Of a stretch of DNA of 64,000 bases, positions 1 through 64,000 are shown piece by piece; positions within the stretch are counted from its first letter, which is position 1, and the number at the start of each line of letters is the position of its first letter. Source of the DNA: Candidatus Parcubacteria bacterium (GTDB taxonomy: Bacteria; Patescibacteriota; Minisyncoccia; JACPXH01). Under the pieces are notes generated by a model, which was not told the DNA's origin, did not search any database, and was given only the letters and a program-made list of their open reading frames with translations. Made by a program: the position numbers and the translations under genes. The stretch covers positions 32,660-96,659 of the forward strand of contig JACPXH010000006.1 in the NCBI GenBank assembly GCA_016196625.1. The letters run 5' to 3'.

Positions 1-654
1 CTCCGATGGTTCAGTCGTGGTTGACCTAGGTGGCTTGACCGTGGCCACATCTGGCTTCGGCGTCAGATCTGCGGGTTCGATGAGCTCATAGCGCTCATTC
101 CTCTTTTGCCCTCTAGTCGGCTTGAACCAGTCGGGGTAGGCCTTGAATATCCGCGAGACCGCGCGGCGATGATGCTCTCCTTCCCAGCTAAGAAGCCCGC
201 AGACCTCCATGTTGGTCAGCGGCTTCCTCGCCTCTCGCAGAACCCGCTTCATGGGTGGGATCCGGTCTTCGTCCCGGATGATCGTTTTTTTAAGTTCATC
301 CATCCCCATTCCCTCCTGCTGGCATTGCCAGCGCAACTGCTCGAGTTTACACCATGCCGCCACCTGTTCCGGCGTCGCTTCTTCGACTGGTGGCAGAGAA
401 GAGCGGTACTTCGGTTTGGGCCTGCGCCGTGGCGAAATCAGCGCCCTCCTGATTTCGGGAACGGCCAAACCCTGGCGCCGGGCCGTTCGCAGTGCTTGGG
501 CTTGATAGTTTCGGAAAGCCCGCGTGCCCGACAGGTTGTTCGGCACCCGGAGTATTTCTTGGCCGATCCGCCAGCACTCGTGTTTGGTGTCGCGTTCTGT
601 CTGAACGGCGCCAATTTTCTCAAGGAACTTTTTAAAGTCAGCTTTCTCGCTCAT
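1..654 (-). CDS. hypothetical protein (N-terminus at 654; C-terminus runs off window start)
   Basis: Hand reverse-complement translation gives an uninterrupted frame from ATG 652-654 to position 1 (MSEKADFKKFLEKIGAVQTERD...), with balanced amino-acid composition. The overlapping + strand ORF 106..717 is R/P/L-rich and looks like antisense. It is absent from the ORF track, probably because it is truncated by the window edge. Confidence 0.4.
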   Translation of the reverse strand, partial: MSEKADFKKFLEKIGAVQTERDTKHECWRIGQEILRVPNNLSGTRAFRNYQAQALRTARRQGLAVPEIRRALISPRRRPKPKYRSSLPPVEEATPEQVAAWCKLEQLRWQCQQEGMGMDELKKTIIRDEDRIPPMKRVLREARKPLTNMEVCGLLSWEGEHHRRAVSRIFKAYPDWFKPTRGQKRNERYELIEPADLTPKPDVATVKPPRSTTTEPSE

Positions 655-685
655 GTCCCGTCACCTCTTCGTAGATTGCCATTTG

Positions 686-1709
686 AATCCGGACACTTTG
701 GTATCGTGAGAACATGAGAAAAAAAGAACCGCAGCCACCTCTCGGCTGCGGAACGGGTAGAGATTGCGTATCTCCACGGGCGGGGATACTCGGGACGGGC
801 CGTCGCACGCGCTCTGGGTCGCGGGAAGTCATCCATTGCGGATGAGCTGGTACGGAACCGCGTGCGCGGGCGCTATGACTCCCGCAAGGCCCACCACAAA
901 GCGTATGTCAGGAGAAAATACGGCAAATATCAGGGGATGCGCATCGTGCACCACCCGTCTCTCCGGGACTTCGTGGAGCGGATGCTCATGGACGACCTTT
1001 CCCCGGAAGCCGTGGCAGGGCGGCTTCGCCATTGCCCCCCGCTTCCCCGCGTCTCCGCGCGCACCATCCGCCGCTTTCTCGCGAGCGTCTATGGAAGGAG
1101 GATTGCGGCGCACCGATGGCTCCGGCGGGCACGAAGGAGGCATCGGTACGGGAAGAAAACGCCTCTTCCGCCCCGCACCTTCATAGACCGGAGGCCTGCG
1201 TATATCAATCAACGTCGAAGGGTGGGCGATGGGGAGGCGGACTTCATTGTGTCAGGGAAGTCAGGGAGGGGTATGCTTCTTGTGGTGACGGACCGGAAAA
1301 CAAGAATGACGTTTCTGGAGCGCATCCTTCCCGTCTCCATTCCCCGCATGGAAGGGGCATTCCTTCACATCAAGAGGCGGTTCCCCGAACTCCGCACGCT
1401 CACCACGGACAATGACATTCTCTTCCGGCACCACGAACGGCTTGCCGCCCTCCTCCAGACACGCATCTTCTTCTGCCGTCCGTACCATGCGTGGGAGAAA
1501 GGAACAGTGGAGAATACGAACAAACGGGTGCGGCAAGACATTCCGAAGGGGAGCGACCTCTCCCGCGTTGTTCCCCGCCGCATCCGCGCGCTTGAAGCCA
1601 AGCTCAACCGGAGGCCGATGGCGTGCCTCCGCTACCGGACTCCGACGGAGATGCTCGCACGACATCGTACCCGCAAACAAAAAACGCCCCGATGAGGGGT
1701 GTCCGGATT
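686..1709. mobile_element. IS30-family insertion sequence (approximate ends)
   Basis: An 11 bp terminal inverted repeat, AATCCGGACAC at 686-696 and GTGTCCGGATT at 1699-1709, flanks the IS30 transposase ORF. The ~1.0 kb size is typical of IS30. The ends are approximate. Confidence 0.55.
714..1695 (+). CDS. IS30 family transposase, interrupted by a 1-nt frame change in an A7 tract (719-725)
   Basis: The 277 aa ORF 862..1695 carries the IS30 DDE signature (TTDNDILF ... YHAWEKGTVENTNKRVRQDIPKGSDLS). Its frame extends upstream to 718 without a start codon and encodes the HTH (LSAAERVEIAYLHGRGYSGRAVARALGRGKSSIADELVRNR). The ATG at 714 is in the other frame (MRKK...). Removing one A from the A7 run gives a continuous ~327 aa protein, MRKKNRSHLSAAERVEIAYLH... 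Confidence 0.8.
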
Positions 1710-1826
1710 GAGGAGTTTGGGTGTCGTTTTGGTTTGCCACTGGTTTTTATCATAGGAACTATTAGTTGTCAATGCTGGGCCAGTGGGGGTAATTCTGTGT
1801 CCAAGATATTTGGTATACTGTAAGCA

Positions 1827-2897
1827 ATGGACTTTTTCCCCATTGGTTTCATCTTAGTCCTTGTGATCCTTGCGGTCGGCTTCTTCATGTTGTTCCGGCG
1901 GCTTTCCCGATTCGAGCAGGGCAGGGCAGCCGACCCGATGCTGCAATTTATGAAAGACGCGCTTGACCGCATTGAGGCGACGCGCCGGGAAATGCAGGGC
2001 ACGTTGAACGAACGATTCGATCAGTCGGCTCGCCTCATGCAGACGCAGTTGGGCGAGAGTGCCAAGATCGTGCGGGACGTTACGGAAAAACTGGTCAAGC
2101 TCGACGAGACTAACCGTCAGGTGGTGAATTTCGCCGATCAGCTTAAAAACCTCCAAGACATTTTGAAAAACCCAAAGCAGCGTGGGGTCTTGGGCGAATA
2201 TTATCTCGAGACCGTGCTCAAGAACGTGCTCCCGCCGGATTCATTTCAGATGCAGTATGCGTTTCGCGACGGCACGATTGTGGATGCGGCCATTTTTGTG
2301 AAAGACAAGATTATTCCGGTTGATTCCAAGTTTTCGCTCGAGAACTATAACCGCATTCTGGAGGCGCGGGAGCCAGCAGAACGCGAGCGGTATGAGAAGG
2401 CATTCCGGCAGGATTTGAAAAACCGGATTGATGAAACCTCCAAGTACGTCAAGCCCTCGGAAGGCACCATGGATTTTGCCTTCATGTTCATTCCGGCCGA
2501 GGCGGTGTTCTACGATCTCTTGGTCAACAAGGTTGGCGTGGTGGAGGGGCAAGACCTCATTGAGTATGCGTTTCGGGAAAGACACGTGATCATTGTTTCG
2601 CCGACCTCGTTCCTTGCGTATCTGCAAACGGTTCTGCAAGGACTCCGGGCGCTCCAAATTGAGGAATCGGCCAAAGAGATTCGGCAACGCGTTGAAGATT
2701 TGGGTCGGCATCTCGCAAGCTACGAGACGTACATGAAGAAATTGGGCGCGCATCTTGGCACGACCGTGAATGCCTACAACGCGGCCTACAAGGAACTCGG
2801 TAAAGTGGATAAGGACGTGCTGCGCATCACGGGGGAAGCCGTCGGCACAGAGCCGATTTCGTTACCGCGGCCGACCGAACAGGAGGATGAATCCTAA
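1827..2897 (+). CDS. rmuC: DNA recombination protein RmuC
   Basis: N-terminal TM helix and coiled coil, then the conserved RmuC core (GVLGEYYLETVL..., DFAFMFIPAEAVFYD). Length 356 aa. Confidence 0.85.
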   Translation: MDFFPIGFILVLVILAVGFFMLFRRLSRFEQGRAADPMLQFMKDALDRIEATRREMQGTLNERFDQSARLMQTQLGESAKIVRDVTEKLVKLDETNRQVVNFADQLKNLQDILKNPKQRGVLGEYYLETVLKNVLPPDSFQMQYAFRDGTIVDAAIFVKDKIIPVDSKFSLENYNRILEAREPAERERYEKAFRQDLKNRIDETSKYVKPSEGTMDFAFMFIPAEAVFYDLLVNKVGVVEGQDLIEYAFRERHVIIVSPTSFLAYLQTVLQGLRALQIEESAKEIRQRVEDLGRHLASYETYMKKLGAHLGTTVNAYNAAYKELGKVDKDVLRITGEAVGTEPISLPRPTEQEDES

Positions 2898-2912
2898 TAG
2901 TGTCGGTGTCTT

Positions 2913-3305
2913 ATGGCTGCGACCGCCCGTCAAGGTTTTCTGGCGACTTTACACGGCTGGTTCGCTTCAAGCTTTTGGCGCCGCCCGGCAGTGCTCTTCG
3001 CGGTTGGCGCGGCGCTGTTCCTCAACCTTGGCACATGGGTTGCGCTCGCTGTGGCCCTGCCCCGGAGTCCGTTTCCGTTTACGCTCCACTACACCGCGGC
3101 TCTCGGTGCTGATTTTTTTGGCACCCGCAGCCAGCTATTCATTGTCCCGGGGATTGGATTCTTGCTTCTGGGGCTCAACATCCTCCTTGCCGCGTGGCTC
3201 TGGAATCGCGAGCGGGCGCTCGCTGCGTTTGTGTTGGGCCTTACGCCGTTTGTGCAGATAGGATTGGCCGCGGGTAGCGTGTTTTTGATACTGGCGAATG
3301 CTTGA
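2913..3305 (+). CDS. hypothetical membrane protein
   Basis: ATG start 16 nt after the rmuC stop. Four predicted hydrophobic helices. No recognisable family. Confidence 0.45.
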   Translation: MAATARQGFLATLHGWFASSFWRRPAVLFAVGAALFLNLGTWVALAVALPRSPFPFTLHYTAALGADFFGTRSQLFIVPGIGFLLLGLNILLAAWLWNRERALAAFVLGLTPFVQIGLAAGSVFLILANA

Positions 3306-3346
3306 TTTAGCCGCGGCTAAATTGATTGTGTAACTGGCGGGCAATC

Positions 3347-3646
3347 TCAACAAGTTGTCACAAGGGTTAGGGTTTTTGATACGTAGTAGAGCGGATTTTC
3401 GAACAATTCCGGTGAGGAAAATCTGAAGCAGAATCCCCTCACGTATTTTTCAAGGTTGATTGACCAATGGTGATGATACATCCTTCGGACAAAGGTGCGG
3501 TAGTTGCCGAAGATTCCTTCCACCTCAGAGGTGTGCCGGAACTCGAACCTGCGGTGAATATCACGGCTGTGCTCGACCGGCCAGATGCGATCAATGCGCT
3601 GGTAGATTCCTGCGCCATCAGTCCAGAGCCGAGAACCAGGTTCCAC
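3347..3646 (-). pseudogene. IS1595-family (ISXO2-like) transposase, C-terminal fragment only
   Basis: 'LWTDGAGIY ... HTSEVEGIFGNYRTFVRRMYHHHWSINLEKYVRGFCFRFS' matches the IS1595 C-terminal region (TDgwkgY ... HTNtIEgfWs.lKR ... YHhvS.khLqrYldEf.fRyN). The N-terminal ~200 aa and terminal repeats were not found, so this is a decayed remnant. Confidence 0.6.
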
Positions 3647-3770
3647 GAATTGGAAGAGAAATGACGCGGCATGCTCCCGCTTGACTTGACTTTTAACTCT
3701 ATAATGATATAACCTTTGTACACCGTATTGTTGGCATGTCTCCCTAAAACTCTAGCCGGAGGAGGGCGCG

Positions 3771-4307
3771 ATGCGAAGGTTACTGAGGTGGGTGGCGGTA
3801 GGGTGTTTCCTGGTAGTGGCAATTGGGGCAGGAGGAGCCCTGTACCTCGCTTACTGGACTCCTTATCCCGAACCGCTGCGCTTCACCCTGCCGGATTTCA
3901 GCGGCAGGGGTGAGACGCAGTATAGGTGGCTTGGGGGTGGGGACTTTCTCCCTAGCGACCTGATAAAGCATGTTAGCTTGGGGGAGTTCACCTCCGCCGC
4001 GGCTAACTGTGCCGGCAAGGTGGTTTTTCTTTACGCCTATCCCCACCACGCGGGGACTGGCGTCTACGTGGAGTACGCCACGGCAGGAGGAGATAAGGGT
4101 TTTGTCTCTGCCTACCAGTTTGTCCCCCATGCGTGGAAAGGCTACAAGGTGGGGGCCGAGATGGCGATGTCTCGGAAGATCAGCTGGGATGGAAGAACGG
4201 TAGTAACCGTTCTTCCGGTTGATGACAGAGTGCTTGTGATGGGGGTATCTGTGATTCCTTTCGCCGTAGGCGGCCTCAGTGCGTTGGTGGCGTATCGAAA
4301 AAAGTGA
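3771..4307 (+). CDS. hypothetical protein with N-terminal TM/signal anchor
   Basis: Strong SD (GGAGGAGGG) 7 nt before the ATG. -35/-10-like TTGACT/TATAAC elements at 3681-3713. Intrinsic terminator immediately downstream. Confidence 0.55.
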   Translation: MRRLLRWVAVGCFLVVAIGAGGALYLAYWTPYPEPLRFTLPDFSGRGETQYRWLGGGDFLPSDLIKHVSLGEFTSAAANCAGKVVFLYAYPHHAGTGVYVEYATAGGDKGFVSAYQFVPHAWKGYKVGAEMAMSRKISWDGRTVVTVLPVDDRVLVMGVSVIPFAVGGLSALVAYRKK

Positions 4308-4372
4308 AGCTCCACGGGCAGAGCCCGTGGCCCTCTGCGACGGTGGGTAGAGCTACCGAGCGCAATCCCACG

Positions 4373-4409
4373 CCCCTCGACCATGCGGTCGAGGGGCCCC
4401 TATTTTTTT
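4373..4409 (+). terminator. rho-independent terminator (CCCCTCGACC-loop-GGTCGAGGGG + T7)
   Basis: Perfect 10 bp GC-rich stem followed by TATTTTTTT. Confidence 0.7.
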
Positions 4410-4448
4410 GTTGACTCGCCTCTTCTTTTTGGCTACGCTGGGTGAGCT

Positions 4449-4766
4449 ATGTTGGCCATTATTCAAACCGGCGGTAAGCAATATCTGGTTGAGCCGGGCC
4501 AGAAATTGAAAATCGAAAAGCTCCCCGCCGAAGCGGACAAGGAGGTTGTGTTTGATGAAGTGCTGCTCGTGGCTGACGAAAAGAAGGTGTCGGTGGGGAC
4601 CCCGCACGTCAAAGGCGCCGAGGTTACAGCCAAGGTTGTGCAGCAGGGCCGCGCGAAGAAAGTGATTGTGTTCCATTACCGCGCCAAAACCCGCTACCAC
4701 AAAAAAGCCGGCCATCGGCAGCCGTTCACCGAGGTGGAGATTACGAAAATCAATTCCGGTACATAG
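4449..4766 (+). CDS. rplU: 50S ribosomal protein bL21
   Basis: MLAIIQTGGKQYLVEPGQKLKIEKL... is the canonical bL21 N-terminus. Length 105 aa. Confidence 0.9.
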   Translation: MLAIIQTGGKQYLVEPGQKLKIEKLPAEADKEVVFDEVLLVADEKKVSVGTPHVKGAEVTAKVVQQGRAKKVIVFHYRAKTRYHKKAGHRQPFTEVEITKINSGT

Positions 4767-4775
4767 ACGTACGCC

Positions 4776-4813
4776 CACCATTCTAATGTATTAATACATT
4801 AGAATGGTGGGCG
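4776..4813. repeat. AT-rich perfect palindrome, copy 1 (CCCACCATTCTAATGTATTAATACATTAGAATGGTGGG)
   Basis: The same 24-26 bp core TTCTAATGTATTAATACATTAGAA recurs at 15841-15874 and 40199-40232. All copies are intergenic. Confidence 0.8.
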
Positions 4814-4884
4814 GGGGGTTCTTTGCACTATGGGTCATCGCGGGTTTGGGGTGGACTGAACACGGAACAGAGGAGGTGGACACG

Positions 4885-5373
4885 ATGAGGCAGGAGAATT
4901 TCTTCGAGTGGGTTGGGTTCCGGGACCTCGCCGATCATTGCCTAGACGCGCTCGCGGAGTATGCGCGATCGGGCGAGCTCGCGCCGGAGTGGCGAGCTCC
5001 AATTGAGGAGGCGAGGGAGTTCTGCATTGCTGTGCTTCAGGGCAGGCGCATGCTGGAGACGATGCAGTTTCTGGGGTGGCGGCGAGGGGTTCTCGAGGCC
5101 TGGGAGTGGGCGCACGACGTGATCAAGGTGCTCCGAAAAGAGGAGCATGTCGTGGAGTTCATGGAGGCCGAAGTCAGCCGCTACCTGGCGCTGCTCGATC
5201 TGTTGCTTATCCTGGAGAAGCCCGTGTTCTCGCGTGAGGACAGCGAGGCGCTGACTGTTTTCTTCAAGGCTCTCCGGCAGGTGGCGATGGCAAGGCAGGA
5301 GCGAGAGCGGCAGGAGCGGAACGCCGAACGCGATCCGTTCGGGTCTTGCTATCGTGCCTGCGCGGTGGCGTAA
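4885..5373 (+). CDS. hypothetical protein
   Basis: ATG at 4885 preceded by GAGGAGGTG. The ORF-track start at 4804 overlaps the palindrome and is probably too far upstream. A hairpin terminator follows at 5391-5420. Confidence 0.45.
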   Translation: MRQENFFEWVGFRDLADHCLDALAEYARSGELAPEWRAPIEEAREFCIAVLQGRRMLETMQFLGWRRGVLEAWEWAHDVIKVLRKEEHVVEFMEAEVSRYLALLDLLLILEKPVFSREDSEALTVFFKALRQVAMARQERERQERNAERDPFGSCYRACAVA

Positions 5374-5534
5374 GTGGTGCCGGAGATCTATCAGGGCTGG
5401 AGAGCATGCTCTCCAGCCCTGAACTTTTCCGACAGCAAAGAAAAGGCGCTCCGTCTCGGTACGGGGCGCCTTCCATTTTTGCTGGTTGCTGGTGGTGTGC
5501 AGCCAGCTATTTACGCCCGGCCTGCCTAAGCCGT

Positions 5535-6131
5535 CTAGCGACGGCCGGCCAAGGCCGCCGACAACGTTTCTTCGTCGGCGTACTCTAGGTCCCCGCCCTT
5601 GGGGAGTCCTCGGCCCAGGCGCGTTACGGGAATGTGCAATGACCCAAGCTGACGCTCGAGATAGAGCGCAGTCAGGTCTCCCTCGGTGGTGGGGTTGAAC
5701 GCAAGGACGACCTCGCGAACGTCCTTACCCTTACGGATACGATCAAGAAGCTCGTTGATTCTCACGCGGCGGTTGGCCTCGCGATCTCCGGCTGCGAGCA
5801 GCCCGCCGAGCACGTGGTAGACACCTCTAAACTTTTTGGTTTTTTCAATGGCGATTGCATCAGTTTCTTTTTCGACTGCGGCGATGAGGCCCTGATCGCG
5901 CCTCGGATCATCGCAGACCGAACAGCCCTTGCCGGTCTCGTCCGATGGCAGGAAACATTTTGGGCAGCGGTAGACTTCTGCATCGAGTTTGGCGATTGCT
6001 TCGGCCAGGCTCGCGCGCAGCTCTGTTGGCTGGCGCAAAAGCCAGTACGAGAGCCGGGCCGCAGTGCGCGGGCCGATGGTGGGGAGCTTCATCAGTTCGC
6101 TGATGAGGATTCTGACTGGTTTGGGAAGCAT
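5535..6131 (-). CDS. recR: recombination protein RecR
   Basis: HhH (LISELMKLPTIGPRTAARL), C4 zinc finger (CPKCFLPSDETGKGCSVCDD) and Toprim domain. The start is set at MLPKPV. The 17-aa upstream extension in the ORF track (MLRFARNDE...) is a translation of the hairpin repeat. Confidence 0.9.
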   Translation of the reverse strand: MLPKPVRILISELMKLPTIGPRTAARLSYWLLRQPTELRASLAEAIAKLDAEVYRCPKCFLPSDETGKGCSVCDDPRRDQGLIAAVEKETDAIAIEKTKKFRGVYHVLGGLLAAGDREANRRVRINELLDRIRKGKDVREVVLAFNPTTEGDLTALYLERQLGSLHIPVTRLGRGLPKGGDLEYADEETLSAALAGRR

Positions 6132-6158
6132 GGACGGATTCTTCGAGGCAACAATTTC

Positions 6159-6498
6159 GTCATTGCGAGCGAAGCGAAGCAATCTCGAGGAGATCTTGGT
6201 ATGACGGATTTCTACTTTCGATCAGTGCAATCTTTTTCTGACGTGATCCAGCTTTTATTTTCTTTTCGGCAGATATAGCATCTTCCGCAGTAGGAAATGT
6301 TTCGGAATAGACAAGTTTTCCGATCCGATATTTTATCGTGAACCCGTCAGGGGAGCCATTTCGATGTTCGTGCATCCGTCTCATGATGTCATTCGTCACG
6401 CCAGTATAGAAAACAGTGTTCCGTTTATTCGTAGCGATGTATACGAAATACTCTTTCGGCATGAGATTGCTTCGTCGCTTCGGCTCCTCGCAATGACG
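6159..6498. mobile_element. MITE-like element: ~33 bp inverted repeats (GTCATTGCGAGCGAAGCGAAGCAATCTC / GAGATTGCTTCGTCGCTTCGGCTCCTCGCAATGAC) flanking a GIY-YIG gene
   Basis: The inverted repeats abut both ends of the gene exactly: the stop codon lies inside the left repeat (6160-6162) and the start codon ATG (6460-6462) immediately abuts the right repeat. The same repeat pair recurs without cargo at 12760-12848, 14494-14564, 19278-19355, and in degenerate form at 15924-15978. Confidence 0.65.
6160..6462 (-). CDS. small GIY-YIG nuclease family protein
   Basis: MPKEYFVYIATNKRNTVFYTGVTNDIMRRMHEHRNG is a GIY-YIG domain (100 aa). The C-terminal LEIASLRSQ is encoded by the flanking hairpin repeat. 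Confidence 0.75.
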   Translation of the reverse strand: MPKEYFVYIATNKRNTVFYTGVTNDIMRRMHEHRNGSPDGFTIKYRIGKLVYSETFPTAEDAISAEKKIKAGSRQKKIALIESRNPSYQDLLEIASLRSQ

Positions 6499-6505
6499 CG
6501 ACGGG

Positions 6506-7924
6506 CTATTCCGTCAGCGGCTCTCCCGCGAACTCTCCAATCTCTTCTTCTTTGGCTAAGTTTTTAAAGCTCGTCTGCTGCTCGTTGAAGTAAAGTTCAA
6601 TTCGGCCAATGGGGCCGTTGCGGTGTTTGGCTATGATGATTTCAGCGATGTTCTTTTTTTGCGAGGATTCTTTGTAGCGGTCCTCTCGGTATATGAACAT
6701 GACGACGTCCGCATCCTGTTCAATACTGCCGCTTTCTCTTAAATCCGAAAGTTTCGGCACCGGCGGGTGGCGTTGCTCAACCGCGCGCGAAAGCTGCGAG
6801 ATCGCAAGGATTGGCACATTGAGCTCGCGGGCCAGACCCTTGAGAGCTCGCGAAATTTCTGTAACCTGCTGCACCATGCTGTCGGCGGGCTTTAATGGTT
6901 GGATGAGCTGCAGATAGTCCACTATGAGAAGCCCCAAACTATGTTCAGCTTGGAGGCGCCGACCCATGGTCTTCATTTGGAGCACGTTGATCGAGGCGTT
7001 ATCGTCAACAAAAATAGACGCTTCCGCCAGCACGTCGAAGGCGATACGAATTCGGTCAAAATCAGAATCCGGTCCGTCATAGGACAGGCGGCCGGTGCGG
7101 AGCTTCCAGGTGTCCACGTGCGCTTCGGCCGCAATGAGGCGATCCACTAGGGATTCCCGGCTCATCTCAAGCGAGAAGATTCCGACTGTCACTTTTTCGT
7201 GAATGGCCGCATGTCGGGCTATGTCTAGGGCGAGCGACGTTTTGCCGAGGCTCGGGCGGGCAGCCAGCACAACCAGGTCTGATTTCTGAAGGCCGGCCAA
7301 GAGGTTGTCGAGATCGGTAAAGCCAGTGGGTGTGCCCCGCAGCGCGCCGTCGCCTTTGTGCAGGCGATCAATGCGCTCGAAGGCGTCAGCAAGCTGGCTG
7401 CGGATCGGGGTGAATTCTTGGGCGAGCGACTGCTGGGAAATCTTGAACACCCGCTGCTCAACGCTGTCGAGCATCTCGTCTATGTCTTCGGTTTCCTGAA
7501 AAGCCTTTTCGGCGATGTCGTAGGAGGTGGATATTAGTTCGCGCAGCGTATGCTTTTTGCGGACGATCTTGGCGTAGTGAACGATGTTGGCCGCGGTCCC
7601 GACGGAGTTGACCAGGGTCGCGAGGTAGCTTGCGCCGCCGATGTCTTCGAGCTTTCCTTTTTCGCGCAGCCGGTTGGTGGTCGCGAGCACGTCAGTGGGT
7701 TCATTTTTGGCGAATAACTCCAGCATGGCCGCGTAGATGGTCTGATGGCTGCCGCGGTAGAACATTCTGGGGTCGAGCAAGACGTCTGAAATCTTGTGAA
7801 TAGCGTCTCGATCTATCATCAAAGCGCCCAGCACCGACTGCTCGGCTTCGATGGCCTGCGGCGGCAGGCGGTCCGGCGCCTGCGAGGTGATGACCGCGCC
7901 GATCGGTTTGGGTGTTTCAGCCAT
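6506..7924 (-). CDS. dnaB: replicative DNA helicase DnaB
   Basis: DnaB N-terminal domain (QAIEAEQSVLGALM), Walker A (ARPSLGKTSLAL) and RecA-like core. Start set at MAETPKP (7924). The track's longer ORF to 8152 adds a non-homologous extension. Confidence 0.9.
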   Translation of the reverse strand: MAETPKPIGAVITSQAPDRLPPQAIEAEQSVLGALMIDRDAIHKISDVLLDPRMFYRGSHQTIYAAMLELFAKNEPTDVLATTNRLREKGKLEDIGGASYLATLVNSVGTAANIVHYAKIVRKKHTLRELISTSYDIAEKAFQETEDIDEMLDSVEQRVFKISQQSLAQEFTPIRSQLADAFERIDRLHKGDGALRGTPTGFTDLDNLLAGLQKSDLVVLAARPSLGKTSLALDIARHAAIHEKVTVGIFSLEMSRESLVDRLIAAEAHVDTWKLRTGRLSYDGPDSDFDRIRIAFDVLAEASIFVDDNASINVLQMKTMGRRLQAEHSLGLLIVDYLQLIQPLKPADSMVQQVTEISRALKGLARELNVPILAISQLSRAVEQRHPPVPKLSDLRESGSIEQDADVVMFIYREDRYKESSQKKNIAEIIIAKHRNGPIGRIELYFNEQQTSFKNLAKEEEIGEFAGEPLTE

Positions 7925-8075
7925 GTCGGAAATTATATATCGGTTATGGCACAGCCCGAAGGGCCGGGGAAGGGGATAAGTTGTGAGGAAGCTGGGACGG
8001 CGTTGACTAAATTTTGTGTTTGTGATACCGTAGCAAAAAGTAATCCAGGAAACGCTGGAAAGGACGATGTGGGCG

Positions 8076-8477
8076 ATGACGCTAGAGATGAAAAAGCGGT
8101 TGCGTAGTTTCGGGGTGTATGTGGTGAGGGGGATGGGCGTAGATCCGGCCACAGGAGCTTTGTTCAGTTACCCGTTCGTTGCTCTTTACCATGATACCGA
8201 AATGCCGACCGGGGAGGAGGTTGGGTTGCTTGAAGAAGCGGTGCGCATGCGTGCCAGGCGCTTCTTGCCCGGGGAGGTTCGTGGTTTCACCGCGAGGGAG
8301 CGAACACCGCAATCTTCCGGAAGATCGGCGGCGGACGGTGGACGTTCCGTAAACTCACGTGGACCGTGGGCCCCACGTGGTATTCGAAGCCGGGGGCACT
8401 CCGGGAGATCATCGCGGAGGCGATACGGTAGCGAGGCCTCGCGCGCCGAGGCAGGAGGGAAAAGATGGCGAACGTGA
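8076..8477 (+). CDS. hypothetical protein (C-terminal third R/S-rich, possibly mis-framed)
   Basis: ATG with an upstream GGA-rich spacer. The N-terminal 75 aa look protein-like. The remainder is low complexity. Confidence 0.3.
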   Translation: MTLEMKKRLRSFGVYVVRGMGVDPATGALFSYPFVALYHDTEMPTGEEVGLLEEAVRMRARRFLPGEVRGFTARERTPQSSGRSAADGGRSVNSRGPWAPRGIRSRGHSGRSSRRRYGSEASRAEAGGKRWRT

Positions 8478-9001
8478 TGGTGCTGCAATGGCGGGATTCC
8501 GAGAACGCATTTCTCGAACCGGAAAAGGGCCTCAAGGAGTTGCTCGCTGCGTGGCTGGACCGGACCCACGGCCAGAGCAAATTCAAGCCATTTTCCGCAT
8601 ACTTGGTCGAGCGGCTCGAGCCGATTGCCGAGATGATTGCAAGCGAGTTCGCGAAGGCGCACATGTCTGTTGAGGTCGTGGTGCTCTGGTGCGTGGTGCG
8701 CCAGAGCGGGCAGCCGTACCTCACGCTCGACTTATGCGTGAAAAGGGGGAGTGGAGACGCGCAGGGCTGTTACCAGATCTCTCGGCGCGATGTGATGCTC
8801 TCTTCGGAGGAGTCAACGTCAGCGACTCGCGAGCGAGTCGAGCGCTGGCTGGCAGACCTCGCGCAGGGGTTCACAAAGACCGATCCCGCGCTCCGGCTGG
8901 CCATTCGGGAGCTCGGGTGCGCGTTTTCCCGCAGGCGGACGATGCCGGAGGCATTGCAGACTGCTTTGTCCGTGGCAGGAAGCCGCAGGGCGGCGCGTTG
9001 A
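8465..9001 (+). CDS. hypothetical protein
   Basis: 178 aa ORF with balanced composition. No family recognised. Confidence 0.4.
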   Translation: MANVMVLQWRDSENAFLEPEKGLKELLAAWLDRTHGQSKFKPFSAYLVERLEPIAEMIASEFAKAHMSVEVVVLWCVVRQSGQPYLTLDLCVKRGSGDAQGCYQISRRDVMLSSEESTSATRERVERWLADLAQGFTKTDPALRLAIRELGCAFSRRRTMPEALQTALSVAGSRRAAR

Positions 9002-9026
9002 TGGGCGCAGTATAAGGAGGGAGAAG

Positions 9027-9458
9027 ATGGCGAAGCTGTTCTTTTCCAGCAAGGAAGACCTGCGAAGGATGGGGTACTCTGATTTGGTGTTCACTCACTG
9101 GCAAGACGGCGGCATCAGCCCCGCCGCCTTTCACCAAGAGGTCGGTCGGGCCTTCCTGCCTGCGGCGACTGCTCTTGTGAATGCGTTCGCCCTCGCGGGG
9201 ATGGAGGTTGATGCTACCGCAGTATGGAATGTCGAATCGTATGACAACGTGGGCGAGGTCCGTGTCTTCGCGGTCCATCTGGGCGTGCGAGTAGTCGGGA
9301 ACGGCGGGAACGGCTGGAGCTTCAAGGGGTTCGTAGTGGACACCCCCCTTGACTCAGATTGTTTGAAGGGGGGCGTCTTCGGAACGAGCTCTCGAGTTTC
9401 CTCACCGACGCCAATCAAAGGCTTGGGGGCATGTTTCTCGGCAAGGAGGAGAGATTAA
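9027..9458 (+). CDS. hypothetical protein, possibly continuing by frameshift into ORF 9359..9577
   Basis: SD GGAGGGAG before the ATG. C6 (9352-9357) and G6 (9368-9373) runs sit where the protein-like sequence switches frame. Confidence 0.35.
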   Translation: MAKLFFSSKEDLRRMGYSDLVFTHWQDGGISPAAFHQEVGRAFLPAATALVNAFALAGMEVDATAVWNVESYDNVGEVRVFAVHLGVRVVGNGGNGWSFKGFVVDTPLDSDCLKGGVFGTSSRVSSPTPIKGLGACFSARRRD

Positions 9459-9671
9459 GGCCCCAAGTCGACGACTTCGTCGCGCAGGTCAAGCAGTACG
9501 GTTACCTCGGGGACGATAAGGACGGCGTGGCGGGCAGGCACGATGGTTACGCCGTGTTCGAGTTGCCCGTGCGTTAGGCAATCGTGGGAGGGGTTCGCCA
9601 ACGCGCCCCGGGGGCTTACCCTCGGGGCGCTTCTAGTTTCTGCATTCGGTTTTTTCGTACCGTTCGCCTGC

Positions 9672-9701
9672 CACATTATACTACGATCGTATTATAATAT
9701 G
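9672..9701. repeat. near-palindrome CATTATACTACGATCGTATTATAATATG (family 2, copy 1)
   Basis: Related to 9759-9790 and 34804-34837. Built around TACGATCGTA. Confidence 0.7.
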
Positions 9702-9758
9702 TAAAAAGCCCGACAGATTATAGATTACGTGTTAGGCGCATCGGTATTAATGCCGCGT

Positions 9759-9790
9759 GCCGCATTATCCTACGATCGTAGGATAATGCG
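9759..9790. repeat. perfect palindrome GCCGCATTATCCTACGATCGTAGGATAATGCG (family 2, copy 2)
   Basis: Core ATTATCCTACGATCGTAGGATAAT is self-complementary over 24 bp. Copy 3 lies upstream of aspS. Confidence 0.8.
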
Positions 9791-9812
9791 TAAAACAGGG
9801 GTTAAGGTTTCG

Positions 9813-11291
9813 CTAAAGTTTTACCGTTAGCCGCGGACCGACCGGCGTATCTTCCACCATAAACCCAGCAGTTTCGATCTCCGCGCGTTTGGCATCGGCA
9901 GTTTGCCAATTTTTATCCGAACGGGCTTGCTCCCGTTCGGCCAGGGATTCCAGTACTTCTTTCGGTACTGGTTTTGACCAGAGGAAATTGAGCCCGAGGG
10001 CTTCGTCAACAAAGCGGTAGAAGTCGGTGAGCGTGCGGGTGCCTGCACGGGTAAGCTCGCCGCGTTCTTGCAGGTTTAAAAACCGCTCGGTTGTGGTCTG
10101 CAGCGTGGCGATAGCTTTGGGTGTGTCGAGGTCGTCGTTGAGCGCATCCGTAACGGTTCGTTTTACCGCCGCGGCCTGAGACCCGATCAAATCTTTCTCT
10201 GCCTTCGGCCCGCCGCTGTCGGCGGCGAGACTCTTCGTAGCCGGCAATTGCTGCCAGAGCTCCAGTCCGCGAATCTGCTGGGTGAGTGTCCGCCGACTCG
10301 CTTGGGCTGCGGCGAGCGCCTCCAACGTAAAGTTGAGCTTGGAGCGATAATGGGCCATGAGCACGAGGAAGCGATAGTCGAGCGGATCAAAACCTTTTTG
10401 GACGAGGTCAGCAACCGTGTAAAGGTTGCCGAGAGATTTTGACATTTTCTCGCCGTCCACCGTGAGAAATTCGTTATGCAGCCAAAAACGCGCGAGCGGT
10501 TTGCCGTACGCCGCTTCAGACTGGGCGATTTCGTTGGTGTGATGCACCGGAATGTGGTCAATCCCGCCCGTGTGGATGTCAAAAGGCTGGCCCAAATATT
10601 TAACCGACATGGCCGAGCACTCAATGTGCCAGCCCGGGAAACCTTTGCCCCACGGCGATTCCCACTCCATCTGGCGATGTGATTCGGGCGGAGAGAACTT
10701 CCAGAGCGCAAAATCAGTCGGATGCTTTTTCTCGCCCATTTGAACGCGCGCGCCGGCTTCTTGGCCTTCGACGTTAAGGCGGGCGAGCTTGCCATAATCA
10801 GAGAGTTTGGAGGTATCGAAATATATGCCGTCCGAAGTGCGGTACGTAAAACCTTTTGTTTCAAGTGTTTCAACAAGCGCGATCTGTTCGGCAATGTGAT
10901 CAGTGGCCTTAGGCATAACGTCAGGCAGTTTGACGTTGAGCATTTTCAAATCCTTGATGAACTGTTCCGTGTAGAATGCAGCGATTTCCCACGCGGTTTT
11001 GCCCTCGCGTTTCGCGCTCACTTCCATCCGGTCTTCGCCTTCGTCCGCATTTGAAAGCAGGTGCCCTACGTCCGTAATGTTCATTACGTGTTTTACCTCG
11101 TAGCCGTTGAGCTCCAAGACGCGCCGGAGAATGTCCACGAAGATGTACGCGCGCAGATTCCCGATGTGCGCAAAGTCATAGACCGTGGGGCCGCAGGCGT
11201 ACAGGCCCACGCGTTTATCTACGAGCGGGGTAAATAGTTCTTTGGAGCGGGTGAGAGTATTGAATAGCTTCATGAGCTTCTGGAGCTCCAC
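9813..11291 (-). CDS. cysS: cysteine--tRNA ligase
   Basis: Class I HIGH-type motif (HIGN) and KMSKS. The N-terminus ([14 protein letters not shown]) and the zinc-binding region are those of CysRS. Length 492 aa. Confidence 0.9.
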
Positions 11292-11299
11292 TAGCTTCG

Positions 11300-11674
11300 C
11301 TAGCTTTTTGTGGCGCGAGGGTTGAGGGTTTTGATCATAGCGTGAAGCATCTTCATCACTTCAGTAAGAAGTGCCGTTGTCCTTGCGTAATCCAGACGTT
11401 TTGTTTTCGGGAGGCGCTGCGCGATTTCGAGTTGCGTTTCCAGCTCGGCGCCAGAGCTGTACGCGATTCGGAGAAACTGGAGGAAGTCTTGTTTCGTGCC
11501 GCGATGGCGACCCTCTGCAATGTTTGAAGCAATCGTTACCGCTGACCGACGCATCTGGGCGATGAGTCCGTAGATCTCTTCTCGCGGGAATTGTTCAGTC
11601 AGTTCATAAATAGCAACCACCAGTTGGATGGCGCGCTGCCACACAATGAGGTTTCGGTATGAGTGTATCGTCAA
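11300..11674 (-). CDS. four-helix-bundle protein (23S rRNA intervening-sequence protein family)
   Basis: [50 protein letters not shown] matches the TIGR02436-type signature. Confidence 0.8.
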
Positions 11675-11682
11675 AGTCGCAG

Positions 11683-11760
11683 GACTCGAAAGCTCATAAA
11701 GCTGCAGAAGTTCGTGAAGCTAATGAAGCTGATGAAGCTAGCGAAGCTAGTGAAGCTCGC
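11683..11760. repeat. tandem 9-mer array (GAAGCTNNN)x8
   Basis: gaaagctca taaagctgc agaagttcg tgaagctaa tgaagctga tgaagctag cgaagctag tgaagctcg. Related arrays at 56503-56610. Confidence 0.7.
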
Positions 11761-12704
11761 TACAGCCATCGCTTCCACCGAAACACTGCCAGCATAATAA
11801 GTCCCAGCGTGCCGATTGAGCCCAGCATGATCCAGAAAGCTTCGGGTTCGTCCTTCAAGGGGATATGGGTGAGCGAAACCCCGAAGATGCCGACGACGAG
11901 CGACATGGGCAGCAGTATCGCCGCAAAGATCGTGAGCACCTTCATGACTTCGTTGAGCTTGACCGAAAAGAGCGAGGCGTTGGTGGTTTCCAGTGCATTT
12001 ATCATGTCGTGGTTGTTTTCAAGGTGATCCCAGACGCGGAGATAATCCCCGAGGAGATCGCGAAAGTAGGGCCGGGTGCCTGCACCGTAGAGCGCCGGGC
12101 CAAGGTCGACCAATGACTCGAGGAGCGAGCGCTGCGGTTTGATTGCGCGCCTGAATGAAAGTATGTCTCGCTTGACGATTGAAATTTCGCTGATCATTTC
12201 GCGCTCGCGACCCCGGAAGATTTCCGCTTCAATCACGTCAATTTTTTCGGCAATGTGATCCACCTTGGGGGGGAGTGCTGCAATGAGTGTTTCGATGAGG
12301 TGGTAGAGGAGAATGCCCGCGCCCCGGCCCATGAGCGCGTTTCGCGCGGACTCATAGAGCGTGGCCTTATCAAACATGGCTTTGAGTGGCAGGATGGTTT
12401 TGGCATGAACCGTGATGACGGTGTCTGCCGTAGCCAGGATGTCGAGTTCGTGCGCGTGCGTTTCGCGGGTTTTCTTGTCGTAGACCGGAAAGTGCAAGAC
12501 AAGATAGAGATAGTGGTCGTAGCGCTCCACCTTGGCGCGCAGCGACGGCGTAAGCAGTTCGTTCAAAATGAACGGATCGAACCGGTACGCGTGCGCCAGA
12601 GAGTTGATTGAAGTCTGTAGCGGCGGCTGAATGTCAATCCAAGTTACCTCTGACGCAAGTCCAGATGTTTTGGAGGCGGTAAGTTGGTGGACGATACGTT
12701 TCAT
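11760..12704 (-). CDS. CorA-family divalent cation transporter (GMN motif replaced by GVS)
   Basis: CorA cytoplasmic domain followed by two C-terminal TM helices. The loop motif reads LPMSLVVGIFGVSLTHIP where CorA has YGMNF. Confidence 0.75.
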   Translation of the reverse strand: MKRIVHQLTASKTSGLASEVTWIDIQPPLQTSINSLAHAYRFDPFILNELLTPSLRAKVERYDHYLYLVLHFPVYDKKTRETHAHELDILATADTVITVHAKTILPLKAMFDKATLYESARNALMGRGAGILLYHLIETLIAALPPKVDHIAEKIDVIEAEIFRGREREMISEISIVKRDILSFRRAIKPQRSLLESLVDLGPALYGAGTRPYFRDLLGDYLRVWDHLENNHDMINALETTNASLFSVKLNEVMKVLTIFAAILLPMSLVVGIFGVSLTHIPLKDEPEAFWIMLGSIGTLGLIMLAVFRWKRWL

Positions 12705-12759
12705 GTTCGTTGCACAGTTGCGTTGGTTCTGGAACTCATTTTAAAGCCTCCGTCGCTTC

Positions 12760-12848
12760 GTCATTGCGAGCCCCGAAGGGGCGTGGCAATCTCATGAATA
12801 AGCCACTGATGAGAGATTGCTTCGTCGCTTCGCTCCTCGCAATGACGG
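12760..12848. repeat. cargo-less copy of the GIY-YIG-associated hairpin inverted-repeat pair
   Basis: GTCATTGCGAG...CAATCTC + 20 bp spacer + AGATTGCTTCGTCGCTTCGCTCCTCGCAATGAC. Confidence 0.7.
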
Positions 12849-13039
12849 TTTTGAAACGGATTTTAGGTTGAGCGTCACTGGCGCAGTTTCGTTGTATGGG
12901 GGTCGTGCACTTTGGGGGTGGCGGTTTTGGAGTTGACGGTTCAGGGAGAATTTTCTAACATCATACCACAAGAAAAGCCCGAAGGGCGAAAAATGGCTTG
13001 CTGGCGGCGATTTCTTACGGGGTTTCGATAGCCCTTGAC

Positions 13040-13460
13040 ACGGTTTATACTTGGTAGTATATTGGTAGTATAATGGATACATAATTCGTAGCTCCTTTTG
13101 TCGTCTAGAGCCGTCCAGAGCGTCGCCTTCGTGCGACGAGGCCGTTCCCAGTACCGCCGCGCAATCTGCCTCCGCATGGTAGTAGCGGGAATGCGTTTGC
13201 GGGCGGTGTGGTCCTGGTGGCCTCGGTTTCGGCGCTTTGGTCGGTCTTGCCGTCTATGGTGGGGGCGCGATCTGCTCGTTTGCGATTGCGCAAGCCATGA
13301 CGGCGTTGCCTCGGCACAGCAAGCGACAGATCTGGGGAGGTGGACGTTTAAGCCACAGCCTGATCGCGGTGCCGCCGGGGTGGGGCCGGTAGGGTAATCG
13401 GTAAGCCAAGAGTGAGTCGTCACTCTGGCAAGCCGAACCTCTACCGGCCCCTTCTTTTTT
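13040..13460 (+). ncRNA. candidate non-coding RNA (~380 nt) of unknown class
   Basis: TTGACA-17-TATATT/TATAAT promoter-like elements at 13033-13074. Several internal helices, a stable terminal hairpin and a CTTCTTTTTT tail (13448-13460). No credible ORF on either strand. No RNase P, tmRNA or SRP signature recognised. Confidence 0.25.
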
Positions 13461-13465
13461 GGCAC

Positions 13466-13495
13466 TTGACATCTAGTTACTTATCGTAGTATAAT
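13466..13495 (+). promoter_or_regulatory. sigma70-type promoter TTGACA-18-TATAAT
   Basis: Near-consensus hexamers at 13466-13471 and 13490-13495. Confidence 0.6.
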
Positions 13496-13501
13496 GCTAT
13501 T

Positions 13502-13735
13502 TGTTGATTTGAGATCCAGCTTGAATTGTTGTTAGTTCTTGAAAACACCGCATTCCTCCACAAATCCGTGGGTTTCCGTGATTACCCTCCTACTCGCGGT
13601 CCGTCCTGAGAGCAATCAAGGGACGGGGGGTCCTTCTGGACTTTTAAACCCTCGGATTTGTGGAGGAATCGAATAGCGCGAAATGGGGGCGGAGCGGCTG
13701 CTAGGCAGCCGCTCCGCCCCAGAGTTCCGTTGACT
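13502..13735 (+). ncRNA. candidate structured RNA / cis-regulatory leader upstream of ORF 13756
   Basis: A 23 bp long-range helix (13549-13573 with 13647-13671) encloses a ~73 nt multi-hairpin insert. A perfect 16 bp hairpin follows at 13686-13720, then SD GAGGGAGGA and the ATG at 13756. Confidence 0.3.
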
Positions 13736-13755
13736 TAAACCCTTAGCGAGGGAGG

Positions 13756-14199
13756 ATGGTCATGAACGGTAATGGACAGGCGGCATGGGCCGAGGCGGGG
13801 ACCCGGGTAACGGCGTTCCTCGCCGGCCGCGTGGATTATCCGCAGGCGACCGGGCTGGCCGCGGACGTCGCGGCGCTCCGGGCGTACGGCCTGGATCGCC
13901 AGCGGGACTGGCGGTCGCGGGTTTTGAGCGCCGAGCAGGCGCTCTCAGCGATGCGGCGGGTTGAGGCCGAGGCCGCAGCCGCGGCCGAGCGGGTCAGGCA
14001 GGCCGCCGTGTTCAAGACGGCGTACCGGCCCGCGCCGGCGATCGAGCGCCTCACCGGCCGCGGTATCAACGCCGGAATCCGGTGCGGCCGGTCGAACACG
14101 GCCGAGCGGGCGCGGCGCGAGGTGAACCGGGCCGCGCGGGCAGCGGACAACAGCGCCGCGGCCGAGGGGTTCGGCTGCGGAACCAAGAAAGGAGGATAG
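13756..14199 (+). CDS. hypothetical protein (very high GC, Ala/Arg-rich)
   Basis: Strong SD. 147 aa ORF with GC well above the window's average. Confidence 0.4.
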   Translation: MVMNGNGQAAWAEAGTRVTAFLAGRVDYPQATGLAADVAALRAYGLDRQRDWRSRVLSAEQALSAMRRVEAEAAAAAERVRQAAVFKTAYRPAPAIERLTGRGINAGIRCGRSNTAERARREVNRAARAADNSAAAEGFGCGTKKGG

Positions 14200-14493
14200 C
14201 CATTAGTACCTAGTGCGATAAGAAGATAAGGGCGGCCAACACCAGAGCTTATGCATTGCGGGGTGGCAGAGAGCCCGAAATCTCTGCGAACCGGGGAATG
14301 CTTCGCGGTGCGGCCCGCGATTGCGGTCGCAACGATGTTCTTCTGCTACTGCGGGGCAGGCGCGAGTGCTTACACGAGCGCCTGCCCCGTTCCTCCGAGA
14401 TTTGTATGGAATGAATGGTTCGGCAAGATCGCCGCAAAGGACTCATCCATAAAAGCTTCAGAGGAATTGCCGTGCGCGTGGCGTACCCATCGT

Positions 14494-14564
14494 CGTCATT
14501 CTGAGCGAAACGAAGAATCTAGTCCGAACGAGATTCTTCAGTCGCTTCGCTCCCTCAGAATGAC
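14494..14564. repeat. variant cargo-less hairpin-repeat pair (GTCATTCTGAGCGAAACGAAGAATCT / AGATTCTTCAGTCGCTTCGCTCCCTCAGAATGAC)
   Basis: Same architecture as 12760-12848, with CATTCTGAG in place of CATTGCGAG. 10 bp spacer. Confidence 0.7.
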
Positions 14565-14899
14565 ATAAGGTGAGATTAACAACCTGCGAGAGCGTATACC
14601 GTCGGATTGTGGGAAAAGAAACTCCAGGCATTGATTATTGTTCAGTTTGTCTTTTCGATTCGACATTGTACTAAATCGCAAAGTTCCTCGAACTTTGCGA
14701 TCGTACGAATATCGCCGCGCGATGTTCCAGTATGCGTTCTCGCAGGCGGTTAAAGCCCTCCGGCCCCCCGGCAAACTGTGAGCTCAAAAACATTTGCCGG
14801 GCCCCGATGTGCTGAGCATTCAACGTTCTTCCGCCATCCGGCGGAATGGACAAACCCTGCTTCGCGTGAAGCGACGCAGGGTCAGGATAAGGAGGGGCC

Positions 14900-15226
14900 A
14901 TGTTCTCGAAAAACACAACAAGTACCCAAGCCATCGCGGATACGCTTGGGCTGGTGGAGCGTGAAGTGCTCGCGCTCTGTCGGGACAAATGCGACCCGCG
15001 CCGGCAAGCCGCGCTCAACCTTCTGTTGATGGTTGGCGACTTGATGAAAGATGCCGACTATCAGAAGGCCGAGTTTGCGGATCGTTTCCGCGGCGTAGCC
15101 AGCACTCTGGGCTACGAGGTGCGATCGAGCTGCGGCGTAACGGGCAGCGGATCGTCCCTCGGCGTACTCAAGGGGATGCTGGGCGCGATGATCGCGGTCG
15201 GGGAGGTGATCCATGATGCGCTTTAG
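14900..15226 (+). CDS. hypothetical protein
   Basis: ATG preceded by hairpin CCCTGCTTCGCGTGAAGCGACGCAGGG plus AAGGAGGGG. A near-identical leader precedes ORF 16209. Confidence 0.45.
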   Translation: MFSKNTTSTQAIADTLGLVEREVLALCRDKCDPRRQAALNLLLMVGDLMKDADYQKAEFADRFRGVASTLGYEVRSSCGVTGSGSSLGVLKGMLGAMIAVGEVIHDAL

Positions 15227-15422
15227 TTGGGGGATCATCTGCCAGGTCGCGATTGGGTTTGCGGGTATCGTGCTTACCGTATTGATCCTCGGCGCTGTCT
15301 GGCGGCATGGGACTTCCCTGCTGCAAGAGGTGTTGGGAGAATGGTTGCATCAACGGCCCGCATTCGGGCCGATTCAGCTGCTGCCGCGTTTGACGTGGTT
15401 GCGACTGGGGAGGGTGCGATGA
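15213..15422 (+). CDS. small hydrophobic protein
   Basis: SD GGGGAGGTGA. One TM helix. Overlaps the preceding ORF's stop. Confidence 0.35.
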   Translation: MMRFSWGIICQVAIGFAGIVLTVLILGAVWRHGTSLLQEVLGEWLHQRPAFGPIQLLPRLTWLRLGRVR

Positions 15423-15528
15423 GTTCTTAGGAATTTGTGCTGCTCACCGTGGTGGCTGCCGTTGCGGCTTGGTTCATCGTTAGGACTCTCGACCGGAGTT
15501 GATGCCGGTTGAGAGAAAGGAGGACGGC

Positions 15529-15693
15529 ATGATCGCCTTGGCCGTGCTCGTTCTCGCGCAGGCGTGCGCCGTTGGCTTCGCCTGCCTGCTTTTCACGGGC
15601 GGCGAGCCGTGGCAAGAACACGCGCTCGAGCCGATGCCCTCTCGGGTACGGCTCGTCCGCTGGCCGCTGCCAGCGAAACCAAGTCTCAACTGA
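15529..15693 (+). CDS. small hydrophobic protein
   Basis: AAAGGAGGACGGC-ATG. 55 aa with a single TM segment. Confidence 0.3.
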   Translation: MIALAVLVLAQACAVGFACLLFTGGEPWQEHALEPMPSRVRLVRWPLPAKPSLN

Positions 15694-15840
15694 TTTTTTG
15701 ATCTTTCTTTAGCCGCTTCGCGGTTGGCACCGCGGGGCGTTCATGAGTGACCTTCGGTTCCTCGTTCTCGCAGGCGTTTTCGGGGGAAGTCGCCTGTGAG
15801 TTTCAATCATTAAAACTTCTCCCTCCATCCGAGCTCGTCT

Positions 15841-15874
15841 CATTTTCTAATGTATTAATACATTAGAAAATGAT
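15841..15874. repeat. AT-rich palindrome, copy 2 (TTTCTAATGTATTAATACATTAGAAA)
   Basis: See 4776-4813. Confidence 0.8.
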
Positions 15875-16208
15875 GTGAGGCGGGTTGTGATGGAGTCATG
15901 ATGCTCGATCCGAGTTCAGAACGGGATTGCTTCGCCCCGTAGAATCCCGCTAGGATTTGTACGTGGCTCGCAATGACGACCGTTCAGGCTTCTGATGGAG
16001 CTCCGGGCTACATCGCAACATTCGCAAGAATTTTGTGATCGCCCGACCATCGCAGGGCGATGGTTTAGGACTCCGTGTTCTATTCATCTTATGCGAAAAC
16101 CCCGCCTTGCGCGGGGTTTTCGCTTGGTGGTAGGTTGGGCAAACACAAACCGCCGTTTTCGGGCAAGCCCTGCTTCGTGCAAAGCGATGCAGGGCAAGGA
16201 GGGGATAA

Positions 16209-16483
16209 TGGCCAAACGGTGTTGGATTCGAGTCGGCAGTAAGGCGTTTCAAGTTGAGCTGGGAGACAAGACGTGGCATCCGGCCGGAAGCTCGCCGTGC
16301 GCAAAGTGCGGTAGAAACGACGACCGGACCGCCAGCCTTCTCGTCACCGGCGTGATAGACCCAAAAGGGTTTTACGTGCCGATGACGTCTCAACTTTGGG
16401 ACATTGCCGCCAATGCTTTCCGACGCAGCGGCAATGTGCTGGCTGGGACGCTGTGCGCGAGTTGTTTGAGTCCGCTGGTTTGA
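16209..16483 (+). CDS. hypothetical Cys-rich (zinc-ribbon-like) protein
   Basis: Start MAKRCWIRVG after the hairpin+AAGGAGGGG leader. CxxC (CAKCG) and CASC pairs. Confidence 0.45.
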
Positions 16484-16499
16484 GGAAGGAGGAGGTGAG

Positions 16500-16826
16500 G
16501 TGATGAACGAACGATGGATTGAGGTGGATGGGCGGCGGTTTCGGGTGGTGCTGAGGGCGCCTCTGCGGTATCGGGGTGAACTCGTTCCGTGCCGCGGCTG
16601 CAGACAGCTCGGTAAGGCGATGACCGTCCGGCACGTCGAGCGGGTGTTTGGCGCCGACGGTGGAGAGCTCCTACGGGACTCGCCCGATGGGAGCCTCGCG
16701 GCCAACACCTTCAGCCGCGAGCACCTGTTGGCCGGACCGTTGTGCAGGGGATGCAGGTTTATCCGGACGATATGGAGTTTTCTTCGCCTTCCGTTGCGCC
16801 CCGTGCCCGTTGGCCCGAGCCGATAG
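16500..16826 (+). CDS. hypothetical Cys-rich protein
   Basis: SD GAAGGAGGAGGTGAGGTG. CRGCRQ...CRGCRF motifs. Confidence 0.4.
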   Translation: MMNERWIEVDGRRFRVVLRAPLRYRGELVPCRGCRQLGKAMTVRHVERVFGADGGELLRDSPDGSLAANTFSREHLLAGPLCRGCRFIRTIWSFLRLPLRPVPVGPSR

Positions 16827-16917
16827 TTACTCCGCAGTAACGTTCTTGCTGTACCTTTCGCCGCGCCCCGTGCCAGTTTGGCCCGGGGCGTCCTGTTTTC
16901 TTGGCTTAGCGGCGTAA

Positions 16918-16942
16918 TAGCACTCTCGTATGGAGAGTGCTA
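16918..16942 (+). promoter_or_regulatory. CIRCE operator (TAGCACTC-N9-GAGTGCTA)
   Basis: Matches the CIRCE consensus TTAGCACTC-N9-GAGTGCTAA at 8/9 + 8/9 positions. Lies 35 nt upstream of hrcA and abuts a TTGACA hexamer. Confidence 0.8.
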
Positions 16943-16977
16943 TTGACACGACATTGCCCCTTGTTTAAGATGGGGGC

Positions 16978-17748
16978 ATGGACGGGCGAACCCAAGGCAT
17001 TCTTTCAACCGTCGTGCGCGAATACATCCGCCGGGCCGAGCCCATTGGTTCGGAGTGGCTGGCCGAGAGTTTTAATTTTGGCATCGCGGCGGCCACCATG
17101 CGTCAAGAGTTGGCGCGTCTGGACGAGTCCGGCTACCTCATGCAGCCGCACACCTCGGCTGGCCGGGTCCCAACCGACAAGGGCTATCGGTTCTTTGTCA
17201 ACCTTCTGTTGGTCGAAGAGCGCCGCGGCCACGAGCGTTTGCTCCAAGCGATGCTCCGACAAGCAGAAGCGTTCGAGCGAGAGCGCCAAGACATCATGCG
17301 GGCTGCCGCCCAGTGGCTCGGCGAGCACTCGCGGAATCTTGGCATGGTGGGCTTATCTGGTGGCGAGGATGGGGTCCTTCGACGCGGCTCAGGACAAATG
17401 CTCTATGCATTTGGTTTCAAGCAACTACTCCGGCAGCCTGAATTAGGCGATGTGCAATACCTTGCCCAAGCGTTCTCGCTTTTTGAGAGCATAGAAGAGC
17501 GGATTGCCGATCTGGTAGACCGTGTGCCGACTGACGCAACCAGTGTTTTCATTGGTCGCGAGAACCCGCTGCGTGAAGCTCGGCAGTGGAGCATGGTGGT
17601 GGGGCAGTTTGAGCGGGCGGGCGGGCCGGGGATGGTGGCGATCGCGGGACCTACTCGGATGGACTACGACCGGAACATTGCGCTCGTGGAAGCGATGCGG
17701 CAGTTTTTGACGGCGAATCAGGAATTAAGAATTAGGAACGATGAATGA
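16978..17748 (+). CDS. hrcA: heat-inducible transcription repressor HrcA
   Basis: Winged-helix N-terminus plus HrcA C-terminal domain. First gene of the hrcA-grpE-dnaK-dnaJ arrangement. CIRCE lies upstream. Confidence 0.9.
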   Translation: MDGRTQGILSTVVREYIRRAEPIGSEWLAESFNFGIAAATMRQELARLDESGYLMQPHTSAGRVPTDKGYRFFVNLLLVEERRGHERLLQAMLRQAEAFERERQDIMRAAAQWLGEHSRNLGMVGLSGGEDGVLRRGSGQMLYAFGFKQLLRQPELGDVQYLAQAFSLFESIEERIADLVDRVPTDATSVFIGRENPLREARQWSMVVGQFERAGGPGMVAIAGPTRMDYDRNIALVEAMRQFLTANQELRIRNDE

Positions 17749-17789
17749 CAGTTTATTGCGTCCCATCCCTTATTCATAATTCCTGATGC

Positions 17790-18326
17790 ATGGTTCAAGA
17801 AGATTCCACGGCGGCTGCAGACGAAGCAAAAACATCCGACGTTACTCCGGCCACCGGAGATGAGTTGGAACAGGTGCGCCGCGAGCGCGACGAATACCTG
17901 GCCGGCTGGCAGCGGGCCAAGGCCGACTTCATCAACTTTAAGCGCGATGCGGAAAAGCTTGCCGGTGAGGTGCAGAAGTTCGCGCGCGAGGAGTTCGTCT
18001 ACCAGCTGCTGCCGGTGCTTGACCACTTCGAGCTGGCCGAAGCGCACCTGCCTCAAGAGCGGAAGAACGATGACTGGGTGAAGGGGATTTTCCAGATTAA
18101 AGTCGAACTGGAGGAGATTTTGAAGCGCGAAGGAGTTGAGGTTATGGCAGCGATGGGCAAACCCTTCGATCCCGAGTTCCACGAGTCGCTGGGCGCGCTT
18201 GAGACCGACGGGCCGGAGAACGTGGTGGTTGATGAGGTGCAGCGCGGCTATGTGTTGAACGGTCGGGTGCTGCGGCCGGCAAAGGTGAAGATATCGGTGA
18301 AACGAATCATGGATCAGGAGTCATGA
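17790..18326 (+). CDS. grpE: nucleotide exchange factor GrpE
   Basis: GrpE coiled-coil (LAGWQRAKADFINFKRDAEK) and C-terminal beta domain (GKPFDPEFHESL). Confidence 0.9.
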   Translation: MVQEDSTAAADEAKTSDVTPATGDELEQVRRERDEYLAGWQRAKADFINFKRDAEKLAGEVQKFAREEFVYQLLPVLDHFELAEAHLPQERKNDDWVKGIFQIKVELEEILKREGVEVMAAMGKPFDPEFHESLGALETDGPENVVVDEVQRGYVLNGRVLRPAKVKISVKRIMDQES

Positions 18327-18421
18327 ATCAGGAGATCGGGCACCGCCGTGATTCCTTATCCCAATTCCTGATTCTCAGCAAAAGGTCGTCATATTAGCAA
18401 GTAATTATTCCGGCGAAACAT

Positions 18422-18835
18422 ATGGCAATCATGCGTTGGCAGCCGTTCCGCGACTTCGATCGCTTCTTTGATGAGGACTTTGTGCCGATGATTCCGTTCG
18501 GTCGCATGCACGGCCCGGCCGTGGACGTGTCGGAAACCGAAACCGAGGTAGCGGTGGAGATGGCGGTGCCCGGGACGGAACGCGAGAAAATGGATATTAC
18601 GGTTGAGAACAACGTGCTCACGGTCTCAGCCAAGCACGAAGAGGAGAAAGAAGAGCACGGTAAGCAGTTCTATCGGAAAGAAATTCGGCGGGGTGCCTTC
18701 GAGCGTTCGGTGGCGCTTCCGGCAGAGGTGAAAGGCGAAGAGGCGAAGGCCACGGTGGACAAGGGCATTTTGAAAGTGGTTTTGCCGAAGTCAGAGCGGG
18801 CAAAGCCGAAGAAAGTGCAGATTGAAGTGAAATAA
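18422..18835 (+). CDS. Hsp20/alpha-crystallin family small heat-shock protein
   Basis: Alpha-crystallin domain (VDVSETETEVAVEMAVPGTEREKMDITVENNVLTVSAKHE...GILKVVLPK). A GC-rich hairpin terminator follows at 18838-18878. Confidence 0.9.
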   Translation: MAIMRWQPFRDFDRFFDEDFVPMIPFGRMHGPAVDVSETETEVAVEMAVPGTEREKMDITVENNVLTVSAKHEEEKEEHGKQFYRKEIRRGAFERSVALPAEVKGEEAKATVDKGILKVVLPKSERAKPKKVQIEVK

Positions 18836-18880
18836 GCAAAACCCCGAGGCGGCCTCCCGTCGCCTCGGGGTCGGGTCGGT

Positions 18881-19156
18881 TCACCACCCGGTGTAGTAAA
18901 GGGACATCTCCCCGGTTCCCACGACCTCAAGCTCGAATTTGCACCTTATCGGTGGTTCGAGGCCGTCCCGCTCCTTTCTGATCGTATCGGTAACAGCGTC
19001 GAGAATCTCGTCTTCATTGGCGATCGCCCGCATTGCGTCTGAATCAAGCTCAACAGGGACTCTCTTGCCAATCCAGCCGTTGGTTTTGGTCCTCAGTTGG
19101 TTGAGGACCAGCTGGACGAGATTCTGGCGTATCTCCCCAAGCACCAAGGTTGTCAT
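18881..19156 (-). CDS. hypothetical protein
   Basis: 91 aa ORF convergent with hsp20. Plausible composition. No family recognised. Confidence 0.35.
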   Translation of the reverse strand: MTTLVLGEIRQNLVQLVLNQLRTKTNGWIGKRVPVELDSDAMRAIANEDEILDAVTDTIRKERDGLEPPIRCKFELEVVGTGEMSLYYTGW

Positions 19157-19277
19157 GGCATCTCACCTCCTTTCTCGTTGTGCCATGGCTAATTTCCATA
19201 CAGTAATATAAAATATAAGTAACCAATAAGTCAAGACTTCAAAGTTTATGGTTCAAGCGAACGACTGTCCGAAAAAT

Positions 19278-19355
19278 GTCATTGCGAGGAGCGAAGTGAC
19301 GAAGCAACCTTGTATGTAGGCCACAAAGAGATTGCTTCGTTTCGCTCGCAATGAC
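19278..19355. repeat. cargo-less hairpin-repeat pair (GTCATTGCGAGGAGCGAAGTGACGAAGCAACC / GAGATTGCTTCGTTTCGCTCGCAATGAC)
   Basis: Same family as 6159-6498. 19 bp spacer. Sits ~90 nt upstream of dnaK. Confidence 0.7.
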
Positions 19356-19441
19356 AAAGGGGTATTCTCGGACAGTCTGGAAGTCGAGAACAGAAAACTT
19401 CTCGACGCCGCTCGAAGCATAAACAAGAGGAGATATCGCAT

Positions 19442-21370
19442 ATGCCAAAAATTCTCGGAATCGATCTTGGAACCACCAATTCGGCGATGGCTATCGTCGA
19501 AGGCGGCGAGCCGAAGATTATCGAAAATAAAGAAGGCAATCGCACGACGCCTTCAATGGTGGCAATCGGCAAATCCGGCGAGCGGCTCACGGGGCTCTTG
19601 GCCAAGCGCCAAGCCGTAACCAATCCGACCAATACGATTTTTTCGGTGAAGCGGCTCATCGGCCGGCGGTTTACTGATTCAGAAGTTGAACGCGACAAAA
19701 AGTGGCTGGCGTACGAAATCCGCGCCGCACAGAACAGCGGGGTGGAGGTTAAAATGGCGGACAAGTGGGCCACGCCTCAAGAAATCTCGGCCATGATTCT
19801 TCAGAAGTTAAAGCATGACGCCGAAGATAAACTCGGAGAAAAAATCACCGAAGCGGTCATCACCGTGCCCGCTTACTTCGACGAATCACAGCGCCGGGCC
19901 ACCAAAGAAGCAGGTGAGATTGCCGGGTTTAACGTGCGCCGCGTCTTGCCCGAACCCACCGCTGCCGCGCTTGCCTACGGCCTCGACAAAAAGAAAGAAG
20001 AAAAAATTCTCGTCTACGATTTCGGCGGAGGCACCTTTGATATTTCGGTCTTAGAGGTGAGCGCCGACACCGTGGAAGCGAAAGCCATCGGCGGAGATAC
20101 GCATTTGGGCGGAGACGATATTGATCAGCGCATTATCCAGCACCTGGTTGAGGAGTTCCGGAAAGACCAGGGCATTGATCTTTCCAAGGACGTGTTGGCA
20201 CTCCAGCGCTTGAAGGAAGCGGCCGAGAAAGCAAAGCACGAGCTTTCAACCACCCTTGAATCCGAGATTAACGTTCCCTTCATTACGTCTGATGCGAACG
20301 GCCCCAAGCATTTCGTGTATAAATTCACGCGCGCAAAACTAGAGAGTTTGGTGCAGGATTTGATTGACCGATCTCTTGAGCTGGTGCGGGGCGTACTCGC
20401 GGATGCAAAGCTCGACGTAAAAGACATCAATGAAGTCGTGTTGGTGGGCGGGCAGACTCGGATGCCGGCGATTCAGGAGGCCGTCAAGAAACTCTTTGGC
20501 AAAGAGCCGCACAAGGGCATCAACCCGGATGAAGTGGTGGCGATTGGTGCGGCGGTACAGGCGGGGATTTTACAGGGCGATGTGCGCGACGTTTTGCTGC
20601 TTGATGTTACGCCGCTGTCTTTGGGTATTGAGACGTTGGGCAGCGTCCTGACAAAACTCATTGATAAGAATACCACCATTCCCACCGCGAAGACCCAGCC
20701 GTTTTCGACTGCGTCCGACAATCAAACCTCAGTTGAAGTGCACGTGCTCCAGGGCGAGCGCGAAATGGCTTCGGACAATAAGACCTTGGGGCGATTCATC
20801 TTGGACGGCATTCCGCCGGCGCCCCGCGGCGTGCCGCAGGTGGAAGTAACCTTCGACGTGGATGCGAACGGCATTCTGACCGTCAAAGCCAAAGACAAGG
20901 CTACTCAAAAAGAGCAGTCCATCCGCATCGAAGGCTCAACCGGCCTTTCCAAAGAAGAGGTGGCGCGCATGAAAAAAGATGCCGAGCTTCATGCCGATGA
21001 AGATCGTAAGCGCCGGGAACTGGTCGAGGCGCGCAACGCCGCCGATACTCTCGTGTATACCTCTGAGAAAGTCCTCACCGACGCCGGCGAGAAAGTGCCG
21101 GCTGCGGATAAGTCGGCGGTCGAAGAGAAAGTTGCGGCGCTCAAGAAGGTTAAAGACGGCGAAGATAATGACGCGATCCGCCGCGCCACTGAAGAACTCT
21201 CGCAAGCAATCTCCAAGATCGGCCAGCTCCTCTATCAGCAGGCCGCTGGTAACGCTCAGGCGAACCCGGGCGCCCCGGCAGCCAAAGAGGGCGAGGAACC
21301 CATTGAGGGACAATACGAAGAAATAAAGAAAGAGGACGATTCATCCGCCGGCGAGCCACAAAAGACTTGA
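19442..21370 (+). CDS. dnaK: molecular chaperone DnaK (Hsp70)
   Basis: [18 protein letters not shown] and the rest of the Hsp70 ATPase and substrate-binding domains. Length 642 aa. Confidence 0.95.
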
Positions 21371-21437
21371 AGGGTCTGTTATTGCCTCACTTGACTGCAG
21401 CATGCGTGTCTGTTAGAGCATGGTATTTTTTTGAAGT

Positions 21438-22400
21438 GTGCGGTACAATGGATGGAGAATGACGGGATACTTTAAAGCCGGAGCCCTCATTTTTCTTACC
21501 ACTGCGCTCTTCGGAGTTACGTGGTACCTGACCGAGCGCATGCTTGCGAGCGCACGCTGGCAGCTGGCAGAGTGGGGCTGGCTTTTGGGGTTTGCAGCAG
21601 CTTATCTGCTCGGAGCGGTGTTGCTGTGCGTGTTGGTGAGGCCCGTGGGGCTGCAAGCAGGAGCTGCGCTACTCACGGCGTTCGTGGCCGTGGGGATTAC
21701 CTTTTGGGTGCACCGGCAGGCATTGAGCCTAGTCGCTGTGGGCGCAGCAGCCTTTTTCCTTTGTGTCTGGTATGCGGGAGCAAAAACTCTGCGGCTGGCT
21801 GATGAACTTGTGATTGCGCGCCCGCGCCAGCTCGCAGCACCGTCTGTACCAGTGTTGGTTACGGGTTTCGCGATTCTGGTCGGCGCTGCTTCCGTGACGA
21901 GTCCAGCCTTATCTGGTTTCAGCGAATCGGTGATTCCCCGGCCCATCTTCGACCGCGTTGTGGCGGCGTTGCCCGTGCAGGAAATCTTCCCGGGGTTCGC
22001 GCCCACCATGACGGTGGATGATTTTGTGGCCGCGAGTTTAGGTCGCGAGGGCGCAAAAGTATTAACGAAGCTTTCTGTCGCCGAACGGAAGGCGTTCGTC
22101 AAGCGCGGGCGAGAGGACCTCTCGCGTCAGTATGGTGTGGAGCTCAAGGGGTCAGAGCGGCTTGGCGATGTGCTCTATCAAGTATTGAGCGCGCGTTTGC
22201 TTACGGTGGTGGCGCCGTGGCGAAACTACATGCCGTATCTCGTCGCGCTCTCATTCTTTTTCTTCGTGAAGCTCATCGGTGGCGCGATGGGGTGGGCAGT
22301 TCGTTTGGCCGCGCCGGCGGCGATGGGCGCACTCATCAGCCTCAAGGTCGTGCGCCAGGAGTTTATTGATGTGAAAAAAGAAGTACTGCGGCTCAAGTAG
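21438..22400 (+). CDS. hypothetical polytopic membrane protein
   Basis: Several hydrophobic helices. Inserted between dnaK and dnaJ. The start is ambiguous (21438 or 21459). Confidence 0.5.
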   Translation: MRYNGWRMTGYFKAGALIFLTTALFGVTWYLTERMLASARWQLAEWGWLLGFAAAYLLGAVLLCVLVRPVGLQAGAALLTAFVAVGITFWVHRQALSLVAVGAAAFFLCVWYAGAKTLRLADELVIARPRQLAAPSVPVLVTGFAILVGAASVTSPALSGFSESVIPRPIFDRVVAALPVQEIFPGFAPTMTVDDFVAASLGREGAKVLTKLSVAERKAFVKRGREDLSRQYGVELKGSERLGDVLYQVLSARLLTVVAPWRNYMPYLVALSFFFFVKLIGGAMGWAVRLAAPAAMGALISLKVVRQEFIDVKKEVLRLK

Positions 22401-22404
22401 TATC

Positions 22405-23481
22405 ATGGCGAAAGACTATTATCACATTCTCGGCGTCGGGCAGAACGCCTCCAAAGACGAGATCAAGAAGGCTTTCCGTCGGCTGGCCCACGAATACCAC
22501 CCTGATCGCGGCGGTAATGCCGAGCGTTTCAAAGAGATTAACGCGGCCTACCAGGTGTTATCGGACGACTTGAAGCGCAGCCAGTACGATCGATTCGGTA
22601 CGACCTTCGAGGGCAGCGCCGGCTCTCAAGCCGGCGCTGGAACCGGTTTCGGTTTTGACTCCACGCCGGGGTTTGATTTCGAGGGATTGGATCTGGGAGA
22701 TATTTTCGGCGAGTTTTTCGGCGCGCGACCGCGGCAAACGCGCGCGCGGCCCAGACGCGGCCACGATTTGACGGTTGAACTGACCATTGATTTTGAGGAG
22801 GCCTTCTTTGGCACCGATAAGGAAGTAGCGCTGCGCAAGCACGCAGTCTGCAGCCGCTGTGAGGGCACGGGCCGCGAGCCGGGGACAGGCGAGACTACCT
22901 GTACGACTTGCCGCGGCGAAGGCGAGGTGCGGCAGACCTCGCGCAGCTTCTTCGGTACGTTCACGCAGGTCGCCATGTGCTCCATCTGTCATGGTCGGGG
23001 CAAGGTGGCTGAAACGCCGTGCCGGCAGTGCCGCGGGGCAGGCCGGGAGCTTGCCTCGAAGCGTCTGCGCGTTCACATTCCGGCTGGCATTGACGACGGC
23101 GGCACGATCAAACTTGCGCATGAAGGCGAGGCGGGTGAGTACGGCCAGCCCTCCGGGGATCTTTACGTTGCCGTGCATGTCCGGTCAAGCCCTCTGTTTC
23201 GCCGCGACGGCAACGATCTGCACACCACCACCGCCGTGTCTTTGACGCAAGCGGCACTGGGCGCAAGCATGCCGGTGCTCCTGCCCGACGGAACGATCCG
23301 TCTGGATGTGCCGGCCGGAGTCCAGAGCGGTGCGGTCATCCGTATTCGTGCCAAAGGCATGCCGCAGATCGGCGGCCGTGGCCGGGGAGATTTGTATGTC
23401 CATATTGAGGTGAAGACCCCGGAGCGATTGAGCCGCAAGGCAAAGAAATTGCTGGAGGAATTGCGGGAAGAAGGAGTATAA
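22405..23481 (+). CDS. dnaJ: molecular chaperone DnaJ
   Basis: J-domain with HPD, G/F-rich linker, four CxxCxGxG zinc-finger repeats and the C-terminal domain. Confidence 0.9.
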   Translation: MAKDYYHILGVGQNASKDEIKKAFRRLAHEYHPDRGGNAERFKEINAAYQVLSDDLKRSQYDRFGTTFEGSAGSQAGAGTGFGFDSTPGFDFEGLDLGDIFGEFFGARPRQTRARPRRGHDLTVELTIDFEEAFFGTDKEVALRKHAVCSRCEGTGREPGTGETTCTTCRGEGEVRQTSRSFFGTFTQVAMCSICHGRGKVAETPCRQCRGAGRELASKRLRVHIPAGIDDGGTIKLAHEGEAGEYGQPSGDLYVAVHVRSSPLFRRDGNDLHTTTAVSLTQAALGASMPVLLPDGTIRLDVPAGVQSGAVIRIRAKGMPQIGGRGRGDLYVHIEVKTPERLSRKAKKLLEELREEGV

Positions 23482-23527
23482 GCGAAATGACAAGTGCCAA
23501 AGCTCAAACAGTATTTGTGAATAATTC

Positions 23528-24142
23528 ATGAATCAAGACAAGATCAAAAAGTTTCTTGAAACTTTTATTACCAAGCGCGAGCGAACTATTGTCGTTGTTG
23601 ATTTTGGTAACGTAGAAAAATGGAAACATGGGCTTGGTTGGCAGATAGGTATACGAGAACTTGCGTCACTAGTAAAACATTTTACCTATGGCAAGCGTTT
23701 TCTTCGCCGGTTTTACTATGGCGCGGACTACGGCCAAAGCGAAAAATCAACCGAGCTGACTGACTGGTCAAAATATATGCTCCGCACCGCCGATCTGAAC
23801 GGTTTTAAGGTTATAGAGAAGCGCGTGAAATACATACACAGCCCCGACAATGCGCATGGTTTTGAGAAAAAGTGCGATTTGGACATTGAGATGGCAATTG
23901 ATCTTATACGAGAACGGGATAACTACGACAATATTATGCTGTTTTCCGGAGATGGTGATTTGGTTACAGCGCTCAAATATCTCAATGAAGAATATAATAA
24001 GAAGGCGACGATTATGAGCGCCCGGGGTCATATCGGCAGGGAAATTATTGATGCAAAGCGGGACAGAATAATTGAGGAGATTCTTTATGCGGATGATTTT
24101 GAGTATCGGTTAAATATGGATAGATTTCGCAAAAAGAGATGA
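23528..24142 (+). CDS. NYN-domain (LabA-like) protein
   Basis: VVDFGNVEKW ... IMLFSGDGDL matches the NYN/LabA fold signature. The gene and its surroundings are markedly AT-rich compared with flanking DNA. Confidence 0.6.
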   Translation: MNQDKIKKFLETFITKRERTIVVVDFGNVEKWKHGLGWQIGIRELASLVKHFTYGKRFLRRFYYGADYGQSEKSTELTDWSKYMLRTADLNGFKVIEKRVKYIHSPDNAHGFEKKCDLDIEMAIDLIRERDNYDNIMLFSGDGDLVTALKYLNEEYNKKATIMSARGHIGREIIDAKRDRIIEEILYADDFEYRLNMDRFRKKR

Positions 24143-24149
24143 AAAATCA

Positions 24150-24176
24150 GAAGCCCCGCCTTGCGGCAGGGCTTCG
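24150..24176 (+). terminator. hairpin terminator GAAGCCCCGCC-TTGC-GGCAGGGCTTC
   Basis: 11 bp stem directly after the NYN gene stop. No strong T-run. Confidence 0.45.
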
Positions 24177-24360
24177 ATCAAAATCCGTGCAAGCCAATGC
24201 TTACAAATACATAATAGCAAAACCATAGATAAAGTCAACATTTATCCACACCCCACAAAATGACCCAAAACATTCAACAATTAAGAGAGGAGTTTAATGG
24301 CAAAGTCGCGTGGCTCAACAACTATAGGATGACGTCAAGCGTCACTTTAGCATTTGGATT

Positions 24361-24903
24361 TTGGCGTTAAGTTTTTCGCTTGTGGATTTTCAGAAACTTC
24401 TTGCTACCGCAGGTATCCCAGCGAGTCTGGACGTGGTGCTCGCGCTCTTTGCGTTTCTAGCCGCGATTTTCTTCGGGTTTGCCGTCGGGCGTAAGCGCCT
24501 CATCGTCGCGATCCTCTCGGTGTATCTCGCGCGCGTAATCCTGGAAGCGAGTCCAAGCATGTTGGGTTTGCAGCGGATTTCGGGCTTGAAAAATGAGACG
24601 GTGTTCAGTATCGTTATGTTCGGTCTCGTCGCAGCGGCGCTATTCCTGCTGATGGGCCGTTCCATGACCGGCACGCCACTCCGCTTTTTCCGGCGTGACG
24701 GCTCAACCGTGCACACCGTTATTTTTAGCCTGCTTCTCGCGGGGCTACTCGTTAATACGGTCGTGCGGCTTGCAACGCCCGATGCGCTTGTGGCGCTCAC
24801 GCCGCAGGTGCGCCAGTGGTTTTTGGCAGAGCCTGTCCATCTCGCGTGGACAGTATTGCCGATTGCCGCCATTGCCTTTTTGCGACGTAAGCATAGCGAC
24901 TGA
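24361..24903 (+). CDS. hypothetical membrane protein (TTG start)
   Basis: 180 aa ORF with 5-6 hydrophobic helices. Non-ATG start as given in the ORF track. Confidence 0.4.
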   Translation: MALSFSLVDFQKLLATAGIPASLDVVLALFAFLAAIFFGFAVGRKRLIVAILSVYLARVILEASPSMLGLQRISGLKNETVFSIVMFGLVAAALFLLMGRSMTGTPLRFFRRDGSTVHTVIFSLLLAGLLVNTVVRLATPDALVALTPQVRQWFLAEPVHLAWTVLPIAAIAFLRRKHSD

Positions 24904-25033
24904 AAAAGTGTGGGGCAGTTGGATGCGGTTTGATAAAGGAACACCCTCGCTATCGTCCGCCGCTTCGCGGCATGCCGATAGCGCGCTCGCGGGCACGCAA
25001 CCAAATAAATTTGGTTGCTCTCAAGGCCCGCTC

Positions 25034-25107
25034 GCGCCCGTAGCTCAGTCCGGTAGAGCAGCTGGCTTTTAACCAGATGGTCGGAGGTTCGAATCCTCCC
25101 GGGCGCA
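25034..25107 (+). tRNA. tRNA-Lys (anticodon UUU)
   Basis: Cloverleaf: acceptor GCGCCCG/CGGGCGC, D-arm GCTC-AGTCCGGTA-GAGC, anticodon loop CTTTTAA (U33, UUU, A37), T-arm GGAGG-TTCGAAT-CCTCC, discriminator A. CCA is not encoded. Confidence 0.85.
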
Positions 25108-25109
25108 CT

Positions 25110-26018
25110 GTGAAAGCGAATGGTTTCCGAGAGGCCTGCCGACGTTTGAGGACGGACGGCGCCACGCTCGGCGAAATCGTGGCTGCAACGAGACGACCGA
25201 AAAGTTCGGTCTACTTTCACATCCAAGACATTAAACTCTCGGAAGAGTTCCGAGAGGCCCAATACGAGCGAGCCACCAAACGGATTATCGAGTTTAACGA
25301 GAGTCGGAGGGGAAAGAGTGCAGCTGGGCGTCATCCGGTTCCGTTCACTGTTTGGACCGTACCATTCGTTGAGCTAGTCAGTCATTTGTTGTTCGACGGA
25401 GAAATAAGTCGCAACGCGTGCGTGTACACCAACCGGAACCGGATGCTGATTCAGCGCGTGGCGCGGTTGATGCGACGAGTATACGATCATCAACCTCGAG
25501 AACTTGAGTCAACGCCGGGGGTGTATCGGATTTCTTATTATAACGTGGAGCTGGCCGCATACTTGCAGGGGAAAGCGGACGAACTTTTGCAGCGGATTTC
25601 AATCGCTCCACAGGAATTGAAGCTAACATTTCTCCGTTCATTTTTCGACGATGAAGGATCGGTTTATTTCATCCGCAGGAAACGACTGGTTCGGGGCTAT
25701 CAGCACAATGACAGCATTCTTAAACTCGTTCAGCAGCTATTGAAAGACTTTAGCATCAAAAGTAAGACTGACAAGAAATACCACGAGATCGTTATTAGTG
25801 GTCGAGAGCATCTGGAGCGTTTCTCGGCCGAGATCAACTTTTCGCCGTCCGTGGCGGTTAACCCGGATCGAAAAAACAGCATTTGGAGGCGGCCGCTCGA
25901 AAAACGCGAGATACTCCGAGTAGCTCTTGCTTCCTACCGCCGCGACGTTGTGGCCACCCGCTGTCCGTCGAGGCCGATAAGCGTAGACGACGTTACTATG
26001 GGCGCACCAAATGTATAA
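25110..26018 (+). CDS. LAGLIDADG-family homing endonuclease (two-motif, free-standing), GTG start
   Basis: Two LAGLIDADG-like motifs ~100 aa apart (VSHLLFDGEIS and TFLRSFFDDEGSV). Basic N-terminal region. The ORF begins 3 nt after the tRNA-Lys 3' end. The upstream part of the track ORF overlaps the tRNA. Confidence 0.5.
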   Translation: MKANGFREACRRLRTDGATLGEIVAATRRPKSSVYFHIQDIKLSEEFREAQYERATKRIIEFNESRRGKSAAGRHPVPFTVWTVPFVELVSHLLFDGEISRNACVYTNRNRMLIQRVARLMRRVYDHQPRELESTPGVYRISYYNVELAAYLQGKADELLQRISIAPQELKLTFLRSFFDDEGSVYFIRRKRLVRGYQHNDSILKLVQQLLKDFSIKSKTDKKYHEIVISGREHLERFSAEINFSPSVAVNPDRKNSIWRRPLEKREILRVALASYRRDVVATRCPSRPISVDDVTMGAPNV

Positions 26019-26511
26019 CCATCGTCCCGAGAATTATCATTGCCCGCTCTGCCAACTGGCATCGGGAGTTGACCTCGACCAGGACCACTCGCTCCAAAGT
26101 GATCTGGTCTATAAGGACGAGTTAATAATGGCATTTATCGCGAGGGACAAATGGCCCAATAATCCCGGACACGTTCTGATAGCTCCCGTTGGTCATTACG
26201 AAAATATTTATGACCTCCCGGACACGCTTATTCCGAAAATTCATTCGTTAGAAAAACTGATAGCGCTTGGTATCAAGCAGGAGTACCGTTCAGACGGCGT
26301 AAGCTCTCGCCAGCATAACGAGCCGGACGGCGGGCAAGATGTGTGGCACTATCATTTGGCAGTTTTTCCTCGGTATAAAAATGATGAACTCTATCTGAAT
26401 ATATACAAAAGACAAAGAAGTGAGCCGAAAGAACGAGCACAGTACGCGGAGAAACTAAGAAGATACCTTAGCGATAAAGCTGGCCCTCACATCTCCAGTC
26501 TGCACCGATAA
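26011..26511 (+). CDS. HIT-family (histidine triad) hydrolase
   Basis: CPLC N-terminal zinc-binding motif ... VWHYHLAVFP is an HxHxHxx-type triad. AT-rich. Confidence 0.55.
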   Translation: MYNHRPENYHCPLCQLASGVDLDQDHSLQSDLVYKDELIMAFIARDKWPNNPGHVLIAPVGHYENIYDLPDTLIPKIHSLEKLIALGIKQEYRSDGVSSRQHNEPDGGQDVWHYHLAVFPRYKNDELYLNIYKRQRSEPKERAQYAEKLRRYLSDKAGPHISSLHR

Positions 26512-26615
26512 AAACTGCAAAACTTGTCAGCCGAAGCCTTGGCGAAAGAGGGAAACTTGTTTTAACTTGGGAGGAACTTGTTCTTCACCGTCGTATCCGG
26601 TAGTATATAAGTGGT

Positions 26616-27107
26616 ATGTCCCTACACCGGAAAAAGTACCAAAATGCGGTTCTGTACTTGTGCCGGAAGCTAAAAGGCGAAGTACGCGGCAAGAAAAAGC
26701 TAGCGAAACTACTCTATTTCGCAGATTTTGATTTGTACGAGAAAAGTCAGAAATTAATAACTGGTGATGTTTATTATGCGTTTCCAATGGGGCCAGTGCC
26801 ATCTGCGTTGGAAGCAATTACTGCGGAAATGGCAAAAAAGAAAATGCTCGGTGTTGAGCACGTGGAAGAACGAGAAGGGTACAACCTGACGGAAGTATAT
26901 AAGTGTCTTACTGAACCAGACCTTTCTGTATTTGACGATGAAGAAAAGAAAATGCTTGACCGTATTATCGTAAAATATGGTCATCTAACAGGCAAGCAGC
27001 TAGAAGAGTTATCCCACGCCGAAGCACCATATATCGGTACGGAATTGCGAAAACGAATTCCCTACGAACTTGCCTTCTACCGTGGTACAGATTTTAGTGG
27101 TTCATGA
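26616..27107 (+). CDS. Panacea-domain (DUF4065, SocA-like) putative antitoxin
   Basis: KKLAKLLYFADFDLYEKSQKLITGDVYYAFPMGPVPSAL is the Panacea/DUF4065 core. Overlaps the next ORF by 4 nt (ATGA). Confidence 0.6.
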   Translation: MSLHRKKYQNAVLYLCRKLKGEVRGKKKLAKLLYFADFDLYEKSQKLITGDVYYAFPMGPVPSALEAITAEMAKKKMLGVEHVEEREGYNLTEVYKCLTEPDLSVFDDEEKKMLDRIIVKYGHLTGKQLEELSHAEAPYIGTELRKRIPYELAFYRGTDFSGS

Positions 27108-27472
27108 TTCAGTTTCTGTACCACGACAGCTTTCAGAAAGAAATCGCCGCCCTAGAGCGGCGCTTTCATACTATACGCGATGGTCTTTCTGCGTTTGAGA
27201 AATTGTGTGAAGTACAATTCAATCCAGCAAGTCCGCGACAGGTGATTGCGCCCGCAAAATTGCATCGTGTCACGCAAAACGATATTTGGACGCTCTGGAA
27301 AGTTGAGCTTGTTGTACCGAATTCCGGCTTGCGTCCGAACCAGTGGCCACGAATGTGGTTTGTAGTGAGGGGCGCGATTATTGCGTTTTTGTGCGTCTCG
27401 TCTCATATTGGTAACTACAACGATGAGAGTATGAATCGCCTTGCTTTGTCGAGGGCGTCCGACTTCTTTTGA
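27104..27472 (+). CDS. putative toxin partner, RelE/ParE-like C-terminus
   Basis: N-terminus MIQFLYHDSFQKEIAALERR and C-terminus RMWFVVRGAIIAFLCVSSHIGNY resemble RelE/HigB (R..Y.v....iIl.v.hH..Y). Translationally coupled to the Panacea gene. Confidence 0.4.
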   Translation: MIQFLYHDSFQKEIAALERRFHTIRDGLSAFEKLCEVQFNPASPRQVIAPAKLHRVTQNDIWTLWKVELVVPNSGLRPNQWPRMWFVVRGAIIAFLCVSSHIGNYNDESMNRLALSRASDFF

Positions 27473-27516
27473 TGCTAGCTGCAGCTTTTTTTTGTTGAGA
27501 GATTTCGGAAGCGAGG

Positions 27517-27560
27517 GCGGTCAGTCAATATCAACAGGCGGCCGGAACGGCCGCCTGTTG
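27517..27560 (+). terminator. rho-independent terminator (AATATCAACAGGCGGCC-GGAA-CGGCCGCCTGTTGATATT + TTTAG)
   Basis: Perfect 17 bp stem, then ATATTTTA. Confidence 0.7.
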
Positions 27561-27842
27561 ATATTTTAGAGGTCTTGCGTCTGTCGCGGTTTTCAGCTAT
27601 CTATAGGGAGGGTGTCCTTTTGCAACGAATCGAAGTAGATGATCTCGCTGGAGGACTTTGCCTCGCCCTCCTTGTTATCACGGCCCTTGTAGTTTTTGCC
27701 GCACCACTCGCACCTGATATTCCCGCCTGTTCCGCCTCCGCTCTCCCCAAACAGCCCCTACGTCTCCTCAAACCGCGCCATGGCGAACCTCCTCTCTCGG
27801 GTTCGGGAAGCTGCAGGTTTGCGATTGCTGCTTCGAGGAGAT

Positions 27843-27866
27843 CGTGCGTGCGTGCGTGCGTGCGTG
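27843..27866. repeat. tetranucleotide microsatellite (CGTG)x6
   Basis: Perfect six-unit repeat. Lies inside overlapping + and - ORFs of uncertain reality. Confidence 0.9.
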
Positions 27867-28018
27867 CGGTGCTTTCGCTCATGCCGCGGATCATCCCATG
27901 GTTCATCCGGATACTTCAGAGTAGGCGTCAGCGGCTCGAGGGCCAGGAAGCGATGATTGTCCAGCTTCGCCGGGCTCTCAAGCAGTGATCGTGGGCAGTG
28001 TGAATAGGAGGCAACGTT

Positions 28019-28594
28019 ATGCGACTCATCGGACAGTGTCCGGCTTGCGGCAAGGACGATCAGTGTTTTCGGGTGGAGCCGCCGCGGGGCGGCATCGTCG
28101 GCGTCGGATGTCGTTCCTGCGGGCAGATGTGGTCTTCGGTGCCCGGCGCGGTGGCCGAGGCGATCCGTAACGGACGGCGGCTCGTTCCAGTTTCTATCGA
28201 GCGCGATCCGCACCTCGTCATTGTCACGCAGCCCCTCAAGGCTGACATTCCGGGCGCTCACCTCCTGATTCGCGCGTTCAATGAAGCACTGCGGGCTGTC
28301 TTCGGTTTGGGGAAGTGCCATGCGATCGAGGAAGGCATCGAGGGTGTGTACGACGGAGAGCCGATTGAGTTGCGCAATTTTACCGATGCGTGGATCGGCC
28401 TCGAAGACGCCCACCGCTTCGCAGACGCTTCGGGCGATCCCGGCGCCAGCGAGCGCTGCCAAGAGATTCTCGGACAGTACGAGCTTCTCTTGCGGATGCT
28501 GTCGGTGAGGAGGGGCTGCGCGTCGGCCGCGAGTGGACCCGGGGCGCCATCCTCAAGCTGCATATCCGCGATTCGTGCCGCGAGGAGAAGGTGA
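28019..28594 (+). CDS. hypothetical zinc-ribbon protein (C-terminal part may be mis-framed and continue in ORF 28390..28776)
   Basis: CPACGK...CRSCG at the N-terminus. Protein-like for ~150 aa, then R/S-rich. ORF 28390..28776 in another frame has a protein-like C-terminus. Confidence 0.3.
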   Translation: MRLIGQCPACGKDDQCFRVEPPRGGIVGVGCRSCGQMWSSVPGAVAEAIRNGRRLVPVSIERDPHLVIVTQPLKADIPGAHLLIRAFNEALRAVFGLGKCHAIEEGIEGVYDGEPIELRNFTDAWIGLEDAHRFADASGDPGASERCQEILGQYELLLRMLSVRRGCASAASGPGAPSSSCISAIRAARRR

Positions 28595-28794
28595 AGTTGC
28601 TTCTCTGGTGCACGATTCAGCGGTGCTTGGGAGGTCAGGTCGTCGAGCAAGTGTTCCGGCGGCTTGATTGGGCGGTGAGTCGCGCTGCGCTCGCAGTCTA
28701 CGCATCAAGCATGAGCGAGGCGGAGATCGCGGAACAGTTCTGGTTGCGAGAATCGGTGGCACAAAACAGCTCGTAGGAGGAAACAACAAGAGGC

Positions 28795-28835
28795 GCCCCG
28801 TCCCGATGTATCGGGACGGGGCGCGATTCGTTTTT
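28795..28835 (+). terminator. rho-independent terminator (GCCCCGTCCCGAT-GTAT-CGGGACGGGGC + GATTCGTTTTT)
   Basis: 12 bp GC stem plus T-run. Confidence 0.65.
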
Positions 28836-29006
28836 CGCGGTCTGGGGCCATATGGAGTTGACCCCGTACCACAACGCGCCGCAGATACTTACTCTTAATT
28901 CGCCGTCCAACTAGTTATGGACGCACCGACCCGGCAATTTCGCTCCGCCGTTGTGGTACGGGGTTGACGGCGCATCCGTTGCCGCTATACTTGAAGCATC
29001 CATACC

Positions 29007-29408
29007 ATGGCGAAAGCGCACAAAACCGCAGCGAATGGCCCGGTGAATATTCGAGCTGAATTCAGAAAGCTTGGTATTTTGGTCGAGCATGGAAACGATC
29101 AATTTCGAGCGGTTCGGGAGCAATACGGGAGTATTCAGAGGACGCTCGATAGCCACACACAGGCCCTCGCCACCCATACGCGTATTCTCGACTACCATTC
29201 GAGACTTCTTGAGCATCATTCCGAACTTCTCGAAGCGCACTCGGAGACATTGAAGTCGCATACCGAGATGATTGCTAGTTTATCGGTAGATATGGCGATT
29301 GTGAAACAGGATATTGCGCTCATCAAAAGCGCTTTTAAGCAGAAGGTTGATCGAGATGAGTTCGCTGCTTTAGAGCGGCGAGTGGCGCTTCTCGAGAGGA
29401 AGAGGTAG
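29007..29408 (+). CDS. hypothetical coiled-coil protein with H-x3-L heptad repeats
   Basis: TTGACG-16-TATACT promoter at 28964-28991. Repeats of the form LDSHTQALATHTRILDYHSRLLEHHSELLEAHSETLKSHTEM. Confidence 0.5.
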   Translation: MAKAHKTAANGPVNIRAEFRKLGILVEHGNDQFRAVREQYGSIQRTLDSHTQALATHTRILDYHSRLLEHHSELLEAHSETLKSHTEMIASLSVDMAIVKQDIALIKSAFKQKVDRDEFAALERRVALLERKR

Positions 29409-29433
29409 GAAGCGGTTTTTATTACGCTTCAAG

Positions 29434-29468
29434 CCAAAATCCGGCCCCAGGGGCCGGATTTTGGCTTC
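29434..29468. terminator. bidirectional hairpin terminator (GCCAAAATCCGGCCCC-AGG-GGCCGGATTTTGGC)
   Basis: Perfect 15 bp stem flanked by A/T runs on both sides. Confidence 0.65.
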
Positions 29469-29536
29469 ATGGGCTTGCGTGGATTTTTAACAATGGCTCT
29501 ATAGAGCCGTTTCCGCGTTTTATTTGTTTGAACGCA

Positions 29537-29565
29537 TTGACAACTAACTTTCAAGGTGCTATAAT
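29537..29565 (+). promoter_or_regulatory. consensus sigma70 promoter TTGACA-17-TATAAT
   Basis: Perfect hexamers with a 17 bp spacer. Drives transcription into direct-repeat copy 1. Confidence 0.65.
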
Positions 29566-29576
29566 GTAAGAGTAAA

Positions 29577-29661
29577 ATAGAAGTTTCAGATGGAGTTCCT
29601 TGAGACAAAACCAGAATGGCGCCGCCGGCCTCCGCCAGATGGCGGGAACGGGCGAGAAGGA
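29577..29661 (+). repeat. ~85 bp direct repeat, copy 1 (flanks vapBC)
   Basis: ATAGAAGTTTCAGATGGAGTTCCTTGAGACAAAACCAGAATGGCGCCGCCGGCCTCCGCCAGATGGCGGGAACGGGCGAGAAGGA. About 93% identical to 30387-30472. Confidence 0.85.
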
Positions 29662-29691
29662 AGAGAGGAAGAAGGAGTTCTTCAAAAAATA

Positions 29692-30066
29692 TCACAAGGT
29701 AAGAATGTTGAGTTCGGCTATCTTTTTGAAATCCCGAACGTTGCGCGTGACCAGAGATGAGTTTGTCAGGAGAGCAGTTGCGGCGATGATGCTATCTCCG
29801 AGCTGAAGCCCGTAGCGTCGGCGAACGAGCGCGGCAATATCGGCCATCTGGGCATCAACCGGAACAAGTACGAATTGTTCAAGCAGACGATAGATTTTTT
29901 TCTCTTCATTCTCGCGGAGAATCGGCGCGGCGAAAAGTTCAAGACGAGTAATTGCGGAAACGAAAAGCCGCTCGCCATCGAGTAGCCATTGCTCGAGCGT
30001 TTTGCTGACTTGTTGGTCACGCTCGAGGTGATAGATGAGGATGTTCGTGTCAATTGTCAAGGGCAC
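29692..30066 (-). CDS. vapC: PIN-domain toxin VapC (GTG start)
   Basis: PLTIDTNILIYHL ... LVTRNVRDF is the PIN domain with its conserved acidic residues. Confidence 0.85.
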   Translation of the reverse strand: MPLTIDTNILIYHLERDQQVSKTLEQWLLDGERLFVSAITRLELFAAPILRENEEKKIYRLLEQFVLVPVDAQMADIAALVRRRYGLQLGDSIIAATALLTNSSLVTRNVRDFKKIAELNILTL

Positions 30067-30078
30067 AGGTGCATGGAA

Positions 30079-30255
30079 TCAGCGGCGGACTGTGGCGTAG
30101 AGTTTGCGCATGGCGCGCTGGTACTTGATGGGGTCAAGCTTGCGGTTGCGCCACAAACCAGCGGTCTCACGGATGACCTTTTTAATCTCCGTTGGATCCC
30201 GGCGCAGTAGGGCCATAGCGCCAATCGTTGTTTTCTCCCGTGTTTTCGTGATCAT
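30079..30255 (-). CDS. vapB: putative VapB antitoxin (58 aa, not in ORF track)
   Basis: Hand translation: MITKTREKTTIGAMALLRRDPTEIKKVIRETAGLWRNRKLDPIKYQRAMRKLYATVRR. Stop lies 12 nt before the vapC GTG. Size and position fit an antitoxin. Confidence 0.5.
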   Translation of the reverse strand: MITKTREKTTIGAMALLRRDPTEIKKVIRETAGLWRNRKLDPIKYQRAMRKLYATVRR

Positions 30256-30386
30256 ACGCGTTCAGTATTACGAATCCAATTGCAATAGTCAAGGAATGTT
30301 GCAGGTCGAGAGAGGTTGGGAATTTAAGTTCTCGTTCTCTCTCGGTTCAAAGATGGGTCGATGTTTCTTCTTCGCAATTGCTGATG

Positions 30387-30472
30387 ATAGAAGTTTCAGA
30401 TGGAGTTCCTTGAGACAAAAACCAGAATGGCGTCGCCGGCCTCTGCCAGATGGCGGAAACGGGCGAGAGGGA
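30387..30472 (+). repeat. ~85 bp direct repeat, copy 2
   Basis: See 29577-29661. Followed by SD GAGGGAGGTGAGTGAG and an ATG at 30483. Confidence 0.85.
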
Positions 30473-30482
30473 GGTGAGTGAG

Positions 30483-31021
30483 ATGAAGTGCGATGAGGCA
30501 TTGGCAGCGGCCAAGCCGTTGTCGGGCGTAAAGATGGCGCAGTATCAATCGCCCGAGACGGGCGAGCGGTACCGCGCCGGGCTCGAATCCGAATCCAACG
30601 GTCGGTTTTGGATGTGGAAGATCGTTGGGGGGGGTGGGAGGTTGGTCGGGCCCGACGGATTCCCGGCTTCCTCCTCAAGGATCTCCGTGAGCGGGACGGT
30701 TGGATACCGGATCCGCCGACGGGAGACGGAGAGGGGCGTCGGGCAGCGCGTGAGGCCTCGGCGGCCCGCACGCGAGCTCTCGAAGAGGCTCGCCAGCGGG
30801 TGTCAGAGGCCGAGGCGCGCCGCGCAGCCGAGGCCCCGCTGGTTGCGTCTCGGGAGGCAGCCGCGGCCAAGGAGGCCCAGCGGCAGGCGCTCCTAAAAAA
30901 GAAAGAGCTCCTCGAGCGCAAGCTCAAAGAGTTCGAGGGGACTGGTCGCGAGGAGCAGGTTTTGGAATGGCTCCTCAAGGCGGAGGAAGAGCTGGCCGCC
31001 ATTGAAAAAGGAGGTGAGTGA
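30483..31021 (+). CDS. hypothetical protein interrupted by a -1 frame change at a G8 tract (30627-30634)
   Basis: The N-terminal frame (MKCDEALAAAKPLSG...) and the C-terminal frame (coiled-coil EARQRVSEAEARRAAEA...EELAAIEKGGE) join at GTTGGGGGGGGTGGG. Confidence 0.35.
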
Positions 31022-31022
31022 G

Positions 31023-31226
31023 ATGGCCGGTAAGCGCGTGACCGCCGTCTGCCCGGCGTGCAGCTGGGTGTGGCGGGTCTCGCAGGGCGCCGCGACGCGG
31101 TGCCCGTGCGGAACGAGGACCGCCCCCGACCGGTGGGGGCAGAAATACTCGGTCAGCCGCCGTCGCGGCCGAGTGGTGATCGTCTTCGCGGCGAAAACCG
31201 TGAAGAAGGTCGTGAAAGTGTACTAG
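31023..31226 (+). CDS. small zinc-ribbon protein
   Basis: AAAGGAGGTGAGTGAG-ATG. CPACS...CPCG motif. 67 aa. Confidence 0.4.
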   Translation: MAGKRVTAVCPACSWVWRVSQGAATRCPCGTRTAPDRWGQKYSVSRRRGRVVIVFAAKTVKKVVKVY

Positions 31227-32228
31227 GCGGCGAAAAGCAGCCGCACTAAGCTGTCGAACCGGCCACTACGCTCAACCGCTCAAACGGGCAACCGTGAGAG
31301 CAGACGGGAGCGCACGCCGGGGAAAATAACCGACCGAGTGCGGGGCGAGCTGGCGGAATTGGGGTTTTCGTCAGTTCAGCAAGGTCGGCGCGACGTGTTG
31401 AGTCAAACCGGAGGCTAACGCACGGCGTAAGGAAGATAAATCCGGAAGACAGCGCGCGGGACCAGTCGTGGTGGCGTTGTCGGGGCAGGCGAGATGCCTG
31501 ATCAACCCTCGCATCCATCCCCGGAGGGAAGGTCGAAATTTCGTGCAGTTCTTTAGCGGGCAAGAAAGCGTCTTGTCCCATCATCCGAGTCCATCAGCAG
31601 TTTGCTGGCGGATTGCGATGGGGAGGAGAGATAACCACAGACAACCTGACCGAACGTTCCGCGGCATGCCGCAGATCAAGCGCGCGGCGAACTGCGAATG
31701 ACGGTGGTTGAGCGCTGTGGGCCCGATGGGCAAGCCAGAGAGCGGAAATGCTCAGGCGACTCTACTCCTTCTCTCTTCTGAATTCCGAAATAGTTTGGGG
31801 TTCAGACGAGGGAATTGGAAAGTTCGTTGGCAAAACCGCGGATCCATTCCGCACCGCGCCCGACGGGGATCGGGCTTTGTGCCGAGTCGCGTTGAGCGAT
31901 GGGGCAGTGAGGTACCTTGGCAGAAACAGCGGGTTGAACCCGCACGCACGCCCCAGTCGAGTTCGCTTCGTGCGGACCGAATGAGGGGCGAGGAGAGAGC
32001 TATGTTCGTTGTGTTTGGGGTGAAAGTTGGTACTGAGCACGTTTTTGGCCGCTTTCCAAATTTGGAAGAGGCCAAGGATGAGGGCGAAAAGGTTGGATCG
32101 CCCCACCGGGAATTCCCAGGTCTCTGGGGGACCAGGGGTCGGGCAATTGGCATTGGGCCCAAGTGGCGTGGGCGAGCGGGGATGCGGCGGAGGATGCCGT
32201 CGCAGAGAAGTTGAGCAGGTTGGCGATT

Positions 32229-32522
32229 ATGGCGGATTTCCGAAACACGCTGCTCGATCTGGTCAGCGTGTTCGGCTGGCAGCTCGAACACCTCTCGCCT
32301 GCGGCGAGAGCGAGGATCCGCAGGGATGCTTTCGGCGGGTTACCGCCCGCCGAAAGCTCGCAGCCTAAATTTCTGGGGGCGTGGGAGGCGGTTTCCTTTT
32401 CGTCTTCGTCGAACCGCTGCATCGTTTGTGCGGCGAAGCAGGAGACAGTGGGTGCCTACGCCATCTGCCCGCGGTGCGGCACTTCTTGTGTCGTTGCCGC
32501 GATGCTCCTTGGCGTGAAGTAG
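32229..32522 (+). CDS. hypothetical protein with C-terminal zinc ribbon (CIVC...CPRCG)
   Basis: Protein-like ORF. A hairpin terminator follows at 32528-32560. Confidence 0.4.
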   Translation: MADFRNTLLDLVSVFGWQLEHLSPAARARIRRDAFGGLPPAESSQPKFLGAWEAVSFSSSSNRCIVCAAKQETVGAYAICPRCGTSCVVAAMLLGVK

Positions 32523-32671
32523 TCAAATGCGGGAGGACGTCTTGAGGCGACGTCCTCCCTTCCACCGAATCCATCAGCGTTGTTGGTGGGTTCAGTGGAG
32601 CGGGAGTTCCTTGCCGGGAACCGTTGGAGTTTCAGCTCGCCAACCGGCGGGTCTGAAGCAAGGAGGGAGCG

Positions 32672-32839
32672 ATGGAGCGAACGGCGCAGGAGATCGCGAA
32701 GTACGAGGCCGGGATTGATCGCATTTTCGCCGAGACCACGGCGGGGATGTTTGCTCCCGGTCTGATGGGAACGCTCTTCGCGATTCCCGTTGTGGCCGGC
32801 GGGATCGCGCTCATCGTAGTCAAATTCTTCCCGCCCTAA
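32672..32839 (+). CDS. small membrane protein (55 aa, below ORF-track cutoff)
   Basis: AAGGAGGGAGCG-ATG. Hand translation MERTAQEIAKYEAGIDRIFAETTAGMFAPGLMGTLFAIPVVAGGIALIVVKFFPP. Confidence 0.3.
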   Translation: MERTAQEIAKYEAGIDRIFAETTAGMFAPGLMGTLFAIPVVAGGIALIVVKFFPP

Positions 32840-32858
32840 GGAAAGGAGGAGGGATGCA

Positions 32859-33053
32859 ATGATGTTCATGGCGAGGTATCTATTTCCTATCTGGGGCGTT
32901 GTTTTGCTCGCAGGGGCCGGTTCGATGGCGTGGGACTTCTACGGCGTACCGGTGGTGCTTCCACCGCACGTCGCCCGGGCCATCGGCGGCATGGCTCTCA
33001 CCGGGGCGGCTGCGTTCGTTTGCAGCGCCCTGGCGTGGTCGGAGAGGAGGTGA
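32859..33053 (+). CDS. small membrane protein
   Basis: AAGGAAAGGAGGAGGG-ATG. Two hydrophobic helices. 64 aa. Confidence 0.35.
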   Translation: MMFMARYLFPIWGVVLLAGAGSMAWDFYGVPVVLPPHVARAIGGMALTGAAAFVCSALAWSERR

Positions 33054-33263
33054 GCAGAGTGATCTGGCGCGCGTGGCGTTTTTATTGGATTGTGAACGGA
33101 ATCGTCTGCTGGTCATGGGCCGAAGTGCGCGAAGCCCGGGCCAAGTAGACAGACCGCACCACAAGGAGGTGATGCGGACGGGCAGGCCGAGTAATCCAGC
33201 CTGCCCCTTCCACCGAGCTAATCTCGTGTGAGGTTGGTTCAGGGGAGGTGTGGCCTTGAAAAG

Positions 33264-33476
33264 TTATCGGAATTTCTCCTTGGGCAGTTTGGACTGCTTC
33301 ACGATGGCGAGAAAGGTGCCAATGTGGATTGGTCGGGACCTTCCATGAAGGGGAACCGGCACCATGGTGCCGGTTCGAGAATTCTTGAAAATCACGTGGC
33401 TTCCTTTCTGTCGTGCCAAGACGAATCCGTTCTCTTTGAGGATTTGGATGACGCGTTTTGCGGGCAGTGAGCGCAT
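33264..33476 (-). CDS. hicA: HicA-family mRNA interferase toxin
   Basis: VIQILKENGFVLARQKGSHVIFKNSRTGTMVPVPLHG matches the HicA/YcfA signature (GSH...P.H). Confidence 0.8.
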   Translation of the reverse strand: MRSLPAKRVIQILKENGFVLARQKGSHVIFKNSRTGTMVPVPLHGRSRPIHIGTFLAIVKQSKLPKEKFR

Positions 33477-33480
33477 GCCG

Positions 33481-33741
33481 TTATCGTTTCGCTGGCACCT
33501 TTACGGGGATTTCGTCAACAATGAGATGGCGTGAATATGTAGGGATTGTTTCGTTGGATTCTCGAAATTCCTCCAGCCACAGTTCCAAGACTTCCTGCGC
33601 CATTCGTTGCGCTTGTTCGAAGTTCCGGCCAAATGTGACACAGCCGGGGAATGAGGGGAATGAGACGTTATAGCCACCCTCTTGAGCAGGTTCGAAGACT
33701 GCGTAGTAGTGGAGGATTTTTGTCCGCGTTGTTCGTGTCAT
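33481..33741 (-). CDS. hicB: HicB-family antitoxin
   Basis: YYAVFEPAQEGGYNVSFPSFPGCVTFGRNFEQAQRMAQEVLELWLE is the UPF0150/HicB fold signature. Sits directly upstream of hicA. Confidence 0.8.
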   Translation of the reverse strand: MTRTTRTKILHYYAVFEPAQEGGYNVSFPSFPGCVTFGRNFEQAQRMAQEVLELWLEEFRESNETIPTYSRHLIVDEIPVKVPAKR

Positions 33742-33998
33742 GTGTTTAGCCGAAGAGTTTTGTTGGTTGCATTATATGAATTATAGTCGGTTGCCGCAAG
33801 GTATCGGGGATTGCCGCTTCAGATCTCCGTGAAAACGCGCTTGCCCCGTACAAATCGCTGCGCGATTCTACGGGGCTTGCTCTCTCGAGCACGTTTTTCC
33901 GGAGGTTTGTGGCGGGGATTGCCACAAGGCGCTGTTCTTTTCAGGGCGGTGGCTAAAAGCCACCCAAATCTCCTCGGAAAGAGGAGCAGGAAGGGAGG

Positions 33999-34679
33999 AT
34001 GGAGATGAAGGCAATGCTTCACTGGTTGGTTCGAAGTTCTCCGGTCATCGTATGCCTGCTGGTTTTGGCTGGGTTGGTTGCCGGGGCGGCCGACGTGGTC
34101 CCGAAGCAGTACCGTGAGGTGTTCGGTTACTACCTCATGGTGCTTATCGTCGGTATCATCGCCGGGACTGGCGTCACGGGTTTCTTCGAGTGGCTTTTCC
34201 CCGACGAGAACTCGGAAGAGTCGCAAGGCCTTGCCTTTGCCCTAGGCGTCGTTGTCCTTGCCATCTTCGCGACTGTGAACCTCACCGGCGCGAGGCTTGG
34301 ACGAGAACTGGCGCCGACTAGGATCGTCTACCAAGATGGGAACGTGTATGCGTTCACCACCTGGTGGGAGGCCGATCTGGGCCGCTGGGTGGCCTACCAG
34401 CGCAACGAGACTACCGGCGAGGAGACCCTTGGCCTCATGCCCAAGACGATCCTCGCGATCTACGCCGAGGCCAACGAGGTTTCGTTCGACCCCCGCACTG
34501 GTCAATCCTGTGGTGCGGTGAAGTCGAAAGACAGGGGAAAACTACAGCGGTGTGTGGAGGGCGCGTGGTGGCTGTACGTGTCTCGTCCCCGGTCGGACGA
34601 CGAGTTCTTCTTCCCGCTCGGGTCGCGCACGATGCGCGCGAAGGGAGTGGAGAGGTTCGCATCGGCCAGCCGCCTGTAG
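33999..34679 (+). CDS. hypothetical membrane protein
   Basis: SD AAGGGAGG. Three N-terminal TM helices plus a soluble domain. Confidence 0.5.
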   Translation: MEMKAMLHWLVRSSPVIVCLLVLAGLVAGAADVVPKQYREVFGYYLMVLIVGIIAGTGVTGFFEWLFPDENSEESQGLAFALGVVVLAIFATVNLTGARLGRELAPTRIVYQDGNVYAFTTWWEADLGRWVAYQRNETTGEETLGLMPKTILAIYAEANEVSFDPRTGQSCGAVKSKDRGKLQRCVEGAWWLYVSRPRSDDEFFFPLGSRTMRAKGVERFASASRL

Positions 34680-34803
34680 TTAAACGGATGACGAGTCCGC
34701 CCGGTGGTCGTTCTTGCAAGAGCTGTATCGGCGGTGGTGTCTCTAAGCGTCGCTCGCGAATGCGAGCGGCGCTTTACGCTTATCGGTCCGCTGGCGCCTC
34801 GGT

Positions 34804-34837
34804 TGCCGCATTATAATACGATCGTAGGATAATGCAG
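34804..34837. repeat. palindrome GCCGCATTATAATACGATCGTAGGATAATGCAGC (family 2, copy 3)
   Basis: Same element as 9759-9790. Sits ~60 nt upstream of the aspS start. Confidence 0.8.
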
Positions 34838-34897
34838 CAGGGGGCGAGACATCGCAAGGCAGCGCGCGGGGTGCTGTGGTATAATGACGTTCTTATG

Positions 34898-36349
34898 GCG
34901 AGGTTGTGGACAAGTGAAACGCCTAAACACGTCGGCAAGACTGTGGAGCTTGTCGGTTGGGTGGCCAACCGTCGCGATCACGGCAAACTGATTTTTTTGG
35001 ATTTTCGTGATCGCAGCGGCGTGGTACAGGCGGTCGTCTCGCCCGAAAACGCCGAGGTGCATGCCGCGGCAGACAAGCTTCGGTCAGAGTGGGTGATTGC
35101 GCTTGAGGGTGAAGTGCGCGCGCGCCCTGAAAAAATGGTGAACCCCGCCATCTCGACCGGTTCGATTGAGGTCGCTGCGACTGCGATTCGCGTGCTCTCC
35201 GAATCCTCAACCCCGCCGTTTCCGCTTGATACCGTCGGCTATGACATTGGCGAGGATAACCGGATGAAGTATCGGTATCTTGATTTGCGCCGCGAGCGGA
35301 TGAAACGCAACCTGCTTTTGCGCCACGAGGTTACGCTCTTTATGCGTAACTGGCTCGCGAAGCGCGGGTTTGTTGAGGTGGAAACGCCGATTCTTACCAA
35401 ATCCACGCCCGAAGGTGCTCGGGATTACGTGGTGCCGTCTCGTCTGCAGGCGGGCAAGTTTTATGCCTTGCCGCAGTCGCCCCAACAATATAAGCAACTC
35501 CTCATGGTGGCGGGGCTTGAGCGGTATTTTCAAATTGCGCGGTGCTTTCGCGACGAAGACACAAGAGGCGACCGGCAGCCGGAATTCACCCAGCTCGATA
35601 TTGAAATGAGCTTTGTAACGCAGGAGGAGATTTTACAGCTGGTTGAAGAGCTGTACGTTGAATTGGTCAAGGTCGTGACCCCGCAGCATCATATCGCGCA
35701 GATACCGTTTCCGCGGCTTTCGTACGAAGAGGCAATGGCTAAATATCAAAGCGAAAAGCCGGATTTGCGCACGGACAAAACCGATAAGAATGAGCTGGCT
35801 TTTGCGTTTATCGTGGATTTTCCGATGTTCGAGTGGAAAGAGACGGAAGAGCGCTGGGATGCGGTGCACCACCCGTTCACGAAAGTTCAAAGTTCAAAGT
35901 TCAAAGTTCAAAGTTCGCAAGAAGAATTTATCGAATATATAAAGCAGAGTCCTGGTGAGTTGATCGCCCAGCAGTACGATTTCGTGTTGAACGGTTTTGA
36001 GATCGGTGGCGGGTCTATCCGCGAGCACAGCCCGAAGATTCTGGAGGCGGTGTTCGAGGTCCTCGGGCATACTCGGGAGGAAATCCATGCGAAGTTTGGA
36101 CATCTGCTCGAGGCTTTTTCTTACGGCGTTCCGCCCCACGGCGGCATCGCGCCCGGCATTGACCGACTGGTGATGGTGCTGGCGGGCGAGGAGAATATCC
36201 GCGAGGTGATTGCATTCCCCAAAACCGGCGACGGAAGAGACCTCATGATGAACGCACCGGCTGAAATTTCAGCCGAGCAGTTGCACGAACTCCACTTAGA
36301 AGTTCTGGGTGAGGGCAGGAAATCCGGTGAGCTCAAAAAATCCAAATAA
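34898..36349 (+). CDS. aspS: aspartate--tRNA ligase
   Basis: OB-fold anticodon-binding domain, class II motifs (QSPQQYKQLLMVAGLERYFQIARCFRDEDTRGDRQPEFTQLDIEMSF and the GGSIREH/GIDRLVM motif 3 region). The insertion domain is shorter than in E. coli AspRS. Start set at MARLW (34898). Confidence 0.9.
   Translation, partial: ARLWTSETPKHVGKTVELVGWVANRRDHGKLIFLDFRDRSGVVQAVVSPENAEVHAAADKLRSEWVIALEGEVRARPEKMVNPAISTGSIEVAATAIRVLSESSTPPFPLDTVGYDIGEDNRMKYRYLDLRRERMKRNLLLRHEVTLFMRNWLAKRGFVEVETPILTKSTPEGARDYVVPSRLQAGKFYALPQSPQQYKQLLMVAGLERYFQIARCFRDEDTRGDRQPEFTQLDIEMSFVTQEEILQLVEELYVELVKVVTPQHHIAQIPFPRLSYEEAMAKYQSEKPDLRTDKTDKNELAFAFIVDFPMFEWKETEERWDAVHHPFTKVQSSKFKVQSSQEEFIEYIKQSPGELIAQQYDFVLNGFEIGGGSIREHSPKILEAVFEVLGHTREEIHAKFGHLLEAFSYGVPPHGGIAPGIDRLVMVLAGEENIREVIAFPKTGDGRDLMMNAPAEISAEQLHELHLEVLGEGRKSGELKKSK
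35882..35916 (+). repeat. in-frame heptanucleotide tandem repeat (AAAGTTC)x5 inside aspS
   Basis: Encodes KVQSSKFKVQSS. A 7 nt unit is not a multiple of 3. Confidence 0.9.
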
Positions 36350-36428
36350 CAAAGCTCAAATGACAAATCGAATCCAAAATCCAAAGCCCAAAACCGTCTT
36401 TTGGCATTTGGGTTTCGGCATTTGACAT
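36338..36428. repeat. degenerate heptamer arrays in inverted orientation (…AAATCCA AAGCCCA AAACCG / TTTTGGC ATTTGGG TTTCGGC ATTTGAC)
   Basis: A 7 bp period of NNNCAAA units is followed by its inverted complement. Spans the aspS stop to the dacA promoter region. Confidence 0.7.
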
Positions 36429-36435
36429 TCCCGTT

Positions 36436-37431
36436 ATGTGGTCTCGTCTAGCCCTCGCGGGCGCCATCTTCCTCGTTTTTGCGGCTAGTCTGTTTGTGGA
36501 CGTGAGAGCGCCCAGACGCCGCGCTTCTCCGGGCGGGCAATTGGCGTCGGTCGGGCAATTGCCGGTAGCTGAAGGTGGAGGGGACATCTTTTTGGAAGCT
36601 GCCACCGCTCTTGATCTTGCGCCGCGGCGGAACTGGCAGACGGCAAACTTTGAAACTTTAAGCCGTGCAGCGGTCGCCGTGCTGCTGGCACGGGGCGAGC
36701 GCAAGAACGATCGGATTCTGCTCCAGAAAAACTTGCTCGAGCGGGTGCCCATTGCCAGTATCACCAAGCTCATGACGGCGATAGTGGCGCTGGATTACGA
36801 TGAGGCTCTACCGTTTGCCGAGCCGGCAGTGATCTCGCGGCAAGCCGCGACCACTGAAGGGCAAAGCGCCGGGCTTATGATGGGCGAGCGTCTGGCGGCT
36901 CAAGACTTGTTGGGGTTGATGCTGGTCGCCTCGGCCAACGATGCGGCCGTGGCGTTGGCGGAGCATGTCGGGCAGGTGGTTGCGCGACCCGGAGAAGATT
37001 CGGTGGCAGCATTCGTGCGGTTGATGAATGATCATAGCCGCATGCTCGGTCTTACCGACACCAGCTTTGCCAACCCGGCGGGGCTGGACGATCCCAATAA
37101 CTATTCGACCGCGGCCGATCTGGTGGAGTTGGTGAAGATATCGCGGCAGTATCCGGCTATTTGGGCGGAGTTGGCGAAATCCTCTCTTGACATAGCGTCG
37201 CTCGAGGGACGCAAGCACCACGTGCAGAGCACAGACGATCTGCTGGGTGTGTTGCCAGGGTTCGAGGGCGGCAAGACTGGCTTTACCTCGGAGGCCGGGG
37301 GAAGCATGGTGGCGGTAACGCGGATTGGTCCCCACGGAGAGGAAGTGGTTACGGTGGTGCTGGGCAGTGCTGACCGCTTTGGTGAGACGAGGCGGCTCAT
37401 CGAGTGGCTGGGACAGGCGTACCTGTGGTGA
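36436..37431 (+). CDS. D-alanyl-D-alanine carboxypeptidase (PBP5/6-type serine peptidase)
   Basis: SITKLMT (SxxK), SANDAA (SxN) and KTGFT (KTG) motifs. N-terminal signal/anchor. Confidence 0.85.
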   Translation: MWSRLALAGAIFLVFAASLFVDVRAPRRRASPGGQLASVGQLPVAEGGGDIFLEAATALDLAPRRNWQTANFETLSRAAVAVLLARGERKNDRILLQKNLLERVPIASITKLMTAIVALDYDEALPFAEPAVISRQAATTEGQSAGLMMGERLAAQDLLGLMLVASANDAAVALAEHVGQVVARPGEDSVAAFVRLMNDHSRMLGLTDTSFANPAGLDDPNNYSTAADLVELVKISRQYPAIWAELAKSSLDIASLEGRKHHVQSTDDLLGVLPGFEGGKTGFTSEAGGSMVAVTRIGPHGEEVVTVVLGSADRFGETRRLIEWLGQAYLW

Positions 37432-37507
37432 GTTTAGTCCCGGTGTTCCCGGGGCCTTTTGTTGGCAGCGATTGTCATTTCTCGGCTTTGGCGCTATAAT
37501 TCCAGTC

Positions 37508-38551
37508 ATGATGGCAGCCAGCGAAGTTGTCCGCATTCTCGCACTCACGACGATCTCGTTCGTCGTGGCCATGCTGGGGACCCCGATCCTCACGCACTTC
37601 CTCTACCGCTACCGTTTGGGCAAGCAAATCCGACAGGATCCCGCCACGCCGATTTATTCAAGCCTGCACAAGGCCAAAGAGGGTACACCCACCATGGGCG
37701 GCATTTTAGTTTGGGGGGTCGCATTTCTTTTGGTTGTGGTTTTCGGTCTTGCGGATCTCGCGTGGCCCGGGAGCGTTTTCGCGAAACTCAATTTCTTGTC
37801 TCGTTCGCAGACATTGCTGCCATTGGGTGCGTTGGTGTTGAGTGCCTTAATCGGCTTGGGTGACGATCTCTTAGGTATTTTCCGAATCGGCCCCAAAGGA
37901 GGAGGGCTCAACATGAAGCACCGGCTCGTGTTATACACCATCGTTGCCGCAATCGTGGCCTGGTGGTTTTACGCCAAGCTTGGCCGGCATGTGCTGCATG
38001 TGCCTTTTGCGGGCAATTTTGACTTGGACGGTTGGTTTATCGCTTTTGCCGCTTTTATTATCGTCGCCACGGCATTTTCAACCAACGAGGCTGACGGGCT
38101 TGACGGTCTTGCCGGAGGGGTCATGCTCATTGCCTACGCGGCGCTGGGCGCAATTGCCTTTCGCGCCGGGCTCTACGATCTGGCTGCGTTTTCCGGAGTG
38201 CTCATCGGTGGCCTACTCGCGTTCCTGTGGTTCAATATCCATCCGGCCCGGTTTTTCCTGGGCGATACGGGTGCCATGTCTCTTGGGGTTACGCTGGGCG
38301 TTATGGCCCTGTTGACGAATACGGCGCTCCTCTTGCCGCTTATCTTTTTCATTCCGTTTTTGGAGTCGGCTTCGGTGATTGCACAGGTGATTTCCAAAAA
38401 GTTTTTCGGCCGGAAGATTTTCCTCTCCACACCCATCCACCACCACTTTGAAGCCTTAGGTTGGCCGGAGTCCAAGGTAACCATGCGGTTTTGGATTGTG
38501 GCAGGCGTGATGGCAGTGGGTGGGGTGATTGCGGTGTTGGTGGGGCGGTGA
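37508..38551 (+). CDS. mraY: phospho-N-acetylmuramoyl-pentapeptide transferase MraY
   Basis: Ten TM helices. Conserved NEADGLDGLAGG and histidine-rich motifs. ATGATG start at 37508. Confidence 0.9.
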   Translation: MMAASEVVRILALTTISFVVAMLGTPILTHFLYRYRLGKQIRQDPATPIYSSLHKAKEGTPTMGGILVWGVAFLLVVVFGLADLAWPGSVFAKLNFLSRSQTLLPLGALVLSALIGLGDDLLGIFRIGPKGGGLNMKHRLVLYTIVAAIVAWWFYAKLGRHVLHVPFAGNFDLDGWFIAFAAFIIVATAFSTNEADGLDGLAGGVMLIAYAALGAIAFRAGLYDLAAFSGVLIGGLLAFLWFNIHPARFFLGDTGAMSLGVTLGVMALLTNTALLLPLIFFIPFLESASVIAQVISKKFFGRKIFLSTPIHHHFEALGWPESKVTMRFWIVAGVMAVGGVIAVLVGR

Positions 38552-38717
38552 GTGGTGTAGCGTTTATCCGAAAACATCTCTAAGCGATCGCGTGAGAATG
38601 TTTTCCGGAAAACTGGAGCGGGGTTTGGAGTTGAACGCTATAGATGTTGGCGGAGAAAAGAGAAGCGACAGGCCCGATCTCGGGCCTGTCGCAGACGTTC
38701 GCGCGGGGCTATCCGTG

Positions 38718-39935
38718 TTACGCGCGCGATTCTAACAGGAAAGAATTGTGGAGTTTGAGGTTCGCCGCACCCCCGTTCACAAACAACTCCACCGAGACGT
38801 CGTAGTGCGTCTCGCGCCACTTTTCGATGTGGTGGCGGGCCCGGCCGAAAATGTCTCGGCCAAGTTCTTCGGCGCAGTCTGCGGGCAGCTCAACCGTGAG
38901 CTCAACCCAGCGGCTCGACCCGAACTCAACCGTCGCAATCTGCTTTGCCTTGCTCACCCTGAATTCGAGTCGAATTTCTCCCAGCACGTAATCCGATTCG
39001 CCGATGCGCTCCACGTTGGAAGCGAGGTTGCCGTCTTCGGGCTGCATTGCTTTGAGCAACGAGGTGAGCCAGACATCGAGCAGAGCGATGCTGTCCGCCT
39101 GCTCTTTGATCCACTGAAGCGTCTCCGGCCGGCACGACCGTTTGTTCGTTTGCTCGAGCCGGTCAAGCGCGGCGAGCGCCTCGGCGTTTCGGATGTCGCG
39201 CTTGGCAAGCTCCGGGCCGCCGCGGCGCGCCCGAGCCATGACGAGCACCCGCTGGATCTCGTCAGGCATAAGGGGCTGCTCGAGCCAGAGTTCGATGGTG
39301 GTATCGGTGGTGATAGGAGGAACGCCGACGTGATCTCGGATGAGACGGAGGATGCGATCCTGTTCGGTCTCAGAGACGAACCGCCCATGCGCTTTCCACT
39401 CGGCGAAGGACTCTCCTTTGCGCAGGTCGTTGCCAGCCGGTCCGGGCCGGTAGGCAGCGATCATGAACCGGAACGCCACGACGCTCTCCTCAGTCGGCCT
39501 CGATGTCCAGTCCTGAATTATGCTGCCGAGCATGGCCAGTTTCGTCTCAAGGAGCGTGCCGTGTCGTGTCGTTCCGGATCCTTTAGTGTCCGGCCAGTGG
39601 CCGTCCTTCACAAGCCGTGCGTCCGGCAGCTGCCAATAGAGTTCCCGCAGGTGTTGGCGGAACTGTTTGTCCGCCTTCGCGAACGCGGCCCGAGCTTGGC
39701 CTCGCGGCTCGTCATGGCACAGGCCAAGCTCGGTTAGTTCGTAGGAGCGGCCGAGCAGCATAACCAGCTCTTCGGCGACTCCGTCGTTATGCGCTTTGGC
39801 TGCGGCCAATAGTGCTCTGGTGAGCACCCGACTGTGCTGTGCTGGCGTTATTTCTTCGCTCGCGTTGAGTAGGTGGGCGGCCAGGAACTGATGGAGATTC
39901 GCTTTCTCTGGATCTACTTCGATCAGATTCTTCAT
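38718..39935 (-). CDS. hypothetical protein (405 aa), high GC
   Basis: Start MKNLIEVDPEK after GGAGGGAAAC. No family recognised. The long + strand ORF opposite is R-rich antisense. Confidence 0.5.
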   Translation of the reverse strand: MKNLIEVDPEKANLHQFLAAHLLNASEEITPAQHSRVLTRALLAAAKAHNDGVAEELVMLLGRSYELTELGLCHDEPRGQARAAFAKADKQFRQHLRELYWQLPDARLVKDGHWPDTKGSGTTRHGTLLETKLAMLGSIIQDWTSRPTEESVVAFRFMIAAYRPGPAGNDLRKGESFAEWKAHGRFVSETEQDRILRLIRDHVGVPPITTDTTIELWLEQPLMPDEIQRVLVMARARRGGPELAKRDIRNAEALAALDRLEQTNKRSCRPETLQWIKEQADSIALLDVWLTSLLKAMQPEDGNLASNVERIGESDYVLGEIRLEFRVSKAKQIATVEFGSSRWVELTVELPADCAEELGRDIFGRARHHIEKWRETHYDVSVELFVNGGAANLKLHNSFLLESRA

Positions 39936-40198
39936 GTTTCCTCCCTGCGGCCGTAGCCGCTCCGCCTCTTGGCGGCTGCCTTCCTGCCCGTAGGCCGGAA
40001 GCCGCGACTGAAAGCCCGTAGGCTCCAGATCGCGGATGTGGTAGTGAAAAGAACCCATCCGCCCTCATGCGGATTGACTCTACGGTATCGTCGTATCTTT
40101 GGGGGTGTCAAGCTAGTGTAGAGTACACATCAATGGGTGACGATTCGCCATGCGAGGGGTGACTAACGCGCAATGCCGCGACCTCAAAAGCTGCGAGT

Positions 40199-40232
40199 CC
40201 ATTCTAATGTATTAATACATTAGAATGATGGT
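40199..40232. repeat. AT-rich palindrome, copy 3 (CCATTCTAATGTATTAATACATTAGAATGATGG)
   Basis: Lies in the divergent intergenic region between 39935 and 40445. Confidence 0.8.
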
Positions 40233-40444
40233 GTTTGCTTGCGAAAAGCTGATTGCGTTGTTCATGTGGTCTAGGGCGGGCGTCGAGTCCGCTGCCGCGC
40301 CAACAATTCTAATAGAATTTGAGTGGGGGGCAGTTACAAGAAGCTTGTAGAAAGCTTGCAGAACGCAGCGCGCTCGGGTTACTGTGGATGCGTCCGCAAA
40401 CCGCTGCCCGGAACAGGGCGGCCAGAAAAGGGAGGAGGGAGGCG

Positions 40445-41227
40445 ATGTTCAATTCGGCATGGGAGGTTGATCGGGGTCGGGTCTTTGAAAACATCGGAAC
40501 GTGGGGGGAGTTTTTGCTCGATTGGGGTCGGAACCGAACCCAGCTGGGAGCGGTCGGGCTTCTCTACGGCGGAACCGAAGTGCCTATCTCGGCCACCACC
40601 CTCGAAGAACGGGCAAGGGAAATTGCCCGGCGTCTGGACTTTTATCTGAAGTGGGCCCTCCAAGAGGAGTGGGCGGCGGAACCGAACACTGCCGTTGCCG
40701 TAACTAGCCAGCAGCTCATCGTCAAGCACTGGCTCAAGGTGTTGATGCGCGCCGCGGATGATTGTTTCTGTGGCAGCCACCAACTCCTGCTCGCCTTTCT
40801 CCACACGCGGTGGCCGTCGCTCCTGGCGCCGCCGTATCCCCGCTTCGTCGCCGAGTACCTCTCTGAGATTTGCCATGTGTGGCAGTTCGGCGATCCTGCG
40901 CGTAGGGATATCAGGTTGCCCATTCAGAACCTTACGGACTTCGTTGTCCCAGCCCTGTGCGTCTGGGGACTCGGCTACAGGTTGGCGGAAGATCATGCCC
41001 GGCCAGATGCCGCCGACATGATCTCGGTTTGGCTTAGGTACAGATCGTACGACCTCTCTTCCGCGATGCAGCACATCTCTGGTTGCGGTCGGCCGTGGGT
41101 TGACCTCCGCCTTGATGTTGACGAAGTCGATGAAGAGGCGAATATCCGGGCAACGCTCGCACTGTTCAAGCTTCGGCATCAAGCCGGCAAGGATGTCCTG
41201 ACCGGATCTCCGAAAGCTCCGTTCTAG
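40445..41227 (+). CDS. hypothetical protein (260 aa), high GC
   Basis: SD AAAGGGAGGAGGGAGG before the ATG. No family recognised. Terminator at 41231-41270. Confidence 0.5.
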   Translation: MFNSAWEVDRGRVFENIGTWGEFLLDWGRNRTQLGAVGLLYGGTEVPISATTLEERAREIARRLDFYLKWALQEEWAAEPNTAVAVTSQQLIVKHWLKVLMRAADDCFCGSHQLLLAFLHTRWPSLLAPPYPRFVAEYLSEICHVWQFGDPARRDIRLPIQNLTDFVVPALCVWGLGYRLAEDHARPDAADMISVWLRYRSYDLSSAMQHISGCGRPWVDLRLDVDEVDEEANIRATLALFKLRHQAGKDVLTGSPKAPF

Positions 41228-41285
41228 CACGGCAGCCCCAGCGAAGATGCTTCGCTGGGGCTGCTTCTCTTTGTGTGGTATAATC

Positions 41286-41320
41286 AAGCTGGTGCAGTCG
41301 TTTTCGTTTTGACATTTGAG
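41286..41320 (+). repeat. heptamer tandem array (TCGTTTT CGTTTTG ACATTTG AGCTTTG AGTTTTG AGTTTCA)
   Basis: Lies between an extended -10 (TGTGGTATAAT, 41271-41281) and the D-aminoacylase start codon. Confidence 0.7.
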
Positions 41321-41343
41321 CTTTGAGTTTTGAGTTTCAGAAC

Positions 41344-42927
41344 ATGCCCGCTTACGACCTTCTCATCAAAAACGGCACGGTGATTGACGGCACGGGCCGC
41401 AAGCGTTTTCAGGCTGACGTTGCCATTTACGAGGACAAAATTGCGAAAGTGGCCGTAATCCCCGATACGGCGGCCCGGACGGTGATTGACGCTTCCGGAA
41501 AGTTCGTCTCTCCCGGCTTCATTGACATCCTGAATCACTCGGACACGTATTTGACGCTGCTTACCATGCCGGTACAGGAATCGCTGCTCTATCAAGGAAT
41601 TACCACAGCCATCGGCGGCAACTGCGGTTCATCTCTGGCGCCCTTGGTGAGTGGGGCCGTCATCAAAACGATCCAGAAGTGGACTTCGGTGCAGGCCGTC
41701 AATGTCAACTGGCAGACTTTCTCCGAGTACCTTGAAACGCTGGAGAAAAGCCGTCTGGGAGTGAATTTCGGATCGCTCGTGGGGCATGCCACTTTGCGCC
41801 GGGGGCTGCTTAAAGAGGAGTTCCGGCCGCTCCGGCAAAGCGAATTTGACGATATGTCATTCTTACTCGAAGCCGCGATGGATGAAGGGGCGTTTGGACT
41901 TTCCACTGGTCTTTCGTACAGCCATGCGAAAATCGCGCCGACCGAAGAAATCACCGATCTGGCCGCGATCGTGGCGCGACACGGGGGCGTATACGCCACG
42001 CACGTACGGGCCGAGTCGGATGAGCTTCTGGACGCCATCACCGAGACTGTGAAGATCGCGCACGACTCGGGCGTGTCCTTGGAGGTTTCGCATTTGAAGG
42101 CCATGGGTCGCAAGTACTGGGGCAACTTTGAGGGTGCGATCGCGCTCTTGGAAGACGCGCGCGATGCGGGGATTGATCTTAATTTCGACGTGCATCCGTA
42201 TACCGTTACGGGTTCGGTGTTGTATATTCTTTTGCCCGACTGGGTGGTGGAAGGCGGGAGACGGCGCATGCTCGAGCGTTTGAAAAATCCCGAAACCGCA
42301 GCCAAGGCGAAAGAAGACCTTGACGCGCTCGGCTTTGATTACGATCACATCATGATCGGCTCCACCCACGCGGACCGAACCTTCGTGGGTAAGACCATGG
42401 TCGAGATCGCGACGCGCCAAGGCGTAAGCGTAACCGAAGCCATTATTAGGCTCCTTATCGCAACCGAGGGCCACGTGATTACGCTTTCAGACGTGCTCTC
42501 GGAAGACAACGTGAAGCTCGGCGTCACGCATCCGGCGTCCTTCGTTGTGTCGGACGGCCAAGGGTACACGCTCATGCATCGCCAGTCCGGGGAGCTCGTG
42601 CACCCGCGCTGTTTCGGCGCGTTCCCGCGGCTCATGGCCGAATACGTCAGGCGCCAGCATCTCCTGGACTGGGAGGAAGCGATCTGGAAAATTACCGGGG
42701 GCCCGGCCGAAAAGTATCATCTCGCGGGGCGCGGCACGCTTGAGCGGGGCGCGTGGGCAGATGTGGTTGTGTTTGATCCCCAGACTATCGCCGAGCGCGC
42801 GACCTTCACCAACCCGTACCAGTATGCCCAAGGGGTTGAGCACCTTTTGATAAACGGGGTTTCAGTGATTGCGCAAGGGGAACACACCGGCGCGCGGGCC
42901 GGAAGAGTGTTGCGACGGAATGAGTAG
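41344..42927 (+). CDS. N-acyl-D-amino-acid deacylase (D-aminoacylase) family amidohydrolase
   Basis: MPAYDLLIKNGTVIDGTG ... SPGFIDILNHSD and the metal-dependent amidohydrolase core. ~528 aa. Confidence 0.8.
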   Translation: MPAYDLLIKNGTVIDGTGRKRFQADVAIYEDKIAKVAVIPDTAARTVIDASGKFVSPGFIDILNHSDTYLTLLTMPVQESLLYQGITTAIGGNCGSSLAPLVSGAVIKTIQKWTSVQAVNVNWQTFSEYLETLEKSRLGVNFGSLVGHATLRRGLLKEEFRPLRQSEFDDMSFLLEAAMDEGAFGLSTGLSYSHAKIAPTEEITDLAAIVARHGGVYATHVRAESDELLDAITETVKIAHDSGVSLEVSHLKAMGRKYWGNFEGAIALLEDARDAGIDLNFDVHPYTVTGSVLYILLPDWVVEGGRRRMLERLKNPETAAKAKEDLDALGFDYDHIMIGSTHADRTFVGKTMVEIATRQGVSVTEAIIRLLIATEGHVITLSDVLSEDNVKLGVTHPASFVVSDGQGYTLMHRQSGELVHPRCFGAFPRLMAEYVRRQHLLDWEEAIWKITGGPAEKYHLAGRGTLERGAWADVVVFDPQTIAERATFTNPYQYAQGVEHLLINGVSVIAQGEHTGARAGRVLRRNE

Positions 42928-42953
42928 CGGAGAGTTCAGACGATTCTCATACG

Positions 42954-44255
42954 ATGGGCAGATTTGCGGAGTTCAAAAACAAACGGGTGCTTATCATGGG
43001 CTTGGGGCTCCATGGCGGCGGGGTGGGGGCAGCGCGTTTTTTTGCTCAAGCCGGCGCGCAGGTTACCGCCACTGATTTGCGTTCGGCGTCAGAACTTGCG
43101 CCCTCGCTCAAGGCTCTGGAAGGGTTACCCGTCCGGTACGTTCTCGGCCGGCACCGCGAAGAAGATGTTCTGCACACCGATCTGGTGATTCAAAATCCAG
43201 GCGTGCCGGCAAACTCGCCCTACTTGCGGGTGGCGCGTCGGGCCGGGATCGCCATTGATACGGACGTCGGGGTATTCGCGCGTCTCTGCCCGGCGCCCAC
43301 GATCGGTATCACCGGCACCAAAGGTAAATCCACCACCGCCACCCTCATCGCGCAGTGCCTCAAGCGGCATTTCAAGAGCGTGGTACTCGCGGGCAACATC
43401 AGAACGTCCGTGCTCTCGGTGCTGGGGGCCATCAGTCCCGCAACCAAAGTGGTTTTAGAGCTTTCCTCATGGCAGTTGGAGGGGCTGGCCAAGATTCGTT
43501 TCTCGCCCCACATGGCAGTGATTACCAATATTTTCCCCGAGCATCTCAACCGCTACCGCAGCTTCGACGCCTATGCGCGGGCCAAGGGGCTCATCGCTAA
43601 GCACCAGACCCGGCAGGATCATCTGTTTATCCCTCACGGGAACCCACTCATCCGGAAGGTTACTGCCGGCACCAAAGCGCGCGTGCATGTGTGGAGCCGG
43701 CGCGATGCGCTGCCGGATGATCTCCGTGTCCGGGGCGAACACAATTACGAGAACATGCGAGCCGCACAGGCAGTGGCCCGATTCATCGGTGTCTCGAAGG
43801 CAGATGTTGGTCGAGTGTTCAAGTCGTTCCGTGGACTCGAGGGTCGCTGTGAGGTGGTGCGACGACTCGGCGGCATCACCTACATCAACGATACCACTGC
43901 CACCATGCCCGAAGCAGCCATTGCGGCGATCGAAGCAATGCCGCGTCCGCCCATTGTGATTGCGGGTGGCGCCGATAAAAATCTAGATTATTCGGGTTTG
44001 GCTAGAGCGATTGAGCGACGCGCTAAAGCCGTCGTGCTGATCAGGGGATCGGCAACGGATAAGCTCAAGCCGGAGCTAGGCGGCAGGCCGCCGGAAGTCG
44101 GTTCTATGGCCCAGGCGGTACGCCTTGCCCGAAAGCAGGCTCGGCCCGGGGATACTGTTTTGCTCTCGCCGGGTGCAGCCAGCTTTGGGTTGTTTTTGCA
44201 CGAATTCGATCGGGGCCAGAAATTTGTCGAGGCAGTAAGCAAGCTTAAGCGGTAA
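42954..44255 (+). CDS. murD: UDP-N-acetylmuramoylalanine--D-glutamate ligase MurD
   Basis: Rossmann N-terminus (VLIMGLGLHGGG) and Mur ligase P-loop (GITGTKGKSTT). Confidence 0.9.
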   Translation: MGRFAEFKNKRVLIMGLGLHGGGVGAARFFAQAGAQVTATDLRSASELAPSLKALEGLPVRYVLGRHREEDVLHTDLVIQNPGVPANSPYLRVARRAGIAIDTDVGVFARLCPAPTIGITGTKGKSTTATLIAQCLKRHFKSVVLAGNIRTSVLSVLGAISPATKVVLELSSWQLEGLAKIRFSPHMAVITNIFPEHLNRYRSFDAYARAKGLIAKHQTRQDHLFIPHGNPLIRKVTAGTKARVHVWSRRDALPDDLRVRGEHNYENMRAAQAVARFIGVSKADVGRVFKSFRGLEGRCEVVRRLGGITYINDTTATMPEAAIAAIEAMPRPPIVIAGGADKNLDYSGLARAIERRAKAVVLIRGSATDKLKPELGGRPPEVGSMAQAVRLARKQARPGDTVLLSPGAASFGLFLHEFDRGQKFVEAVSKLKR

Positions 44256-44262
44256 CTGCCAT

Positions 44263-45363
44263 ATGCTTGGGCGAACTCGGCGCGCAGATTACGTGCTCAT
44301 CGGGATCGTGGTCGCGCTTGTTGGCTACGGTCTTTTGGTGCTGTCGAGCGCTTCGGTGGTGCTGGCTGAAGGCCGTTTCGGCAGCCCGTACTTTTTCCTG
44401 CGCCGGCAGCTCGTGAGTCTGGGGATCGGCCTTGTGATTTTCTTTATGGCCCAGCGCATTCCCTATACCGTTTGGAAGCGGTTTGCGCCGTTCTTTCTCA
44501 TTCTTTCGGTGCTTTTGCTCGTGTTGGTTTTTGTGCCAAACTTCGGTTTCACCCACCTCGGGGCGCGCCGATGGTTTCGAATAGGAACATTCTCCATCCA
44601 GCCGGCCGAGATCGTAAAGCTTACGTTCATTTTATATCTGGCCGCGTGGCTCGAAGCGAAGCGCGAAGAGATACGGGAAGTCTGGCAGGGGGTGGTGCCG
44701 TTTGTGCTGGTGCTCGGCGTGATCGCCACGCTCATTTTGCTTGAGCCGGACTTGGGCACGCTTATGGTCGTTGCGGGCGCGGGAGTGTTCATGTACGCAA
44801 CCTCCGGCGCGCGCTTGCGGCACCTGGGCGTGCTCGCCTTGCTTGGACTCCTTGCTTTTTTGCTCGCGGTGCGCCTTGCGCCCTACCGGACTGAACGACT
44901 CCTGGCGTTTTTCAACCCGGGCGCCGATCCGCAGGGCATCGGCTATCACATCAATCAGTCGCTCATTGCCATCGGTTCGGGCGGCGTGTGGGGCAGGGGA
45001 CTCGGACACTCCATTCAAAAGTTCAACTACCTGCCGGAACCCATCGGAGATTCCATCGCTGCCATTTTAGGCGAGGAGCTTGGGTTTGTGGGGTTGGCCG
45101 TTCTTATTGCGCTTTTTTTGGCATTTATCCTTCGGGGTTTGGTGGTTGCCCGACGCGCGCCTGATCGGTTCGGCCGGTTTGTCGCGGTGGGAATCGTTTC
45201 GTGGCTGGGGCTACAAGCATTTGTCAACATTGGGGCGGTGAGCGGACTCGTGCCCTTTACCGGAATTCCGCTCCCCTTCGTGAGCTACGGCGGGAGCGCC
45301 CTGGTTGTTGCCTTGGCGGCCGTCGGTATTTTGGTTAATATTTCGAAGCATGCCCACCTTTAG
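44263..45363 (+). CDS. ftsW: SEDS-family peptidoglycan glycosyltransferase FtsW
   Basis: Ten-TM FtsW/RodA signature. Positioned between murD and murG. Confidence 0.85.
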   Translation: MLGRTRRADYVLIGIVVALVGYGLLVLSSASVVLAEGRFGSPYFFLRRQLVSLGIGLVIFFMAQRIPYTVWKRFAPFFLILSVLLLVLVFVPNFGFTHLGARRWFRIGTFSIQPAEIVKLTFILYLAAWLEAKREEIREVWQGVVPFVLVLGVIATLILLEPDLGTLMVVAGAGVFMYATSGARLRHLGVLALLGLLAFLLAVRLAPYRTERLLAFFNPGADPQGIGYHINQSLIAIGSGGVWGRGLGHSIQKFNYLPEPIGDSIAAILGEELGFVGLAVLIALFLAFILRGLVVARRAPDRFGRFVAVGIVSWLGLQAFVNIGAVSGLVPFTGIPLPFVSYGGSALVVALAAVGILVNISKHAHL

Positions 45364-46495
45364 TCTTAAACCCGATGTAACGGCGCGCATCGTGCTTTCC
45401 GGCGGTGGCACCGGCGGACATTTATTTCCCTTAGTTGCGGTCGCGCGCCAGCTTGCGATGAAAGCGGCGGCTCAAGGCCGACCGCTTGAACTTCACTATG
45501 TGGGGCCAAAACCACAGGCTGCCTCCACGTTGACGAACGAAGGAGTTGTCACTCACTTTATTTTTGCCGGCAAACTGCCACGCTACTACGCGTGGCGGCT
45601 GCCGTGGGAGCTCGTCAAACTGCCGATAAGTTTCGTACAGACGTTAGTGGTGCTTTTGAAGCTCATGCCTGATGCGGTGTTCGCCAAGGGTGGGTACGGC
45701 AGCGTGCCGGTCGCGCTGGTGGCGTGGCTGTACCGAATTCCGGTGTTTGTGCACGAATCTGACACGATCCCCGGTTTGGCCAACAGGATCATAGCTCATG
45801 TGGCGAGGCGCATTGCCGTGGCCTTTCCTGATGCGGCGCGCTTCTTTCGCGAATCGAAGGTGACTGTGACTGGCAATCCGCTCCGTCGTCCTCTCCTTGA
45901 AGGTTCAGCCGCGCGCGCGCGAGAGATATTTGCGATTAGAACGGACAAACCCATATTGCTTATTTTGGGCGGGTCGCAAGGTGCGGAGGCCATCAATGAT
46001 TTGGTCGTCGCATCGCTTCGGGATTTGCTCATCCGCTACGAGGTTATCCACCAGGTTGGCGAGGCTACCTTTGAGCGGGTGAGCGAGGAGGCGAAGGTTG
46101 AAATTGGCACAGGTTTGGAGACTGGTTACCACGCGCGGCCATTTCTGAGCGAAGCAGAGCTCGCCGACGCCTATGCGGCGGCCAGCCTCATCATTTCCCG
46201 GGCGGGCTCCGGTTTGTTCGAGATTGCCGCTTTGGGCAAGCCGGCGATTTTAATTCCGTTGCCGTCAGCCGCTCAGGACCACCAGCGCGAGAACGCTTAT
46301 GCGTATGCGCACACCGGCGCGGCGCTCATTTTGGAACAGGGGAACCTGACGCCGCATCTTTTTGCCGAGCGCATTTCTTCACTGCTTGAGCATCCCGAGA
46401 CCACGGCGCAGATGGACGAGCGCGCGAAGGCTTTTGCGAAGATTGACGCGGATGAAAAGGTGGCGGAGGAGGTGTGGAGGTTGGCGGTCGGTTAA
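45350..46495 (+). CDS. murG: undecaprenyldiphospho-muramoylpentapeptide beta-N-acetylglucosaminyltransferase MurG
   Basis: IVLSGGGTGGHLFPLVAVARQL G-loop and GT28 C-terminal domain. Start at MPTFSLKP (45350). Overlaps the ftsW stop. Confidence 0.9.
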   Translation: MPTFSLKPDVTARIVLSGGGTGGHLFPLVAVARQLAMKAAAQGRPLELHYVGPKPQAASTLTNEGVVTHFIFAGKLPRYYAWRLPWELVKLPISFVQTLVVLLKLMPDAVFAKGGYGSVPVALVAWLYRIPVFVHESDTIPGLANRIIAHVARRIAVAFPDAARFFRESKVTVTGNPLRRPLLEGSAARAREIFAIRTDKPILLILGGSQGAEAINDLVVASLRDLLIRYEVIHQVGEATFERVSEEAKVEIGTGLETGYHARPFLSEAELADAYAAASLIISRAGSGLFEIAALGKPAILIPLPSAAQDHQRENAYAYAHTGAALILEQGNLTPHLFAERISSLLEHPETTAQMDERAKAFAKIDADEKVAEEVWRLAVG

Positions 46496-46546
46496 CTGCG
46501 TCAAACATGTTTCGGTGATCGCAGTGAAATGTTACGCGGGCGATGG

Positions 46547-46583
46547 CTACTGCCATCGCCCGCTGTCTTTTCGGGTCAAGTAG
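46547..46583 (+). terminator. rho-independent terminator (GCGGGCGATGGC-TACT-GCCATCGCCCGC + TGTCTTTT)
   Basis: 12 bp stem plus T-run after murG. Confidence 0.65.
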
Positions 46584-46735
46584 GTAAAAGAGAAGCGGCC
46601 CGACGGCGAGTGCCGTCGGCCGCTGGTTAGAAGAGCCAGATGACGATGAGGAGCGTAAGGAGGAGGCACGCCCATGCGGCCACACAAGCGACCCTGGCTG
46701 CCTCACGCCTTCTCTCTATTTCCTCCTCAATGCTC

Positions 46736-46858
46736 TTTCGCCGTCATTGGCGCAAAATTGATTTCACCTTCCGATGGGTTCAGCCCAATACCGTACCCGA
46801 AAAGAAAGGCACTGAGTCCAACACCGACGACCAAGACGATGGTGATCATCCGTTCCTC
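46736..46858 (-). CDS. very small membrane protein (40 aa, below ORF-track cutoff)
   Basis: Hand translation MITIVLVVGVGLSAFLFGYGIGLNPSEGEINFAPMTAKEH. Preceded by AAGGAGGAACGG and the hairpin GCCGCCAACGGCGGC. Confidence 0.3.
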
Positions 46859-46905
46859 CTTGCCGCCGTTGGCGGCTGTTTAGGGGGACATCGTGCGAGC
46901 GGTTG

Positions 46906-47331
46906 TCAGACCGGCATCGTGATCGGGTTTTTCTTGAGCTCGGTAAGGATTTGCGCTCCCCACCGCGCTGGCACCCGTACGGGGTGGTGCTCGAAGAAGC
47001 GGTTGAGACCAACCTCGCGAAGTTCCCCACTGCACCAGCAGTCCTCGTACGCGGTGTCGAAATACCGCGTGTCGAGGACCCGAAGCTCAAAATCCTCCGG
47101 GTCCTTGCATGGGGTTCTCTGATAGTGGAAGACCCGGGCCTCCTTTCCCCGAATTTTCATTGGTGCGCTTCCAAACTCGAGGAAGCGAAGCAAGACGAAG
47201 AACGGCGGCAGGCCCGCTATTCGGGCGATGTCGCCTAACTCCATCCACCCCCAGCTGTCCTCTGCGGTCCGGCGGTCCTCTTCGGGGACTTCGTATATCA
47301 CCGGTTTCGCAACCCGCATGCGTTTTGGCAT
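46906..47331 (-). CDS. hypothetical protein
   Basis: 141 aa ORF with balanced composition. Its leader repeats the hairpin+SD of the neighbouring small gene (GCCGCCTATGGCGGCAAGGAGG). Confidence 0.45.
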   Translation of the reverse strand: MPKRMRVAKPVIYEVPEEDRRTAEDSWGWMELGDIARIAGLPPFFVLLRFLEFGSAPMKIRGKEARVFHYQRTPCKDPEDFELRVLDTRYFDTAYEDCWCSGELREVGLNRFFEHHPVRVPARWGAQILTELKKNPITMPV

Positions 47332-47520
47332 GGGCTACCTCCTTGCCGCCATAGGCGGCTGGTTAGGGGTTAAGGTGGATTGGGAATGAGCACAAAAGAT
47401 ACGGTAGCACGTGCCTATACTCTGTGTCAAGTATTGAGCAACGAAACGCTCTGCACCATTAAGTTTTAGAAGTTTCAGGCAGTTGGCATTTTGGCTTCAT
47501 TTCGTGCTAAAATAGAGTTA

Positions 47521-49086
47521 ATGCCTGAACAAAAGCAGGTTCGGGTTCGGTTTGCGCCGAGCCCCACTGGCTCGTTCCACATCGGGAATGCGCGCACGGC
47601 GCTGTTTAATTATTTGTTTGCCCGCCATGAGGACGGAACGTTTGTGCTGCGGATTGAAGATACGGACGCGGAGCGTTCGAGCGGGGAATTCGAAGCGGAG
47701 ATTCTGGCGGGGCTCACGTGGCTTGGCCTTCACTGGGACGAAGGGCCGGATAGTGGCGGTCCCTACGCTCCGTACCGGCAAAGCGAGCGGCGAACGTCGT
47801 ACGAGGAATATGCGAGGCGGCTTTTGGCAAAGGGGCAAGCATATTTTTGCTACTGCACCGAAGAGGAGTTGGAAGCGCAGAAGCAAGACCTCGCGAGCCG
47901 GGGTGAGTCGCCAAGGTACTCGGGGCGATGCCGCAATTTGACGGAGGCAGAGCGAGCCAAGTTCCAGAGAGAAGGCAGGTCGGCGGTGCTGCGTTTTCAG
48001 GTACCCGAGCGCGAGGTGAGTTTCAAGGATCTCATCCGCGGCAAGATATCGTTTGATATGGCGCTGGTGGGCGACTTCTCGATTGCGAAAGTGGCCCTAA
48101 ACCGCCCGACTGCTCTGCAGTCGGGCGGTCAGGCGACTCGAGCGACGGAGTCGCTCGAGTTTAGCCCCCTCTACAACTTTTCCGTGGTCGTTGACGATTT
48201 CGAGATGCGAATTTCACACGTGATCCGCGGGGAAGACCATATCTCCAACACTCCCAAGCAGCTGCTCTTGCAAGAAGCGCTCGGCTTCTCGTGCCCGGAG
48301 TATGCGCATTTGCCTTTGATTTTGGGGCCAGATCGGTCGAAGCTTTCCTCACGGCACGGCGCAACGTCGCTCAAAGCGTATCGAGAAGATGGCTTTTTAG
48401 CAGGAGCAATGTTGAACATTCTTGCGTTCCTTGGCTGGAACCCGGGCGGCACGCGCGAGATGTTATCGCTCGAGGAACTCATCAAGGAGTTTTCTCTCGC
48501 GAGGGTGCACAAGGCCGGCGCAGTATTTAACGCAAACCGCCTCGAGTGGCTCAACGCGCAGTACCTTCGAGCCCTCGCGCCCGAAGCGCTGCTTGAGTGC
48601 GCGGTGCCATTTTTGGTTTCCGCCGGATTACTTCAACCAGCCGACGGGGGATACCGAATAGTAAAAACCGGTGAACAGATGTCAGACTCGTACCTGCAGG
48701 CAGTGCTGAGGCTTGAACAAGGCCGCATGAAGAAGCTTTCCGAGATTGCGGCACTCACCGAGTTTTTCTTTGTGGACGTGCCTGACTACGACGCAAACCT
48801 TCTGCCGTGGAAAGGACGCGGTAAAGAAGATACCCGCGAGGCGCTGGAGGCCGTAGGCGCGGTTATCGAGGCTGTCCCCGCCGAGGACTTCACCGTGGGT
48901 CGGCTCTCCGAGGGTCTGCTGGCCGTTGCGGCCGAGCGGGGAGATCGGGGCATCGTCCTATGGCCGTTAAGGGTGGCGCTCACCGGCAGAGAAGCGTCGC
49001 CGGATCCGATCGAGATTGCGGCGATATTGGGGAAAGATAAGACGGCGAAACGCCTGCAAGCAGCGATTACTAAACTTCGGGACTGA
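47521..49086 (+). CDS. gltX: glutamate--tRNA ligase
   Basis: VRVRFAPSPTGSFHIGNARTALFNY (HIGH-type), KLSSRHG (KMSKS-type) and the anticodon-binding C-terminus. Confidence 0.9.
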   Translation: MPEQKQVRVRFAPSPTGSFHIGNARTALFNYLFARHEDGTFVLRIEDTDAERSSGEFEAEILAGLTWLGLHWDEGPDSGGPYAPYRQSERRTSYEEYARRLLAKGQAYFCYCTEEELEAQKQDLASRGESPRYSGRCRNLTEAERAKFQREGRSAVLRFQVPEREVSFKDLIRGKISFDMALVGDFSIAKVALNRPTALQSGGQATRATESLEFSPLYNFSVVVDDFEMRISHVIRGEDHISNTPKQLLLQEALGFSCPEYAHLPLILGPDRSKLSSRHGATSLKAYREDGFLAGAMLNILAFLGWNPGGTREMLSLEELIKEFSLARVHKAGAVFNANRLEWLNAQYLRALAPEALLECAVPFLVSAGLLQPADGGYRIVKTGEQMSDSYLQAVLRLEQGRMKKLSEIAALTEFFFVDVPDYDANLLPWKGRGKEDTREALEAVGAVIEAVPAEDFTVGRLSEGLLAVAAERGDRGIVLWPLRVALTGREASPDPIEIAAILGKDKTAKRLQAAITKLRD

Positions 49087-49194
49087 AGAAATCCCAATGT
49101 CAACCCCGTCAGAAAATAAGGTTTTGCCCTATCGAAAGTGGAAGCTTTCTCTTTTAGGTGATGGGTCGAAGAAAGTAAGGCCAACGAGTTTTCT

Positions 49195-49292
49195 AACGGG
49201 GTCAAAATCCAAATACCAAATCAAGCTCAAGGCCAAAAGCTCAAAACAGTTTTGTCATTGGGATTTTGGATTTGATTTGACATTTGAGCTTT
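49195..49292. repeat. inverted heptamer arrays (…CAAAATC CAAATAC CAAATCA AGCTCAA … / TTTTGTC ATTGGGA TTTTGGA TTTGATT TGACATT TGAGCTT TGGCATT TG)
   Basis: Same repeat style as 36338-36428. Located between gltX and the M23 peptidase gene. Confidence 0.7.
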
Positions 49293-50536
49293 GGCATTTG
49301 TCATTTATTTCTCTCCGGGCAGCTATTTTGGCAATCATCCTCGCATTCACGGCGCTGTTGTGGCCGGCATTGGTGCAGGGGGCTCCGATTGACGACCTCC
49401 GACAGCAAATCGAGGCGAAATCCAAAGAGATCCAGAGTCTCGAGGAGGAAGCGCGCAAGTATCAAGCGGAAATCAAGGCGAAACAGAAAGAACAGAACAC
49501 CCTCGCGAATCAAATCATCCAAATTGCAAGCCGCATCGCAAAACTCTCGCTCGACATTCGGCTCACCGAAGCGAAGATTGCCAAGACCGAGTTTCAAATT
49601 GAGCAGATTGCCCTTGAGATCGACCGGCGCAACGAAGAGATTGAAGGCGAGAAGCGAACGTTGGCGCAGGCGATTCGGGTGCTCTCAGCCTACGACGGGG
49701 AAGCGATGCTTGCGGTCGTGCTCAAGAATCCGACCTTCTCCAAGTTCCTCGATCAGGTGCAGTACGTATCCAACCTGCAGGGAGAAATTCAGCGCAAGCT
49801 CGAGAGCGTCAAGTTGCTCAAGGCAAGTCTCGAGGAGGAAAAAAGCGATCTGGAAACAAAACGCGACGAGCTGGACGATCTACGAGGACAGCTCGACGCC
49901 CAGCGGCAGCTCGCCCGCGACCAGCGGAGCGAACGAGAAAGTTTGCTCAAGCAGACACGCAACCAAGAAGCGCGCTACCAGTCGTTGCTGAAAGATATCC
50001 GCAGCCGCCAGCTCGAAATCCAACAGGAAATCGTTGATCTGGAAGAAAAGCTGCGCCGCGCCATTGATCCTTCCGGCGTGCCCGGCGCGCGTCCGGGCGT
50101 GCTCACTTGGCCTCTGGAGGGAGTGTTGAGTCAGGGGTATGGCCCCACTAGTGCTACTGGGTTTACCAATGACGGCTATAAATTTCACAACGGCGTGGAC
50201 ATTGCAGCTGCCTTCGGTAGCCCCGTGCGCGCCGCGCGCGACGGCAAGGTCGTGGGAGTAGGGGACTTGGGCCGGTGGGCCTACGGCCGGTGGGTGGCGG
50301 TCGAACACGGCAACGGACTGAACACGCTCTACGCGCATCTCTCGTTGGCTGCGGCTCGTCCCGGTCAGACGGTTCGACGCGGTGAGATTGTTGGTTATGA
50401 AGGCTCAACCGGCTTTTCCACCGGCCCGCATTTGCACTTTACGGTTTACGCTTCAAGCACTTTTCGTTTCGAGGAGCGGCCATACGGCACGCTGCCGGTG
50501 GGCGGGTCAATCAATCCGCTCGACTATTTGCCGTGA
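49288..50536 (+). CDS. M23-family peptidase with N-terminal signal peptide and long coiled coil (EnvC-like)
   Basis: LytM/M23 catalytic domain (HNGVDIAAAFGSPVRAARDGKV...YAHLS...TGPHLHF). TTG start proposed at 49288. The track's ORF from 49016 crosses the repeat region. Confidence 0.75.
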
Positions 50537-50697
50537 GAATTTTTCCGGAGGGTTGACGTAGTTCTACTGTGGCCTATATAACTATGGTACGGAGGAAGAA
50601 ATCATTGTAAGTCTGTTTTTGGGAGGTAGCAGTCGCGGTTTTATGTGTCGGTATGCCCCGCGCCGGAGATATCGGCGCGTGGGGGGAGGGAGGAAGC

Positions 50698-51207
50698 GTG
50701 GACTTGAAAAGCGAGCTCGACGGAGAAATCGAGCGGCTACGTAGTTGGCTTAAAGAGCTGGCAGCGCAACGTTTGCCGGCTTTTCAGCGGTGGAAGGCGG
50801 CCCAGCAGAGTTTGCGCGCAGCTGAGTGGGCAGTCCGCTTGCTGCTCGTGCGTGCCGACGGTTCGCTGTTATACGAGAGGTTTTGCGAGCTGCAAGCGGA
50901 GTATCTGGGCAAACTGGCCGAGCTTGAAGAGGAGGAGGCGTGGGGAGTGGACGCTTATCCGTTGTTCCGGCATGTGCTGGAAGGGCAAGTACAGTTGGTG
51001 AAGGAGGCGGCGGCAGTAGCCGGAGCGCATGGGCAAACCGTCCCCGAGTGGATTGGGGCCGCGCTTTCGCTCGCCATCGCGACGTTGGTCAACGGAGCCG
51101 AGCAGGCCGGGATGTTCGACCGCGCCGAGGGGATAGCGGTGCGCACCGGCTATGCCGAGCGAATCGCAGCGGTACTCAATGCATCATCAAAGGAGGGAGG
51201 GTTATGA
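50698..51207 (+). CDS. hypothetical protein (GTG start)
   Basis: GGGAGGGAGGAAGC-GTG. 169 aa. Confidence 0.4.
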   Translation: MDLKSELDGEIERLRSWLKELAAQRLPAFQRWKAAQQSLRAAEWAVRLLLVRADGSLLYERFCELQAEYLGKLAELEEEEAWGVDAYPLFRHVLEGQVQLVKEAAAVAGAHGQTVPEWIGAALSLAIATLVNGAEQAGMFDRAEGIAVRTGYAERIAAVLNASSKEGGL

Positions 51208-51692
51208 TTAGTGGATTCGTTCTGGCGGCGCTGATGGTTTTTGTTTGGTTGGTAGGATGGTGTCTGGGCGTGCGCAGTCGACGTCAGCACGAGAAGCTGC
51301 AACGCCACCAGCACCGTCTCCTCAAGGTGCATAGTGCGCTCATGGGTTGTGCCCACGAGGGCAAGATCAGCTGGGACGACGCGACATTCAAGTTCTTCCG
51401 GCAGGAGCTCAACAAGCTTATCTTCGGCCTGACACCGTCGCTCAAGGCGATCGTGTCGTTCCTGCAGGCAAGCGCGTTGATGGAACTTGCACAGGATGTC
51501 GAACGGCGCGCGGCAGTGATCCGCCCGCTCAACCCCGATGTTCAAGAGGTGGTTTCGTTGCTCTACCACGAGATCGCGAGCGTTCTGTGGAGCTTTAGTT
51601 GGTTTGTTCGTTTTTTCAGGACCGTGGATGTGATCGAGGATCTGCTGCGAATGCGGCGCATCTTGTCTGAGCCGCAACCATACGCGGCTTGA
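51204..51692 (+). CDS. hypothetical membrane protein
   Basis: AAGGAGGGAGGGTT-ATG overlapping the previous stop. One N-terminal TM helix. Terminator at 51697-51735. Confidence 0.45.
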   Translation: MISGFVLAALMVFVWLVGWCLGVRSRRQHEKLQRHQHRLLKVHSALMGCAHEGKISWDDATFKFFRQELNKLIFGLTPSLKAIVSFLQASALMELAQDVERRAAVIRPLNPDVQEVVSLLYHEIASVLWSFSWFVRFFRTVDVIEDLLRMRRILSEPQPYAA

Positions 51693-51988
51693 GTTGCACT
51701 GACCCCGCGCCACTTGGCGCGGGGTCTGATACTTCTTGGCAGCAGGGGAGTGAGGAGCGGTGGCTCGCGGCCGTGCGTGCACGCCTTACGGCACGCGCGG
51801 AAACTTTTGTGAGATATTTTTCATTGCGCACGGTATGCTGCCGCTGTGTTCATAGCCGACGTTTGTGAACATCGGTGGGCGGTTAGAATTTCCCAGCTTT
51901 TTGGTTTAGGTGGGTGTGGATAACTGATTCGGCTGCTTTGTGGTCTAGTAATATAATTGGGTATAATAACCCTTACATGTAGTTAAGC

Positions 51989-52966
51989 ATGATTCATTCT
52001 GCTGCTTCTCCCCAGTCTCATGAGATCGGAACTTCCCTACCAGAGCTCGACGATTTTCTCCTCTCTTTGGAGACGAATGGTTTTTCGCCAGAGACCGTCT
52101 ATAACTACGAGCGCGACTTGAATGCGTTCGCCTACTTCTTGCAGCACGACGTTCGCCTCGATTTTTCTCAGGTCACGAAAATTACCGTTGATCGGTTCAA
52201 GGCCTACTTGAGTTCGTTAGATCGCAAAACGTCGCAGGGGCAGCAGGCGCATGAACGCCTTTCGGCGAATTCGATGAACCGGATGCTTTCCAGTCTGCGT
52301 CGCTATCTTACGTACCTTATCGATCGTGACCTCCCGGTGCCCCTTACGCCGGCGAGCGTCAAATTAGTTAAGACGCCCCGTCGTCATCCGCGCGTTGCGG
52401 AGCTTGAATTGTTGGTAAAACTGATTGAATCGCCGGCGCAGTTTGAACATGTTAACGCCGTGGCGTTGCGCAACCGTGCGATGCTTGAAGTACTGTTTGC
52501 AACCGGCATGCGGATCTCCGAGCTTATTTCGCTCAATCGCAACCAGGTCGATGCTTCCGGCCGCATTTTCATCCGTGGCAAGGGCAAGAAGGAACGGTTC
52601 GTATACTTGACCTCGCGTGCAAAAAGACACATAGATAAGTACTTGTCAATACGTGCTGACAGCCACCCGGCTCTTTTTATCCCCTACCGCGGCCAGAACG
52701 TCGCAAGTACGCGCACCCGCATCTCGTCCAATTACCTCCAGATGAAAATCAAACAGTACCGCGAGCGTCTGGGCATCAACGTGCCCACCTCGGCCCATTC
52801 GCTCCGGCACGGCTTTGCGACGTATCTGGCCGAAGCTGGAGCAAGCCCGGCCGCGATTCAAATTCTACTCGGGCACGAGTCGCTCGATACGACGACCCGG
52901 TATGTCCACGCCTCGGATCGGTACGCCGAAGAGACGCATCGGAAGTTTCACCCTTTGAAAAAGTAG
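51989..52966 (+). CDS. tyrosine site-specific recombinase (XerC/XerD-like)
   Basis: N-terminal SAM-like domain and C-terminal catalytic domain with R...HxxR...Y (GMRISEL, HSLRHGFATYL, TTTRYVHAS). Confidence 0.85.
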   Translation: MIHSAASPQSHEIGTSLPELDDFLLSLETNGFSPETVYNYERDLNAFAYFLQHDVRLDFSQVTKITVDRFKAYLSSLDRKTSQGQQAHERLSANSMNRMLSSLRRYLTYLIDRDLPVPLTPASVKLVKTPRRHPRVAELELLVKLIESPAQFEHVNAVALRNRAMLEVLFATGMRISELISLNRNQVDASGRIFIRGKGKKERFVYLTSRAKRHIDKYLSIRADSHPALFIPYRGQNVASTRTRISSNYLQMKIKQYRERLGINVPTSAHSLRHGFATYLAEAGASPAAIQILLGHESLDTTTRYVHASDRYAEETHRKFHPLKK

Positions 52967-52983
52967 CTGTCGAGCCACAAAAG

Positions 52984-53012
52984 GTTCGCCCACCTGGCAT
53001 ACTCCCAGGTGG
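52984..53012. terminator. bidirectional hairpin (GCCCACCTGG-CATACTC-CCAGGTGGGC)
   Basis: Perfect 10 bp stem between convergent genes. Confidence 0.55.
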
Positions 53013-53047
53013 GCGCGTGTTCGCGGCGGCCGTCATGATGCGACCTC

Positions 53048-53362
53048 CTACGCGTTCCGGCCGGTGGGCGGACGTATCGGCAGCACGATCGTAGACGTGA
53101 GTTTGGCGATGGGCGTAATGCGGACGCCCTTAGCGGTCTCGCCATTCTTGCGCGTGCCGCGTTTTGGTCTGACGCGGACCACGCAGCAGAGTTCAGGCGC
53201 GCCGTTCAAGTCAACCATCTGAAGACCGACGATGATAACTTCCGTACCCGTCTTGAACTTTGTTCCCCCGCCGTCGCCGTTCCAGAACGTACCCTGGACC
53301 GGTTGCCCCCCGACCGTAAACCGGAAAGGTCCGGGCGCTCGCGCGCCGCGAATTCGCTTCGG
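53048..53362 (-). CDS. hypothetical protein (105 aa)
   Basis: AAGGAGGGGG before the start at MPKRIRG. The longer track ORF (to 53554) adds an unlikely N-terminal extension. Confidence 0.4.
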   Translation of the reverse strand, partial: PKRIRGARAPGPFRFTVGGQPVQGTFWNGDGGGTKFKTGTEVIIVGLQMVDLNGAPELCCVVRVRPKRGTRKNGETAKGVRITPIAKLTSTIVLPIRPPTGRNA

Positions 53363-53460
53363 CATCGCACCCCCTCCTTTCGGGCGATGGTGTGTTGATG
53401 AAGTGCCGCGCTTCAGTCTCACTTTACAGCGTCTCGTCCAACCTGCAAGATGTGGATAAT

Positions 53461-54660
53461 ATGAAGATCTCTTACTCGGCTCTCGACACCTTCCAGAGCT
53501 GCCCGCAAAAATACAAATTTCAGGAGATTGATCGCATTCGCGTCCCCAAGTCAAAAGAGGCGGTGTTTGGGACGCTGGTGCATCAGACGCTCAAGTTCCT
53601 CTATTCGCAAGAGCCGGCAGTGCCCACGCTCGAAGAGGCGCTTCAATACTTTCGTGACCACTGGCCCATCGACGCGGCTCGGGGCAGGCCCCTTGACGGC
53701 AGTGCCGCCCAGACGCTCTGGGCAAGCGAAGCGGAGGAAGCGGCGTACAAAGCCGAAGGAGAACGGATGGTGGCTGAGTACTACCGAGAAGCATTCCCCC
53801 ACTCTAGCCGCACCGTGGCGGTTGAGACGTCTTTTGAGGCGCCGATCGAGGATCCGGCGTCAGGCGAAATGCATCTGCTCAAAGGCAAGATTGACCGCAT
53901 TGACAAGCACCCTGACGGCACCTTTGAGATCGTGGATTACAAAACTGCGCGCCGCATGCCCGCACAGTCCTCGGTTGATGACGACTTGCAGCTGTCGTTG
54001 TATCAATTGGGGCTGGCCGAGCGGTGGCCCAATTTGAAAATTCCGAAAGTGAAGTTGACACTCTATTTTCTCCGGCATGGGCTCGCGGTTTCAACGAGCC
54101 GCACCGCAGTAAACATTCAGGAGACCAAGGCCGAAGTGGTGCGGCTCATCAACGAAATTAAGACAAGCGATTTTCGTCCCATGCCCGGGCCACTCTGCGA
54201 CTGGTGCGGATACCGGCCCATCTGTCCCATGTGGCGGCACTTGTACGAGAAAGACAAAGTTGAGATGGATCCGGAAATGGTGCGCGCAAAGCTCCGAGAG
54301 TTTTTCGAGCTTAAAAAAACCGCGGCTGATTCAGATGCGCGCCTCGTGGGATTACGAAAAGAAATCGGATCGTATCTCGACGCGAAAGGGTTGGATCGGG
54401 TCTTCGGTGACGAGGGTCACATCACGCGACTCAAGGTGGCGCGCTCGACCTACGACTTGAGCAAGCTCAAAGAGATTCTCGAGCCGCTCGGCAAATGGGA
54501 AGCCGTGCTCGCCGTGGACTCGGCGAAATTGAAGCAGCTTTTATCCGAACTCCCCTCCCCGATTCGCAAAAAGATTGAATCAGCGAAGGTGGTCAAATCC
54601 GAAGGCACCTCGATTCAGGCCACCCGGGCGAAGGTCAAGGCGCCTGCGCGTGCATATTGA
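53461..54660 (+). CDS. PD-(D/E)XK nuclease family protein, Cas4/RecB-like with Cys cluster
   Basis: N-terminal CPQKY and C-terminal CDWCGYRPICPMW cysteines (Cas4/AddB-type Fe-S arrangement). D...IVDYKT nuclease motif (DRIDKHPDGTFEIVDYKT). Confidence 0.65.
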   Translation: MKISYSALDTFQSCPQKYKFQEIDRIRVPKSKEAVFGTLVHQTLKFLYSQEPAVPTLEEALQYFRDHWPIDAARGRPLDGSAAQTLWASEAEEAAYKAEGERMVAEYYREAFPHSSRTVAVETSFEAPIEDPASGEMHLLKGKIDRIDKHPDGTFEIVDYKTARRMPAQSSVDDDLQLSLYQLGLAERWPNLKIPKVKLTLYFLRHGLAVSTSRTAVNIQETKAEVVRLINEIKTSDFRPMPGPLCDWCGYRPICPMWRHLYEKDKVEMDPEMVRAKLREFFELKKTAADSDARLVGLRKEIGSYLDAKGLDRVFGDEGHITRLKVARSTYDLSKLKEILEPLGKWEAVLAVDSAKLKQLLSELPSPIRKKIESAKVVKSEGTSIQATRAKVKAPARAY

Positions 54661-54825
54661 CAGAAAAACAGCTTGGTGATTGTGTGTGCTTGGCGGCGTT
54701 GGGGTCGTCACAATCTGCTGGAAGATGAAGAAGCCGGATAACCTTCGTTGTCAGTCCGACGTAACTGCGGCGGGGTGACCAGAATGAAGAGGGCTCGGCC
54801 AAGGCCGAACCCCCCACCTTTTATT

Positions 54826-55218
54826 TTATGGACAGTTCGCCGCTTTCGTGTATCCGGCTTGCTCTGCCTCCGCGATCGTCGCAAACCAAATGCGGTTTTC
54901 TGGTTTGATGCGGTTGGCAGACGCGCAATCCTTCGGGTAGTAGCGTTTGCCGTTGCGGCTCGCAAGGAAATTCCCTTGCGCTTGGGTTTTTAACTGTTGA
55001 CTTGCGGTTTGGCTGCTAGCAGTGCTCCCCTCTTCCCGGACAAATAGTTTTTGCAGGTCCACTTCGTGGAGCGTAACCGGCGGTTTCGGATGCGGCGTAG
55101 TGAGCCGCCCGAGGCCGAAACTTCCGAGCGCCACAAGACCAACTGCAAGACCCACGAGAATGTCGCGCTGCCAGTCGGCCCAGAGGACCTTGATTTTCTC
55201 GAGGAAGTCAGCTAACAT
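54826..55218 (-). CDS. membrane-anchored protein with C-terminal Ada-like metal-binding ('YxxxC...RpC') domain
   Basis: N-terminal TM helix. C-terminus KRYYPKDCASANRIKPENRIWFATIAEAEQAGYTKAANC resembles the Ada N-terminal zinc-binding / 'sunset' domain family. Confidence 0.4.
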   Translation of the reverse strand: MLADFLEKIKVLWADWQRDILVGLAVGLVALGSFGLGRLTTPHPKPPVTLHEVDLQKLFVREEGSTASSQTASQQLKTQAQGNFLASRNGKRYYPKDCASANRIKPENRIWFATIAEAEQAGYTKAANCP

Positions 55219-55222
55219 TATT

Positions 55223-55317
55223 AAGCTTTTAGCTTCTAGCTTTTAGCTTTTAGGACGAGACGATTGGTCGCATCACATTCGGAAGCTAAAAGCTATAAGC
55301 TAACAGCTAAAAGCTAA
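55223..55317. repeat. inverted heptamer arrays (AAGCTTTT AGCTTCT AGCTTTT AGCTTTT AG / ~30 bp loop / AAGCTAAA AGCTATA AGCTAAC AGCTAAA AGCTAAG)
   Basis: Near-perfect long imperfect hairpin that fills the divergent region between the 54826..55218 gene and rpmA. Confidence 0.75.
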
Positions 55318-55320
55318 GAA

Positions 55321-55599
55321 ATGGCCAAACAAAAAGCAACTGGTTCTACACGGCTCGGCCGCGACTCTCAGTCCAAGCGCCTCGGGGTCAAGCTCTACGA
55401 CGGGCAGCTTGTCCGACCTGGCAACGTGCTCGTGCGCCAGCGCGGCACCAAGATTTTCCCCGGCATCAACGTCCGGCGCGGGAGCGACGACACGCTCTAC
55501 GCCGCCACAGCCGGCAAGGTGAAATTTGTCGGCAAAACTAAGGTCCGCTTTGACGGTCGCCGCCGGAAGGTGAAAGTGGTAAACGTGCTGCCGGGTTAA
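55321..55599 (+). CDS. rpmA: 50S ribosomal protein bL27
   Basis: [24 protein letters not shown]... is the canonical bL27 sequence. Confidence 0.9.
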
Positions 55600-55656
55600 A
55601 CTTTGGTTGACAAAGCGTGCTTTCGACAGAGCGAGCGCAAGTATTCTTGTTAAATA

Positions 55657-55685
55657 AGGCCGCGCGCCCATGGGCGCGCGGCCTT
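55657..55685. terminator. bidirectional hairpin (GGCCGCGCGCCC-ATG-GGCGCGCGGCC)
   Basis: Perfect 12 bp GC stem between the convergent rpmA and rplI. Confidence 0.6.
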
Positions 55686-55688
55686 AGA

Positions 55689-56141
55689 TCAATCCACTGC
55701 CGCTGCTTCCGCAATCACCTTTATCCGCGCTTCCAGTCCGTGCTCAAGGTTGAGCACCACATCATACTCACCCGGCTCTTTAATGGGCTCTTCCAGCGTG
55801 ATTTGCTCTTTGGTTAAGTCAAAGCCGTTTGCCTTTAGCTCTGTTGCGAGCATGGCTGCGGTAATCGCACCGAAGAATATTGCGGCTTCATTTACTTTCT
55901 CGGTAATGCGCAGCTCATAGCCGTCGAGTTTTCCAGTGAGTTCTTCGGCGCGCTTGAGCGCCGCTTCGGCCTCAGCCTCCAGTCTTTTTTTGAGCTGTTC
56001 GAGCTCTTTGAGTGCTGAGGGCGTGGCAACTTTTGCCAGCTTTTGCGGCAATAGAAAATTGCGGGCGTGGCCGTCGGCCACGTCTTTAACGTCGTACTTG
56101 CTGCCGAGGTTTTCGATGTCTTGGAGGAGGATGACTTTCAC
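55689..56141 (-). CDS. rplI: 50S ribosomal protein bL9
   Basis: MKVILLQDIENLGSKYDVKDVADGHARNFLLP is the bL9 N-domain. 150 aa. Confidence 0.9.
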   Translation of the reverse strand: MKVILLQDIENLGSKYDVKDVADGHARNFLLPQKLAKVATPSALKELEQLKKRLEAEAEAALKRAEELTGKLDGYELRITEKVNEAAIFFGAITAAMLATELKANGFDLTKEQITLEEPIKEPGEYDVVLNLEHGLEARIKVIAEAAAVD

Positions 56142-56229
56142 GGCGGTAGTTCGGGATTAGTAGCTAGGGGTTAGGGCGGTCGTCAATCGTCGTCCTAGCT
56201 ACGAACTACTAATCCTTAGATTCTGGTCT

Positions 56230-56499
56230 TTACTTAATTTCGAATTCGCTGAATTTTCCTGTCGCTTCACTCCATTCGAATTCCACTTTCTCCACTCGTG
56301 CCCAGCGCGGCCCAGTATAGCACCATTCCAAAAATGCTTTCAAGTTTTCCTCGGCGCCCTCCGCTACGATCGAGACGTTACCGCCCGAATCGTTGCAGGC
56401 CCAACCAGTAAGACTCAGTTCAGCCGCCCGCTCCTGCGCCGAGGTTCGGAAGAATACGCCCTGGACTAACCCGTGGACGGTAATGTGGAGACGCTTCAC
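56230..56499 (-). CDS. acyP: acylphosphatase
   Basis: VHGLVQGVFFRTSAQ ... GWACNDSGGNVSIVAEG is the acylphosphatase signature. The track ORF extends to 56553 through the 9-mer repeat array, so the start is probably a GTG near 56499. Confidence 0.7.
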   Translation of the reverse strand: MKRLHITVHGLVQGVFFRTSAQERAAELSLTGWACNDSGGNVSIVAEGAEENLKAFLEWCYTGPRWARVEKVEFEWSEATGKFSEFEIK

Positions 56500-56502
56500 C
56501 GT

Positions 56503-56610
56503 AGCTTCATTAGCTTCGAGAGCTTCACTAGCTTCACGAGCTTTGCGCCACACGTTTTTGGAAAGCTAACGAAGCCAAAGAAGCTAGCGAAGCTTCTGAA
56601 GCTACAACCC
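56503..56610. repeat. inverted 9-mer arrays (TAGCTTCAT TAGCTTCGA GAGCTTCAC TAGCTTCAC GAGCTTTGC / spacer / AGCTAACGA AGCCAAAGA AGCTAGCGA AGCTTCTGA AGCTACAAC)
   Basis: Same GAAGCT-based 9-mer unit as 11683-11760, present here as an inverted pair. Confidence 0.7.
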
Positions 56611-57825
56611 CTTCACCACCTCCACCGCCTTATCCAGTTGCGGATCCCGGTTCGCCTCGATATCCTTGGGGGTGCGCTCAATTACGATGTCCGGTTCAAG
56701 ACCGGATTTGTTGAGGTTTTGACCCTTCGGCGTAAGCCATTTGGCCACGGTGATTTTGATGCTCGAGCCGTCCCGGAGCTGCTCGAGCTGTTGAACCGAT
56801 CCCTTGCCGAAGGTTTTGGCGCCAATGAGCTTGGCGCCGCGGTTATCGCGCAGCGCTCCGGCCAGAATTTCTGAAGCCGAGGCCGAGCCTTCGTTGACCA
56901 AGATCACGACGGGTAGCCCCTTGAGTTTGTCCGGGCCTTGGGCGCGGTAGGAGTTCTGCTTGCCGTCTCCGAAATCTTCCGTCACGACCAGTGCCCCTCG
57001 CTCCAGGAACCAGCCGGCAATGGACTGCGCCACCTCGAGAAACCCACCGGGGTTGGAGCGCAGGTCCAGAATTATGCGCTTGGCGTCTGCCTTCAGCAGT
57101 TCGTTTGCGATCTTCCTGAAGTCTGTGCCTGCTTGTTCGGTAAAGTGAAACAGCTGCACGTAGGCGATCTCCGGTTCAACCGTGCGCCACGCAAGATTAG
57201 GCACCACAATCTGTTCGCGCACCACGGCAATCTCCCGGGGTTCTGGTTCGCCTTCACGGCCGATGGTGAGTTTAACCGCTGTGTCCTTGGGGCCGCGAAT
57301 TTTTCGGACTGCCTCATCCAGGCTTATGTCCACCGTGGCGGCCCCGTCGATTTTCAAAATGGCATCGCCCGGCAAGAGCCCGGCCCGTTTTGCCGGCGAG
57401 CCTTCCAGCGGGGAGATGACTTTGAGGACGCCATCGCGGATGCCGATTTCTGCTCCAATTCCTTCAAAGCTTCCTTTCACCTCGTCCGAGAACTGCTTGG
57501 CCTCGGGCGGATCGAAGAATACCGTATAGGGGTCACCGAGGCTTTTCACGAGGCCTCGTACGGCCCCGTAGAGGAGTTTCTGGCGGTCAATGTCCTCGCG
57601 ATCGGCATACCGCGCCTCCACGAGCCGCCACGCATCCCAGAGTATGCTCGCGTCCACCTCGGCCGGCTTTAGTTCGGCGTTGCGCACTCCCACTGGCGGC
57701 AGGGAGGGGAGGTTGGCGATGCGGTAGTTTGTGCCTACAAAAACTCCCAAGCCAAAAGCAGTTACCAACCCGATGAGCAGGACTGGGACGAGCTTCTGTA
57801 ACAAACTTTTGGCAGAGGGATTCAT
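56602..57825 (-). CDS. ctpA: carboxyl-terminal processing protease (S41, with PDZ domain)
   Basis: PDZ (GSPAKRAGLLPGDAILKIDG) and S41 catalytic region (RSNPGGFLEVAQ ... S/K dyad). N-terminal anchor. Confidence 0.85.
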   Translation of the reverse strand: MNPSAKSLLQKLVPVLLIGLVTAFGLGVFVGTNYRIANLPSLPPVGVRNAELKPAEVDASILWDAWRLVEARYADREDIDRQKLLYGAVRGLVKSLGDPYTVFFDPPEAKQFSDEVKGSFEGIGAEIGIRDGVLKVISPLEGSPAKRAGLLPGDAILKIDGAATVDISLDEAVRKIRGPKDTAVKLTIGREGEPEPREIAVVREQIVVPNLAWRTVEPEIAYVQLFHFTEQAGTDFRKIANELLKADAKRIILDLRSNPGGFLEVAQSIAGWFLERGALVVTEDFGDGKQNSYRAQGPDKLKGLPVVILVNEGSASASEILAGALRDNRGAKLIGAKTFGKGSVQQLEQLRDGSSIKITVAKWLTPKGQNLNKSGLEPDIVIERTPKDIEANRDPQLDKAVEVVKGL

Positions 57826-57830
57826 ACGTT

Positions 57831-58889
57831 TCAGTCGAAGAGTTGTTCCATGGCGGAGCGGATGTTGTCGTAGGTGCCGCCTTTCGGCACAAGCACGAAG
57901 GCGCCCTCAACGGAGGTTTCTTCCAGCAATCCTTCGGGCGCAGTGTCGAAAACCTTGCGCTTGGCGGGCATGGCTCCGAGCCGCGCAGCAACCCCCAAGA
58001 GCGCTTGGACTTCCTCGGTGCTTGCATCGGTCAATACATGGCTCGCAATGCTGTCGAGGATTTTGTTGAGCGTGACAGGGTTTGCCAAGATTCCGAGCGT
58101 GAGCACCTTGTCTTTGAGCGCCAGCAGCACTTGTTGTTGTCGGCGGGCGCGGTCGAAATCGCTCGTGGCGAACCGTGAACGGACGTAAAAGAGGGCTTGT
58201 TCGCCATTCAGGCGGTTTGGGCCGGCTTCAACCACGAAAGCGCCGTTGTGGGCGGCGAAGGCCGGATAGCCAGTCCACTGGGTTGGCTCTACGAAGGGTT
58301 CTTTGAGCGTTACGTCAACTCCTCCGACCGCATCCACGATTTCCCGGAAGGCTTCAAAATCAACGCTCAGCGCGTGATCAATCTTGTAGCCGGTAATTTC
58401 GCTCACCACGCGCTTAGCATACGCGAGTCCGCCGCCGCGGGGGTGGCGCTCCTCACCGCGCGCGTAAGCCGCGTTGATCCGCTCGCGCGCCCCGTGGTTG
58501 GGGATGCGGACAAAAAGATCCCGGGGGATGGAGACGAGCGCGACCTGATTGCGTTTGGTGTTGATGACGGCCATGAGCAGCGTGTCCGTGAGCAGTCCCC
58601 CATCGGGATCTCCGCGACCCCGCAAGCCCAGGAGCAAAATGTTGATGCGGTCGGGGTCTTCCTTCGCCACGAAATCGGCCTGAGGAAGGATTTTCGCCTC
58701 GTCGATTGCGCCCGCCACACTGATGTGATTTATGGTGTAGCCGGTTTTGCCGAACAGAGCCGAAAGCGCCACCACGATCACCAGCATCATCCCCCACAGC
58801 CACCAGCGCCTCCGTCTGTGTCGGGGGCGCGGTTCGATGGCGGGGCCGGTTTTGGGCGGGATCGAGTCGGGCATGGCTACTGGAACCAC
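57831..58889 (-). CDS. LytR-CpsA-Psr (LCP) family protein
   Basis: N-terminal TM helix. LCP core (NILLLGLRGRGDPDGGLLTDTLLMAVINTKRNQVALVSIPRDLFV). Confidence 0.85.
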   Translation of the reverse strand: MVPVAMPDSIPPKTGPAIEPRPRHRRRRWWLWGMMLVIVVALSALFGKTGYTINHISVAGAIDEAKILPQADFVAKEDPDRINILLLGLRGRGDPDGGLLTDTLLMAVINTKRNQVALVSIPRDLFVRIPNHGARERINAAYARGEERHPRGGGLAYAKRVVSEITGYKIDHALSVDFEAFREIVDAVGGVDVTLKEPFVEPTQWTGYPAFAAHNGAFVVEAGPNRLNGEQALFYVRSRFATSDFDRARRQQQVLLALKDKVLTLGILANPVTLNKILDSIASHVLTDASTEEVQALLGVAARLGAMPAKRKVFDTAPEGLLEETSVEGAFVLVPKGGTYDNIRSAMEQLFD

Positions 58890-59905
58890 TGATGCATATC
58901 GCGGCTGGACACCCGGCGCTTGGCCATAATGAGGCGCCGTTTCAAGAGTGCTCTCGGGAGCAGTCTGAGTGTTTCCCCAAGCGCGCGTAAGGTCGTCGGT
59001 TCAGCGAAGAGGACGTACAGCCACGAGGCGACTTCCTTGGCCAACCACCACGGCAGGTCAGCGAGGGCGTTGAGGGCTAGGTCGTTTTTAACGACGAGGA
59101 GGCGGGCGTTTTTCCACGAGTGGTACTTGGCGAGTGCATTGATGGCGCTGCGTTCTCTCACGATCTCAAGAGGGTTGCGTGCGGCACTCCGGCCCGAGCC
59201 GCGCTGGTGCCAGGCGAGACAAGCGGGGTCGTAGACGATCTTCCAGCCGGCAAGCCTCGCCCGCCACGAGAGATCTACATCGTCTTTGTACATGAAAAAG
59301 TCTTCGTCGAGGTATTCGCAGCGATCTTGCAGGCAGAGCCTAATGTCTTCGAGCGCCTCCCGGCGCCAGAAGGAAACGGCGCCGTTCACGCCGAACACCT
59401 CGCCCGGCGCATTGTATTGGCCGTGATCCGTCTCGCCTTGGCCGCGGTCGATGATGCGCCGAGACTTCAGCATGATGAGACCAGTGGTATCGATAATATT
59501 AAGCGCGCGTTCGTCTTCGTCGGCCGAAAAGTCGTAGCGGTGCACCTTGCCTTGCACCGCAGCGATTTGAGAATCGCGGGCGAAGACGGCGAGGGCAAGT
59601 TCTAGGTACCGTGCGTCGAGCACGGCGTCGTGGTTGAGGAGCAACACCGTCTCGCCACGGCTCGCCACAATACCTTGGTTGACCGCGGCGCAAAATCCGA
59701 TGTTCGTCGGATTTTCGATGATGCGTATTCGTTCGTCCTCGTGCCCCCATTGCCGGACGATCTCAAGGCCGCCGTCATTAGAGGCTTGATCAATGATGAT
59801 CGTCTCCCAGTTCTTGCCGGTCTGTTCTTTAATGGAAGCGAGTACCGGCCCGAGGAAGCGGGCTGAGTTGAACGTAATGAGAATAATGCTGAAACGCGGC
59901 GGCAC
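58877..59905 (-). CDS. family 2 glycosyltransferase
   Basis: FSIILITFNSARFL ... DQASNDG ... LLLNHDAVL is the GT2 (GT-A) signature with DxD. Confidence 0.85.
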   Translation of the reverse strand: MPPRFSIILITFNSARFLGPVLASIKEQTGKNWETIIIDQASNDGGLEIVRQWGHEDERIRIIENPTNIGFCAAVNQGIVASRGETVLLLNHDAVLDARYLELALAVFARDSQIAAVQGKVHRYDFSADEDERALNIIDTTGLIMLKSRRIIDRGQGETDHGQYNAPGEVFGVNGAVSFWRREALEDIRLCLQDRCEYLDEDFFMYKDDVDLSWRARLAGWKIVYDPACLAWHQRGSGRSAARNPLEIVRERSAINALAKYHSWKNARLLVVKNDLALNALADLPWWLAKEVASWLYVLFAEPTTLRALGETLRLLPRALLKRRLIMAKRRVSSRDMHQWFQ

Positions 59906-59934
59906 GAACTGGTTTTACTTTACTTAGTCTTGTT

Positions 59935-61464
59935 TTACTGATGTTCCGTTGCAGGCTGGAGCTCGTGTTTTCCGGAAGGCCAAAGGGCGAGCATAATTAC
60001 CGTGAGCGCCAAAAGCCACACACGGCTTTGCAGTAGTACCACATCAAACATGCTATACCCTGCCGCCCAAAATAGGAACGCGCCCACAAAACTTGCGAGC
60101 GGCGGCTGCAGCATGGTCGCACCCAGGCGCAGACTCTCGCGTAGTGTCGTCCAGCCGAGCCACAGGAAGACACCCAGCCCCGCAATGCCCAGTTCTGCGG
60201 TCAGCTGCAGATAGAGGTTGTGAGCCGAAGATCCTTTTTTGCTCTCCCGCGGGCTTTGCTCCAAAATTAGTGGGTAGTTCCCCAGGCCTACGCCGAGCAG
60301 CGGCCGGTGGACAATTGCAGCCAAGGTCGTTTTCCAGATGCGTAACCGCCCCTGATTAGAAATTTCAGAGATGTCCGTAATCGTAAGCGCGCGTTCGTAG
60401 ATGATTTCCGAACTGGTGCGTTGGTTGGAGGCAAGTTTGAGCAGCAGCGAAGCTGCCGGGAAGAGGGCAAAAAAAAGAACGATGGTTGCCGCTACGATGC
60501 CCGCATGAAGGCGGGAAATGTATTGGCTTAAGGTCGGCCACCAACGGCGCAACGTTTGAGGCAGGAAGACGAGCGCTGCTGCCAGCACCGGCAGGGCCGA
60601 AATCCACGTGCCGCGCGAGCCAGACAGGATGATGCCAAGCAGAACCGCGATAACCAGGGCCCACCACCGCCAGCGTTGGCGGGCCCGTGCGGCGGTGCTC
60701 GTGGCTCCCAAAAGGACAAGCGGGATGCTCAAAATGAGCCACATGGCAAAGGAGTGCGAATCCGGGAACACTGAGAATATGCGTAGTGTTGGGGGGGTCG
60801 CGGGCAGGAAGTTGAACCACGAGTTGGAAACCAGCAGCACCTGACTTAATGCTTCGCCAAAGAGCATGGGGATAACGGACAGCGCCCAGAAACTCCAAAA
60901 CGTATTCAGGCCCAATGCCTTGACCAAGACGAGCTGCAAGAAACCTATTAGAACGACGATGACGATACCAGTGCAGAGCGCCCGGGTCAACACCTCGCGC
61001 TTTCCCCCTCGGCCGATGTGAGTCCCCACGATGGCCGCCAGCAGCAACGTGAGTACGAGAAACAGGAGTCTTTCCAGCGCAAAGGTTCGATCGGTGGCAA
61101 TTAGCACCGAGAGCGCAGCGACTCCTAGCAGCAGGTGGGCGCCGATCACAAGATGCTTGGTTGCCGGAGTGTCCGGGGACATTCGGTTCGAGGGGCGTGC
61201 CGGCCGCTCGAGCCACGCGCGTAGCCCCAAGACGGGAATAAGGAATATCCAGGCGTTCAAGTTGTCGCTTGGGCCGAGCGTGAGTGCGGGCAGAATCGGC
61301 ATTGAGGCCAGAAAGAGTGCCAAGCCCTCTTCGAGGGGCGAACACGCTACGAAAAACAGAGCAAGCCCGGTCCAGATAAGGAGTGCTTCGCGCGGGAGCA
61401 CGCCGAGTGCCACGATCGCACTGGTGATGACGAGCAGCGTCAAGAGGACCGTGCGTGAGCTCAT
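59935..61464 (-). CDS. O-antigen ligase / Wzy-like polytopic membrane protein
   Basis: More than 10 TM helices. A periplasmic loop with RGxWISAL-like motif and NLYLQLTAELGIAG is typical of the O-antigen ligase/polymerase (Wzy_C) family. Confidence 0.5.
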   Translation of the reverse strand: MSSRTVLLTLLVITSAIVALGVLPREALLIWTGLALFFVACSPLEEGLALFLASMPILPALTLGPSDNLNAWIFLIPVLGLRAWLERPARPSNRMSPDTPATKHLVIGAHLLLGVAALSVLIATDRTFALERLLFLVLTLLLAAIVGTHIGRGGKREVLTRALCTGIVIVVLIGFLQLVLVKALGLNTFWSFWALSVIPMLFGEALSQVLLVSNSWFNFLPATPPTLRIFSVFPDSHSFAMWLILSIPLVLLGATSTAARARQRWRWWALVIAVLLGIILSGSRGTWISALPVLAAALVFLPQTLRRWWPTLSQYISRLHAGIVAATIVLFFALFPAASLLLKLASNQRTSSEIIYERALTITDISEISNQGRLRIWKTTLAAIVHRPLLGVGLGNYPLILEQSPRESKKGSSAHNLYLQLTAELGIAGLGVFLWLGWTTLRESLRLGATMLQPPLASFVGAFLFWAAGYSMFDVVLLQSRVWLLALTVIMLALWPSGKHELQPATEHQ

Positions 61465-62621
61465 GCCGCAGTGGTAAGTTGATGGAAGACGTCGGTGATG
61501 ATGCGGGCGGTTTTCTCCCAGCGGAAATTTGCGCTGTGCGCGCGTCCCAGTTCCACCCGGAGCGTCCGAAGCCGCTCGTTGGTCAGCACGTTGTGGATGG
61601 CGACCGCAATTTGTTCCGCGTCAGCGGGGTTGCCGACATACCAAGCGGCTTCCCCGCCTGCTTCTGTGAGCGCGTGTGCGCGGTTCGTGAGCACCGGCGT
61701 GCCACAGGCGAGCGATTCAATGACCGGCAGCCCGAACCCTTCGTAGTCAGACAGGTATACCGTGAGGGCGGCCGTGCGGTAGAGCGCCGCAAGGTCTGCC
61801 TCCGGCACGTGATGCTTCCAGATTACCACGGGACGTCCTGCGTTCGCATTTAGGTGCGCGATGCGTCGTGCCACGTCAAAGGGTGGTCGGGTCTCATTGC
61901 GGCCGATGAGCACGTACTGCAGGTCGCCAAATTCGTTCGCGAGCGCCTCAACCGCATATAGCACTTGGGGGATGTGCCGGCGGGTGAAAATTGTGCCCGG
62001 AGTCAACAGAAAACGTCCGCCCAGATTATAGTCCTTTTTCACCCGCTCGGCTTCCCCGGCTGGCAGAGGCTTGGAGAAAACCGGATCGGCAGCGAGGGGG
62101 GCCACCGTGATGCGTTTTTCCGGCAGCCGATAGAAGCGCATGATCTCGCTTTTGGTGAACGCAGACGGTACGACGATCGCTGCGGCCCGTTCGGCCGACC
62201 AGCTGGCCATGGTGCGGAACACCCACCGCGTCTTGAGGGTCAGCCACTCGGGGTGCGCTTCGTAGGAAATGTCTTGGATCATGGGTACGGCCTTGCCGCG
62301 AAACAGCGGGCTCACCAGATACATGGGGCTAAACAGCACGTCCACATGATCTCGGCGCGCCGCCCGGGCCAGGCCGAAATACCGAAACACGTTGGTTGAA
62401 CCGCCGAGGATTCGTGGCGTCCCCCACGTGAGCGCCTGAATGTCGTCAGAAACAGCCTTCCGGAAATACAAGTTTGCAGCGAACGGTTTGGTCTTCGCCC
62501 ACTCGTGAAGCAAGTTCTTAAGCACCCGGCCCACGCCGGTGCGTTCTCCTTCCAGTTGATGGCAATCAATGCCGATGAGCATGATTTGACTTGCAGGATA
62601 CTTCTTGCGGCTATGCATTCT
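61461..62621 (-). CDS. family 4 (GT-B) glycosyltransferase
   Basis: EGFGLPVIESLACGTPVL (EX7E motif) and the Rossmann pair. Start probably MHSRKK (62621). Confidence 0.85.
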   Translation of the reverse strand, partial: RMHSRKKYPASQIMLIGIDCHQLEGERTGVGRVLKNLLHEWAKTKPFAANLYFRKAVSDDIQALTWGTPRILGGSTNVFRYFGLARAARRDHVDVLFSPMYLVSPLFRGKAVPMIQDISYEAHPEWLTLKTRWVFRTMASWSAERAAAIVVPSAFTKSEIMRFYRLPEKRITVAPLAADPVFSKPLPAGEAERVKKDYNLGGRFLLTPGTIFTRRHIPQVLYAVEALANEFGDLQYVLIGRNETRPPFDVARRIAHLNANAGRPVVIWKHHVPEADLAALYRTAALTVYLSDYEGFGLPVIESLACGTPVLTNRAHALTEAGGEAAWYVGNPADAEQIAVAIHNVLTNERLRTLRVELGRAHSANFRWEKTARIITDVFHQLTTAA

Positions 62622-62622
62622 C

Positions 62623-62823
62623 TCACTCTGCTGTTGAGACATCTGCTTGGCGTACTATTTCGGCAATAAGGTGTTTGGAAATGTCGCCGCGGTGCGGATT
62701 GGGAATACGCAGCTTTAACGTTCCTCTCGCCATGAACAAATGGCGGCCGCCAGAATAGGGGCCGTCAAATCCCAAGCGCCGGAATTTCTGAACCAATTTC
62801 CTCCAAGAAATGCTTTCAGGCAT
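62623..62823 (-). CDS. HicA-like (YcfA family) putative toxin
   Basis: RKLVQKFRRLGFDGPYSGGRHLFMARGTLKLRIPNPHRGDISKHLIAEIVRQADVS follows the HicA pattern (G.H...., PH..DI....I..I..QAG). Confidence 0.5.
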   Translation of the reverse strand: MPESISWRKLVQKFRRLGFDGPYSGGRHLFMARGTLKLRIPNPHRGDISKHLIAEIVRQADVSTAE

Positions 62824-63061
62824 GCTTCGCGAACTCGCGCCGGCCGATCTTGATCCCAAAGCCCGGAATCTCCTCTCGATCCCTCACCTTCAACAGGAGC
62901 CAATCTTCCAAAACCTCCCGAAGTTCACCTCGGCAATCCTCGAGATTCTTCGCGTTCGCCCAAACACCTCTCAGTTCGGGAATTTCGCCGAAATAACCCC
63001 CGTCTTTCAGTAATTTATAGCGGGCGTTTTTTAGCTTTTTCTCAATGTATTGACTAAGCAT
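62816..63061 (-). CDS. HicB-family antitoxin
   Basis: YKLLKDGGYFGEIPELRGVWANAKNLEDCRGELREVLEDWL is the UPF0150/HicB signature. Sits directly upstream of the HicA-like gene and overlaps it. Confidence 0.65.
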   Translation of the reverse strand: MLSQYIEKKLKNARYKLLKDGGYFGEIPELRGVWANAKNLEDCRGELREVLEDWLLLKVRDREEIPGFGIKIGRREFAKHA

Positions 63062-63076
63062 GGGTATACCGTACTA

Positions 63077-63187
63077 CACCCTTAATTCTGCCACAAGAGC
63101 ATGATCAGCTGGCCATGCCCACTCGCGCAGCAAATTTCCAAGCATCCAGCCTTCCAGCTGATGGCAACCAATGCCGATGAGCATGGG
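63077..63187 (-). pseudogene. 5' fragment of a GT4 glycosyltransferase paralogue
   Basis: 63146-63185 matches the 5' end of the GT4 gene at 62548-62590 at 34/36 nt. Translated, it gives MLIGIGCHQLEGWMLGNLLREWA, against MLIGIDCHQLEG...NLLHEWA in the intact gene. Confidence 0.35.
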
Positions 63188-63194
63188 TCAGGGG

Positions 63195-64000
63195 CTAAAG
63201 CCGGATTTCTTTTTCCAGCCATTCGATTTTCTCATGTTTTCGTCTCCAGAAGATATCTTCCCAGATATAGTGAACCGCGAGCATGGAGTACTTTCCATAT
63301 CTTTTTATGATGTCGTTGCGGATTTTCTCCACTGGCACCATGCTCTTGCCGTAAAACAATCGGGAGTATATCTTTTGCTGCCACGGCGCAATGTGATCGA
63401 ACACGTCGTCGTGATGGTACGCCTCAAAGAGGAGAATGCGCGCGGTTTCAGGACCAACGCCATAGAGCTTGATGAGTTCGCGTTTCGCGCTATCTTTGTC
63501 GAATGTTCGCAGCTTCATTTCGTCAATTGTCCCATTGGCGAAGTCTTGGGACAAGCGCTTGACGAATTTTGCCCGATAGCCAATTTTCAAATCTCGCAGC
63601 GTTTGCTCGGGGACATTTGCGATCTCCTGCGGGAGCCAGATCGCCCACAGCTCATGGCTGTCAAACGTAGCACGCGTTCCGAACGCTCCGAGCAGCGCGT
63701 CGAGCATCTGCTGGCTTCGGCGAACCGTGGCGTTTTGCAGCATAATCGCAATGTTCAGCAACTCATACAATGTGTTTGGACTCTGGCTTCTCATCCCCAA
63801 CCACTTTTTGAAGACAGGATAAAATCGTTTGTCCTTCTGTGCGAGCCGCGTGAACTCCCGGAGGTCTTTGTTTAGCGCAAACCGCCAGATGATCTCTTTT
63901 CGTATTTCCTTCCGTGCTTCAGTGGTCAGCGGCTTCGATCCGTACACCGTGATCTTAAGCTGCGGTTTACTCGTCGTGTCCCGGTTTTCAATTTTCAGGC
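63195..64000 (-). CDS. HhH-GPD superfamily DNA glycosylase (AlkA/Ogg-like), N-terminus beyond window end
   Basis: LIKLYGVGPETARILL is the helix-hairpin-helix GPD motif, with the catalytic Asp region downstream. The ORF is open at the window edge. Confidence 0.55.
   Translation of the reverse strand, partial: LKIENRDTTSKPQLKITVYGSKPLTTEARKEIRKEIIWRFALNKDLREFTRLAQKDKRFYPVFKKWLGMRSQSPNTLYELLNIAIMLQNATVRRSQQMLDALLGAFGTRATFDSHELWAIWLPQEIANVPEQTLRDLKIGYRAKFVKRLSQDFANGTIDEMKLRTFDKDSAKRELIKLYGVGPETARILLFEAYHHDDVFDHIAPWQQKIYSRLFYGKSMVPVEKIRNDIIKRYGKYSMLAVHYIWEDIFWRRKHEKIEWLEKEIRL

Follow-up and report, generated by a model that had tools for sequence, protein, structure and literature searches.

Tandem-repeat hairpins at gene junctions of a Parcubacteria genome share the architecture of S23p-type intervening sequences

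The short tandem arrays in a 64,000-nucleotide stretch of a Candidatus Parcubacteria (CPR) genome (the window) are, at what we would call an even chance, the paired arms of palindromic insertions that have the architecture of S23p-type intervening sequences (IVSs), are insulated by their own structure and lie at the stop-to-start junctions of protein genes. The copy at 11266-11760 carries an S23p gene (PF05635/TIGR02436) in its loop, and the copies at 55.2, 56.5 and 17.7 kb are gene-less. Complementary arms are typical of most S23p homologues sampled, and their stems usually have a base that directly adjoins the stop codon of the upstream gene and the start codon of the downstream one. At orthologous positions the sequence and number of the units turn over while both arms change together, and other sites have been gained or lost between close relatives. 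The CAAANNN/NNNTTTG hairpins at 36.3 and 49.2 kb resemble the others in anatomy and position, and their link to S23p genes is only indirect.

Tandem Repeats Finder (TRF) and our own lag-match scan agreed that the arrays are real. Both found period-7 arrays at 36371-36429, 41300-41342, 49274-49309, 55215-55259 and 55279-55324, together with the in-frame (AAAGTTC)x5 at 35882-35916, and period-9 arrays at 11266-11306, 11699-11763, 56499-56549 and 56563-56605. At one threshold the scan returned six lag-7 and five lag-9 regions in the window, whereas shuffles that kept the composition predicted about 0.04; lags 5, 6, 10 and 12 returned none, lag 8 a single region (27833-27878, a 4-bp CGTG repeat) and lag 11 also one (13051-13090). 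A first-pass annotation of the sequence had described a family of 7-bp arrays and a 9-bp variant at 11683-11760 and near 56.5 kb, and both descriptions are borne out. The arrays are spread over at least eight spacers of a chromosome segment rich in housekeeping genes, and their units vary from site to site (AGCTTYN, CAAANNN, GAATTAR) without a common consensus. The same annotation was right to place them in leader and spacer regions and to call them intergenic and imperfectly palindromic, and the inverted pairing that it saw at four sites, 55.2 kb among them, gave long hairpins on folding; stems in the window measure some 25-45 bp. The 55.2-kb hairpin was found base for base in a separate assembly (Logan contig L009) and is therefore no assembly artefact; the window's own L27, used as a query, matched only an identical contig. 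Rfam at gathering thresholds identified one tRNA in the window, no rRNA and nothing at the arrays.

Table 1. Arrays, hairpin arms and the S23p gene of the window, with the genes that they adjoin
Feature	Position	Strand	Context	Basis
Distal arm, 9-mer array AGCTTCNNN x4.6	11266..11306			TRF, sequence, lag-9 scan
S23p/four-helix-bundle gene, 124 aa	11300..11674	-	Between the two arms, in the loop; same orientation as corA and cysS	
Proximal arm, 9-mer array GAAGCTNNN	11683..11760			TRF, alignment
GAATTAR-type heptamer hairpin, gene-less	17714..17790		Spacer of hrcA (stop 17746-17748) and grpE (ATG 17790)	Lag-7 scan; fold z -4.06
Weak AAANNNN-type stretch	23483..23527		Fills spacer from dnaJ stop to NYN-gene ATG	
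In-frame (AAAGTTC)x5 in aspS	35882..35916	+	Immediately after HHPFTK motif	TRF, 100% matches
CAAANNN / NNNTTTG heptamer arrays	36338..36429		Fill spacer from aspS stop (36347-36349) to dacA ATG (36436)	
Single TTTGAGN heptamer array	41296..41342	+	5' leader of D-aminoacylase gene (ATG 41344)	
CAAANNN / NNNTTTG heptamer hairpin	49195..49306		Upstream of M23 peptidase gene	
55.2-kb left arm, TAGCTTY x4.3	55224..55253		Between divergent 130-aa gene (ATG 55218-55216, minus) and rpmA	
55.2-kb right arm, RAAGCTA x5	55283..55317		Ends 3 nt short of rpmA ATG (55321)	
56.5-kb left arm, AGCTTCNNN 9-mers	56488..56546		ctpA-acyP spacer; acyP GTG (56499-56497, minus) at stem base	
56.5-kb right arm, GAAGCTNNN	56561..56605		Outermost unit is the source of the ctpA stop (TAG, 56604-56602 minus)	

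The S23p gene sits between the two inverted 9-mer arrays of the first element (Table 1). The distal arm includes the TAG stop of the gene itself (11300-11302) and the cysS ATG (11273-11271, minus strand), and the proximal arm begins at the corA stop (TAG, 11760-11762 minus) and ends shortly before the S23p start; for the two arms as RNA the calculated duplex energy was -60.6 kcal/mol. The distal arm and the gene had escaped the first-pass annotation, as had the hairpin at 17.7 kb. PF05635 and TIGR02436 describe S23p, the Avd-like '23S rRNA intervening sequence protein', and the encoded protein matched both (E 3.9e-35, and 119.9 bits against a cutoff of 24) as well as PDB entry 2GSC (E 4e-21). 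It is also a homologue of the Avd protein of diversity-generating retroelements (bAvd-like Pfam model, E 1.9e-6; NF033474, 26.7 bits, which is under the equivalog cutoff of that model), although neither a reverse transcriptase nor a template/variable repeat pair lies beside the window gene. PADLOC gave no defence-system match for this protein, for the GIY-YIG protein described below or for the 130-aa protein upstream of rpmA.

The census of homologues comprised 80 non-redundant S23p sequences from metagenomes and MAGs, a sample biased to one subfamily by its selection with the peptide patterns IYELTEQF and VWQ. Complementary tandem-repeat arms were present in 71% of them (inverted-arm alignment score of at least 30). 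Among the controls the figure was 0.2% with shuffled arms, 1.8% when equivalent geometry was taken from other parts of the loci and 7.5% in direct orientation. These alignment scores and same-geometry controls replaced RNA duplex energies, for which the mismatched-locus controls were inflated because unit types are common to many loci; an eight-sequence protein alignment proved too divergent for a locus scan and was dropped. Stems had a median length of 32 bp across 58 homologous loci. Under a strict threshold, 33-40% of flanks contained periodic arrays, versus 1.8% of control windows, with a period of 7 in 47 cases, 8 in 13, 12 in two and 9 in one. Over the 622 kb surveyed, 101 of 223 arrays lay no more than 200 nt from an S23p gene and 44 further arrays formed gene-less inverted pairs. 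Of 48 upstream stop codons, 27 were no more than 10 nt away from the arm's outer end, on either side (median -1.5), as were 23 of 45 downstream start codons (median +4). S23p genes were co-oriented with their neighbours in 81-86%, which may be just ordinary operon structure.

The arms themselves recur in other genomes. Around close S23p homologues, of 68-69% identity, the same 9-mer arms were found in MAGs of Saccharibacteria (L001) and Microgenomates (L002), and the distal arm can be aligned with these arms and with the 56.5-kb hairpin. The first-pass annotation had suggested a lineage-specific element as one option; this does not hold, as PF05635 genes with such arms occur in contigs of Saccharibacteria, Microgenomates, Peribacteria, Aquificota and Flavobacteriaceae, and the architecture is also that of the Coxiella 23S rRNA IVS. 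TAGCTTY/RAAGCTA units like those at 55.2 kb lie beside S23p genes in nine loci (L011, L012, L014, L023, L025, L037, L040, L046 and L049). In a T4SS-like operon (L045) each spacer consists of an array hairpin of 97 nt, and an S23p gene occupies one of them; the 36-nt arms of two hairpins in one operon are nearly identical.

Among the gene-less hairpins of the window, those at 55.2 and 56.5 kb are built from the unit family of S23p-flanking arms, both in the window and elsewhere, and the right arm of the latter aligns with such arms in the window, L001 and L002. The fold of 55215-55325 reached -42 kcal/mol (z -6.9/-7.9) and that of 56485-56605 reached -54.5 kcal/mol (z -6.1). The aspS-dacA hairpin has its core at 36368-36425 (z -2.8 for 36325-36435), and at 49190-49310 z was -1.3 on the plus and -2.8 on the minus strand; the M23 peptidase probably starts there at a TTG (49298) within the last unit of the right arm. 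The array at 41.3 kb is single, folding of 41280-41345 gave no hairpin, and it lies downstream of a canonical terminator (41231-41265) and an extended -10 box, TGTGGTATAAT (41274-41284). A weak copy had been proposed at 23483-23527; a weak stretch is indeed present, but it is not significant alone, is absent from the TRF and lag-scan lists and forms no hairpin (fold z +0.3 for 23478-23535). The in-frame array that had been noticed in aspS is there and is a heptamer array, but of a unit different from AAAGCTA. The gene at 54826..55218, divergent from rpmA and previously labelled Ada-like, has no Pfam hit and only a sub-threshold 'sunset' match. A consensus scan of 36200-56100 found canonical terminators at 41231, 46536, 38692 and 53015, and no array hairpin in that interval qualified as an intrinsic terminator (GC-rich stem, short loop, U-tract); the 56.5-, 11.3- and 17.7-kb elements lie outside it.

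Comparison with relatives showed both retention and turnover. The rpmA, ctpA-acyP and aspS-dacA hairpins were kept in relatives with 74-89% protein identity, but with different units and different unit counts. At rpmA, L090/L091 have a hairpin of AAAACTA-type units, about nine per arm, and relative to the orthologue both sides had changed in 7 of 49 pairs. The ctpA-acyP hairpin of L090/L091 is shorter than that of the window (fold z of only -1.7 in L090); the aspS-dacA spacer of L096 holds a longer hairpin of the same style (z -4.2/-5.1), and the orthologous rpmA and aspS-dacA hairpins had fold z values of -4 to -7. In L096, (AAATCCG)x4.5 occupies the codon position of the aspS array of the window, and the promoter and array of the 41.3-kb site are conserved at 12649-12718. 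The corA-cysS spacer occurred in three states: the window has the S23p cassette there, L095 a hairpin that lacks the gene, and L094 no insertion of either kind. The dnaB-recR spacer of L094 holds an S23p cassette, and a second type of cassette, GIY-YIG with different inverted repeats, uses that junction too and likewise has an empty copy. The hrcA-grpE hairpin is missing in L094, where the spacer is 10 nt.

We infer that these elements function at the RNA level. An element would be transcribed within its host operon and its arms would pair into a duplex of 25-45 bp, extruding the insert. The stop codon on one side and the start codon on the other would thereby be drawn together, and expression of the neighbouring genes would suffer little from the insertion. 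By analogy with rRNA IVSs the duplex may be a substrate of RNase III, a gene for which was absent from the window ORFs as compared with Pfam. Slippage would lengthen and shorten the arrays, and 7- or 8-nt units bearing TAG or TGA could shut all three reading frames. The G.U wobble asymmetry test was negative (75 sense versus 97 antisense arm mismatches, p=0.11); there is no G.U excess on the S23p sense strand, so the test lends no support to RNA-level selection there. This result and the lack of an RNase III gene among those ORFs count against the account, as do several further observations. At 55.2 kb the genes on either side of the hairpin diverge, so that neither mRNA has to include both arms, which suits a DNA-level origin better. 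The 41.3-kb array is single, CAAANNN/NNNTTTG units were never beside an S23p gene in the homologue sample, and the loops of the gene-less hairpins, when searched for traces of an S23p ORF, gave only an unconvincing 8-nt match, GCGCCACA, at 56.5 kb.

An alternative explanation is that the elements are mobile palindromes at the DNA level, cassettes and MITE-like derivatives that are moved or copied via a hairpin or cruciform by a trans-acting recombinase or a replication-linked process, their complementarity having no RNA role. We consider this doubtful, if the strongest of the competing accounts. The divergent setting of the 55.2-kb hairpin favours it, as do the presence/absence and three-state polymorphism at identical junctions, the near-identical arms within one operon, the same arms accompanying S23p genes across CPR classes, wobble-compatible arm mismatches without strand bias, and the use of the dnaB-recR junction by the GIY-YIG type of cassette, again with an empty copy. 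No transposase, RAYT or dedicated integrase adjoins any copy, however, the sole recombinase of the window is a Xer-like tyrosine recombinase (51989..52966), and no target-site duplications were seen. As for MITEs, the window elements do have inverted arms; no duplication is recognizable at the stop/start junctions, and the loops are not conserved. Several hairpins are moreover long resident at orthologous sites with compensatory arm changes, which would require selection or continual arm-to-arm correction.

Another possibility, which we regard as quite unlikely, is that autonomous cis-acting arrays in leaders and between cistrons tune translation or coupling in a genome poor in Shine-Dalgarno (SD) sequences, by analogy with the heptamer repeats STRR of cyanobacteria and TAACTGA of Beggiatoaceae, and that S23p genes merely settle there. 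Most window genes lack an SD, arrays end at start codons, in L096 as in the window the 41.3-kb array follows an extended -10 promoter within a 5' leader, and the CAAANNN/NNNTTTG arrays keep apart from sampled S23p genes; in Beggiatoaceae, TAACTGA repeats likewise stop about 1 nt short of start codons (PMC4679880). Such tuning leaves unexplained the reverse-complementary arrays up- and downstream of S23p genes, the differences in unit between sites of one genome and the array within the aspS coding sequence. It is still less probable that the arrays are neutral, slippage-prone microsatellites of AT-richer spacers, functionless and unrelated to any gene. Unit number and sequence do differ among relatives and aspS tolerates an internal array, but enrichment in the window is limited to lags 7 and 9, arms remain complementary when their units are replaced, arrays are strongly associated with one gene family and their placement at stop and start codons is precise. 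Iterons are direct repeats with units of about 17-22 bp that adjoin a rep gene at an origin; the iteron-like arrays of the first-pass annotation, which would bind a replication or partition protein, share with them short tandem direct repeats at several loci and can be given almost no credence, as the units are of 7-9 bp with site-dependent sequence, the arrays are inverted pairs dispersed over eight or more spacers among housekeeping genes, and there is no origin context and no rep or par gene nearby among the window ORFs compared with Pfam. A CRISPR-like reading (no spacers, no cas genes) and an integron attC reading (no intI) were dropped.

The S23p-type IVSs remain the closest parallel to the insertions that we favour. 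Gene-less IVS hairpins are known in other bacteria, and IVSs of 23S rRNA are inserted at helix 9, 25 or 45. The IVS of Coxiella burnetii consists of an S23p ORF preceded by two to three tandem GACAGAT heptamers, in strain-variable number, and a 28-bp inverted-repeat stem; it is cleaved by RNase III in vitro, the 5' cut being at the first heptamer (PMC4990558). Elements of this type, in Leptospira as well, share with those of the window a sense-oriented PF05635/S23p ORF in the loop (at 11266-11760 only), terminal inverted repeats that form a long stem (about 28 bp or more in the IVSs) and number-variable tandem heptamers just before the ORF start, which in the window copy are 9-mers and in most homologues 7- or 8-mers (PMC4990558). 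They differ in that the window elements lie between protein genes, from stop to start codon, rather than in rRNA, and in that the window arms are longer arrays of many unit types, 8- and 9-mers included.

Other systems offer further parallels. The STRR of cyanobacteria are tandem heptamer direct repeats. Both these and the TAACTGA repeats have intergenic 7-nt units directed at and ending near start codons, as in the window, and TAACTGA also bears stop codons; in the Beggiatoaceae genome its sets are nearly all direct, with one inverted set among 170 (PMC4679880). Theirs are one or a few direct units genome-wide, whereas the window has several unit families, predominantly as inverted pairs, and no S23p link has been reported for them. 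REPs follow one consensus of 20-40 bp throughout a genome and are linked to RAYT, a Y1 transposase. A REP-type element, the other suggestion of the first-pass annotation, is apt insofar as REP/BIME sequences are likewise short imperfect palindromes, confined to intergenic regions and many per genome; the window elements are not classical REPs, since they have no shared consensus, their stems are internally tandem-periodic and neither RAYT nor transposase was among the 60 window ORFs scanned against Pfam. The early mRNA of phage T7 has RNase III processing hairpins between cistrons. The window elements may work in the same way, as long hairpins between cistrons of one transcript, but those of T7 are single-copy and specific, and have no tandem-repeat stem, loop gene or insertion polymorphism.

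Full-text literature searches returned no paper on non-rRNA S23p genes with tandem-repeat arms or on gene-less array hairpins in CPR; the FLSHclust CRISPR paper names a '23S rRNA IVP' in a figure legend only. Perhaps, and we think this an unlikely extension, S23p/four-helix-bundle genes with their repeat arms are a widespread, cross-phylum, self-insulating mobile cassette that homes to RNA-helix tips and stop-start junctions. The rRNA IVSs would then be the special case that was found first. The product of the loop gene, an Avd-like pentamer, would operate on the arms, whether to bind, spread or maintain them, and the gene-less hairpins of CPR spacers would be non-autonomous progeny. On the practical side, array hairpins lead CPR annotation to extend N termini wrongly and to call spurious ORFs, as the first-pass annotation rightly remarked, and short-period arrays might mislead repeat or CRISPR finders. 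PF05635/TIGR02436 is a very large family, with at least 550 relatives in one metagenome collection, whose function is a puzzle; another, since about 1990, is how rRNA intervening sequences arose and what purpose they serve. The IVS architecture of most sampled S23p genes, its gene-less versions at CPR operon junctions and the co-evolution of the arms tie these two puzzles together.

The heptamer and nonamer arrays of the window, and the hairpins that they form, are best read as an intergenic equivalent, on the chromosome, of the S23p-type intervening sequence (IVS) of 23S rRNA, and they occur in gene-carrying and gene-less forms. A lag-match scan across the entire window found six regions at lag 7 and five at lag 9, where about 0.04 were expected from composition-preserving shuffles. 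The same scan gave zero regions at lags 5, 6, 10 and 12 and one each at lags 8 (a 4-bp CGTG repeat, 27833-27878) and 11 (13051-13090). Together with the Tandem Repeats Finder calls (see table), this bears out the arrays described in the first-pass annotation, with the exception of a weak copy placed at 23483-23527, since the 23.5-kb stretch is below significance. Folding also confirms the proposed inverted pairing into long hairpins at 55215-55325 (-42 kcal/mol, z -6.9), 56485-56605 (-54.5 kcal/mol, z -6.1), 36325-36435 (z -2.8) and 49190-49310 (z -1.3 on the plus and -2.8 on the minus strand). The 41.3-kb array is single and folding gives no hairpin there. The 55.2-kb hairpin is identical in an independently assembled contig (L009), and an unlisted hairpin lies between hrcA and grpE (17714-17790).

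Tandem arrays and the S23p open reading frame, in window positions
Feature	Positions	Strand	Source or location
Period-7 arrays	36371-36393, 36400-36429		Tandem Repeats Finder
Period-7 array	41306-41337		Tandem Repeats Finder
Period-7 array	49275-49306		Tandem Repeats Finder
Period-7 arrays	55224-55253, 55283-55317		Tandem Repeats Finder
Perfect (AAAGTTC)x5	35882-35916		Tandem Repeats Finder
Period-9 arrays	11266-11306, 11715-11757		Tandem Repeats Finder
Period-9 arrays	56502-56543, 56563-56594		Tandem Repeats Finder
S23p ORF	11300..11674	minus	Between the two 9-mer arrays

The gene-carrying architecture is seen between corA and cysS, where the 9-mer array at 11683-11760 (GAAGCTNNN) has an overlooked inverted partner at 11266-11306 (AGCTTCNNN). 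The enclosed ORF matches PF05635 (E 3.9e-35), bAvd-like (E 1.9e-6), TIGR02436 (119.9 bits, cutoff 24) and the pentameric S23p of Xanthomonas (PDB 2GSC, E 4e-21). This cassette fills the spacer exactly, the corA TAG abutting its proximal arm and its distal arm including both the S23p TAG and the cysS ATG. The arms of the gene-less 56.5-kb hairpin align with those of the cassette unit for unit, and the CAAANNN/NNNTTTG hairpins, including that at 36338-36428, are linked to S23p genes by anatomy and position only.

The window belongs to a Candidatus Parcubacteria bacterium, and the association with S23p genes extends to other lineages. When species-representative genomes were scanned with the S23p protein, eight loci were recovered, from Saccharibacteria, Microgenomates, Peribacteria, Aquificota, Flavobacteriaceae and unclassified MAGs. 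Short-period arrays bracket the gene in essentially all of them, and two loci with 68-69% protein identity (L001 and L002) have the same 9-mers as the window in the same inverted arrangement. From a metagenome scan that yielded at least 550 S23p relatives, 80 loci were retained. At a strict threshold, flanks were periodic upstream in 28/84 and downstream in 35/87 cases, whereas only 1.8% of the 595 control windows were; periods of 7 (47 cases), 8 (13), 9 (1) and 12 (2) occurred. At 71% of 80 non-redundant loci, the upstream flank aligned (score ≥30) with the downstream flank in reverse complement, with a median stem of 32 bp; shuffled arms reached this score in 0.2%, the same geometry at other places in the loci in 1.8%, and direct orientation in 7.5%. 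At nine or more loci, S23p genes are flanked by TAGCTTY/RAAGCTA-type units like those of the 55.2-kb hairpin. Within 622 kb of sequence, 101 of 223 arrays are no more than 200 nt from an S23p gene and 44 further arrays are gene-less inverted pairs. One locus (L012, 3900-4460) has a gene-less hairpin immediately before and after its S23p gene, a nested or serial arrangement.

The elements are placed at stop and start codons. In 27/48 cases, no more than 10 nt, in either direction, separate the upstream arm's outer end from the preceding gene's stop (median -1.5); the downstream arm's outer end and the following gene's first possible start are at most 10 nt apart in 23/45 (median +4). At the 56.5-kb hairpin, the ctpA TAG belongs to the right arm's outermost unit and the acyP GTG comes 2 nt past the left arm; at 55.2 kb, the rpmA ATG follows its arm after 3 nt, and the M23 peptidase probably starts at a TTG inside the final unit of its arm. 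Upstream arms have TAG as their commonest trinucleotide (5.8%), downstream arms CTA (5.9%). In 47% of upstream arms every one of the three frames is blocked, compared with 21% after shuffling; a stop codon inside a 7- or 8-nt unit is enough to produce this. In a T4SS-like operon (L045), a 97-nt array hairpin occupies every spacer, one with an S23p gene, and two of the hairpins have one 36-nt identical arm in common; the nested or serial layout noted for L012 also takes in L045 and L021 (4890-5745), where ~97-nt array hairpins fill all spacers of a PrgI/VirB4-like operon. Beside rpmA, the 130-aa gene at 54826..55218 (minus strand) is conserved in the relatives L090 and L091; it was annotated as Ada-like at first pass and has no Pfam match, and its only NCBIfam hit, to the 'sunset domain', falls below threshold (24.5 bits against 27).

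The sites are both persistent and polymorphic. The rpmA-spacer hairpin is retained in L090 and L091 (CtpA 89% identical; fold z -6.8) with TAGTTTT/TGGTTNT units in place of TAGCTTT and with ~9 units per arm against five in the window. Its arms have changed jointly, 7/49 pairs differing on both sides. The ctpA-acyP hairpin is also retained in shorter form, with a weak fold in L090 (z -1.7). In L096 (AspRS 74% identical), the aspS-dacA spacer still contains a CAAANNN/NNNTTTG hairpin (z -4.2/-5.1), the D-aminoacylase leader still has its promoter plus array, and (AAATCCG)x4.5 (~9030-9062) stands at the aspS codon position of the window's (AAAGTTC)x5. That in-frame array directly follows HHPFTK, where L097 has a longer unrelated insert; this is the usual place of the bacterial AspRS insertion domain. 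The corA-cysS spacer holds a 127-nt gene-less CAAA/TTTG hairpin in L095 (z -4.7) and neither cassette nor hairpin in L094, which lacks the hrcA-grpE hairpin and whose own S23p cassette, armed with heptamers, fits precisely into the interval from the dnaB stop to the recR ATG. Positions can thus persist for long periods as the units change together, and there are gains and losses of elements as well.

Other features were observed. A second hairpin-flanked mini-cassette (6134-6505, minus strand) carries a 100-aa GIY-YIG ORF (6160..6462; PF01541, E 9e-15) between inverted repeats TCATTGCGAGGAGCCGAAGCGACGAAGCAATCTC and GAGATTGCTTCGCTTCGCTCGCAATGA, and occupies the dnaB-recR spacer used by the S23p cassette in L094. 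A gene-less copy of its repeat (12740-12850; -51 kcal/mol, z -5.1) lies in an unusually long (~1 kb) non-coding stretch after corA (12705-13755), for which Rfam gives no match and in which an 11-bp repeat, TATATTGGTAG x2.7 (13046-13076), overlaps TTGACA/TATAAT-like boxes. An ORF with a LAGLIDADG_3 domain (25077..26018, E 1.5e-10) directly follows and overlaps the 3' end of the window's only tRNA (Lys-UUU, 25034-25108); the L094 dnaB has an intein with LAGLIDADG, absent from the window's 548-aa dnaB. A lower-GC segment (26-28 kb, GC 0.49) holds a perfect (CGTG)x6.5 repeat (27843-27868) and a SocA/Panacea antitoxin-domain ORF (26616..27107).

The 23S rRNA IVS of Coxiella burnetii is alike in anatomy but different in location: its 428 nt contain an S23p ORF, inverted repeats at its ends make up a stem of 28 bp, two or three tandem GACAGAT heptamers, strain-variable in number, just precede the ORF start, and RNase III cuts it in vitro, 5' at the first heptamer (PMC4990558). 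Beggiatoaceae (PMC4679880) and cyanobacteria have direct heptamer repeats that run up to start codons; a single unit serves the whole genome there, and inverted copies hardly ever occur. Our literature search found no description of S23p genes with tandem-repeat arms at sites other than rRNA, or of gene-less array hairpins in CPR, which is absence of evidence only.

The main rival is a palindromic mobile element acting at the DNA level, a model that we retain because arm mismatches lack a sense-strand G.U excess and one hairpin is located between divergent genes, both of which count against a view confined to RNA. The earlier suggestion of lineage-specific REP-type or iteron-like arrays was abandoned, as the elements do not qualify as iterons or classical REPs and the same arms occur at S23p genes in other lineages. 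Sites share no palindrome consensus, and the 60 window ORFs scanned against Pfam include no RAYT; the array hairpins between 36200 and 56100 do not resemble intrinsic terminators. As to start regions, a Shine-Dalgarno sequence is missing in most genes (~30 start regions in the window), with a clear AGGAG only at dnaK, and -10-like boxes 7-14 nt upstream of ATG in several (rmuC 1827, hrcA 16978, aspS 34832) suggest leaderless or short-leader mRNAs. For an intergenic counterpart of the rRNA IVS, we propose that host operon and element are transcribed as one, S23p genes and their neighbours being co-oriented in 81-86% of cases, and that the two arms would pair into a duplex that extrudes the insert and, like its rRNA equivalent, may serve RNase III as a substrate. 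Extrusion would place the stop codon on one flank close to the start codon on the other, and this proximity should limit damage to expression where most genes are without a Shine-Dalgarno site.
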